The translations under genes were made by a program, and so were the position numbers. A model generated the notes under the pieces. It did no database searches and had not been told where the DNA came from. It saw nothing but the letters and a program-made list of their open reading frames with translations. Positions 1-32,000 of a stretch of 32,000 bases of DNA are shown one piece after another. This DNA is from Xylanibacter ruminicola 23 (GTDB lineage Bacteria; Bacteroidota; Bacteroidia; Bacteroidales; Bacteroidaceae): the NCBI RefSeq assembly GCF_000025925.1, contig NC_014033.1, positions 2,160,001 through 2,192,000 of the forward strand. The letters are read 5' to 3'. Numbering within the stretch: position 1 is the first letter of the stretch; each line of letters starts with the position of its first letter.

Positions 1-1706
1 CGAGTGCCAGCCACGCAAACATAGATTATAAGAAAGACGCGAAATACATAGAACTTCGCGACTCCATGAGCCATGCATTTAACGATGGCGACAGTGCCCG
101 ATTCTATACACATCTGACGAACCTGCAGAACTATCTGCTGGAAAATAATGACCTGCACGGCTACTACACGCAGCGGTGCAATGACATTATCTTTGAGATG
201 AACCGCCAGAAGATTTTCGAGGCGTACACCAAAGCCCAGGAGCTGTCGAAGGAGTTGCGCGAAAAGAAGTTGACCAAGGAGATGTATATGGCCGTGAACA
301 TGATGGGTCATATCAACCGCTATTGTGGTAACAAGGAGGCTGCCAAGAAATGTTGGTACGAGGTGGTAGAGATGATGGAGAAGAACGGCTACTACGAAAG
401 CATCCCGCCCATCTACATGAATATCATCAATGTGGCCATAGACGATGACGCTCAGGAGGCATTAGACCTGATGGACAAGGCCAAGGAGATAGCCAAGAAA
501 TACTCGCCCGAACGTGTGTTCGACATCGAGACCCGAAAGACACTGACCTACTATAACGAAGGTAAGATAGACCAGTTCCTAAAGGGTTACAAGGTGTATA
601 AGGAGGGCGAGCGGAAAGGTCTGTCGTCGGTTCACGGACGAAGCATGGAGGCCTACTATCTGGCTGCTACAGGTAAGGTTGACGAGGCCATCGAATATGC
701 CAAACGCGAGTTGGGTGACGAGGGTGCCGATGCCATCCCGCTGATTTACGAGCGTGCTGGCAGATGGGAGGAGGCCTACAAATCGTTTAAGAAGGAATCG
801 CTGGCCAGCGACTCGATAGATAATGTGGTGCTGACCAATAGTATGCAGGGTATCCAGGAACAGGTAGAGCTGTACGAAGCCGAGAAGAAAGCGGCTACCG
901 TACGTACCACCGCCCTGATGGGTGCTATCCTGCTACTGACACTGCTGATTATCGCCCTGGTATATATCGTGCAGATACGCAAAAAGCACCTGAAGGAACT
1001 GCGCAAGGCGTATAAAAAGGCCATGGAGTCGGAGAAGATGAAGACAGCGTTTATTCAGAACGTGAGTCATGAGGTGCGCACGCCGCTGAACATCATCACG
1101 GGTTTTGCCCAGGTGATAGCCGATCCTGATTTGGCTGCTGATCCCGAAGAGCGCAAGCATATATCGACCATGATGCAGAAGAGTACCCGTCAGGTGACCA
1201 TCCTCATCGACGAGATTATCGGCCTCTCGCTGATTGAGAGTACCGAAAAGATGAGCAAGGACGATGTGACGAACATCAACAACCTGTTGCGTGGATTACA
1301 GACAGAGTACAAGGAATACGTGACCGACGAGACCGACATCAAACTGGAGACAGAGCTGGCCGACGACCTTACGCTGAAGACCAACGAGAACATGCTGCGC
1401 CGTATATTTGCCTGCTTATTGGACAATGCCGTGAAATATACCGAGAAGGGCTGCATTACCATCCATGCCAAACAGGAGGGTGACCAGCTGCAGATGATGG
1501 TAACCGATACCGGCTATGGCATACCCGCTGAAGAGGCGGAGCATATCTTTGACCGCTTTGTGAAGTTGGATAACTTTAAGGAAGGTATCGGACTGGGTCT
1601 GCCACTGAGTCGCAGACTGGCCGAACAGTTGGGTGGAAAAGTAGAACTGGACACCACCTATACAGATGGCGCCCAGTTTATTGTTACACTGCCAATAAGC
1701 GAATAA
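1..1706 (+). CDS. Sensor histidine kinase with N-terminal helical-repeat (TPR-like) domain; 5' end probably outside the window
   Basis: ORF track 66..1706. The same frame stays open back to nt 3 (SASHANIDYKKDAKYIELRDS precedes M66). The M66 N-terminus has no signal or TM segment, although the single TM (ALMGAILLLTLLIIALVYIV) implies an exported N-domain, so the true start is likely upstream. H-box FIQNVSHEVRTPLN, N-box LLDNAVKYT, G1 DTGYGIP, G2 GIGLGLP. Confidence 0.85.
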   Translation, partial: SASHANIDYKKDAKYIELRDSMSHAFNDGDSARFYTHLTNLQNYLLENNDLHGYYTQRCNDIIFEMNRQKIFEAYTKAQELSKELREKKLTKEMYMAVNMMGHINRYCGNKEAAKKCWYEVVEMMEKNGYYESIPPIYMNIINVAIDDDAQEALDLMDKAKEIAKKYSPERVFDIETRKTLTYYNEGKIDQFLKGYKVYKEGERKGLSSVHGRSMEAYYLAATGKVDEAIEYAKRELGDEGADAIPLIYERAGRWEEAYKSFKKESLASDSIDNVVLTNSMQGIQEQVELYEAEKKAATVRTTALMGAILLLTLLIIALVYIVQIRKKHLKELRKAYKKAMESEKMKTAFIQNVSHEVRTPLNIITGFAQVIADPDLAADPEERKHISTMMQKSTRQVTILIDEIIGLSLIESTEKMSKDDVTNINNLLRGLQTEYKEYVTDETDIKLETELADDLTLKTNENMLRRIFACLLDNAVKYTEKGCITIHAKQEGDQLQMMVTDTGYGIPAEEAEHIFDRFVKLDNFKEGIGLGLPLSRRLAEQLGGKVELDTTYTDGAQFIVTLPISE

Positions 1707-1711
1707 ACCTA

Positions 1712-2584
1712 TTAGCCAAGGTATTTCATCAAGATGCGTGCATAACCACTGTCGTGCAGTTTGGTGATGCTCTTTTCGCGAATCTGACGTACACGCTCAC
1801 GCGTGAGTCCCATCTCGGCGCCAATCTCCTCGAGACCACGCTCCTGACAGCCAATACCGAAGCACTCCTTGACAATCTTGAGTTCACGATCCTTCAGTAC
1901 GTTACGCAGTACATTGTCCAGATCGGATGTGAGCGACTCGTAATCCACCAGCTTGTCGGTACGGGTATCCTCGCCACTGCTCAGCATGTCGGCCATTGAG
2001 TTGTCGTCGTCCTCACCGAAAGGTGCGTCGATACTCATGTGGTGACTATCGGCCTTGGCAGTCTGCTCAATCTTCGACTCCTCAATCTGTGTGAGCTCAG
2101 CCAGCTCGGTAACAGATGGGCGGCGCTGGTGCTGCTGCTCGAACTTATTGATTTCCTGATTAATCTTGCTCAGAGCGCCACTCTGGTTCAGGGGCAAGCG
2201 CACAATACGACTCTGCTCGGCAATGGCCTGCAGAATGCTCTGACGAATCCACCATACGGCATAAGAGATAAACTTAAATCCGCGTGTCTCATCAAACTTC
2301 TCGGCTGCCTTTACCAGTCCTATATTTCCCTCGTCGATCAGGTCGGTGAGTGTCAATCCCTGATGCTGGTACTGTTTTGCTACAGACACCACGAAGCGCA
2401 GATTGGCTGTTACCAGGCGTTCCTTCGCCTTCTCGCCCTCAGGACCGCCACGACGGATGGCCTGAGCCAGCTCAATCTCTTCATCAATAGTGACAAGGGG
2501 TTGACGACCGATTTCTACAAGATACTTGTCGAGTGCCTCACTTGATCGGTTGGTAATACTTTTTTGAATCTTTAATTGCCTCAT
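1712..2584 (-). CDS. rpoD: Primary RNA polymerase sigma factor (sigma-70 family, short Bacteroidota type without region 1.1)
   Basis: ORF 1712..2650 trimmed to the internal ATG at 2582-2584 (MRQLKIQKSITNRSSEALDKYL). The longer N-terminus would run through the upstream terminator hairpin and promoter box. Region 2 motifs: ANLRFVVSVAKQY, DLIDEGNIGLVKAAEKFD, FISYAVWWIRQSI. Region 4: LTRERVRQIREKS. Confidence 0.93.
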   Translation of the reverse strand: MRQLKIQKSITNRSSEALDKYLVEIGRQPLVTIDEEIELAQAIRRGGPEGEKAKERLVTANLRFVVSVAKQYQHQGLTLTDLIDEGNIGLVKAAEKFDETRGFKFISYAVWWIRQSILQAIAEQSRIVRLPLNQSGALSKINQEINKFEQQHQRRPSVTELAELTQIEESKIEQTAKADSHHMSIDAPFGEDDDNSMADMLSSGEDTRTDKLVDYESLTSDLDNVLRNVLKDRELKIVKECFGIGCQERGLEEIGAEMGLTRERVRQIREKSITKLHDSGYARILMKYLG

Positions 2585-2612
2585 ATTTATATCGTTACTC
2601 TGAAAAAGTCTG

Positions 2613-2620
2613 CAAAAGTA
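2613..2620 (-). promoter_or_regulatory. Bacteroidota -7 promoter box (TACTTTTG) for rpoD
   Basis: The reverse complement of caaaagta matches TAnnTTTG. It lies 28 nt upstream of the rpoD ATG. Confidence 0.6.
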
Positions 2621-2621
2621 C

Positions 2622-2656
2622 AAAAAAAAGCGATACGTTGCAACCAACATATCGCT
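2622..2656 (-). terminator. Intrinsic terminator downstream of the GH31 gene
   Basis: Stem AGCGATA (2629-2635) pairs with TATCGCT (2650-2656), with inner GTTG/CAAC pairing. On the minus strand it is followed by a T8 run (A-run 2622-2629 on the plus strand). It sits 49 nt after the GH31 stop. Confidence 0.65.
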
Positions 2657-2704
2657 TTTTTAGACTATTTTAACAAGATAACTTGTGTATTGCTATCTCA
2701 CAGA

Positions 2705-5700
2705 TTACAACTTGATGGTGATAGCCTTTCCGTTGTAAGAAACGAGCTTACCCGATGGGTTGTCGAGGTTGAGCGGCTGGGGATGCTCTTTTGATATCAG
2801 TACAATATTGAACTGACGATTCTTGAGCATGCCAGCGAACTGACCCTTGCGCGCACCAAACGAAACGGTGCGGGTGGCATCGTCGTAGGTGATGTCGATG
2901 GTGGCATACTTGCCCTTCTCGTAATTGTAGTTGGTGCCCTCGTCTTCGTAGAGTTGGAACGAGCCATCCTGACCGGCATAGACGTAGAGATGGATGAGCT
3001 CGGCGGGCTTCTCGTCGCTCCACTCCATCTCAGGACCGAAGGGGATGATGGCGCCAGCGCGCACATACACTGGTATCTGCTCGTAGGGAGCATCTACCAC
3101 GAGCCTGCGGCCCGAAGATGAAACATTAAACATTAAAGATGAAACATTAGGTTTGGCATCGATGATCATCTCGCCGGTGTATAAGTCATACCAACTGCAC
3201 TGGGCGGGGAAATAGACACTGCGGTTGCGGGCTTTGTAGTAGCCTACGGGACAGGCCATGAGAGCGGGACCGAACATCCACTGGTTGCCGATGTTCTCTA
3301 CTTCGCGATCGCCATTAAAGTCCATCACCAAGGGGCGCATCAGGGTGTAATCCTTGAAGTGGGCCCAACCAGCCAGTGAATAGAGGTACGGCATGAGGCG
3401 GTAACGCAGTTTATCGTAGTAAACAAACGACTTATAGGCGGGGTGCTCCTCAGGGGCAATGTTCCAGATTTCGCGCAATGGCCACTGACCATGCGAACGG
3501 AACAAAGGAATAAAGGTACCGAACTGGTTCCAGCGGGTCTGCAGCTCGCGCCACTCCTTCAGGTCCTCGTTCTCTACCTTGGTGCGATCGTACAACTGCT
3601 GGGCAGCCACATAACGGTTCTCGACACAGAAGCCACCCTGGTCCATACCCCAGAAAGGAATACCAGAGATAGAATAGTTCAAACCAGCCGTCATCTGGGC
3701 ACGCATATCCTCCCAACGGGTACCGATATCACCGCTCCAGGTAGCGGTAGAATAACGCTGCTCGCCAGCAAATCCGCTACGTGTCAACAGGAATACTCTT
3801 GGCTCGTTAAGTTTACCCTTCCAAACAGAACGCTGACCATTGTAGATAGCATCGGCATTCACGGTTGAGTAGGCATTGAAATATTCGGTTGATGTGCCTA
3901 AGGCAGTGGGGCCGCTCAGGGCTTTGCGGTACCACATGGGGGTGCAGTCGCGTACATTGGGCTCTGAGGCGTCCATCCACCAAGCGTCGACGCCCTTACC
4001 AAGGGCGGAATACAGATTCTCATCCATCTGGCGCCAGAACATTTTTCTTGCACCGGGGTCGTAGGCGTCGTAGAAGCCATTGGTGTAGCCGGGGCCTACC
4101 CAGTCGTGGATATCATCGGTGGGGCTCTGGATATACATCCAACCCTTGGCATCGAGCTCCTTGTAGTTGTCGGTATTGCAATAGAACTTAGGCCATACCG
4201 AAATCATAAAGCGACCATGCATCTGGTGTACGTTGTCGAGCATCTGCTGGGGATTGGGATAGCGCGATGCCTCGAACTGGTGACTTCCCCACTGATCCTC
4301 GGGCCAGTAGTTCCAGTCCTGTACGATATTATCGATGGGGATATGACGCTTGCGGAACTCAGCGAGGGTACCCTCTATCTCATCCTGTGTCTTGTAACGC
4401 TCACGACTCTGCCAGAAGCCTAACACCCACTTGGGATAGAGCGACGCCTTACCAGTGAGGGTGCGATAACCGCTGACCACCTGATCGAGGTTGTCGCCAG
4501 CGATGAAGTAGTAGTCCATATCCTTGGCCATCTCGCTCCAGATGCTGAGCTGCTCACGCTCCTGCTTACTACGGGGCTCAGCCACACGCAGTCCGCAGTA
4601 AGCCTCACCACCATCGGGGCGCCACTCGATACGCAACTGCACACGCTTGCCTGGCTGCAATTCGGTTGAGAACTTATAGGCATTGGGGTTCCAAGCGGTA
4701 CGCCAGCGCTCTGGGACAACCTCGTTGCCGCCGATGTAGACCTTTACGTAGCCGGAGTAATACAGAATGAACTGGTACAATGGACTATTTGACAATTTAC
4801 CATTTGACAATTGGGGTTCGATGAAGCCTTCGTAAGTGACGGTGGCGCCCATGAGATTGATATCTTTGGGGAAGTTTTTGATGCCGCCATTGTCGGTTTG
4901 CTGGGCAATGAGCGATTTCTCGGGCGTACCATATTCATAATAGATAGAGTCCTCGTCACGGACCAGTTTTTTACCACGGGCATCGATATAGGTGCCGGTG
5001 AGATGCCCCTCCTTACCACTCTTATCGTAGAGTTTGAAGGCACGATTGAGTTGCAGGTAATCGTTGGGGTTACCAAAACGACAGTAGCTGTAAGAATCCC
5101 ACAGCAGACCATAGTTCTTATTAGAGAGTACGAAAGGAATGCTGACCTTGGTGTTATACTGGAACAGATCCTCGTTCTTTCCCTTCATGTTAAACTCCTC
5201 GCTCTGGTGCTGACCCAGGCCATAGAAAGCCTCATCGTCGGGACTGTCGAACTTCATCTGCCACGACAGACCATGCTTCTGTTCCTCGGGAACGGTATAG
5301 CCCGTCTTCATACCCAACTCGCGCTCAGGTACGGTAAAGTCCCAGAACTTCTTGCCTTCCTGGGCCTCTTTGAGCAGCTGTTTGCCAGAGGCATCGAAGA
5401 AGGTAATCTGACCGGTGGCCTTCTGTACCACTGCCTTTACCTTCTGTGTTCTGACCACCACGTTATCGCCCTCGTCGGTAATGGTGTAAGAGCCTTTGGC
5501 AGGTGCTGCCACAGGTACCCTGATGAGCGAGGCAGGCTTAACAGGCAACGCATCCTTACTGGTGGCACGCACACGGATAATCTGGTTGTTAATCACCTCA
5601 AGGTAAACTACCTTGGCCTGACCACCATCAGGCGTAATAGTCACATTGTTTCCATTGGTCTGCACCACAGCTGCCATCATGGTTGAGGATAGCAGCAAGC

Positions 5701-5728
5701 CAGACACTAAAATCTTAATTCGTTTCAT
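2705..5728 (-). CDS. Secreted glycoside hydrolase family 31 alpha-glycosidase (alpha-xylosidase/alpha-glucosidase type) with inserted PA14-like domain
   Basis: Signal peptide MKRIKILVSGLLLSSTMMAA. GH31 motifs: GVDAWWMDASEPN (nucleophile region), FLLTRSGFAGEQRY, WSGDIGTRWEDM, PLFRSHG. PA14-like segment: TVTYEGFIEP...YQFILYYSGYVKVYIGGNEVV. Substrate specificity cannot be decided from the sequence alone. Confidence 0.9.
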   Translation of the reverse strand: MKRIKILVSGLLLSSTMMAAVVQTNGNNVTITPDGGQAKVVYLEVINNQIIRVRATSKDALPVKPASLIRVPVAAPAKGSYTITDEGDNVVVRTQKVKAVVQKATGQITFFDASGKQLLKEAQEGKKFWDFTVPERELGMKTGYTVPEEQKHGLSWQMKFDSPDDEAFYGLGQHQSEEFNMKGKNEDLFQYNTKVSIPFVLSNKNYGLLWDSYSYCRFGNPNDYLQLNRAFKLYDKSGKEGHLTGTYIDARGKKLVRDEDSIYYEYGTPEKSLIAQQTDNGGIKNFPKDINLMGATVTYEGFIEPQLSNGKLSNSPLYQFILYYSGYVKVYIGGNEVVPERWRTAWNPNAYKFSTELQPGKRVQLRIEWRPDGGEAYCGLRVAEPRSKQEREQLSIWSEMAKDMDYYFIAGDNLDQVVSGYRTLTGKASLYPKWVLGFWQSRERYKTQDEIEGTLAEFRKRHIPIDNIVQDWNYWPEDQWGSHQFEASRYPNPQQMLDNVHQMHGRFMISVWPKFYCNTDNYKELDAKGWMYIQSPTDDIHDWVGPGYTNGFYDAYDPGARKMFWRQMDENLYSALGKGVDAWWMDASEPNVRDCTPMWYRKALSGPTALGTSTEYFNAYSTVNADAIYNGQRSVWKGKLNEPRVFLLTRSGFAGEQRYSTATWSGDIGTRWEDMRAQMTAGLNYSISGIPFWGMDQGGFCVENRYVAAQQLYDRTKVENEDLKEWRELQTRWNQFGTFIPLFRSHGQWPLREIWNIAPEEHPAYKSFVYYDKLRYRLMPYLYSLAGWAHFKDYTLMRPLVMDFNGDREVENIGNQWMFGPALMACPVGYYKARNRSVYFPAQCSWYDLYTGEMIIDAKPNVSSLMFNVSSSGRRLVVDAPYEQIPVYVRAGAIIPFGPEMEWSDEKPAELIHLYVYAGQDGSFQLYEDEGTNYNYEKGKYATIDITYDDATRTVSFGARKGQFAGMLKNRQFNIVLISKEHPQPLNLDNPSGKLVSYNGKAITIKL
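3114..3148 (-). repeat. Five tandem heptamers (coding strand AATGTTT CATCTTT AATGTTT AATGTTT CATCTTC) in frame inside the GH31 CDS
   Basis: Read directly. It encodes NVSSLMFNVSS and differs at about 4 of 35 positions from the intergenic array at 15256-15288. Confidence 0.8.
4785..4813 (-). repeat. AAAT-anchored 7-8 bp tandem array in frame inside the GH31 PA14 region
   Basis: The coding strand reads CAATTGTCAAATGGTAAATTGTCAAATAG and encodes QLSNGKLSNS. It differs at about 3 of 28 positions from the intergenic array at 22045-22079. Confidence 0.8.
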
Positions 5729-5750
5729 TTTTTATTATTGGTTGTAATAT

Positions 5751-5789
5751 AATGTTTAATCTTTAATGTTTAATCTTTAATGTTTAATC
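5751..5789. repeat. Tandem heptamer array (AATGTTT AATCTTT) x2.8 between the sensor gene and GH31
   Basis: Read directly: AATGTTTAATCTTTAATGTTTAATCTTTAATGTTTAATC. The last unit supplies the TAA stop (5784-5786) and the final Asp codon of the sensor gene. Confidence 0.9.
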
Positions 5790-8700
5790 ATCATCAAGCA
5801 TCACCGCTTCTTCGGGCAGTTGCTCTACGGGCAGGGTGATGGTGAAGATAGAACCGCCACTGGGGTTGTTCTCGGCAGTGATGGTACCACCATGCATCTC
5901 GACAATGGCCTTGACGAAGAACAGACTGATGCCCGAGTCGTCGTCGCTCACCATGGGATCGAAGATGGTCTCCTCGCCACCCTCGGGGATACCCACGCCA
6001 TTATCCGAGATACGGATAGAGCCGGAGGTAGAGGTTTTATCGACAAACACCTTGATGCGGCAGTCGGTTGGTGAGAACAGGGCACAGCTGTTGAGCAGCA
6101 TCTGTACGGCCTGTGCCATCTGCTCGCGGTCGAAATCGACGGTGAGGTCGTTGGCCAATGGGAAGAACGAGAACTTGACATGTTTTCCAAGCGGTGCCTT
6201 GAACTGGGCGCACTGCTCTTTCATGAAGTGCTGCAGGTCGTGAGGTTTCTTCACCGTTTCCTCGATGCTCCATGCCTCGTTGTAGAGTTCCTCGGCCTGA
6301 GCCTTCTGATCGTTCTCCTGCTGCTGTTGCAGCTCGGCACGCATCTCGGCCATCCACTGTTTCTTCATCACCTCCATGCGCAGGTAGTCGCGCTCGGTCT
6401 TCTCGGCCTGACGCTTGAGGAAGAACCTACGCCAGATGAACACACCTAAGAGTACCAGCCCCAGGAAGATGACCATAATCCAACGGTTACGCAACAGCGG
6501 CGGGGTGATGGTAATCTTCAGGATAGCCTCGTTCTCGCCCATGGTGCCATCGGCATTGAGCATGCGCACATGCAGGATATAGTCGCCATGGTGCAACGAC
6601 ATATAGGTAATGTTAGGATCGTTCTCCTCGGTCTTAATCCACTTATCACTGAAGCCCTCGAGCTGATAGACGAAGCGCGACTCGTTGTGCATCTCGCCCT
6701 TGTCGGTGGCCAACTGGATGGTGAACTGATTCTCGTAGTGGCGCAGGATGAGTTCCTTGCTGACGTTGAGGTCCTCCTCGAGGATGACGCGACCATCGTA
6801 GGCCTCGCCTATACCCAACTGCTGTCCGAAGAGCTTCAGACCGCTGAAGATAGGTGTTTCGTTGTTGTCGATATTGGTAACCAGCTTGGGGTTGATGACA
6901 TCCACGCCATTCACACCACCTACCAGCACCAGACCGTCCTGGGTGATGCAGATAGAACGCTGGTTGTAAGGGCCCTGCTGCAGACCATCCTTGGTGCTGA
7001 AGCTGCGCACATTGAAGGTCCATTGGCCCTGGTCGTCTTTCTTAGCTACCACGTTGGATACGCCATACTCGGTAACCACCCACATGGTGTGCTGCTTATC
7101 CTCGGCAATACCCACCACGCTCGAACCAATCAGTCCGCTGTTCATATCCAGCAAGGTCTGCGTATTGTTCTTCCAATCCACAATGCAGCAGCCTGAGGTT
7201 GAGCCCTGCCATACCAGACCACGACTATCCTCGAAGACACAGGTAGAAGAAGGCATGGCAGCCTGCTGACCTTCGACGGTAGGAATCTTCATGTTGGCCA
7301 CCTTACCACTCACGGGGTTGATGAGCGAGTAGTATTGTGAGTGACCCACCATGAGCCAGCCCTTGGCATTCCAGGTGGCTGTGGTCATAAAGTCCTCGGG
7401 CATGGTAGAGTTATGTGAGTTGATGGTGCGGAACTGACCTGTTTTGGTAGAGAGGCGCTGCACGCCACTACCCAGGGTACCCATCCAGATGTCGCCCCAC
7501 TTATCCTCGGTAACCGACCAGATGTTGTTATTGATCAATTTTCCGCTGGTATTCGCCATGGTGTAGTTCCTGGCCTGTCCGTTGGAAAGGTGAATGAGTC
7601 CACCATTATAGGTTCCGAACCATACCGAGCCATCCTTGGCACCATAGCTTGATACCATCACATCGCTGGCAAAGCCGCAGCGCGCCTTATCGTACACCTC
7701 GATCTCGCCAGTGGCAGGCAGGTATTTGATGATACCACGGTTGTCGGTACCAAACCACCAGTTGCCGGCAGCATCCACACAGGTGGTGTTCACGTCGCCC
7801 ACCTCTAAGGTGTTGAAGCCCAACAACTTTTCGATATACTGGTTCAGGCCATTACGATAACAGCCAATCCACATGTTGCCCGAGCGGTCGAGCATCAACT
7901 TTTTCGCAGTGTTCTCGCTGATAGAGGTGGCGTCGTACTTGTTATGGACGAAGTTCTTGACCTCACCACGCTTCATGTCGATGACAAAGATACCCATGTG
8001 GTCGGTAGCCAGCCACATCCAACCGCGCTGGTCCATGCACACATCCCACACCTCGAGACCGGCAGGAAGCGGGGGTACACCATACTGTGCCAGATAATCG
8101 TTGAGATGAGCATACCATTTCTTATCCTTCTGGTCGTACACAAACACATGGCCCACGTTCAGCACCCAGTAGTTGCTATGCTTATCCACATAGCAGTTAT
8201 AAGCCTGACTCGACTGTCCGCCATTCAGCTTCATAAAGTCGTCGCGCTGGATAATCTCGCCCTTCTCGCCATCGATAATCATCAGGTCGCCATCGGTAGA
8301 GGTGACCAGCAGCTTATCGTTCCACTCGGCAAAGTTAGAGAAGTTGTACTCCTTGGGTATCTCGTTCTGCTCGTAGCCATATTTGATGAGCTTATAGCTC
8401 TTTTTACGCGGGTTATAGCAATACAGGCCCTCGTCGTAGGTCTTCACCCAGAAACGCTTTTGCGAATCGACAAAGAAACGGTCGATATTACCTTTGATAC
8501 CCCATTGCGACAACACTGATTTAGGGTTGCGATTTACCTGCTCGGTAAAGGGGTTGAACAGACTGTAGTTCATGCCCTGCTTGAGCCACAGCATACCGTC
8601 GGCATCCTCCCAGATCTGGTCCACCAGGTTGTTACGCAGCGAGGTGGTATCGGTGGCATTGGAGTAATAGATGCGGAAACGGTAGCCATCGTAACGGTTC

Positions 8701-8882
8701 AAGCCGTACGAGGTGCCAATCCAGATAAAGCCACGCGAATCCTGGAACAGGTAGTTGATCTGTGAGTTTGACAGACCGTCGCGGGCATCCATACGACGGA
8801 ACTTCATGTCGGGGATGACGGCTGTTGCCGCACTTGCTGTGAGGCAGAACAGACAGAGGATATAGGTAAGTAGACGTTTCAT
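5784..8882 (-). CDS. Periplasmic beta-propeller/Y_Y_Y ligand-sensor protein with a C-terminal GHKL ATPase domain; no recognisable H-box, receiver or DNA-binding domain
   Basis: ORF 5784..8978 trimmed to the ATG at 8880-8882 (signal peptide MKRLLTYILCLFCLTASA). Repeated propeller-blade motifs: GFIWIGTSYGLNRYDG, GNMWIGCYRNGLNQY, GSVWFGTYNGGLIHL, GDIWMGTLGSGVQRL. Y_Y_Y-type domain: FVYQLEGFSDKW...ITYMSLHHGDYILHV. TM: WIMVIFLGLVLLGVFIW. Coiled coil, then ATPase motifs MLLNSCALFS, DNGVGIP, GISLFFVKAIVEMHGGTI. Confidence 0.85.
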   Translation of the reverse strand: MKRLLTYILCLFCLTASAATAVIPDMKFRRMDARDGLSNSQINYLFQDSRGFIWIGTSYGLNRYDGYRFRIYYSNATDTTSLRNNLVDQIWEDADGMLWLKQGMNYSLFNPFTEQVNRNPKSVLSQWGIKGNIDRFFVDSQKRFWVKTYDEGLYCYNPRKKSYKLIKYGYEQNEIPKEYNFSNFAEWNDKLLVTSTDGDLMIIDGEKGEIIQRDDFMKLNGGQSSQAYNCYVDKHSNYWVLNVGHVFVYDQKDKKWYAHLNDYLAQYGVPPLPAGLEVWDVCMDQRGWMWLATDHMGIFVIDMKRGEVKNFVHNKYDATSISENTAKKLMLDRSGNMWIGCYRNGLNQYIEKLLGFNTLEVGDVNTTCVDAAGNWWFGTDNRGIIKYLPATGEIEVYDKARCGFASDVMVSSYGAKDGSVWFGTYNGGLIHLSNGQARNYTMANTSGKLINNNIWSVTEDKWGDIWMGTLGSGVQRLSTKTGQFRTINSHNSTMPEDFMTTATWNAKGWLMVGHSQYYSLINPVSGKVANMKIPTVEGQQAAMPSSTCVFEDSRGLVWQGSTSGCCIVDWKNNTQTLLDMNSGLIGSSVVGIAEDKQHTMWVVTEYGVSNVVAKKDDQGQWTFNVRSFSTKDGLQQGPYNQRSICITQDGLVLVGGVNGVDVINPKLVTNIDNNETPIFSGLKLFGQQLGIGEAYDGRVILEEDLNVSKELILRHYENQFTIQLATDKGEMHNESRFVYQLEGFSDKWIKTEENDPNITYMSLHHGDYILHVRMLNADGTMGENEAILKITITPPLLRNRWIMVIFLGLVLLGVFIWRRFFLKRQAEKTERDYLRMEVMKKQWMAEMRAELQQQQENDQKAQAEELYNEAWSIEETVKKPHDLQHFMKEQCAQFKAPLGKHVKFSFFPLANDLTVDFDREQMAQAVQMLLNSCALFSPTDCRIKVFVDKTSTSGSIRISDNGVGIPEGGEETIFDPMVSDDDSGISLFFVKAIVEMHGGTITAENNPSGGSIFTITLPVEQLPEEAVMLDDD

Positions 8883-8904
8883 ATATATACTATCAAAAGG
8901 ATTT

Positions 8905-9924
8905 TTATTTCTTAGCCGATGTTTCGCGGATGACCAGCTTCTGCGGCACAATCTTCTTGTAGATATGGCTGTCGCCATTGATATTCTTCAACAGCAGTTT
9001 GCAGGTCTCGGTACCCATCTCGTAGCTCTGATCGACAATGGCCGAGAGGCGTGGGGTGACATAGCCCGCATGCACATCGTCGGTAAAACCAATGAGCGCC
9101 ACATCGTCGGGGATACGCAGGCCCAGCTGCTTGATAGCTGTAAAAGCTGCAAACGTGATGATATCGTTGAAGGCCAAAATGGCATCAGGACGGTTGGGCA
9201 TCTGCAACAGACGGGTAGCCGCCTCCAGGGCCCAGTCGAAATCAATCTTTTCGCATACCACCAGGTCGCGCTCGATGGGGATACGGTTCTCGCGCAGAGC
9301 CTCTAAATAGCCATGCTTACGGCGCACCACCATATCCAGGTGGTTAGGACCGCCGATAAAGGCGATGCGCTTGCTACCGGTATCGATGAGGTGCTGGGTG
9401 GCCTGCTGGGCAGCAATGTCGCCATTGGCGGTGACACACGAGAATTTATCCGACAAACAGGTGCGCCCGAAGAACACCATGGGTATCTGCATGTTGTAGA
9501 TCTCCTCGAAGTGACTGTAGTCGCGTGTATCCTGTGCCAGACAGGCAATGATGCCCTCGACATGCAGGTTGATGAAGTTATCGATGGCTTTTACCTCGAG
9601 CTCGCTATCCTCGTGGGTGTTGGCGCTGATGACCGAGTAACCGGCCTTGCGGGCCTCGTCCTCGATACCATCGAGCACAGCCGAATAGTAGTGCGTAACC
9701 AGGTTAGGCACTACCACACCGATGACTCTTGGTGCCTCTTTACGTAAACTCTGCGCAAAGGGGTTGGGACGGTAATTCATCTTACGCGCCAGCTCCTTCA
9801 CCTTCTCCTGCATGGCCGCACCAATCTCGGGCGAGCTACGCAAGGCACGACTGACAGTAGCTATACTGACGCCCAATTCCTGAGCGATATCCTTGAGTGA
9901 GGTTCTACGTTTATTTGTTACCAT
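8905..9924 (-). CDS. LacI/GalR family transcriptional regulator
   Basis: ORF 8905..9963 trimmed to the ATG at 9922-9924. N-terminal HTH: SLKDIAQELGVSIATVSRALR. A periplasmic-binding-protein-like sugar-binding core follows (IGVVVPNL..., RIAFIGGP..., PDAILAFNDI...). Confidence 0.92.
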   Translation of the reverse strand: MVTNKRRTSLKDIAQELGVSIATVSRALRSSPEIGAAMQEKVKELARKMNYRPNPFAQSLRKEAPRVIGVVVPNLVTHYYSAVLDGIEDEARKAGYSVISANTHEDSELEVKAIDNFINLHVEGIIACLAQDTRDYSHFEEIYNMQIPMVFFGRTCLSDKFSCVTANGDIAAQQATQHLIDTGSKRIAFIGGPNHLDMVVRRKHGYLEALRENRIPIERDLVVCEKIDFDWALEAATRLLQMPNRPDAILAFNDIITFAAFTAIKQLGLRIPDDVALIGFTDDVHAGYVTPRLSAIVDQSYEMGTETCKLLLKNINGDSHIYKKIVPQKLVIRETSAKK

Positions 9925-9950
9925 TTCTACATTCGTATCATGTGACGTTG

Positions 9951-9958
9951 CAAAGGTA
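9951..9958 (-). promoter_or_regulatory. -7 promoter box (TACCTTTG) for the LacI gene, and probably for the downstream sensor and GH31 genes
   Basis: The reverse complement of caaaggta matches TAnnTTTG, 26 nt upstream of the LacI ATG. A minus-strand TTTG at 9978-9981 lies 19 nt further upstream, consistent with a -33 element. Confidence 0.65.
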
Positions 9959-9975
9959 CACATTTTTTTGAAAAT

Positions 9976-9989
9976 CGCAAACGTTTACG
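9976..9989. promoter_or_regulatory. Candidate LacI-family operator (imperfect palindrome CGCAAACGTTTACG with central CG)
   Basis: Six of seven half-site positions are symmetric around a central CG, as in LacI/GalR/CcpA-type operators. It overlaps the putative -33 TTTG of the LacI promoter. Confidence 0.45.
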
Positions 9990-10034
9990 TGTGATTTTTT
10001 GCGTTAATGTATTGATTTCGAGTATTTTTCTTCG

Positions 10035-10042
10035 TACCTTTG
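10035..10042 (+). promoter_or_regulatory. Orphan -7 promoter box (TACCTTTG, extended TACCTTTGCAC) with no CDS downstream
   Basis: It has the same extended sequence as the boxes at 18373 and 24800. It points into a 120-nt non-coding gap. Confidence 0.55.
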
Positions 10043-10049
10043 CACCAGC

Positions 10050-10142
10050 AAAATCAGAAATGAGTAATGAATAGTTGATAATAAGTTAGTTAGAAAATGG
10101 AAAAGCAAGACTGTCGGGATGACACTCTTGCTTTTTATTTTT
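10050..10142 (+). ncRNA. Candidate small non-coding RNA of about 90 nt (ends approximate)
   Basis: It is bracketed by the consensus -7 box at 10035-10042 and a strong intrinsic terminator at 10103-10142. The only ORFs are a 4-codon MSNE peptide and a 46-codon frame that reads through the terminator. Confidence 0.4.
10103..10142 (+). terminator. Intrinsic terminator (13-bp stem with one C-C mismatch, GGGAT loop, TTTTTATTTTT tail)
   Basis: AAGCAAGACTGTC (10103-10115) pairs with GACACTCTTGCTT (10121-10133), followed by a T-rich tail. The reverse orientation has only a weak T-run (TTCCATTTTC), so it may also serve the convergent DUF5686-like gene less efficiently. Confidence 0.7.
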
Positions 10143-10162
10143 ATACGTGTTTTAAACCGTTT

Positions 10163-12811
10163 TTAGAACGTGGCTCGCACCATGAAACGCACGCCATGCT
10201 TGTGGGCGGTGGGCAGCTCGTTGTAGTTTAATCGGCGTACATACTCTACATGAATAATCTTGAAGATATTGTGCAAACCTAAGCTGAGCTCCATATAGGG
10301 GCGCTTGGGATCGATGACATAGCTACCCTCGGGGAAATACATGAGGATAGGATTGCCGATGTTGTGATCCTTGTAGGGATTGTTCTTATCACTGAGTTCG
10401 CCCCACAGTACACGGAAGCCAATCCACTCACGCCACTTGAGCTTACGCAACAGGGGGATGCGGTTGAGAATCTTACCGTTCATATCCCAGTTGACCTGTC
10501 CCGACAGGAATCGGTCGGTTGGGAACTCCATGTTGTTGATGGCCTCGAAGGTGTAGTCCTGCACGATATACGAGAGGTTGGTCTCAGGCATAATGAGCAA
10601 GGGGAAAGGCACCTTCTCCCACTGGATACCACCTTTGATATTGAAGTCCATCTTTCCCCACGACTTGAGCCAGAAGCGCTTATAGATAGAGCCCTCGGTA
10701 TAGTTGTAGCTATACTGACCGCCCAGCACATCCTTCAAGCCCAGGGTATGACTGACGGTAAACACAGGGGCATCGAGGTTGATAGGCAGGCGGCGCTGCT
10801 TGGTGTTGATAAAGGTCTCGCCAGGAGCAAAACGCAACTCTGCACGGAGCTCCGTGGTGCGGATCTTCTGACTGGGTGTATAAGCAGAGGCATCAGCACC
10901 TGTGGGAATGGGATTGCTCCAGTTGGTCCAGGTGGAACGATCACTGCTGTACGACATGGGGATGAAGTACAGACCACCAGCAGCCTCGTTCTCCTCGAGT
11001 TTCATGGAGAGTGTGGTACGGAAGCCCCAGTCCTCCTCGCGTTCGAAGGTGACCGACTGGCGGTTGTAGAACATCATCTTATCTACCTTGCTCCACTTAA
11101 AGGCGGTAAACACATTATCCTTATCGGTGTGCATGAACTTATCGGATGGCGACATCACATCGTAGGTAGATGAGAAGGTGAGCGTGCGCTGCGGGAACTC
11201 GCGGGGCAGGTACTCCTTCTTATTGAACGACCAGATGACATCGCCCTTGTAATACCACTTCTTAGAGTTCCAACCACGGGCCACGTAGCCACGGAAGAAC
11301 AGGTTGGAATCGAGGTTAGCGGTGCTCTGGGCAGAGATACGCGTACGAATACCATCGATGATATTCTTGGTAATCATGGTGTTGATAGGACCGATATCCA
11401 CCTTGCTGGGGTGCTTCTTGGTACCTGTCTCCACAAAGTTCTCGACCAGAGCCTTCAAACCGAACAGTACCCACTTAAAGCCCTTGACATTCTGCATGCC
11501 ATTGACAAACTGATCCATCTGACTCTCAGCCTTGGTCAACTCTACCTGGCGATACTGGTTCCAGAACTCATCGCTACGCATCATGGCGTTCACATCCTTC
11601 ACCTCTTTCTTCGTACCCTTAAACAGCTGTTTGGGCAGTTCGTCGAAGGCGTAATCGTTGATACGGGTGTTACGGATGACAGCAAACTTCTGCAGAAAGT
11701 TGGCCAGCTTGAGTTCGGTAAACATATCATCCACGCTCAGCACCCAGTCGCCATCGGGCAACTGCGTGAACTCCTGCACCACCTGCATGTTCTCCACGAA
11801 GTTTACATCGCTCTTCTTAGGGATGGTCATCTCGCAGCGCTTCACCTGCCAACTGCTGTCGGCCAGGATATACAGGTCGCCACGGAAGCCAAAGTCCTGC
11901 TGGTTGTTGGGCAGGAAGTGCAGATGGTAGCACAGGTCCTTGTCAACCATGAGCGTGTCCTCGATATAATAGCGGTAGAAGCCAATGGCATCCTTGCCGA
12001 TAGGCGAGGTGAAGGGGTACTGCAACATACGTATCTGATCGTCGTAGATGTTCACATCGGTGAACACATCCTTCATGATGGTGTTCAGGATATCACCCGT
12101 CTGGAACAGGTCGTTGATACCCTGGGTGTTGATACCCTTGATGATGATCTTCTCGTCGTGTGGCTTCTTGCGATAGATCTTCTGCGAAACCGTCTCATCC
12201 ACGCTGATGGGCAGGATGAGTTTGTTGTTATATGGGCATGCCTCAATCTGGTCGATAAGCCACTGTTTCTTCTTATACTTGGGCGAATCGAGCACCTCGG
12301 GCTTGAAATCATTGAGTGCCAGTGTAATCTTCTGGTACTTGTTGTACTGATAATAATCGCGGTTGTCGAGATCGGTCTGCTTCTTGGCAGCTATCACCTT
12401 ACGCATCATCTCAACAGCCGGGTTGTTCTTACGACTGTAGCGACCACGCTTGGTTTTGATGGTGACCTCTTTCAACATCTTATTATCGGTCTTGAGCGCA
12501 ATCTTGATGACGTTCTTGATACCCGAGTTAATCTGTACCGTGTGGGATACGTAGCCTACCGACGTAAAGGTGAGTTGCCAGCCATTATGACGGACAATCG
12601 AAAAGTTGCCATCGATATCAGAAGCCACTCCTACCCCATGACCCAGGTACTGGGCACTGGCAAAGGGGATGGGCTCGCCGGTCTTGGCATCCACAATCTG
12701 TCCGCTGATGGTGTGCTGCGCATATGCAGTGAATAGTGAACAGTGCATAGTGAATAGTATCACTATCACCCTCAGTATCCACTGTGTTTTCCAATCAATA
12801 TTTCTCTTCAT
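10163..12811 (-). CDS. Outer-membrane protein with carboxypeptidase-like regulatory (CarboxypepD_reg) N-domain and DUF5686-like body
   Basis: Signal peptide MKRNIDWKTQWILRVIVILFTMHCSLFTAYA. CarboxypepD_reg motif: ISGQIVDAKTGEPIPFASAQ...SDIDGNFSI. Long beta-rich body ending in an aromatic residue (VRFMVRATF), typical of OM barrels. The start codon overlaps the HAD gene by 17 nt. The family name is from memory. Confidence 0.8.
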   Translation of the reverse strand: MKRNIDWKTQWILRVIVILFTMHCSLFTAYAQHTISGQIVDAKTGEPIPFASAQYLGHGVGVASDIDGNFSIVRHNGWQLTFTSVGYVSHTVQINSGIKNVIKIALKTDNKMLKEVTIKTKRGRYSRKNNPAVEMMRKVIAAKKQTDLDNRDYYQYNKYQKITLALNDFKPEVLDSPKYKKKQWLIDQIEACPYNNKLILPISVDETVSQKIYRKKPHDEKIIIKGINTQGINDLFQTGDILNTIMKDVFTDVNIYDDQIRMLQYPFTSPIGKDAIGFYRYYIEDTLMVDKDLCYHLHFLPNNQQDFGFRGDLYILADSSWQVKRCEMTIPKKSDVNFVENMQVVQEFTQLPDGDWVLSVDDMFTELKLANFLQKFAVIRNTRINDYAFDELPKQLFKGTKKEVKDVNAMMRSDEFWNQYRQVELTKAESQMDQFVNGMQNVKGFKWVLFGLKALVENFVETGTKKHPSKVDIGPINTMITKNIIDGIRTRISAQSTANLDSNLFFRGYVARGWNSKKWYYKGDVIWSFNKKEYLPREFPQRTLTFSSTYDVMSPSDKFMHTDKDNVFTAFKWSKVDKMMFYNRQSVTFEREEDWGFRTTLSMKLEENEAAGGLYFIPMSYSSDRSTWTNWSNPIPTGADASAYTPSQKIRTTELRAELRFAPGETFINTKQRRLPINLDAPVFTVSHTLGLKDVLGGQYSYNYTEGSIYKRFWLKSWGKMDFNIKGGIQWEKVPFPLLIMPETNLSYIVQDYTFEAINNMEFPTDRFLSGQVNWDMNGKILNRIPLLRKLKWREWIGFRVLWGELSDKNNPYKDHNIGNPILMYFPEGSYVIDPKRPYMELSLGLHNIFKIIHVEYVRRLNYNELPTAHKHGVRFMVRATF
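12728..12758. repeat. Tandem heptamers AGTGAAT AGTGAAC AGTGCAT AGTGAAT inside the signal-peptide coding region of the DUF5686-like gene
   Basis: Read directly. It encodes LFTMHCSLFT on the minus strand and differs at about 2 of 28 positions from the intergenic array at 23364-23394. Confidence 0.8.
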
Positions 12812-13502
12812 TATTTTCTAAAATCTGTGTTAAGTCTGTTATTACTTTCCCGGCGGGGGACTCATCAACGGGATCGTTAGTCCAACCTTCGCCTTTGAAC
12901 CATACAGTGTGACATCCCGCCTTACCGGCTGGGATGATGTCTTTATCCATACTATCGCCAACTACCACCACTTCATCAGGCTGCATGCCCAGGGCCTCAA
13001 CGCCCAAAGTAAAAATCTGTGGGTCGGGCTTGCGAACGCCTACCACGGCGCTCTCGATGATGGTATCGAAAATGCCATCCAACTTAAACTCCTTGAGCAC
13101 GGTGGCGATGTTACCATAGAAATTGCTGACCAGCACCATGGGGTACTGCTGTTTGAGTTGCAGCAACACCTCGCGACTTTTGGCAGTCTCTTTCACAGTT
13201 GCCTCGTACAAGCTGTCTGTGAGAGGTTTTAGATAAGAAGAGACAGAAGAAACATAGTTCTGTTCCTTTAAGAACTCCAGCTGGATGCGGATTTTGGTTT
13301 CTATCGTTTTGTAGAACGTAAAATCGGGCTGGATGATAGGATTCTTACCCAATGTGCGCTCGGCATGCACATAGGCATCGCGAAAAGCCTCCTCGCTCAC
13401 AGGCATCTGCTGGCGCTCGTAAGCATGCCAAATTACCTTTCCCCAGTGCTGTCCACCGGTATCCAAGGTCCCACCGTAATCAAATATATAACCCTTGAGC
13501 AT
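12795..13502 (-). CDS. HAD superfamily hydrolase, subfamily IA
   Basis: Motif I FDYGGTLDT (nucleophile Asp present, Asp+2 replaced by Gly). Motif II VLVSNF. Motif III Lys in GVRKPDPQIF. Motif IV VVVGDSMDKDI. Confidence 0.85.
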   Translation of the reverse strand: MLKGYIFDYGGTLDTGGQHWGKVIWHAYERQQMPVSEEAFRDAYVHAERTLGKNPIIQPDFTFYKTIETKIRIQLEFLKEQNYVSSVSSYLKPLTDSLYEATVKETAKSREVLLQLKQQYPMVLVSNFYGNIATVLKEFKLDGIFDTIIESAVVGVRKPDPQIFTLGVEALGMQPDEVVVVGDSMDKDIIPAGKAGCHTVWFKGEGWTNDPVDESPAGKVITDLTQILENNEEKY

Positions 13503-13508
13503 TTAAAA

Positions 13509-13548
13509 ATGTAAAAAATATAAAATGTAAAAATGTAAAAATTATAAT
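13509..13548. repeat. Five tandem octamers (ATGTAAAA AATATAAA ATGTAAAA ATGTAAAA ATTATAAT) in the spacer between the phosphotransferase and HAD genes
   Basis: Read directly. The last unit contains the TAA stop (13542-13544) of the CDP-alcohol phosphotransferase gene. Confidence 0.85.
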
Positions 13549-14441
13549 TTAGCACAGAGGGCCTCGTGCTTGTGGTGCATGTACATATACATGGCCTGGA
13601 AGACGGTAATCTCTACCAGGGGATATACCCAAGGGCAATTGAGCAGACAGGTGACATAGATGGTGATGGCACGTGCATTGAACGTGAGCAGGTTGGTGTA
13701 CTTCATCAAAGGACGACTACCTGCTAACAGGCGCTCACGAATAGCCTCAGAAGGCTGCTGCTTCCAAGCGGCAAAGAACTTCTGGAAGTTAGGTGTGCGC
13801 TGCTCCTGACTCTTACAGTAGTTGGCATAATTATAAAAGAACACGCGCGAGAGCACATCGCTCTTAGGCAACGACTCGTAGTGCGCACGCTGCTGCTTAT
13901 AGTTATCCAACTCGCTACCATCCTTACCCAACAGGAAGAAGAGGTGGATCTGACGGTAGTAGTCGGCCAGAGAGCTCTGCTTGGCATGCAGACCGATACC
14001 AGCAGCGGCACACAGCAGGAAGCCCCAGAAGCGCCACTCGATATCGGTGCCAGGAATGGTCTGATACCACAAGCGGGCCACAATACCCAAATAGATAGAG
14101 GTGAACCACAAATCGCCCGAGAAACCATCGAGCATACGACCAATCAGGGTTTTCTTACCAGTGATACGTGCCATCTGACCGTCGGTAGAGTCGCAGAAGT
14201 TAGCGAACATCAGCAACAGTACACCATAGATGTTATGCAGCAGGTCGGTGTAATGAAACATCCAACCAGCGCCCACGCCTAAGAATATCGATACAATGGT
14301 AATGACATTGGGGTGGATATCCAGTTTGTTCCACAACAATGCAAATACCAGTCCTATAGGACGTGTGAAATGCACGTCCAACCACTCTTCAGTATCCTCC
14401 GATTTAAATGATAATTTCAGTAATTCCTTAAATGTTGCCAT
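13542..14441 (-). CDS. CDP-alcohol phosphatidyltransferase family membrane protein
   Basis: Signature CDSTDGQMAR-ITGKKTLI-G-RML-D (D-x2-D-G-x2-A-R-x8-G-x3-D). The final Asp comes after 4 rather than 3 residues (DGFSGD). Multiple TM segments. Confidence 0.88.
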   Translation of the reverse strand: MATFKELLKLSFKSEDTEEWLDVHFTRPIGLVFALLWNKLDIHPNVITIVSIFLGVGAGWMFHYTDLLHNIYGVLLLMFANFCDSTDGQMARITGKKTLIGRMLDGFSGDLWFTSIYLGIVARLWYQTIPGTDIEWRFWGFLLCAAAGIGLHAKQSSLADYYRQIHLFFLLGKDGSELDNYKQQRAHYESLPKSDVLSRVFFYNYANYCKSQEQRTPNFQKFFAAWKQQPSEAIRERLLAGSRPLMKYTNLLTFNARAITIYVTCLLNCPWVYPLVEITVFQAMYMYMHHKHEALCAKL

Positions 14442-14446
14442 TATAT

Positions 14447-14478
14447 TATTTGACTATTTTACTATTATACTATTTTAC
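14447..14478. repeat. Four tandem octamers TATTnnAC (TATTTGAC TATTTTAC TATTATAC TATTTTAC), followed by AATTGTCAATTA
   Basis: Read directly. It spans the spacer and the last codons plus stop of the ATP-grasp gene (IDNCKIV*). Confidence 0.85.
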
Positions 14479-15250
14479 AATTGTCAATTAGTGCGGCAAT
14501 CGCACTTGCCGCATCTTGTCGGCAGCGCGAAAAGCTGGGCCAGTCGTTGAAATCAATGACACAGTAGCTGCCATCCTCGCGGATGATGCAGTCGCCACCA
14601 TATACGCTGATGCCTACAGCCTGTGCCAGCTTCTCGGCATCGGCCTGCAGCGCCTCTACCACAAAGGGATAATGACGGGCGGTACCATTACGCAGTTCGT
14701 CGTTGAACTTGGTGTCGCCATCATCTGTGGGATAGTAATAGCGGAAGAAGCCCGTACCAGCCACACCATAGAACTTAACCAGATCGCCAGGCACGTGGGC
14801 ACTGACGGTATAGGCCGTGATGCCACGCTGCTGGAAGGCAGCTATCTTCTCGTTCAGCTCGGTCTGATTAGCCGCAAACTGCACATCGCTCTTATCCTGT
14901 GCAGCCGCATCGCCACGCTTCAGCCAGTAGCCATGAGCCCCCTGGCGTGGTGGCATAGGCGTGCCAATCTGTTGCATGAGCGCCTCTAACTGGCAGCGCG
15001 CGCAGTTTGCAATGCCTGTAGAGGAATTGATGGCAGGGAAATCGCGCAGTTTGTCGAGTGTCAGTGGCAGGCGTCCCATCGTAAAAATACGGTGGTAACC
15101 GGCAGGATTAAACGGCTGCTCCTCGCTCACCATCTCTACCTCGTAACCAGCCGCACAAAGCTTAGCGCCTACTGCCTCGAGTATCGCCTTGTCTTTCTCA
15201 ACCGAATTAGGTGAGAACACCTCCGCCTGCTGTACCAATAGTATCTTCAA
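14465..15250 (-). CDS. ATP-grasp fold protein (ITPK/RimK-like), substrate unknown; apparent TTG start
   Basis: N-terminal KILLV strand typical of a pre-ATP-grasp domain. C-terminal metal-binding-like motif GGDCIIREDGSYCVIDFNDWPSF (D-x-N), which resembles the IDxNxFPG motif of inositol-trisphosphate 5/6-kinase-type ATP-grasp enzymes. There is no ATG between the upstream stop and residue 40, and the ORF track start is TTG at 15248-15250. Confidence 0.6.
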   Translation of the reverse strand: MKILLVQQAEVFSPNSVEKDKAILEAVGAKLCAAGYEVEMVSEEQPFNPAGYHRIFTMGRLPLTLDKLRDFPAINSSTGIANCARCQLEALMQQIGTPMPPRQGAHGYWLKRGDAAAQDKSDVQFAANQTELNEKIAAFQQRGITAYTVSAHVPGDLVKFYGVAGTGFFRYYYPTDDGDTKFNDELRNGTARHYPFVVEALQADAEKLAQAVGISVYGGDCIIREDGSYCVIDFNDWPSFSRCRQDAASAIAALIDNCKIV

Positions 15251-15255
15251 TTCTA

Positions 15256-15288
15256 AATGTTTAATCTTTAATGTTTAATGTTTAATGT
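15256..15288. repeat. Tandem heptamers AATGTTT AATCTTT AATGTTT AATGTTT AATGTCC between the nucleotidyltransferase and ATP-grasp genes
   Basis: Read directly. It provides the last three codons (IKH) and the TAA stop of the nucleotidyltransferase gene. Confidence 0.9.
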
Positions 15289-15991
15289 CCAAAAAGGTTT
15301 CTGCCTTTTCGATGTCGCTCGCATGGTCGATATCCAGCACCTTTGAGAAGGGGTAAGCCTTGAGCAGCAAGCCATCGGCCACCAGGGCACGCTGGAAGTT
15401 GCGCATACGACTCTCGCCACGCTCGATACAACGCTGCAATACAGGGATGGCCTTAGGTGTTAAGCCATAGATGCCACCACTGATATACTTAGGCAGCTCA
15501 CAGGTATCGAAGAAGCCTGTTATCTGCAGGGCATCGTTGGTACCCACATACAGAGGTTTCTCGTCGTCGATATAATCGGTAACGCCCATCAAGCCATCCA
15601 CCTCGCCTGTCTGTGCCAGCAACTCAAAAGTCTTGGCATAGGTAGCAAACTCTTTTTCACGGAAGATGGTATCTACGGTGGTGAGCACAAAGGGCTCGTC
15701 GGTGAGCCACTGACTCAGTTCCCAGGCACTGTGCATAGAGCTGGGGGTACTCTTCACGATAAACTTCAGGGGCACTTGCTTTGCCTCTGCTATCTCCTTC
15801 AGATGCGCAGCCACAGCCGTCATCTGTTCATTACAAATCACACATATTTCGCTGGCGCCATTGGCCATAAACACACGTATCAAACGGTCGATCAGATGTT
15901 CGCCACCCACTTCTACCAGGGGCTTTGGCGCCTGTACGCCTTCTTGTGCCAATCGCGATCCCTCGCCAGCAGCTATAATTGCATATTTCAT
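15275..15991 (-). CDS. Sugar/alcohol-phosphate nucleotidyltransferase (NTP_transferase fold; LicC/IPCT-like cytidylyltransferase candidate)
   Basis: N-terminal signature MKYAIIAAGEGSRLAQEGVQAPKPLVEVGG (G-x-G-x-R ... K-P-L). Its 238-aa length is typical of single-domain cytidylyl/uridylyltransferases. Confidence 0.85.
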   Translation of the reverse strand: MKYAIIAAGEGSRLAQEGVQAPKPLVEVGGEHLIDRLIRVFMANGASEICVICNEQMTAVAAHLKEIAEAKQVPLKFIVKSTPSSMHSAWELSQWLTDEPFVLTTVDTIFREKEFATYAKTFELLAQTGEVDGLMGVTDYIDDEKPLYVGTNDALQITGFFDTCELPKYISGGIYGLTPKAIPVLQRCIERGESRMRNFQRALVADGLLLKAYPFSKVLDIDHASDIEKAETFLDIKH

Positions 15992-16024
15992 CCTGAATCG
16001 TCAAAAATTACTAGTTTTCGGCGG

Positions 16025-16032
16025 CAAAGGTA
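16025..16032 (-). promoter_or_regulatory. -7 promoter box (TACCTTTG) for the nucleotidyltransferase-led operon
   Basis: The reverse complement of caaaggta lies 33 nt upstream of the ATG at 15991. The upstream gene ends with its own terminator at 16097-16125. Confidence 0.65.
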
Positions 16033-16096
16033 CGCATTTTTACCGAATTACGAAAACTTTGGCTATATATTTAGGTTTTATTTACTATAAAACCAT

Positions 16097-16125
16097 AAAA
16101 AAAGGTGGGGTTTTAACGCCCCACC
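16097..16125 (-). terminator. Intrinsic terminator of the DUF2807-like gene
   Basis: On the minus strand, GGTGGGG (rc of 16119-16125) pairs with CCCCACC (rc of 16104-16110) and is followed by T7 (A-run 16097-16103 on the plus strand). The hairpin includes the stop codon. Confidence 0.8.
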
Positions 16126-16889
16126 TTGAGATTATCGGTATCGATGTCGCCTGAGCCACTTTTATGTTTGTTCATGGATTGAACAGTGCCTCGGAGGTCG
16201 ATATCACCCGAGCCCATGAGCTGGGCATCGACTGAGCCACAGCCTTTTGCAAACTCTACATTCACATCACCAGAGCCACGCAGGGTGATACGGGTAGAGG
16301 CGGCATTCTGCTGGCGCAGGTTGATATCACCCGAGCCAATCAATGTCACATCAGTCTCGCGGGTATCGAGGTTGCGGATAGAGGCATCGCCTGAGCCTAC
16401 TACCTCGAGATTGCAGCGATCGCACAGCAAAGACGAGAACTGGATGTCGCCAGAGCCCTTTAAGTTGATGGTGATATTATCGGTATCCACGGTTCTCTCG
16501 CTGATAAAATCACCTGAGCCAGCCAAGGAAACAGATACGAGATCGGGTGAAGTAACGTACACAGCCAGCGTGTAATCGCCACCGAAATTGATGTTGAACA
16601 TGCCTATCTTACCACGATTGCGGATGGTGAGTTTGCCATCAGACACTTCAGTGATGATGTTATCAACAATATCCTTAGGACCTTTGACCTTGACCGAGAA
16701 CGAGTCGGCCTGCTGGTAGTAAACAGTGGGTGAGCCATACACCTCGATTCCCTCGAAACCACGTAATGAACGACTCTCGGTAACCTTTGGACCGAAATCA
16801 CCAAACTTAAACGACATATTTTCGCGACTGCAGCTGCAAGAAGTCAGCAGAAACGCAATGAAAACGAAAAATAAATACTTTATTTTCAT
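16113..16889 (-). CDS. Lipoprotein with DUF2807 / head-GIN-like beta-helical repeats
   Basis: Lipobox FLLTSCSC. Seven GSGD-initiated repeats of about 20 aa: GSGDFISE, GSGDIQFS, GSGDASIR, GSGDINLR, GSGDVNVE, GSGDIDLR, GSGDIDTD. Confidence 0.8.
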   Translation of the reverse strand: MKIKYLFFVFIAFLLTSCSCSRENMSFKFGDFGPKVTESRSLRGFEGIEVYGSPTVYYQQADSFSVKVKGPKDIVDNIITEVSDGKLTIRNRGKIGMFNINFGGDYTLAVYVTSPDLVSVSLAGSGDFISERTVDTDNITINLKGSGDIQFSSLLCDRCNLEVVGSGDASIRNLDTRETDVTLIGSGDINLRQQNAASTRITLRGSGDVNVEFAKGCGSVDAQLMGSGDIDLRGTVQSMNKHKSGSGDIDTDNLKVGR

Positions 16890-16890
16890 T

Positions 16891-16926
16891 AAACATTAAA
16901 GATTTAACATGAAACATTAAATTAAC
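16891..16926. repeat. Degenerate AATGTTT-family heptamer array directly upstream of the DUF2807-like start codon
   Basis: The minus strand reads GTTAATTT AATGTTT CATGTTA AATCTTT AATGTTT, then A and ATG. Confidence 0.75.
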
Positions 16927-16986
16927 TTTCTCTGACTGTTAGACGGAGTAAACAGCAGAAAAGTTGCAAGGGGGCGAAACTTTTTT

Positions 16987-18237
16987 TTAGCTTAATGGCA
17001 GCTCGACCCAGAAACGCGAGCCATTATCAAGCACAGAATCGACACCAATGCTACCACCTAAGCTCTCGACATGACTCTTGGCTACCGACAGGCCTAAGCC
17101 AGTGCCAGGCACATACTCATCGACCTTGAAGAAACGTTCGAAGATGCGCTCCTGATGCTCCTCGGCAATACCCTTACCTGTATCGAGCACCCACAGCAGG
17201 AGCTTGTCGCCTTGCTGCAAGTCGAAGCCCAAGGTGATAGAACCCTGTGCGGTGAACTTGACGGCATTCTGCATGAGGTTGTTGACAATCTCCTTGAACT
17301 TGGTGATATCGGTGTTCATCAGAATCTCGGGATAAGGGAACTGGGTGGCCAGAACCACGGTGCTGCCATCTACCATGGTGCGGTAGTAATCGGCAATCTC
17401 CTGCAGCACAGGCACGATATTGGTCTGCGACTTGACCAGACTCTTGGCCTCGGCCTCGACCTTCGACATGCTGACCAGTCCATCGATAATATTAAGCAGC
17501 TTATAGTTATTTTTCTGGATTTCGGAGATGAGTTGGTTACGATCCTCCTCGCTCTCAACTACCGGCAGCAAGTCGGCAAAACCTACAATGGCATTGAGCG
17601 GCGTACGGATTTCGTGACCCATGTTTGCCAGGAAAGCGGTCTTCAAGCGGTCGCTCTCCTCGGCCTTGTTACGGGCAGCAATCAGGTCGGCCTCCATCTG
17701 CTTCTGCGCATCGATACGCATAGAGGTTCCTACGATACGGGTAGGATTGCCATCCACATCGCGGGCAGCAATGGTACCATAACTCTCCTCCCAATAGTAC
17801 AGGGCACCCTTACCCAGTTTTACACGATACACCTCGTGATAAGAAGGCGAGGCACCGGTACAGATTTTATCGATGGCCATCCACACACGCTGGGCATCGG
17901 CCCTATCGATGACATTGGTGAGATCTTCGATAGGGAATTCGGGCGGACCCACCAAGCCACCTTTGTTATCACGGAAATCGGCATCTACATAAAGCATCTT
18001 GGTAGGCACATCGATATGCCACGTACTGAGCTTCATGGCCTTGAGCACAAACTCGGACTCGACATTGTTCTGGCGCACCTTTTCGAGCTCGACCAACTCG
18101 GTCTGGAGCTTACGACCAGCGCGACGCTGAACAAAAATCATGATGAACAGCCACAAGAACAACAACGCACCGCCCAACCAAAGGGCCGGAACGAGGTACG
18201 GACTTTCCGATTGCGTGTATAGTAGCAAATTATACAT
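16987..18237 (-). CDS. Membrane-anchored PAS-domain sensor histidine kinase
   Basis: N-terminal TM ALWLGGALLFLWLFIMIFV, then a PAS-like segment. H-box FLANMGHEIRTPLNAIVGF, N-box LMQNAVKFT, G1 DTGKGI, G2 GTGLGLSV. Confidence 0.9.
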   Translation of the reverse strand: MYNLLLYTQSESPYLVPALWLGGALLFLWLFIMIFVQRRAGRKLQTELVELEKVRQNNVESEFVLKAMKLSTWHIDVPTKMLYVDADFRDNKGGLVGPPEFPIEDLTNVIDRADAQRVWMAIDKICTGASPSYHEVYRVKLGKGALYYWEESYGTIAARDVDGNPTRIVGTSMRIDAQKQMEADLIAARNKAEESDRLKTAFLANMGHEIRTPLNAIVGFADLLPVVESEEDRNQLISEIQKNNYKLLNIIDGLVSMSKVEAEAKSLVKSQTNIVPVLQEIADYYRTMVDGSTVVLATQFPYPEILMNTDITKFKEIVNNLMQNAVKFTAQGSITLGFDLQQGDKLLLWVLDTGKGIAEEHQERIFERFFKVDEYVPGTGLGLSVAKSHVESLGGSIGVDSVLDNGSRFWVELPLS

Positions 18238-18259
18238 CTTGGGTTTTGAATTAATGTGG

Positions 18260-18267
18260 CAAAAGTA
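18260..18267 (-). promoter_or_regulatory. -7 promoter box (TACTTTTG) for the PAS histidine kinase
   Basis: The reverse complement of caaaagta lies 22 nt upstream of the ATG at 18237. Confidence 0.6.
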
Positions 18268-18372
18268 AGGAAATTATTTGGAAAACGAGCATTTTTTGGC
18301 CGTTTTTTATAAAAAACGAAGATTTTTTGTTAGATTAACAGTAAAAAAGCGCATTTTTGGGCGAACTTTCAT

Positions 18373-18380
18373 TACCTTTG
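18373..18380 (+). promoter_or_regulatory. -7 promoter box (TACCTTTG) for the THUMP methyltransferase operon
   Basis: TACCTTTGCAC lies 20 nt upstream of the ATG at 18401. Confidence 0.65.
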
Positions 18381-18400
18381 CACGCTGTAAACTATTAGAA

Positions 18401-19900
18401 ATGGAGCAAAAGTTTGAATTGATCGCCAAAACGTTTATGGGACTGGAACCTGTACTGGCGAAAGAGCTGACCCAAATGGGGGCTAACGATGTTGAAATCG
18501 GTAGACGAATGGTTTCGTTTACGGGTGATAAGGAAATGATGTATCGTGCCAACTTTCAGTTGCACACGGCTATCAGAATTCTGAAGCCAATACGCCATTT
18601 TAGAGCTAAGAGCGCAGACGATGTGTACGAAGAGATCAAGAAGATTGACTGGACTGAATATCTGGGTACCGACAAGACCTTTACGGTTGACTCGGTAGTC
18701 TTCTCTGAAGAATTCCGTCACTCAAAGTTTGTTTCGTATAAAGTAAAGGATGCGATTGTTGACCAATTCCGCGAGAAGACGGGCAAGCGCCCCAATATAT
18801 CGGTGGCCAACCCTGACATCCGACTGAACATGCACATTGCTGAAGACAAATGTACGCTGAGTCTCGACTCGAGCGGTGAGAGTCTGCATCGTCGTGGCTA
18901 CCGCCAGGAGAGTGTAGAGGCACCACTGAACGAGGTGCTGGCAGCTGGTATGATTCTGCTGAGCGGATGGCAGGCCGATACTGATTTTATCGACCCCATG
19001 TGTGGTAGCGGTACCCTGCTGATTGAGGCTGCCCTGATAGCCAAGAACATGGCACCAGGATTGTTCCGCAAGGAGTTTGCCTTTGAGAAGTGGCCTGACT
19101 TTGATGCCGACCTGTTTGATGAGATTTACAACGACGAGAGTCAGGAGCGTGAGTTTAACCACAAGATTTACGGCTACGACATCGACATGAAGGCTGTGAA
19201 CACCGCCCGCATGAATGTGAAGGCAGCCGGACTGAGCGATATCATCACCGTAGAGCAGCAGGACTTCAAGAACTTTACACAACCTGCCAACAAGAGCATC
19301 ATGATATCGAACCCACCTTATGGTGAGCGTATCTCGACGCCCGACCTGTTGGGTACCTACAAGATGATTGGTGAGCGACTGAAGCACCAGTTCAAGGGCA
19401 ACGACGCCTGGATACTGAGCTACCGCGAGGAGTGCTTCGACCAGATTGGTTTGAAGCCCAGCATCAAGATTCCCCTTTACAACGGCAGTCTGGAGTGCGA
19501 GTTCCGTAAGTACCAGATGTTTGACGGTAAGCTGAAGGACTTCCGCTCGGAAGGTGGCGTGGTGAAGACCGAAGAGGAGAAGCGCCAGATGGCCGAGAAG
19601 CACCGCTTTAAGAAGGAGCGCGAGTTTAAGAAGCGCCTGGAAGAGAAAGAGGAGAACGAGGAGGCCGATATTCTGAACTTTACTTTCCACAAGCACGATC
19701 TGGGTAGAAACCGCGGCGGACATGAGAGCTTTGACCGCAGTGGTAAGGACCGCAAAGAGCGTAAGGAGTTTAGCAAAGGCGACCGCAAGGAGTTTGGTAA
19801 GGGCAAGGACCATAAGGACTTTAAGCGTGGCGGCAAGCGCGACTTTAGCAAAGGCAAGGACTTTGGAAAGAAGAGGAGATTTGACGATGATGAAGATTAA
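18401..19900 (+). CDS. THUMP-domain class I SAM-dependent RNA methyltransferase (RlmL N-half/YpsC-like) with a Lys/Arg/Asp-rich C-terminal tail of about 120 aa
   Basis: ORF 18278..19900 trimmed to the ATG at 18401 (MEQKFELIAKTFMGLEPVLAKEL), downstream of the promoter box. SAM motif DPMCGSGTLLIEAA and catalytic NPPYGER. The tail contains degenerate repeats DRKEFSKG / DRKEFGKGKD / HKDFKRGGK / RDFSKGKDFGKK. Confidence 0.88.
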   Translation: MEQKFELIAKTFMGLEPVLAKELTQMGANDVEIGRRMVSFTGDKEMMYRANFQLHTAIRILKPIRHFRAKSADDVYEEIKKIDWTEYLGTDKTFTVDSVVFSEEFRHSKFVSYKVKDAIVDQFREKTGKRPNISVANPDIRLNMHIAEDKCTLSLDSSGESLHRRGYRQESVEAPLNEVLAAGMILLSGWQADTDFIDPMCGSGTLLIEAALIAKNMAPGLFRKEFAFEKWPDFDADLFDEIYNDESQEREFNHKIYGYDIDMKAVNTARMNVKAAGLSDIITVEQQDFKNFTQPANKSIMISNPPYGERISTPDLLGTYKMIGERLKHQFKGNDAWILSYREECFDQIGLKPSIKIPLYNGSLECEFRKYQMFDGKLKDFRSEGGVVKTEEEKRQMAEKHRFKKEREFKKRLEEKEENEEADILNFTFHKHDLGRNRGGHESFDRSGKDRKERKEFSKGDRKEFGKGKDHKDFKRGGKRDFSKGKDFGKKRRFDDDED

Positions 19901-22043
19901 ACTGATGGTGGCCGCACTGGCCATGATGATGACTGCCACAACCATGAGCGCTCAGGATAAGAAACTGTTTACACTCGAAGACCTGAACTTCGGCGGTAAC
20001 AACTATGCCAACCTGCGTCCACAGAACATGTGGCTGACATGGTGGGGCGAGCAGCTGATACAGCAGGATGTAGAGGCCTGCTACACCATCAACACCAAGA
20101 CAGGTAAGAAAACCCTGCTGTTTACACTCGACGACATCAACAAGTGGGCAGGCAGTGATGATACCAAGTACGTGCGCCACCTGATGAACGCCACATTCCC
20201 CTACCCCAACAAACCTATCGTGAAGTTGGGTAACAGGAAGGCGGTGATACTGCTCGACTTCAAGGCCAAGCAGATTATCTGGCAGGACAGCATAGCCGGA
20301 CAGCAGGCCTACGACTGGAACGCCACCTCGCGTGCCACAGCCTATGTGGAGAACCACCAGCTGTATGTGGTGGATGGTGCCGGTAAGAAGCACCAGCTGA
20401 GCACAGACGGCAGCCGAGAGATTGTGTACGGTCAGAGTGTGCATCGTAATGAATTCGGTATCGACAAGGGTACCTTCTGGAGCCCTGATGGTAGCAAGCT
20501 GGCTTTCTATCGCATGGACCAGAGCATGGTAACCGACTACCCACAGGTAGATATCTTCCCACGTAACGCCAGTTACGAGCCCGACAAGTACCCCATGGCT
20601 GGTATGACCAGTCATAAGGTGACCGTGGGTGTGTTTGACGTGAAGAGTGGTAAGACCGTATATCTGCAGGCTGGTGACCCAACCGACCGTTATTTCACCA
20701 ACATCAGTTGGGCTCCCGATGCCCAAACGGTGTATATGCTGGAGCTGAACCGCAAGCAGAACGACTGCCGATTGGTATCGTACGATGCCAACACAGGCGC
20801 CAAGATAGCCGAGTTGTATCGTGAGACATCGGAGAAATATGTGGAGCCACAGCACCCCATCGAGTTCCTGCCTTGGGATGCCAGCAAATTCGTGATGCAG
20901 AGTCAGAAGGATGGCTACAACCACCTGTACCTGATGGATAAGAGCGGTAAGCAGCTGAAGCAGATTACCAGTGGCAAATGGGTAGTGATGGAGGTGTTAG
21001 GCTTTAACCTGAAGGACAAAGCAGTGATTATCGCCTCGAACGAGTTGAGCCCCCTGCAGCGTAACCTCTGGGCTGTAAACATCAGCACTGGCAAGCGCAC
21101 CCTGCTGGATAACGGTAAGGGCGTGCATCGTGGTGAGCTGTCGGCAACAGGTGCCCTGTTGTTCAACAAATATCAGGAACCCACCGTTCCTAATAATATT
21201 GAAGTAACCAGCACCCACCACCCATCACCCATCACCTTATTGAAAGCCGCTGACCCCTGGGCAGCCTTCGAGCAGCCCATCTATGAGAACGGTAGCATCA
21301 AGGCCGCTGATGGCACTACCGATTTATATTATAGAATGGTGAAGCCACACGACTTTGACCCCAATAAGAAATACCCCACTGTGGTGTATGTGTATGGCGG
21401 ACCTCACGCCCACAACGTAGACGCCTCGTGGCACTGGGCCAGCAGATCGTGGGAGACCTACATGGCACAGAAGGGCTACATCTGCTTTATTATCGACAAC
21501 CGTGGCTCGGAGAATCGCGGACGTGACTTTGAGCAGGCTACCTGGCATCAGTTAGGACAGGTAGAGATGCAGGACCAGATGAAGGGTGTGGAGTTTCTGA
21601 AGCAGCAGTCATACGTGGATACAAACCGACTGGGTGTACACGGCTGGAGCTTTGGTGGATTCATGACCATCAGTCTGATGACCAACTACCCCGACGTGTT
21701 TAAGGTAGGTGTAGCAGGCGGTCCGGTGATTGACTGGAAATGGTATGAGGTGATGTATGGCGAGCGCTATATGGGTACCCCACAGGATAACCCCGAGGGT
21801 TATGCCAAGAGCAGTCTGATCAGCAAGGCCAAGAACCTGAAGGGCAAACTGCAGATTATCACGGGTTATAACGATAACACCGTGGTGCCACAGCACTGCC
21901 TGAGTTTCCTGGATGCCTGCATCAAGGCCGGCACACAGCCCGACTTCTTTGCCTACCCAGGCGAGGAGCATAACATGCGTGGTCATGCCTCAGTGCACCT
22001 GCACGAGCGCATCACCCAATATTTTGAGGATTACTTGAAATAA
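19887..22043 (+). CDS. S9B family serine peptidase (dipeptidyl-peptidase IV / prolyl tripeptidyl peptidase-like)
   Basis: ORF 19722..22043 trimmed to the ATG at 19887 (signal peptide MMKIKLMVAALAMMMTATTMSA). Beta-propeller N-domain and catalytic Ser motif HGWSFGGF, with Asp/His regions ITGYNDNTV and EEHNM. The start overlaps the methyltransferase 3' end by 14 nt. Confidence 0.88.
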   Translation: MMKIKLMVAALAMMMTATTMSAQDKKLFTLEDLNFGGNNYANLRPQNMWLTWWGEQLIQQDVEACYTINTKTGKKTLLFTLDDINKWAGSDDTKYVRHLMNATFPYPNKPIVKLGNRKAVILLDFKAKQIIWQDSIAGQQAYDWNATSRATAYVENHQLYVVDGAGKKHQLSTDGSREIVYGQSVHRNEFGIDKGTFWSPDGSKLAFYRMDQSMVTDYPQVDIFPRNASYEPDKYPMAGMTSHKVTVGVFDVKSGKTVYLQAGDPTDRYFTNISWAPDAQTVYMLELNRKQNDCRLVSYDANTGAKIAELYRETSEKYVEPQHPIEFLPWDASKFVMQSQKDGYNHLYLMDKSGKQLKQITSGKWVVMEVLGFNLKDKAVIIASNELSPLQRNLWAVNISTGKRTLLDNGKGVHRGELSATGALLFNKYQEPTVPNNIEVTSTHHPSPITLLKAADPWAAFEQPIYENGSIKAADGTTDLYYRMVKPHDFDPNKKYPTVVYVYGGPHAHNVDASWHWASRSWETYMAQKGYICFIIDNRGSENRGRDFEQATWHQLGQVEMQDQMKGVEFLKQQSYVDTNRLGVHGWSFGGFMTISLMTNYPDVFKVGVAGGPVIDWKWYEVMYGERYMGTPQDNPEGYAKSSLISKAKNLKGKLQIITGYNDNTVVPQHCLSFLDACIKAGTQPDFFAYPGEEHNMRGHASVHLHERITQYFEDYLK

Positions 22044-22044
22044 C

Positions 22045-22079
22045 AAATTGTCAAATCGTAAATAGTCAAATCGTCAAAT
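22045..22079. repeat. AAAT-anchored 7-8 bp tandem array (AAATTGTC AAATCGT AAATAGTC AAATCGTC AAAT) filling the spacer between the peptidase gene and purD
   Basis: Read directly. It runs from just after the peptidase stop up to the purD ATG at 22080. Confidence 0.85.
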
Positions 22080-23366
22080 ATGAAAATCTTACTGTTAGGA
22101 AGTGGCGGACGTGAGCACGCCTTAGCTTGGAAAATTGCTCAGAGTGATAAATGCGAAAAGCTTTACATTGCCCCAGGTAATGCCGGAACCAGCAACTGCG
22201 GAGAAAACGTAAACATGAAGGCCGACGACTTTGAGGCCATCAAGCAGTTCGTAGTTGAAAAGGGCATTCAGATGGTAGTGGTAGGTCCTGAGGATCCATT
22301 GGTAAAGGGTATCTACGACGACCTGAAGGCTGATGAGCGTACCAAGAACGTACCAGTGATCGGTCCCTCAAAGGCAGGTGCCGTGCTCGAAGGATCGAAG
22401 GATTTTGCCAAGGCCTTTATGGAGCGTCACCACATCCCCACAGCCCGCTATCAGACCTTTGATGGCGAACACCTGGAAGAGGGACTGAAATTCCTGGAGA
22501 CACTCGAAGCCCCCTATGTGCTGAAGGCTGATGGTCTGTGCGCTGGTAAGGGTGTGCTGATTCTGCCTACACTCGACGAGGCTAAGAAAGAGCTGAAGGA
22601 GATGCTGGGCGGTATGTTCGGTAATGCTTCGAGTCGCGTGGTGATCGAGGAGTTCATGAGTGGTATCGAGTGCTCGGTATTCGTGCTGACAGACGGTAAG
22701 AACTACAAAATTCTGCCCGAGGCCAAGGACTACAAGCGTATTGGCGAGCACGATACTGGTTTGAACACCGGTGGTATGGGTAGCGTGAGCCCCGTGCCTT
22801 TTGCCACTAAGGAGTGGATGCAGAAGGTAGAGGATCGCATTATCCGTCCAACCGTAGAGGGTCTGGCAGCTGATGGCATCGACTACAAGGGCTTTATCTT
22901 CTTCGGACTGATTAACCGCACCAACACCCCTAGCAAGGAGGCTGAGCCATACGTGATTGAGTATAACTGCCGTATGGGCGACCCAGAGACTGAGAGCGTG
23001 ATGCTGCGCCTGAAGAGCGACCTGGTTGACCTGTTTGAGGGTGTGGCCGAGGGGAACCTCGACCAGCGTGCCATCGCCTTTGATGAGCGTGCAGCCGTGT
23101 GCGTGATGCTGGTATCGGGTGGTTATCCACAGGAATACAAGAAGGGCTACCCCATCACAGGCATCGAGGATGTGGAGGGCAGCATTGTATTCCACGCTGG
23201 TACAGCCCTGAAGGATGGCGAAGTAGTGACCAATGGCGGACGCGTGATTGCCGTATCATCATATGGTAAGGACAAGGCCGAGGCCCTGCAGAAGTCGTTC
23301 GAGGAGGCACAGAAGATTCAGTTTACTGACAAATATTTCCGTCGTGACATCGGAGCGGACTTGTAG
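22080..23366 (+). CDS. purD: Phosphoribosylamine--glycine ligase
   Basis: Full-length match to the PurD pattern: [18 protein letters not shown], the ATP-grasp core, [17 protein letters not shown]. Confidence 0.95.
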
Positions 23367-23394
23367 TGAATAGTGAAAAGTGAATAGTGAAAAG
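23364..23394. repeat. Tandem heptamers TAGTGAA TAGTGAA AAGTGAA TAGTGAA AAG at the junction of purD and the membrane-protein gene
   Basis: Read directly. The first unit contains the purD TAG stop and the fourth contains the GTG start of the next ORF. Confidence 0.9.
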
Positions 23395-24328
23395 ATTTCA
23401 GAATAAAATAGCTGAGAGCCGTCGCACGTTGCCGATTACCATCCTGTATGGTGTCGGCATCTGGCTTTTGGCGGGGTTGGTACATCAGGGTTGGTGGTTC
23501 CAGTTCCTGTGTTTCTTTGCATCGGTATATGCCATGATTCACCTGAACAACATCAACATGCTGATACGTATCTACAGTCGCTCGGTTTCGGTATTTTATA
23601 TTCTGTTGGCTTGTTCGGCCACCTGGATGTTCGGATCCATCCTAGGTACGGTGCAGGTGCTCAGCATGGTAATAGGCTTGTTGCTGCTGTGCTCGTGCTA
23701 TCAGGACCAGAAAAGCGTGGGACGCACGTTCTACCTATATATGCTCATCAGCATTGTGAGTCTGTTGGAACCGCACTTCCTGTTGTATGTGCCCATCTTC
23801 CTGTTGCTGATGGCCACCACCATCTACTCGTTGAGCTGGCGAACCTTTTTCGCAGCACTCATCGGACTTGTTACACCCTACTGGCTCTATACCGGTTGGC
23901 GACTCTACATCTACAGATACCAGCCTGAGATGGCTTTCGACAATCTGAACCGCTTTACCGAGGTACAGTGGAGCACCGACTATAGCGCTGTAAACACTCA
24001 GCAGTGGGCGTATCTGGCTTTGTTGGTAGTGCTGTTTATCGTGGGTACCATCCACTTCTGGATGAACAGTTACAAGGATAAGATACGTGTGCGCCAGATA
24101 TACAACAGTATGATGATGCTCACCATCTACACCCTGCTACTGATGGCTGTGCAGCCTCAGCAGTACGACACGTTTATTGGTATGCTCACCATCGTGGTGT
24201 CGCCCATCGTGGCCCACTTCTTTACGCTTACCAATAGCCGACTGAGCAACCTGTTCTTTATCGTAACCATGGCCACAATCCTATTCCTAACAGGCATGAA
24301 CCTATGGATTTCATCATCAGCTTTCTAA
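23387..24328 (+). CDS. Polytopic inner-membrane protein of unknown function (about 10-11 TM segments); apparent GTG start
   Basis: The ORF consists almost entirely of hydrophobic helices (e.g. LPITILYGVGIWLLAGLV, VQVLSMVIGLLLLCSCY, WAYLALLVVLFIVGTIHFW). I recognise no catalytic motif. There is no in-frame ATG near the 5' end. Confidence 0.6.
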   Translation: MKRFQNKIAESRRTLPITILYGVGIWLLAGLVHQGWWFQFLCFFASVYAMIHLNNINMLIRIYSRSVSVFYILLACSATWMFGSILGTVQVLSMVIGLLLLCSCYQDQKSVGRTFYLYMLISIVSLLEPHFLLYVPIFLLLMATTIYSLSWRTFFAALIGLVTPYWLYTGWRLYIYRYQPEMAFDNLNRFTEVQWSTDYSAVNTQQWAYLALLVVLFIVGTIHFWMNSYKDKIRVRQIYNSMMMLTIYTLLLMAVQPQQYDTFIGMLTIVVSPIVAHFFTLTNSRLSNLFFIVTMATILFLTGMNLWISSSAF

Positions 24329-24756
24329 CCCAATACGGCTACTGGGGCATGCTGTTGGCTGCCTTCCTGGCTGGCAGTTTCTTTCCATTCTCGAGCGAGG
24401 CTGTGATGGTGGGACTGATGGCCACAGGACTTGACCCATGGAGCCTGATGATATACGGTACCATCGGCAACGTGCTGGGCAGCGTGTTCAACTACGGTGT
24501 GGGACGTATGGGTAAGATAGAATGGATAGAGAAATACCTGCATGTAAAGAAAGAAGACCTTGACAAAGCCCACCGCTTTCTGGCAGGTCATGGTGCATGG
24601 ATGGGGTTCTTTGCCTTTCTGCCTGTGTTAGGCAGTGCCATCACCATCGCTTTGGGACTGATGCGATCGAACGTGGTGATTACGTTCATAGCCATTACCC
24701 TAGGCAAATTATTCCGTTATGTGGTATTAATCTATGGTGCAGGATTGTTTATGTAA
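24304..24756 (+). CDS. YqaA-type small membrane protein (DedA/SNARE-associated superfamily)
   Basis: The 150-aa protein has the motif FLAGSFFPFSSEAVMVGL...GNVLGSVFNYGVGRMG, characteristic of YqaA/COG1238. It overlaps the preceding gene by 25 nt. Confidence 0.75.
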   Translation: MDFIISFLTQYGYWGMLLAAFLAGSFFPFSSEAVMVGLMATGLDPWSLMIYGTIGNVLGSVFNYGVGRMGKIEWIEKYLHVKKEDLDKAHRFLAGHGAWMGFFAFLPVLGSAITIALGLMRSNVVITFIAITLGKLFRYVVLIYGAGLFM

Positions 24757-24764
24757 GTTAATTC

Positions 24765-24799
24765 TCAATTATCAATTGTAAATTATCAATTATATTTAT
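24765..24799. repeat. Tandem heptamers TCAATTA TCAATTG TAAATTA TCAATTA TATTTAT abutting the -7 box of the next promoter
   Basis: Read directly. The array ends one base before TACCTTTG at 24800. Confidence 0.85.
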
Positions 24800-24807
24800 T
24801 ACCTTTG
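24800..24807 (+). promoter_or_regulatory. -7 promoter box (TACCTTTG) for the DUF2723-like gene, and probably the CE4 and GH3 genes
   Basis: TACCTTTGCAC lies 47 nt upstream of the ATG at 24855. Confidence 0.65.
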
Positions 24808-24854
24808 CACCACCAAACGCGAATTTTAACGTTAAAGTAAAAAAATAATTTGTA

Positions 24855-27800
24855 ATGAAACAATTTAGATTAGTAGACAACACGTTGGGCTGGCTGACAT
24901 TCCTGATTGCGGCCTTTGTCTATTGTTCTACCATCGAGCCGACAGCCTCGTTCTGGGACTGTCCCGAATTTATTACCACTGGTTATAAACTGGAGATTGG
25001 TCACCCACCTGGGGCACCTTTCTTTATGTTGACAGCAAACCTGTTCTCGCATTTTGCCAGCGATGCCACCCAGGTGGCCCGTATGGTAAATACCATGAGC
25101 GCCCTGCTGTCGGCTACGTGTATCCTGTTCCTGTTCTGGACCATCACACACCTGACACGCCGACTGCTGATTAGCAACTGGAGCGAGCTCAGTATGCCCA
25201 AACTGATTGCCATCGAGGCATCAGGCATGGTAGGTGCCTTGATCTACACCTTCAGCGATACCTTCTGGTTCTCGGCTGTTGAGGGTGAGGTTTATGCCTA
25301 CTCATCGGCCTTTACCGCTGTGGTATTCTGGCTCATACTGAAATGGGAGGATCAGGCCGACGAGCCTCATAGTGATCGCTGGCTGATTCTGATTATGTAT
25401 ATGACAGGTCTCTCGATTGGTGTACACCTGCTGAACCTGCTGTGTGTGCCTGCCATTGTGCTGGTATATTACTACCGTCGTTTCCCCGATGCCAACCTGA
25501 AGGGTTCGCTCATCGCACTGGCAGTATCAGTAGTGATCCTGGCTGCTGTGCTATATGGCGTAGTACCTGGTATCATCACTGTGGGTGGCTGGTTTGAGCT
25601 GTTCTTTGTGAACACCCTGGGCATGCCATTCAATACGGGTGAGATTATCTACCTGATTCTGTTGGTATCGTGCGTCATATGGGCAGTTTACGAGACCCAG
25701 ACACAGAAGCACTCGCTGACTATCCAGAACCTGGCATTCCTGCTGTCGGTAGGTATGTTGGGTATCCCCTTCTACGGTTGGGGCTGGTCGGCCTTCCTGA
25801 TTGGCGTGGTAGTACTGGCAGTACTGTGGTTCCTGTTGAAATACACCCGCGAGAAAGAGTTGCTCATCACAGCCCGCATGAAGAACACCATGCTGCTGTG
25901 TATGCTGATGCTGATGATTGGTTACTCGAGCTACGCGCTGATTGTCATCCGTTCGTCGGCTAACCCACCTATGGACCAGAACTCACCTGAGGACATCTTT
26001 ACGCTGGGTGATTACCTGGGACGTGAGCAGTACGGACAGCGTCCGTTGTTCTACGGACCCGCCTACACCTCACAGGTAGCTCTGGAACAGGACGGCAACT
26101 ACTGCAAGCCTGTGATGAGTAAGGGTAAGCCCGTATATCAGCGTAAGGAAAAGGCTACTGCTGATGAGAAGGACTCGTACTTTGTAGTACGCACCAAGGA
26201 TGAATACAAGTATGCACAGAATATGCTGTTCCCACGTATGTACGATGCCGGTCATGCTGCCGCTTACGAATCGTGGATGGGTGGTGTTGATGGCTCGCAG
26301 GTGCCTTACGACCGCTGTGGCGAACAGATGATGGTGAAGGTGCCCTCACAGTTGGAGAACCTACGTTTCTTCCTGAGCTATCAGTGTAACTTTATGTACT
26401 GGCGCTACTTTATGTGGAACTTTGCCGGACGACAGAATGATATCCAGGGCAACGGTGAGCTGGAGCATGGTAACTGGATTACCGGTTTCTCGTTTATCGA
26501 TGATGCACGCCTGGGCGACCAGAGCATGCTGCCTACAGAGCTGAAGGAGAACAAGGGACATAACGTATTCTACTGCATGCCACTGATACTTGGTTTGCTG
26601 GGCTTGTTCTGGCAGGCTTGGTACACCCGCAAGCGTAAGACCGTGGTGAACGGCGTAGAGAAGACCGTTGAAGAGCCTATCGGCATTCAGCAGTTCTGGG
26701 TGGTATTCTTCCTGTTCTTTATGACAGGACTGGCCATCGTAATCTATCTTAACCAGACACCTATGCAGCCACGTGAGCGCGACTATGCCTACGCTGGTTC
26801 GTTCTATGCCTTTGCCATCTGGTGTGGTATGGGTGTAGCTGCCATCATCGACTGGCTGAACCGCAAGCTGAAGAAGGAGAACCTGGTAGTGGCCGCTGTG
26901 ATTGGCGTTGCTTGTCTGCTGGTGCCCATCCAGATGGCCAGTCAGACTTGGGACGATCACGATCGCTCGGGTCGTTACTGCTGTCGCGACTTCGGTCAGA
27001 ACTACCTCATGACCTTGCAGGAAGAGGGTAACCCCATTATCTTTACCAATGGTGATAACGACACCTTCCCATTGTGGTACAACCAGGATACTGAGGGATT
27101 CCGTACCGACGCACGTGTATGTAACCTGTCGTATCTGCAGACCGACTGGTATATCGACCAGATGCGTCGTCAGGCTTATGACTCACCTTCAGTGCCCATC
27201 ACCTGGAGCCGACTGGAGTACTGTGCCGGTACCAACGAGTACGTGCAGGTTGACCCATCGCTGAAGGCTGAAGTAGAGAAACTGTATCGTGAGAACCCAG
27301 AGGAGGCTAAACAGAACTTTGGTGAGAAGCCATTCGAGCTGAAGAATATCCTGGAACGTTGGGTTCGTTCGAAGAATAAGGATCTGCATGTGATTCCTAC
27401 AGATACCGTATATGTAACCATCGACAAGGAGGCTGTTCGCAAGAGTGGCATGATGATGGCTGCTGATACCATCCCCGATCAGATGGTGATCTCGCTGAAG
27501 GGTAAGAACGCCCTGTACAAGCAGGACCTGATGATGCTGGAGATGATTGCCCAGTGCAACTGGACACGTCCTATCTATGTAGCTACTACCGTAGGTTCGG
27601 AGAACTACATGAACCTGGGCGACAACTTTGTTCAGGAGGGCTTGGCTAACCGTATCACCCCATTCACCACCAACGCCCCTGGTGCCAAGAACTTTGATAC
27701 TGAGAAGACGTATAACAACGTGATGAACAAGTTCAAGTTCGGTGGTGTGGACAAGGCTGGTATCTATCTTGATGAGACTGTGATGCGCATGTGCTATACC

Positions 27801-28220
27801 CACCGCCGACTGCTGTCGCTGTTGGCCATGAACCTGGTTCAGGAGGGTAAGGACAAGCAGGCTAAGGCTGTATTGGCCAAGGCAGAGAAGGCCCTGCCAA
27901 GCTACAATATCCCACACGACTACCAGAGTGGTTCGCTGGATCTGGCCAAGGCATACGCCCTGACTGGACAGCCTAAGAAGGCCCAGCAGATTATCGATAA
28001 CCTGTGGAAGAAATCGACTGAGTACATGCTGTGGTACTGCTCGCTGAGCACTGACCGCTTCGCCATGTCGCAGCAGGAGTGCATGGTTCACATGTATATC
28101 CTGAACCAGATTCTGAATCTGGAGTCGGTTGTTGACGAGAAGCAGGCCAAGGAGAAGGAAGCACAGTTTAAAGCCATCGGCAATCTCTACGAGACCAAAG
28201 GTGGCACATACGGAGAGTAA
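24855..28220 (+). CDS. Large DUF2723-like (TMEM260-like) GT-C fold membrane glycosyltransferase candidate with a C-terminal soluble helical domain
   Basis: N-terminal motif ASFWDCPEFITTGYKLEIGHPPGAPFFML, about 10 or more TM segments in the first 700 aa, then a soluble helical (TPR-like) C-terminus. The family name is from memory. Confidence 0.8.
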   Translation: MKQFRLVDNTLGWLTFLIAAFVYCSTIEPTASFWDCPEFITTGYKLEIGHPPGAPFFMLTANLFSHFASDATQVARMVNTMSALLSATCILFLFWTITHLTRRLLISNWSELSMPKLIAIEASGMVGALIYTFSDTFWFSAVEGEVYAYSSAFTAVVFWLILKWEDQADEPHSDRWLILIMYMTGLSIGVHLLNLLCVPAIVLVYYYRRFPDANLKGSLIALAVSVVILAAVLYGVVPGIITVGGWFELFFVNTLGMPFNTGEIIYLILLVSCVIWAVYETQTQKHSLTIQNLAFLLSVGMLGIPFYGWGWSAFLIGVVVLAVLWFLLKYTREKELLITARMKNTMLLCMLMLMIGYSSYALIVIRSSANPPMDQNSPEDIFTLGDYLGREQYGQRPLFYGPAYTSQVALEQDGNYCKPVMSKGKPVYQRKEKATADEKDSYFVVRTKDEYKYAQNMLFPRMYDAGHAAAYESWMGGVDGSQVPYDRCGEQMMVKVPSQLENLRFFLSYQCNFMYWRYFMWNFAGRQNDIQGNGELEHGNWITGFSFIDDARLGDQSMLPTELKENKGHNVFYCMPLILGLLGLFWQAWYTRKRKTVVNGVEKTVEEPIGIQQFWVVFFLFFMTGLAIVIYLNQTPMQPRERDYAYAGSFYAFAIWCGMGVAAIIDWLNRKLKKENLVVAAVIGVACLLVPIQMASQTWDDHDRSGRYCCRDFGQNYLMTLQEEGNPIIFTNGDNDTFPLWYNQDTEGFRTDARVCNLSYLQTDWYIDQMRRQAYDSPSVPITWSRLEYCAGTNEYVQVDPSLKAEVEKLYRENPEEAKQNFGEKPFELKNILERWVRSKNKDLHVIPTDTVYVTIDKEAVRKSGMMMAADTIPDQMVISLKGKNALYKQDLMMLEMIAQCNWTRPIYVATTVGSENYMNLGDNFVQEGLANRITPFTTNAPGAKNFDTEKTYNNVMNKFKFGGVDKAGIYLDETVMRMCYTHRRLLSLLAMNLVQEGKDKQAKAVLAKAEKALPSYNIPHDYQSGSLDLAKAYALTGQPKKAQQIIDNLWKKSTEYMLWYCSLSTDRFAMSQQECMVHMYILNQILNLESVVDEKQAKEKEAQFKAIGNLYETKGGTYGE

Positions 28221-28223
28221 ATC

Positions 28224-28835
28224 ATGTTTATAGAGCAACCCGCTATCTATCTGCGCTGGCTCTATCCAAGAGCATACTGGCGAATGGACCGTCGCGTGAA
28301 GGCAGTGTATCTGACCTTCGACGACGGTCCTATCCCAGAGGCTACCCCATTTATTCTCGATACCCTGAAAGAGTTTGGTGTGCGTGCCACCTTCTTCATG
28401 GTGGGCGACAACGTACGCAAATACCCGGAACTATACAAACGTATTCTGGCTGAGGGCCATCAGGTGGGCAACCATACCCACAACCACATAGGTGGTTTGC
28501 GCCATACCGTGAAGGAATACAGCTACAACGTGGAGAAGGCCAACGCCTATATACACAGTCACTATGTGCGTCCACCACACGGTTGGATGCGTATGGCACA
28601 GTATGCCTGGCTAAGCAGGAAGTACAAGATTGTGATGTGGGACCTGGTGACCCGCGACTACTCGAAATGGATGACCGCCGAAGATGTGGTGCATAATATA
28701 AAGAGGTACGCGCGTAACGGCTCTATCATCACCTTCCACGACTCGCTGAAGAGTATCAACAAACTGAAGACAGCCCTACCAGAGTCGCTACAATGGCTGA
28801 AGGATCAGGGCTATGAGTTCCGTATCTTCCCATGA
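28224..28835 (+). CDS. Polysaccharide deacetylase (carbohydrate esterase family 4, NodB homology domain)
   Basis: NodB motif 1 YLTFDDGP, motif 2 HTHNH, then RPPHG. The start is 3 nt after the stop of the DUF2723-like gene. Confidence 0.88.
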   Translation: MFIEQPAIYLRWLYPRAYWRMDRRVKAVYLTFDDGPIPEATPFILDTLKEFGVRATFFMVGDNVRKYPELYKRILAEGHQVGNHTHNHIGGLRHTVKEYSYNVEKANAYIHSHYVRPPHGWMRMAQYAWLSRKYKIVMWDLVTRDYSKWMTAEDVVHNIKRYARNGSIITFHDSLKSINKLKTALPESLQWLKDQGYEFRIFP

Positions 28836-28873
28836 AATAGAACGCAAATACACAACTAAATGGCATCAACAAT

Positions 28874-31222
28874 ATGAAGAGATTACTAACAACTTGCTTA
28901 TTAGCAACAACATTCACAATGACAACAAATGCTCAAGTACAGCTCCGCGCCGATAATATCGACGAGGTAATCAAGGCTATGACCCTTGAAGAGAAAGCCA
29001 AACTACTGGTTGGCGGTGCTAACAACTTTTTCAGTGACAATGCCGTCGTAGGTGGCGAGGCCGACCTGGTGGCTGGTGCTGCAGGTACATCGCCTGCCAT
29101 CCCACGTCTGGGCATTCCTGCCACAGTGCTGACCGATGGTCCTGCCGGCGTGCGTATCGACCCGACACGTAAGGGAAGCGACAAGACCTATTATGCCACA
29201 GCCTTCCCTATCGGCTCGTGCCTGGCTTCGACCTGGAACACCGACTTGGTGAACAAGGTGGGACAGGCTATTGGTAATGAGACCAAGGAGTATCGCTGCG
29301 ACGTGATTCTGGGTCCTGGTATGAACCTGCATCGCAATCCCCTGTGCGGACGTAACTTTGAGTACTACTCGGAGGACCCTCTGCTGACAGGTAAGATTGC
29401 AGCAGCCTACATACAGGGTGTGCAGAGCCAAGGTGCCGGTGTGAGTGCCAAGCACTTTGCCATCAACTCACAGGAGACCGACCGTACCGCTGTAGATGAG
29501 CGCGTGAGTCAGCGTGCTGCCCGCGAGCTGTATCTGCGTGGTTTCGAGATAGCCGTACGCGAGAGTAACCCTTGGACCGTGATGTCGTCGTACAACCAGA
29601 TTAACGGTCAGTACTCGATGGGTAACCGCGACCTGCTGACCAAGATCCTGCGCGAGGACTGGGGCTTTAAGGGTATCGTGATGACCGACTGGATTGGTAT
29701 TCGCGAAGGTCTGCCTACCATCACTGAGGTACAGGCCGGTAACGACCTGATGGAGCCAGGACAGCCTGCACAGGTGAACGAGATTATCGAGGGTGTAAAG
29801 AGCGGTAAGCTCGACATCGCCGATGTGGATCGTAACGTGCGTCGCATGCTGGAGTATATCGTGAAGACCCCAAGCTTCAAGAAGTATCCTGCCTCTAACA
29901 ATCCCGACTTTGTGGCGCATGCCGCCATCACCCGTCAGAGTGCCAACGAGGGTATCGTACTGCTGAAGAACAACGGTACACTGCCTTGGAAGAACGGCAA
30001 CATTAAGACCGTGGCCCTGTTTGGTGAGAACTCATACGACTTCCTGAGCGGTGGTACCGGTTCGGGTTGTGTTCACCCACCTTATGTGGTTGACATGCTG
30101 GAGGGTTTGAAGAATGCCGGCATCAAATCGAGCGAGACTCTCACTGACATCTATCGCAAGTATATCGAGTTTGCAAGAGTAAAATTCCAGGCTGAGCGTC
30201 ATCCTGCCAAGTGGTACCAGAACGAGTACTTCGGACAGCAGAAATATCCTGAGATCGGTCTGGATCCTATCTGTGTAAATAAGGAGGTGAATGGTGCCGA
30301 TGCAGCTATCATCACCATCGGTCGTCAGGCTGGTGAGGGTGTGGATCGCGACATCAACACCGAGTTCAACCTGAACGCTGAGGAGCGTGCCCTGATTACA
30401 AATGTGTGCAACGCTTTCCACGCTGCAGGCAAACCTGTGATTGTAATCATCAACTCGGGTAGTGTGATTGAGACTGCCTCATGGAGTGGTTATCCCGATG
30501 CCATCCTGTGCGCTTGGCAGCCTGGTATGGAGGGTGGTAACTCGATTGCCGACCTGCTGACTGGTAAGGTGAATCCTTCGGGTAAGCTGACCATGACATG
30601 GCCTATTGCTGCAACTGATCATGCATCGACCAAGAACTTCCCTGGACAGATTGACGACTACTCGCTGCAGCAGATGATTGGTAACAAGACCCCAATCCCT
30701 GGACATGCCTACACCAACCATGAGGAGGATATCTACGTAGGTTATCGCTATTTCGACACCTTTGGTCGCGATGTGGCTTACCCATTCGGATTCGGACTGA
30801 GCTACACCACCTTCGCCTTCTCAAAGCCTGTAGTAAAGGCCAAGGGTAAGGATGCTGTTGAGGTGAGCATCACCGTTAAGAACACCGGTAGCGTTAGTGG
30901 TAAGGAGGTGGCTCAGGTATATGTGAAGGCTCCTAAGGGCAACCTGGAGAAGCCTGCACAGGAGCTGAAGGCCTTTGCCAAGAGTCGTGAGTTAAAGCCT
31001 GGCGAGAGCGAGGTGCTGACCATGACCATCCCTGTACGCATGCTGGCCAGCTTTGACGAGGCTAACAGTCAGTGGTTGACCGAGGCTGGTACCTATACCT
31101 TCTGTATAGGAAATAGCAGCCGCAACATTGCTGCGACTGCTACACTTAAGTTAGGTGAATATACCGAAAAGACTACGAATGCACTGGCACCTCAGCACAA
31201 ACTGAATCTGCTGAAGCAGTAA
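28874..31222 (+). CDS. Secreted glycoside hydrolase family 3 beta-glucosidase (BglX-like)
   Basis: Signal peptide MKRLLTTCLLATTFTMTTNA. GH3 motifs: GPGMNLHRNPLCGRNFEYYSEDP, KHFAINSQE, GIVMTDW (nucleophile Asp). C-terminal Fn3-like domain: GKEVAQVYV. Confidence 0.92.
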   Translation: MKRLLTTCLLATTFTMTTNAQVQLRADNIDEVIKAMTLEEKAKLLVGGANNFFSDNAVVGGEADLVAGAAGTSPAIPRLGIPATVLTDGPAGVRIDPTRKGSDKTYYATAFPIGSCLASTWNTDLVNKVGQAIGNETKEYRCDVILGPGMNLHRNPLCGRNFEYYSEDPLLTGKIAAAYIQGVQSQGAGVSAKHFAINSQETDRTAVDERVSQRAARELYLRGFEIAVRESNPWTVMSSYNQINGQYSMGNRDLLTKILREDWGFKGIVMTDWIGIREGLPTITEVQAGNDLMEPGQPAQVNEIIEGVKSGKLDIADVDRNVRRMLEYIVKTPSFKKYPASNNPDFVAHAAITRQSANEGIVLLKNNGTLPWKNGNIKTVALFGENSYDFLSGGTGSGCVHPPYVVDMLEGLKNAGIKSSETLTDIYRKYIEFARVKFQAERHPAKWYQNEYFGQQKYPEIGLDPICVNKEVNGADAAIITIGRQAGEGVDRDINTEFNLNAEERALITNVCNAFHAAGKPVIVIINSGSVIETASWSGYPDAILCAWQPGMEGGNSIADLLTGKVNPSGKLTMTWPIAATDHASTKNFPGQIDDYSLQQMIGNKTPIPGHAYTNHEEDIYVGYRYFDTFGRDVAYPFGFGLSYTTFAFSKPVVKAKGKDAVEVSITVKNTGSVSGKEVAQVYVKAPKGNLEKPAQELKAFAKSRELKPGESEVLTMTIPVRMLASFDEANSQWLTEAGTYTFCIGNSSRNIAATATLKLGEYTEKTTNALAPQHKLNLLKQ

Positions 31223-31237
31223 GCACGTCGCATCTTT

Positions 31238-32000
31238 TTAGAATGATATTGTTAAGGAGCCGCCAATTACGAAAGTATGGCGGTTCTTTTTTATATGTGT
31301 GGTCACAGGCGACATCTCCGATATCATGTCAGCAGCATATGCCGGATCTATCTCCTGCATCATCTCCGCAAAGTCGAAATATGTCGGGAGAGCCGAATGC
31401 ATGAACTGTGTGGGATTATACTCCAACGTATAGGTCTTACGGGCCATATCATAATCTACAAACAGGCGCCAGGCATAATTCTCCTTGTAGGCATAGGTCA
31501 GCGAGATACCTGTTCCCCACTTAAAGGTGTTGTTGGCATTCAGCGTAAAGTAATCCCATTTGGTATCGTAGGTCTCATCTGTCTCGTAGAAAAAATTGGG
31601 ATCATCATCCAAGATGGCCATGGGGTTGACATCCACCACCTTACCCTGGTAATGGGCAGAGAGATTCAGCTCCTGCATGATACTACGACCGGCCAGCAAC
31701 TTGGCGCCCATAGCAAAACGCTTAGAGAGTGGCAGATTGAAATACACACCAAGGTCGGCAGCGAACTCTGTCAGGTGGTCGCTCTCAATCGTAAACTGAG
31801 GCTGTTTATCAGCTGTTCTGAAGACGATATTATTCAGTGGTCTCAGGTCCATGTCGGCATCAAGATCCTTAAACATCTCCTTCACATCCTGGTCGGCATA
31901 GTTCAACACGCGGTCCCAGCCATTGATAGGTGTGCTATTCACACGCAGACGACCACCCACACCAACATACTTATTGAAGAAATAGGCACCCTCGGCAGAT
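31238..32000 (-). CDS. Outer-membrane beta-barrel protein; 5' end outside the window
   Basis: The ORF track lists 31238..31960 from a GTG, but the frame stays open to the window edge (…SAEGAYFFNKYVGV…). It shows alternating amphipathic beta-strand patterns and a C-terminal IGGSLTISF ending in Phe. Confidence 0.65.
   Translation of the reverse strand, partial: SAEGAYFFNKYVGVGGRLRVNSTPINGWDRVLNYADQDVKEMFKDLDADMDLRPLNNIVFRTADKQPQFTIESDHLTEFAADLGVYFNLPLSKRFAMGAKLLAGRSIMQELNLSAHYQGKVVDVNPMAILDDDPNFFYETDETYDTKWDYFTLNANNTFKWGTGISLTYAYKENYAWRLFVDYDMARKTYTLEYNPTQFMHSALPTYFDFAEMMQEIDPAYAADMISEMSPVTTHIKKNRHTFVIGGSLTISF
31257..31292 (+). terminator. Probable intrinsic terminator of the GH3 gene, embedded in the 3' end of the convergent gene
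   Basis: GAGCCGCCA (31257-31265) pairs with TGGCGGTTC (31278-31286) with one G-U pair and a 12-nt loop, followed by T6 (31287-31292). Confidence 0.5.

Follow-up and report, generated by a model that had tools for sequence, protein, structure and literature searches.

A rumen Prevotella copy of a proposed alternative inositol-lipid gene cluster and its four-gene core with an ATP-grasp protein

Introduction

The closest description of the genes treated here comes from Heaver et al. (2022, Nat Microbiol, PMC9246714), who proposed a "B. vulgatus-type alternative inositol lipid cluster" of NTP/CDP-OH/HAD composition. B. vulgatus and P. veroralis carry this cluster, lack BT_1522/23/25, and make inositol dihydroceramide (PMC9246714). 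In that work, the CDP-inositol route for the alternative cluster is a proposal without enzymology, and the HAD protein is given the role of an AUR1-like PI-to-ceramide transferase. The cluster description never mentions an ATP-grasp gene. Table S5 of the same paper records P. corporis, P. micans, S. baroniae, S. salivae, H. loescheii, and Hallella seregens as cluster-positive.

In Rhodothermus marinus, which employs IPCT and BEPIS, CDP-inositol has been proven to donate a lipid head group (Jorge, Borges & Santos 2015, as cited in PMC4587543). T. forsythia depends wholly on external inositol for its inositol ceramides, and no kinase is known from that organism (PMC4587543). The substrates of ITPK-type ATP-grasp kinases include Ins(3)P and Ins(1)P (PMC6900528).

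Here, we analyzed a 32,000-nt window of the Xylanibacter ruminicola 23 genome (NC_014033.1, positions 2,160,001 to 2,192,000). It contains an operon that is a rumen Prevotella copy of the gene cluster proposed in 2022 as an alternative inositol-lipid route. A first-pass annotation of this DNA had mentioned a Prevotella cluster of NTP transferase, CDP-alcohol phosphotransferase, and HAD hydrolase, which proves to be a real one (Heaver 2022, PMC9246714). The characterized CDP-inositol lipid route (IPCT/BEPIS) was not cited in it.

Operon organization

Five genes form one unit on the minus strand, bounded by a TAcctTTG motif at the 5' side and a strong terminator at the 3' side. The features are as follows.

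16102..16127, minus strand: terminator of the upstream DUF2807 gene, hairpin and U-run; 5' boundary of the unit
16025..16032, minus strand: Bacteroidota -7 promoter motif TAcctTTG, 33 nt 5' of the first ATG; a sequence match, suggestive only
15275..15991, minus strand: NTP transferase, 238 aa (Pfam PF00483, 1.7e-12); predicted IPCT-like
14465..15250, minus strand: ATP-grasp protein, 261 aa, TTG start; from predicted fold, outside any Pfam or NCBIfam family
13542..14441, minus strand: CDP-alcohol phosphotransferase, 299 aa, membrane protein (Pfam PF01066, 1.8e-10)
12795..13502, minus strand: HAD-IA hydrolase, 235 aa (Pfam PF00702, PF13419); predicted phosphatase
10163..12811, minus strand: DUF5686 and CarboxypepD_reg protein, 882 aa (Pfam PF18939, 1.7e-52; PF13715, CarbopepD_reg_2)
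~10101..10135, minus strand: intrinsic terminator at the operon end, 14-bp interrupted stem and U-rich tail

Intergenic gaps within the operon measure 24, 23, and 39 nt, and the HAD and DUF5686 genes overlap by 17 nt, a layout that suggests co-transcription of all five genes. The sequence features given in the first-pass annotation, among them the spacers, overlap, and upstream terminator, were all re-found, and Pfam supports the families NTP_transferase, CDP-OH_P_transf, HAD, and DUF5686. The TAnnTTTG promoter that it named is present (16032..16025), but a single match is weak evidence because the window holds 24 such matches against 12.9 expected. The DUF2807 terminator hairpin reaches -16.2 kcal/mol (z -4.7). 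The operon-end terminator (~10135..10101; -19.1 kcal/mol, z -7.15, 0/200 shuffles) is an addition to the features listed earlier. A search of the 32,000-nt window for MIPS, the myo-inositol-phosphate synthase, found no such gene.

Enzymes of the unit

The NTP transferase is predicted to be an IPCT-like CTP:inositol-phosphate cytidylyltransferase. It gives a sub-threshold NCBIfam match to IPCT/DIPPS (1.6e-10), and its profile matches 4jd0 over the full length (4.3e-7), the A. fulgidus IPCT 2xme (3.2e-5), IPCT/DIPPS 4mnd, and LicC 1jyk. The motifs G-x-G-S-R-L and K23-P-L are conserved, and likeness to sugar-1-phosphate transferases is equal.

The phosphotransferase is a predicted CDP-inositol:lipid-alcohol inositolphosphotransferase. 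In its signature, D84xxD87GxxAR92...G101xxxD105, the last Asp sits at +5 (D110), not +4, and its C-terminal half of ~150 residues has no counterpart in the matched proteins. In the profile search the protein did not group with PgsA/Pss: the best solved relative is AF2299 (4o6m, 2.9e-9), followed by PIPS and DIPPS, the match to the latter being weak (0.023). Structures of phosphatidylserine synthase, true PG-phosphate synthase, and CPT/EPT were not matched at E <= 1, although this search does not tell whether the donor is of the CDP-DAG or the CDP-alcohol type. The best NCBIfam matches, AIP synthase (4.7e-12) and PIP synthase (1.8e-7), lie far under the family cut-offs (46 vs 180 and 31 vs 170 bits), as does the BT_1523-type family (18 vs 350 bits). 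Because these nearest named families use CDP-lipid donors and inositol-phosphate acceptors, the sequence is compatible with either direction of transfer.

The HAD enzyme is predicted to be a phosphatase. In its motif I, FDYGGTLD, the usual second Asp is replaced by Gly at D+2, and the elements RKPD and GDSxxKD are conserved across 78 homologs. Pfam adds a weak PGP_phosphatase match. The DUF5686 protein has a signal-like N-terminus with one hydrophobic segment.

The ATP-grasp protein yielded nothing above threshold in Pfam or NCBIfam. Its AlphaFold (AF2) model (pLDDT 91.4) matched ATP-grasp structures only, and the modeling thus confirms the fold assigned in the first pass. Foldseek retrieved Ddl, LysX, RimK, and ITPK1 at TM ~0.65, with the first three ranking ahead. 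The family contains at least 1154 clusters at 50% identity, and source annotations of its members read "glutathione synthase/RimK-type ligase". The recurrent sub-threshold Pfam match among members is the ITPK domain PF05770 (21/43), whereas ligase families match just 1–2/43; the protein itself scores 13.8 bits, below the cut-off of 23. The ATP-grasp profile A1 matched ITPK1 and ITPK4 alone in the PDB besides one nucleosome assembly protein (E 0.56), while the broader profile A3 placed the ligase-type ATP-grasp 7drm on top. The hhalign scores were 72% (262 columns) for E. coli RimK, 85% for GshB in a local alignment, and 58% (232 columns) for human ITPK1; RimK therefore scored at least as well as ITPK1. 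In the Mg2+ motif, the protein shares D-x-N with ITPK1 and ITPK4, whereas the ligase 7drm has E-x-N. Being below the Pfam cut-off and no closer to ITPK1 than to RimK, the protein represents a separate, unnamed ATP-grasp family and is not demonstrably an ITPK. It is predicted to be a kinase for inositol or inositol phosphate, with a ligase as the alternative, since ITPK1 and RimK lie at about the same distance from it.

Conservation of the cluster

The order NTP transferase–ATP-grasp–phosphotransferase–HAD(–MIPS)(–DUF5686) is conserved in 80 Prevotellaceae species loci, and it recurs in distant contexts (L081, L084–L086). A census of 55 loci picked by the phosphotransferase alone, and hence independent of the ATP-grasp gene, found the ATP-grasp gene in 55/55, the NTP transferase in 55/55, HAD in 54/55, and MIPS in 20/55. 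The four genes constitute an invariant core, which is new here. The ATP-grasp gene always lies inside the cluster in the loci surveyed; it is a constant core member left out of the published description. The conserved neighborhood of these loci includes neither a carboxylate or amine partner nor a carrier protein. The DUF5686 gene lies 3' of the cluster in most Prevotellaceae loci and adjoins it in just 3/55 phosphotransferase-anchored gut loci. The first-pass inclusion of this outer-membrane protein gene in the operon consequently holds for Prevotellaceae only.

MIPS (Pfam PF07994, 3e-99) is the sole metabolic gene that repeatedly joins the core, directly 3' of HAD in 25 of the 81 loci found via the ATP-grasp gene and in 20 of the 55 found via the phosphotransferase. 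All six named Table S5-positive species are within the surveyed set, and MIPS directly follows HAD in Prevotella corporis and P. micans. Since MIPS follows HAD in these orthologous clusters, including ones from Heaver-positive species, the head group, previously called unknown, is now most probably inositol phosphate, and most likely myo-inositol phosphate. Carriers with and without MIPS encode orthologous proteins (50–70% identity) in the same order, and the MIPS-less carriers L044, L052, L063, and L078 retain the ATP-grasp and HAD genes. By our own count of Heaver Table S5, 13/40 cluster-positive Prevotella/Hallella species are without a MIPS homolog, and 12 of these 13 keep a MINPP phytase homolog. 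If the head group is inositol, the MIPS-less species need a kinase for free inositol, which favors a kinase acting on scavenged inositol.

Fused proteins join the NTP transferase to ATP-grasp, ATP-grasp to the phosphotransferase, ATP-grasp to HAD, and the phosphotransferase to HAD (the last in L023, L025, and L047). As all of them join neighboring genes, some could be read-through or assembly errors. Some genomes show a split layout, ATP-grasp–HAD–MIPS and NTP transferase–phosphotransferase.

Proposed route and alternatives

On balance, the operon probably encodes a Kennedy-type route to the phospho-inositol head group of membrane lipids, with the ATP-grasp protein as kinase. In the following scheme we infer every substrate, the lipid that serves as acceptor, and the point at which HAD acts. 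The ATP-grasp protein would use ATP to phosphorylate myo-inositol or inositol monophosphate, either scavenged or made by the MIPS encoded in the cluster of some species. The NTP transferase would couple this product to CTP, giving CDP-inositol or CDP-inositol-phosphate, from which the membrane phosphotransferase would move phospho-inositol to dihydroceramide or diacylglycerol with release of CMP. HAD would strip a leftover phosphate, most likely post-transfer. PGP and PIP phosphatases also act after the transfer step. The split layout conflicts with such a last-step role; alternatively, HAD may dephosphorylate the Ins-3-P that MIPS makes, and the kinase would then phosphorylate it anew, the two enzymes jointly shifting the phosphate from D-3 to D-1. 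The products would be inositol phosphoceramide and/or phosphatidylinositol, formed without the CDP-diacylglycerol/PIP-synthase route of Bacteroides thetaiotaomicron. The DUF5686 envelope protein would be co-expressed in Prevotellaceae only. The earlier suggestion that CDP-X is made and phospho-X moved to a lipid, with ATP-grasp as a possible kinase or ligase and HAD as a possible phosphatase, is consistent with all these findings.

A rather unlikely variant keeps the CDP-inositol-to-lipid route and makes the ATP-grasp protein a RimK/GshB-type ligase, which would join a carboxylate, via an acyl-phosphate, to an amine or hydroxyl, for example to decorate the inositol head group or a precursor. 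The hhalign scores, the 7drm and Foldseek rankings, and the source annotations all lean this way. Against it stand the D-x-N motif, the rarity of ligase-family matches relative to the ITPK domain, and a neighborhood devoid of partner or carrier genes; moreover, MIPS-less carriers would still have no means to make inositol phosphate. We consider it improbable that the phosphotransferase is a PIP/AIP synthase that forms PIP from CDP-diacylglycerol and inositol phosphate, with HAD as PIP phosphatase and the NTP transferase and ATP-grasp protein serving some accessory purpose, for instance inositol salvage or a capsule sugar. The NCBIfam and PIPS matches, the phosphotransferase–HAD fusions, which suit a synthase-then-phosphatase order, and the weak PGP_phosphatase match would fit, but the scores are far under the cut-offs and no role is left for an NTP transferase that adjoins the phosphotransferase in 55/55 loci, a pairing paralleled by the fused IPCT/DIPPS and AF2299. 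Nor would such a synthase offer a path to inositol ceramide where BT_1522 is absent.

Slightly more improbable still is another alcohol phosphate (a different cyclitol, a polyol, or a sugar, for example) as head group in this genome and other MIPS-less carriers. The MIPS-free window, the approximately one third of cluster-positive species without MIPS, and the equal similarity to sugar-1-phosphate transferases agree with this idea; the orthology of carriers with and without MIPS, the standing of MIPS as the only recurrent metabolic addition, and the retained MINPP homologs argue against it, and external inositol can fully supply the inositol ceramide of T. forsythia (PMC4587543). A soluble di-myo-inositol-phosphate-type (DIP) solute, made as in hyperthermophiles by MIPS and IPCT together with a DIPPS-like transferase and a phosphatase, would explain the role of HAD; the gene content parallels IPCT/DIPPS with a phosphatase, and the profiles of both the NTP transferase and the phosphotransferase match 4mnd. 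This reading is very hard to credit, as the DIPPS match is weak and the ATP-grasp protein is left without explanation. To our knowledge, DIP is known only from (hyper)thermophiles, and the present organisms inhabit rumen and gut. In addition, carriers without BT-type genes do make inositol ceramide (PMC9246714).

Comparison with known systems

Relative to the Heaver cluster, the loci surveyed share the same taxa, a frequently adjacent MIPS, a carboxypeptidase-regulatory-like protein nearby, and phosphotransferase–HAD fusions as in P. veroralis. They differ in that every cluster includes an ATP-grasp gene, and an adjacent MIPS is absent from the window.

In eukaryotes, the Kennedy pathway comprises a choline or ethanolamine kinase, a cytidylyltransferase, and CPT/EPT. 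Should the ATP-grasp protein act as a kinase, the present cluster would follow the same three-step chemistry, although its kinase and cytidylyltransferase folds are unrelated and it adds a phosphatase. The NTP transferase–ATP-grasp fusions echo a LicC/LicA-type pairing. With the ITPK family (PF05770; human ITPK1, plant ITPK1/4, Entamoeba, and Asgard archaea), the ATP-grasp protein shares the fold, a C-terminal G..G.D.I....G...IDxN.xPsF block, and the D-x-N metal motif, but neither the Pfam score nor a closer relation than to RimK. IPCT–DIPPS and AF2299 (PDB 4mnd, 4o6m) likewise pair or fuse a nucleotidyltransferase with a CDP-alcohol phosphotransferase. Sequence similarity to these proteins is low, however; DIPPS has inositol phosphate as acceptor and a solute as product, and the present phosphotransferase differs from both in its unmatched C-terminal half and shifted last Asp.

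By pathway logic, the closest characterized system is the CDP-inositol route of R. marinus, with MIPS, IPCT, and BEPIS (Jorge, Borges & Santos 2015, via PMC4587543). According to that citation, CDP-inositol is formed there by a soluble cytidylyltransferase, and its phospho-inositol moves to a lipid alcohol through a CDP-alcohol phosphotransferase in the membrane. Three genes suffice in R. marinus, whereas ATP-grasp and HAD are obligatory extras here, and its acceptor is a dialkylether glycerol where the present one is presumably ceramide or DAG. The likeness extends to gene arrangement, with MIPS placed in the same operon in many relatives of the present cluster.

A conserved four-gene core

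The ATP-grasp gene is an obligatory member of the cluster found in this window, and the unit conserved among relatives comprises four genes rather than the three described so far. In Xylanibacter ruminicola 23, these four genes lie on one strand and are followed by a fifth.

Genes of the cluster, in order of transcription, with the basis of each assignment
15991..15275, minus: NTP transferase (Pfam NTP_transferase)
15250..14465, minus: ATP-grasp protein, 261 aa, TTG start (AlphaFold model and Foldseek)
14441..13542, minus: CDP-alcohol phosphotransferase (Pfam CDP-OH_P_transf)
13502..12795, minus: HAD hydrolase (Pfam HAD)
12811..10163, minus: DUF5686 protein, 882 aa (Pfam DUF5686 and CarbopepD_reg_2)

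A putative alternative inositol-lipid cluster, usually adjoining a myo-inositol-phosphate synthase (MIPS), has been proposed by Heaver et al. 2022 (PMC9246714); its genes encode an NTP transferase, a CDP-alcohol phosphatidyltransferase and a HAD hydrolase. The cluster is present in B. vulgatus and frequent among Prevotella, and its authors call the gene functions unconfirmed (PMC9246714). B. vulgatus and P. veroralis carry this cluster without the B. thetaiotaomicron genes, yet make inositol dihydroceramide (PMC9246714). The literature search returned no later characterisation of it. All three genes are present in the window by Pfam, contiguous and on one strand. Homologous clusters with the same gene order and 45-70% identity were found in P. 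corporis (L064), P. micans (L072), S. baroniae (L044), S. salivae (L063), H. loescheii (L078) and H. seregens (L052), and all six species score for BV ptrans and HAD at E <=1e-69 in Table S5 of PMC9246714. By sequence and gene order, the locus is thus a member of the Heaver-type alternative cluster, with MIPS non-adjacent. The locus type, CDP-inositol-type lipid head-group synthesis, has already been proposed for this clade, and the ATP-grasp component is the part previously undescribed: the gene is absent from the cluster description in both the main and the supplementary text (PMC9246714).

Conservation was assessed from two directions. The ATP-grasp alignment, scanned against genomes, matched at least 597 species; the best 80 matches are all Prevotellaceae, and the closest of the matches listed, with 88% identity, comes from a rumen MAG. 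Gene-order conservation, which the first-pass annotation had proposed as a check, was borne out here, with the order NTP transferase, ATP-grasp, phosphotransferase, HAD and DUF5686 kept in most of these 80 loci. An independent census, anchored on the phosphotransferase and seeded with a relative from another genomic neighbourhood, covered 55 metagenome loci, mostly from human gut, with at least 2.5 kb on each side. The ATP-grasp and NTP transferase genes were each present in 55/55, HAD in 54/55 and MIPS in 20/55. The same four-gene core recurs in the distant contexts L081 and L084-L086. Fused proteins join the NTP transferase to ATP-grasp, ATP-grasp to HAD, ATP-grasp to the phosphotransferase, and the phosphotransferase to HAD. 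Such fusions link the four proteins to a single pathway and say little about reaction order, because all of them join neighbouring genes.

The DUF5686 gene belongs to the unit within Prevotellaceae and is rare elsewhere (3/55 gut loci). A carboxypeptidase-regulatory-like protein has been noted near both cluster types (PMC9246714), and the DUF5686 protein may be a partner of inositol lipids in the envelope. In the rearranged distant locus L081, a DUF5686 and CarboxypepD_reg protein (10603-13227) is still linked to the cluster. The same locus holds, 0.6 kb from the cluster, a second pair of CDP-OH_P_transf and IspD-like NTP_transf_3 genes (14590-16222; also seen in L082 and L083), so this distant metagenomic relative may carry two adjacent Kennedy-type head-group modules.

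Transcriptional organization and flanking genes

The five genes are closely packed, with spacers of 24, 23 and 39 nt and a 17-nt overlap of the HAD and DUF5686 genes, as had been read from the sequence before. The TAnnTTTG promoter motif and the separate terminator of the upstream gene, both claimed by the first-pass annotation, were also recovered. The former is TAcctTTG at 16032..16025, 33 nt 5' of the first ATG; this single match is suggestive only, because the motif is about twice as common in the window as in shuffled sequences (24 vs 12.9). The latter is a hairpin with a U-run at 16127..16102, which closes the DUF2807 gene. A strong terminator (10135..10101, -19.1 kcal/mol, z -7.15) stands directly 3' of the fifth gene. 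Given this packing and the flanking terminators, the layout is compatible with one transcription unit, and it fits the prediction that the five genes are transcribed together. A sigma-70 promoter scan of the window, uninformative for Bacteroidota, returned 9 sites against 9.2 expected.

Two further motif matches were recorded. TAtaTTTG at 13481-13488 (minus), 14 nt within the HAD coding sequence, may be fortuitous or may act as a secondary promoter of HAD and DUF5686. TAcctTTG at 9958-9951 (minus) falls inside the first codons of a LacI-family ORF listed from 9963, so the true start of this ORF is probably further downstream.

Upstream, synteny of the histidine kinase and DUF2807 genes (16113-18237, minus) is limited to the closest relatives (L001-L012, L023 and L025). 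One database protein, P0266 (691 aa), is called as a fusion of a histidine kinase and ATP-grasp, which may reflect an error of assembly or gene calling. An ORF for an RlmL/THUMP-type methyltransferase (18278-19900, plus) has a Lys-, Arg-, Glu- and Asp-rich C-terminal tail of ~140 residues, and runs for ~180 nt into the start of the DPP-IV ORF listed at 19722-22043.

MIPS and the predicted head group

The window carries no MIPS gene in its 32 kb, as previously noted. Among the loci found through ATP-grasp, 25 of the 81 have MIPS (Pfam PF07994, 3e-99) directly 3' of HAD, including those of P. corporis and P. micans, both positive for the alternative cluster in Table S5 (PMC9246714). In the phosphotransferase-anchored census, the 20 MIPS genes in 55 loci likewise stand directly 3' of HAD. 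Adjacency is a frequent trait and not a defining one, since Heaver et al. themselves list exceptions. The earlier inference of a head-group activation route is supported by these comparisons, whereas the head group, which that annotation had left undefined, can now be narrowed. Membership in the alternative cluster, together with MIPS in relatives, makes inositol phosphate most probably the head group.

Many carriers lack MIPS altogether. By our count from Table S5 (PMC9246714), a MIPS homologue is missing from 13 of the 40 Prevotella/Hallella species positive for the cluster, and 12 of these 13 keep a MINPP phytase homologue. The species of L044, L052, L063 and L078 are MIPS-less according to that table, and all four retain the ATP-grasp and HAD genes. 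In our loci, a cluster without adjacent MIPS corresponded to a genome without any MIPS in 4/4 named species. Provided that the product is an inositol lipid, carriers without MIPS must phosphorylate scavenged inositol. A comparable need exists in Tannerella forsythia, for which PMC4587543 describes external inositol as the only source for its inositol lipids and a kinase as not found. The ATP-grasp protein is a candidate for this missing inositol kinase.

NTP transferase and CDP-alcohol phosphotransferase

Searched against the PDB, the NTP transferase profile matches entries for CTP:inositol-1-phosphate cytidylyltransferase (IPCT), namely 2xme (3.2e-5) and 4mnd (2.6e-4), and scores equally well or better for the glucose-1-phosphate cytidylyltransferase 1tzf (3.7e-7) and the MurU-like 4y7t. 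The sole full-length top match is 4jd0, which we take to be the IPCT of T. maritima.

The phosphotransferase exceeds the gathering threshold of PF01066 (41.8 bits vs a cut-off of 22). In its signature, D-x2-D-G-x2-A-R...G-x3-D-x3-D, residues D84, D87, G88, A91, R92, G101 and D105 are invariant. The last Asp is displaced to +5 (D110), with Gly or Ser at +4, so that the family-wide form is G-x3-D-x4-D (Asn in 1/24; window 14112-14192, minus). This shift is visible in an ungapped alignment with AF2299, also the closest PDB match of the family profile (2.9e-9), followed by PIPS and DIPPS. Up to E = 1, the profile matched no structure of phosphatidylserine synthase, true PG-phosphate synthase or CPT/EPT, and it reached M. 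tuberculosis 'PgsA1', a PIP synthase, only at 0.59. The nearest NCBIfam models are AIP and PIP synthases, far under their cut-offs (NF045883, 31.1 vs 170; NF052561, 18.1 vs 350; NF040950, 46.2 vs 180). Structure prediction was poor (pLDDT 66.8), and Foldseek gave no significant match for this model. On these profiles, the enzyme falls among inositol-type CDP-alcohol phosphotransferases, and its sequence is silent on whether the lipid or the inositol carries CDP. That it is always paired with a soluble nucleotidyltransferase speaks for CDP-inositol as the donor.

The ATP-grasp protein as kinase or ligase

The ATP-grasp protein has no above-threshold match in Pfam or NCBIfam, and its family, of at least 1154 clusters at 50% identity, is without a name. 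The ATP-grasp label is nonetheless correct. The AlphaFold model (pLDDT 91.4) matches ATP-grasp structures exclusively in Foldseek: Ddl, LysX/ArgX, RimK and ZmITPK1, at TM ~0.65 (ZmITPK1 0.66).

ITPK-family membership was the first lead, drawn from two sources. A narrower family profile (A1) matched only ITPK1 and ITPK4 in the PDB, besides a nucleosome assembly protein at E 0.56. PF05770 (ITPK), with 13.8 bits against a threshold of 23, was matched by 21/43 family members at E up to 5 (best E 0.002), compared with 1 for RimK and 2 for R2K_3. The lead was weakened by the broader profile (A3), which ranks the ligase-type ATP-grasp 7drm first, and by hhalign, in which human ITPK1 (58%, E 9.9e-5, 232 columns; query 100% identical to 2odt_X) does no better than E. 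coli RimK (72%, E 3.4e-5, 262 columns). The controls DdlB (10%) and PurD (14%) aligned poorly. By hhalign, the protein is no closer to ITPK than to ATP-grasp ligases. Because of these two results and the sub-threshold scores, we do not file it under ITPK.

The same three observations count against a kinase function. In its favour stand the A1 matches and the recurrence of PF05770 as a weak Pfam match. The metal-binding motif also speaks for a kinase: D233, N235 and D236, invariant in 104 sequences, form a D-x-N motif in the last beta-hairpin, which aligns with 'IDIN' of ITPK1 and 'VDLN' of ITPK4, whereas 7drm has 'LELN' (E-x-N). Pathway context points the same way, as a kinase would complete a Kennedy triad and MIPS-less carriers would need an inositol kinase if the product is an inositol lipid. 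The ATP-grasp protein is thus more likely a kinase than a ligase. Both Ins(3)P and Ins(1)P are kinase substrates of ITPK1 itself (PMC6900528).

The HAD hydrolase and the order of steps

Motif I of the HAD protein reads FDYGGTLD, with an invariant nucleophile D8 (n = 78; window 13458-13502, minus, residues 1-15). The D+2 position, where the general acid/base Asp normally stands, is an invariant Gly, and this is not the textbook phosphatase motif. Six residues past the nucleophile stands another invariant Asp, and the segments 'VSNF', 'RKPD' and 'GDSxxKD' show conservation (n = 78). The same D-x-G variant occurs in E. coli YihX, a functional phosphatase. PDB matches of the HAD protein (PH1655, dehalogenases and NANP) gave no pointer to its substrate.

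Two orders of reaction may be considered. HAD may act last: the kinase would form a bisphosphate, the transferred head group would retain one phosphate, and HAD would remove it, mirroring the logic of PGP and PIP. This order fits the phosphotransferase-HAD fusions and the presence of HAD in MIPS-less genomes. Alternatively, HAD may act first, dephosphorylating MIPS-made D-Ins-3-P before the kinase re-phosphorylates another position; the split layout ATP-grasp-HAD-MIPS / NTP transferase-phosphotransferase and the ATP-grasp-HAD fusions fit this order. We lean towards HAD acting last, because HAD is retained where MIPS is absent. A role of HAD solely as an Ins-3-P phosphatase for a de novo branch was rejected on account of the same retention.

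In either order, kinase and phosphatase would jointly move a phosphate. The MIPS product is a D-3-phosphate, and canonical PI is linked at D-1; it is from this established stereochemistry that we infer a relocation step.

Implications and relation to known systems

We tentatively propose that the ATP-grasp family acts in bacteria as a kinase of inositol or inositol phosphate and completes a Kennedy-type triad of kinase, cytidylyltransferase and phosphotransferase for inositol sphingolipids and phospholipids, and that, with HAD, it could convert the MIPS-derived D-3 phosphate into a D-1-linked head group. This proposal is plausible, if somewhat short of probable. If it is true, Bacteria would have their first ATP-grasp inositol kinase, and the enzymology still lacking for the main Prevotella inositol-lipid route would be supplied. 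Roughly one third of carriers, those without MIPS, could then build inositol lipids from dietary or phytate-derived inositol; the data suggest that inositol from the diet can pass directly into the membrane lipids of carriers. Host colonisation and antimicrobial peptide resistance are both influenced by the inositol sphingolipids of gut Bacteroidota (PMC9246714), and the alternative cluster is the putative route of most Prevotella and of Phocaeicola vulgatus. The four-gene unit and its many MIPS-less carriers turn a vague proposal into specific experiments.

The closest characterised system is the Rhodothermus marinus operon of MIPS, IPCT and BEPIS, a CDP-inositol:dialkylether-glycerol transferase, in which, according to Jorge et al. 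2015 as reported in PMC4587543, CDP-inositol gives the head group to a lipid alcohol. The IPCT/BEPIS route has two fewer enzymes than the Prevotella cluster, a difference that a kinase and a phosphatase moving a phosphate would explain.

Follow-up and report, generated by a model that had tools for sequence, protein, structure and literature searches.

Rapidly changing heptanucleotide and octanucleotide arrays at gene junctions are a probable lineage-wide trait of mid-GC Prevotellaceae

The window analyzed here, a stretch of 32,000 nucleotides of Xylanibacter ruminicola 23, carries tandem arrays of period 7 or 8 at 8 of the 15 gene junctions whose gap is 10 nt or longer, where 200 dinucleotide-preserving shuffles gave a mean of 0.08 arrays and a maximum of 1. 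These eight were established with Tandem Repeats Finder (TRF) and by direct reading of the sequence, and the TRF copy numbers of the window arrays range from 3.6 to 5.7. An initial annotation had described at least nine junction arrays; their coordinates were essentially right, but the count is eight. Three further arrays, overlooked at that stage, are intragenic: a family A array in a GH31 gene (3121-3149), a family C array in a signal peptide (12728-12758) and a CCATCAC array in a DPP-IV gene (21208-21236). Two NCBI isolate assemblies carry the window arrays without any difference, as do independent metagenome contigs from ENA and Logan, and the arrays are thus not an artefact. At least five unrelated words occur within the 32 kb, both orientations relative to transcription are present, as had been claimed, and direct reading of the flanks revealed no conserved sequence, no target duplication and no terminal motif.

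On the minus strand, the array at 3121-3149 (TRF) comprises about five family A heptamers, TAATGTT/TCATCTT in the sense direction, within a GH31 alpha-xylosidase gene, and encodes the loop PNVSSLMFNVS (residues 860-870). Alignment shows that GH31 orthologues have a loop of variable length at this position, which in the DNA of two other species is made of different heptamers, AATTCTC and ACCTCTC, likewise in five copies. Another family A array (AATGTTT/AATCTTT; sense GATTAAACATTAAA, a perfect 14-mer repeated 2.9 times; TRF and direct reading) at 5750-5789 contains the TAA stop (5784-5786) of a Reg_prop/Y_Y_Y sensor kinase gene; 21 nt separate the end of the array from the GH31 ATG (5728). The array at 12728-12758 (TRF) is family C in its stop-free orientation (sense ACTATTC...) and encodes ILFTMHCSLFT, the hydrophobic core of a DUF5686 signal peptide. 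At 13504-13548, octamers (sense TTTTTACA, about five copies, 4.9 by TRF) span 38 of the 39 nt between the stop of a CDP-alcohol phosphatidyltransferase gene (13542) and the ATG of a HAD hydrolase gene (13502); the orthologous junctions of other species have 13-nt spacers or unrelated sequence. The family B octamers at 14447-14490 (sense AAAATAGT/ACAATTGT, 4.5 copies; TRF and direct reading) give approximately the last eight residues and the TAA stop (14465) of a 261-aa gene and end 5 nt before the next ATG (14441). What had been taken for a separate, related copy of family B at 14479-14490 is the end of this same array, which does share the 12-mer AAATAGTCAAAT with the array at 22044. Family A is found again at 15256-15288 (sense AAACATT/AAAGATT, 4.7 copies; TRF and direct reading), where it encodes the DIKH residues and the stop (TAA, 15275) of a nucleotidyltransferase gene, 5 nt before a TTG start at 15250. 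It is present in the opposite orientation (sense TTTAATG, five copies; TRF and direct reading) at 16887-16926, its final unit ending in the ATG start (16887-16889) of a DUF2807 gene.

On the plus strand, the CCATCAC heptamers at 21208-21236 (4.1 copies, TRF) are GC-richer and encode TSTHHPSPIT within DPP-IV. The family B octamers CAAATTGT/CAAATCGT at 22044-22079 (4.6 copies; TRF and direct reading) constitute exactly the whole 36-nt gap from the DPP-IV TAA to the purD ATG. Family C (TAGTGAA/AAGTGAA, or AGTGAAT/AGTGAAA, four copies; TRF and direct reading) at 23364-23394 includes both the stop of purD (TAG) and the start codon (GTG, 23387) of the gene that follows, which encodes a membrane protein. 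Finally, TCAATTA-type heptamers at 24760-24799 (4.9 copies) lie between the stop of a VTT/DedA gene (24756) and the Bacteroidota -7 promoter box TACCTTTG of a TMEM260-like gene (24800-24807), which is conserved across species; the box begins directly after the last nucleotide of the array, as the initial annotation had it. Its donated stop codons (5784, 13542, 14465, 15275 and 23364) and the start at 23387 were all recovered inside arrays, as was the ATG at 16887-16889.

Comparison between strains and species indicates that these sequences turn over quickly. Strains of 97-98% identity already differ by whole units. The 23364 array has two, three or four units across strains that are 97-100% identical, a whole-unit difference that answers the proposed check of copy number at orthologous junctions and fits the early suggestion of slippage-prone spacers. 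Word families also swap at one and the same junction between strains: in strain L082, family A replaces family B at 14447-14490 and family C replaces family A at 15256-15288, and the 22044 junction has three array alleles within the species, namely the reference octamers, GTGAATA heptamers (L082, L086) and AAAGTTC heptamers (L108, L109). These allele swaps extend over 25-45 nt of adjacent coding sequence, which has diverged through synonymous changes, and a similar patch was found in a gene devoid of an array, so that ordinary short-patch homologous recombination explains them. The 16887-16926 array shows point differences between strains. In contrast, the array at 24760-24799 is invariant in all strains seen, and an array is also present at this position in about 12 other species, its word drifting in concert. 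In other species, the orthologous operon junctions are overlaps or 4-15-nt spacers, and distant relatives with tight or overlapping junctions are without arrays; relative to these junctions, an array replaces the former stop codon and lengthens the protein by 4-8 residues. On sequence comparison, the arrays are thus the derived state at operon junctions. Local seeding appears to be visible in two cases. The unit of the 23364 array matches GTGAARAG, the conserved start region of relatives without the array, which points to a local seed, and TTTTTAATGTTATG, present in L005 at the place of the 16887-16926 array, is a possible seed for the latter.

A wider survey covered 1.47 Mb of related Prevotellaceae loci, 9% of which are intergenic. 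It contains 92 arrays of period 7, 39 of period 8 and 19 of period 9, with at most two for each of periods 2-6; after shuffling, at most about 0.3 arrays per period are found, which bears out the claim that AT-richness is insufficient to explain the periodicity. The survey also showed that 97 of the 131 period-7/8 arrays are intergenic, an approximately 28-fold enrichment (66 intergenic versus 26 coding for period 7, 31 versus 8 for period 8). The frame-preserving period 9 is relatively more frequent in genes, with 10 coding arrays and 9 intergenic ones. Array density depends on base composition, with 0.09 per 10 kb below 45% GC versus 1.0-1.5 per 10 kb above 48% GC, and this dependence holds among close relatives as well. 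By gap type, density is 1.36 per kb in co-directional, 0.76 in convergent and 0.39 in divergent gaps, and the median distance of arrays is 6 nt to a stop codon and 21 nt to a start codon. About 11% of co-directional gene junctions may be arrays in Prevotellaceae, and about half are in the window. Copy numbers do not simply decay but peak at 4-5 units.

The recurrence of words at unlinked loci noted initially was found again, also in other species and in phage contigs. An identical word is shared by 13% of array pairs within a genome versus 1.5% between genomes (0 of 500 permutations). Families A and C recur beyond the window in the same genome, and the mix of AAACATT and AAAGATT is present in the window, in loci L012, L024 and L045, and in seven IMG/VR stretches, one of which (L091) carries a tape-measure gene. 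Recurring words reach species of only 75-88% PurD identity.

The arrays are the most AT-rich intergenic DNA, with a GC content of 32% versus 42% for other intergenic DNA and 53.5% for coding DNA. Mean predicted folding of the -35 to +15 regions is -2.1 kcal/mol with an array versus -5.8 at tight junctions and -4.8 to -5.5 in other gaps (p from 1e-7 to 2e-4 for the array contrasts). In Prevotella bryantii, a structure of -5.2 kcal/mol cut the amount of a reporter protein five-fold (PMC3155529). Array folding energies did not differ from those of composition-matched shuffles (p=0.27), and in the whole set the predicted energy is 0 for 52 of 81 co-directional arrays. On the sense strand, A exceeds T in only 52 arrays versus 34, and A-richness is modest in intercistronic arrays that follow a stop without a promoter box (23 versus 5).

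The initial annotation could name no published class of element that matched. Tandem heptanucleotides dispersed through the genome are nonetheless already known from other phyla, as long simple-sequence repeats (SSRs), cyanobacterial STRR, TAACTGA and GGGAATC repeats, although no reports of them in Prevotella or Prevotellaceae were found in the literature searched. As far as the survey of Mrazek (2007) is relayed in PMC4679880 and PMC4692102, heptanucleotides are the commonest long SSRs of 5-11-nt units in prokaryotes, with polymerase slippage as the proposed cause, and they share with the present arrays head-to-tail copies, heptamer dominance, a patchy phylogeny and a strong intergenic bias of units that are not multiples of three. 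Unlike the long SSRs so described, the Prevotella arrays are very AT-rich, short (4-5 units) and dense, filling about half of the junctions locally, with several word families per genome. Since they consist of tandem 5-11-nt units beyond chance, with non-triplet units mostly in non-coding DNA and whole-unit differences between strains, they belong to this known, unexplained class, to which Prevotella is a new addition.

The STRR of Calothrix and Nostoc and the GGGGA(T/C)T repeats are likewise dispersed intergenic heptamers with genome-specific words, but these cyanobacterial arrays are G/C-richer, often longer, and able to form G-quadruplexes (PMC4692102); the STRR1-3 words CCCCAGT, TTGGTCA and CAACAGT have 2-8 single occurrences in the window and no tandem doublets. 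TAACTGA direct repeats, known from marine Beggiatoaceae, some Cyanobacteria and five Bacteroidetes, are also heptamer arrays near start codons (2-6 copies, within a few nt), with a stop-containing word and some intragenic cases, but they use one dominant word in a consistent 'forward' orientation to the downstream start (PMC4679880), whereas the Prevotella arrays use many words with a weak orientation bias; the window itself holds just one TAACTGA, with no tandem repetition. The GGGAATC repeats of Xanthomonas resemble the Prevotella arrays as intergenic heptamers that related species share by junction, with occasional inverted pairs and extensive length and sequence variation, yet have a single G-rich, quadruplex-forming word instead of multiple AT-rich ones (PMC4692102). 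Archaeal Borg tandem repeats are similarly pervasive, recent, fast-evolving and A-enriched, both intergenic and in-frame in proteins, with hotspots conserved in position; they differ in their varied, longer units and are extrachromosomal and nearly absent from the host (PMC9879509), whereas the Prevotella arrays are chromosomal (and in phage contigs), with a sharp 7-8 nt peak. With REP/BIME elements the arrays share a preference for co-directional and convergent gaps and, in relatives, inverted array pairs that form hairpins after stops, but their word is non-palindromic and the window arrays are direct repeats without structure. Identity with REP/BIME was rejected, because most single arrays fold at 0 and no link to a RAYT (Y1) transposase was found; a Y1_Tnp gene is located approximately 7 kb beyond the left end of the window, and the GC-rich CCTGTCCCCTGTCA repeats on either side of it are unrelated.

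The preferred explanation, to which a probability of roughly 0.6 is given, is that the arrays are fast-changing, slippage-born hepta- and octanucleotide long SSRs, retained as AT-rich spacers for non-Shine-Dalgarno ribosomes and promoters; with similar confidence, they probably represent a lineage-wide trait of mid-GC Prevotellaceae. A 7-8-nt stretch would be duplicated in tandem at a gene junction, in a tolerant protein loop or at a terminus, and slipped-strand mispairing would then expand it to some 4-5 units, with continued slippage keeping the units alike. Fast turnover would follow from gain or loss of whole units and from short-patch recombination between strains. Because a 7- or 8-nt unit changes the reading frame, selection appears, on indirect evidence, to tolerate arrays only in non-coding gaps, at gene ends and as in-frame insertions in loops. 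A retained array would be a very AT-rich, structure-free spacer parting cistrons that formerly abutted or overlapped, and it might give the downstream gene an unstructured leader suited to Bacteroidota ribosomes, which do not use Shine-Dalgarno sequences; we infer this translational benefit from predicted folding. Some arrays may instead provide AT-rich DNA just upstream of a -7 promoter box. The donated stops, starts and C-terminal residues are best seen as incidental by-products rather than the function, and the arrays appear to act as spacer DNA rather than as a specific signal. The promoter-adjacent array does not vary within the species and has similar counterparts in two others, which goes against a pure filler view; its conservation points to a constraint stronger than that on any AT-rich filler.

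Several observations sit uneasily with slippage. Independent local slippage does not predict shared words at unlinked loci, across species and phages; nor does the copy-number mode favor it, and the GH31 loop, with about five units of three unrelated words in three species, counts against it, because a single-unit stepwise change there would shift the reading frame. Replacement of the GH31 words at a constant five units, the genome-specific word families, the continuation of families A and C outside the window, the recurrence of the AAACATT/AAAGATT mix, and the presence of family A at a junction where relatives have nothing resembling a seed would all suit a copying mechanism, in which templated insertion, ectopic conversion from arrays elsewhere or an enzyme would place ready-made multi-unit arrays in junctions and permissive loops, as mobile micro-satellite cassettes shared with phages. 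Such a mechanism is unlikely nevertheless, given the featureless flanks, the local seeds of two arrays, the sufficiency of short-patch recombination for the allele swaps, and the failure of the search to find a candidate enzyme, the repeats around the nearby Y1 transposase being unrelated. A self-propagating family, whose genome-specific arrays of 7/14-nt words are copied preformed into junctions, loops and resident phages by dedicated or hijacked templated insertion, is quite unlikely; if real, it would be a new kind of mobile micro-repeat remodelling gene ends and leaders in Prevotellaceae.

That the arrays bind a protein, either a single-stranded RNA or DNA binder covering about 7 nt per subunit (cold-shock/OB-fold, S1, or a HutP-like ring) or a nucleoid protein, and thereby control translation, mRNA stability or local chromosome structure, agrees with the footprint of cold-shock protein on heptamer repeats, which equals the 7-nt period (PMC4679880), with the genome-specific words, the conserved promoter-adjacent array and the modest sense-strand A-richness. 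The number of unrelated words in 32 kb, their occurrence in both orientations, the interchange of three words at one junction within one species, the lack of arrays at the same junctions in related species, and their in-frame presence inside enzymes make the binding array once suggested very unlikely, in a sequence-specific version too. Intercistronic RNA signals, be they terminators, RNase processing sites, all-frame stop barriers or re-initiation signals, would account for the closeness to stops and starts and for the gradient in density from co-directional to divergent gaps, and 11 inverted array pairs seen in other species fold into hairpins of 25-35 bp that follow stop codons, the purine-rich arm coming first in 8 of 9. 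The window, however, holds single arrays only, most co-directional arrays are unstructured, and closeness to gene ends is trivially expected of 30-40-nt arrays that take up short gaps. Closure of all three frames by stops shows no strand bias (36 sense versus 41 antisense of 81), nor does ATG (19 versus 22), and neither strand of the window has an Rfam 15 match at the gathering threshold; the translation or processing signals first proposed are accordingly highly improbable. Contingency loci, in which copy-number change would switch or tune the adjacent gene by phase variation, are the least probable of all: the whole-unit polymorphism and the start codon inside one array are compatible with them, but the neighbors are housekeeping or metabolic genes (purD, DPP-IV, HAD, nucleotidyltransferase) rather than surface-variation genes, the arrays are located outside reading frames, so that a change in unit number would not switch one, and known phase-variable repeats have 1-5-nt units (PMC4692102).

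The arrays yield the least structured predicted translation-initiation regions in bacteria whose ribosomes ignore Shine-Dalgarno sequences, and they appear only in the GC-richer genomes, in which unstructured initiation sites are the most difficult to achieve. They are also a convenient system in which to ask why heptanucleotide repeats dominate bacterial long SSRs, and whether such repeats have any role. Prevotellaceae are dominant in the rumen and in many human gut communities. If some 11% of their co-directional junctions are arrays, gene ends, starts and short C-terminal tails would be far less stable than the genes themselves, which affects annotation and strain typing, and the arrays would constitute natural, highly polymorphic strain markers.

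The window, of ~51% GC, derives from the chromosome of a Prevotella species living in the rumen; its sequence is identical to that of GCA_019973335.1 (contig BPTT01000001.1), the overlapping part agrees with GCA_900108375.1, and its PurD is 93-94% identical to the PurD proteins of rumen Prevotella MAGs. Its gene content is ordinary: sensor kinases, an RpoD-like sigma factor, a GH31 alpha-xylosidase, a LacI regulator and a DUF5686 protein are followed by a four-gene operon (HAD hydrolase, CDP-alcohol transferase, a 261-aa protein without assigned family, nucleotidyltransferase), then by genes for DUF2807, THUMP methyltransferase, DPP-IV, PurD, membrane and VTT/DedA proteins, and lastly by those for a TMEM260-like protein, a polysaccharide deacetylase and a GH3 enzyme. 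The THUMP methyltransferase has a highly charged C-terminal tail (RGGKRDFSKGKDFGKKRRFDDDED, 19780-19900), and its gene overlaps the start of DPP-IV by 14-20 nt. Tandem Repeats Finder (TRF) detects arrays of period 7 or 8, with 3.6-5.7 copies, at the junctions at 5750, 13504, 14447, 15256, 16887, 22044, 23364 and 24760, and intragenic arrays at 3121, 12728 and 21208. The initial annotation had described such arrays as occupying gene junctions and donating stop and start codons. Both observations stand: of the 15 junctions whose gap measures 10 nt or more, 8 contain an array, as compared with a mean of 0.08 and a maximum of 1 in 200 dinucleotide-preserving shuffles, and arrays enclose five stop codons as well as two start codons, GTG at 23387 and ATG at 16887. 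Five gaps consist almost entirely of array (38/39, 36/36, 20/20, 18/23 and 19/24 nt). The TCAATTA array does run, as had been proposed, up to a -7 box, TACCTTTG at 24800. The words originally listed are nearly confined to arrays in the window, AATGTTT occurring 11 times inside and never outside, and the octamer arrays at 14447 and 22044 can be assigned to one family because they have a 12-mer in common.

The distribution of arrays with at least three copies was determined in 80 purD loci from other species (1.47 Mb in total), using de novo ORF calls and TRF. Period 7 accounted for 66 intergenic and 26 coding arrays, period 8 for 31 and 8, and period 9 for 9 and 10, while no single period from 2 to 6 yielded more than two; shuffled controls gave at most ~0.3 arrays per period. 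Intergenic DNA makes up 9% of this sequence, and period-7/8 arrays are ~28-fold enriched in it, with 1.36 arrays per kb of gap between co-directional genes, 0.76 between convergent and 0.39 between divergent ones. Array density increases with genomic GC content, from 0.09 per 10 kb below 45% to 0.35 at 45-48% and 1.0-1.5 above 48%, a split that recurs among close relatives. In genomes of at least 48% GC, arrays represent 6.5% of the intergenic DNA, and their own GC content is 32%, as against 42% for other intergenic DNA and 53.5% for coding DNA.

The recurrence of the same words at unlinked loci, another of the early observations, was borne out. The 92 heptamer arrays comprise 51 canonical words, and non-adjacent arrays have identical words in 15 of 115 pairs within a genome versus 57 of 3701 between genomes, a degree of within-genome sharing reached by none of 500 label permutations. 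In the window genome, a 19-kb portion outside the window holds only two further arrays, of families A (AATGTTT/AATCTTT) and C (AGTGAAT/AGTGAAA). The family A mix AAACATT/AAAGATT is also present at three other loci (L012, L024 and L045) and in seven IMG/VR stretches, where arrays reach 20 copies. In one of the seven, the phage-like sequence L091 with a tape-measure gene, most structural-gene junctions carry heptamer arrays (2867-6248 and 14332-14421), with the words TTCACTG, TTTAATC/TTTAATG (18 and 13 copies) and TCAAAGT, which indicates that the array-making process acts on phage DNA too.

Other strains of the window species, at 97-98% overall identity, differ in their arrays in two manners. 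In the 23364 array, the number of units is 4, 3 or 2 among seven strains, owing to 7- or 14-nt deletions. On the other hand, whole arrays can be exchanged: the DPP-IV/purD junction exists as three alleles (CAAATCGT octamers, GTGAATA heptamers and AAAGTTC heptamers), and strain L082 has family A in place of the 14447 array and family C in place of the 15256 array. The swapped patches take in 25-45 nt of the 3' end of the upstream gene, and at the DPP-IV/purD junction the flanking changes are all synonymous and the gene bodies 99-100% identical. A similar patch of ~70 nt, ~40% diverged in L082 with flanks of 99-100% identity, is found at 26890-26960 inside the TMEM260-like gene, far from arrays. 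In view of the diverged synonymous codons and of this array-less patch, in-situ rewriting of the arrays between strains was rejected, and we read the swaps instead as old junction haplotypes that were probably exchanged by short-patch homologous recombination. Such uptake of short patches from a diverged lineage appears to be frequent in the window species. A metagenome scan anchored at the purD-downstream junction added 3 strains only. Strains also differ at 28834, where the polysaccharide deacetylase gene ends, by a 1-nt indel and diverged sequence, and the GH3 gene is called as 802 aa in strains L082 and L084 versus 782. Across species, purD junctions carry differing words or no array. The operon from HAD hydrolase to nucleotidyltransferase is kept beside purD in few species, and its junctions there are overlaps or 4-15-nt spacers; judged by these orthologues, the operon arrays of the window are derived insertions, which replaced the former stop codons and lengthened the products by 4-8 residues.

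Among the arrays within genes, that at 3121 gives rise to an inserted surface loop (PNVSSLMFNVS) in the GH31 C-terminal domain. Loop length varies at this site among orthologues, some of which lack the insertion; two others have AATTCTC and ACCTCTC, five copies each, where the window has five of TAATGTT/TCATCTT. At 12728, the array sits in the one orientation of family C that is free of stop codons, and its translation forms the hydrophobic core of a signal peptide. At 21208-21236, a GC-richer array (CCATCAC, 4.1 copies) is in frame in the DPP-IV gene and encodes TSTHHPSPIT.

The strains of the window species that were compared do not differ in the 24760 array, and ~12 species have an array at the matching position, which lies 4-9 nt before the conserved -7 box on its upstream side; the word of this array drifts in concert (TCAATTA, TTATCAC, TCTTCAC/TTTTCAC, TTCTCAT, AAAGCTC). 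This conservation of a promoter-adjacent array suggests that some arrays are now under constraint. In L028 and L051, tandem units of ~22-24 nt (6-10 copies) are present at the VTT/TMEM260 junction, where other species have heptamer arrays.

A role as all-frame stop barrier or start donor was rejected for lack of sense/antisense asymmetry: among 81 co-directional arrays, all three frames are closed by 36 in the sense and 41 in the antisense orientation, and ATG is present in 19 and 22, respectively. The overall orientation bias is weak (sense-strand A>T in 52 vs 34); it is stronger for arrays after a stop codon without promoter box (A-biased, 23 vs 5) and reversed upstream of -7 boxes (T-rich, 10 vs 4). 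Predicted folding energy is 0 for 52 of the 81 co-directional arrays. Single arrays fold neither less nor more stably than composition-matched shuffles (p=0.27), and selection against structure beyond that afforded by AT content therefore does not explain the periodicity. Where an array falls within the translation-initiation region (-35 to +15), the mean predicted energy of that region is -2.1 kcal/mol, compared with -5.8 for tight junctions and -4.8 to -5.5 for other gaps (p 1e-7 to 2e-4). In Prevotella bryantii, Shine-Dalgarno sequences are without effect and a structure of -5.2 kcal/mol lowers reporter protein five-fold (PMC3155529); Flavobacterium data agree in direction (PMC6847099).

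Rfam returned no matches in the window. In other Prevotellaceae, including Segatella copri, eleven pairs of arrays of the same word are inverted (L014:11276-11366, L030:11171-11275, L033:11274-11355 and L052:8372-8470, among other loci), forming AT-rich hairpins just 3' of stop codons, with stems of 25-35 bp, loops of 10-94 nt and the purine-rich arm first in 8 of 9. They could act as terminators, as targets of RNase III or as stabilisers; the window has no such pair. Directly downstream of the minus-strand DUF5686 gene, a probable intrinsic terminator is formed at 10100-10171 by a hairpin and the T-run after it (aagcaagag...ctcttgctttttta); a loose 11-nt repeat accompanies it.

The arrays fit long simple sequence repeats (SSRs) born by slippage and filtered by reading-frame constraints, as argued by their abrupt appearance from a period of 7 nt upwards, by copy numbers that differ between strains in whole units, by the confinement to intergenic DNA of periods not divisible by three, by their strand neutrality and by the existence of related junctions without arrays. 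Copying of ready-made arrays is nevertheless alive as the main rival, since slippage leaves unexplained that word families are genome-specific and shared with phages, that words replace one another in the GH31 loop at a constant 5 units, and that copy number has its mode at 4-5 units. Inspection of the flanks of family A arrays revealed neither conserved flanks nor target duplications. A Y1 transposase gene (PF01797, 295 aa; L104:18789-19676) lies in the window genome ~7 kb to the left of position 1 and, with copies of the GC-rich motif ACCTGTCCCCTG(T/G)CA on both sides, resembles an IS200/IS605-type or RAYT-like element; these flanking repeats are unrelated in sequence to the AT-rich arrays, and a link with the transposase was therefore rejected.

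The initial annotation knew of no described element class of this kind, a statement not supported in view of the long SSRs of Mrazek 2007 (as summarised in PMC4679880 and PMC4692102), a class exemplified by the STRR, TAACTGA and GGGAATC repeats. Those systems differ from the present one in their words, as neither TAACTGA, STRR1-3 nor GGGAATC is repeated in tandem in the window, and our literature search found no account of such arrays in Prevotella or other Bacteroidales. The arrays are a further member of this known, mechanistically unexplained repeat class. Probably born by slippage, they would be retained as AT-rich, unstructured spacers or leaders, a reason for retention suggested by their extreme AT content, their confinement to genomes of higher GC content and the lack of structure in the leaders that they provide.
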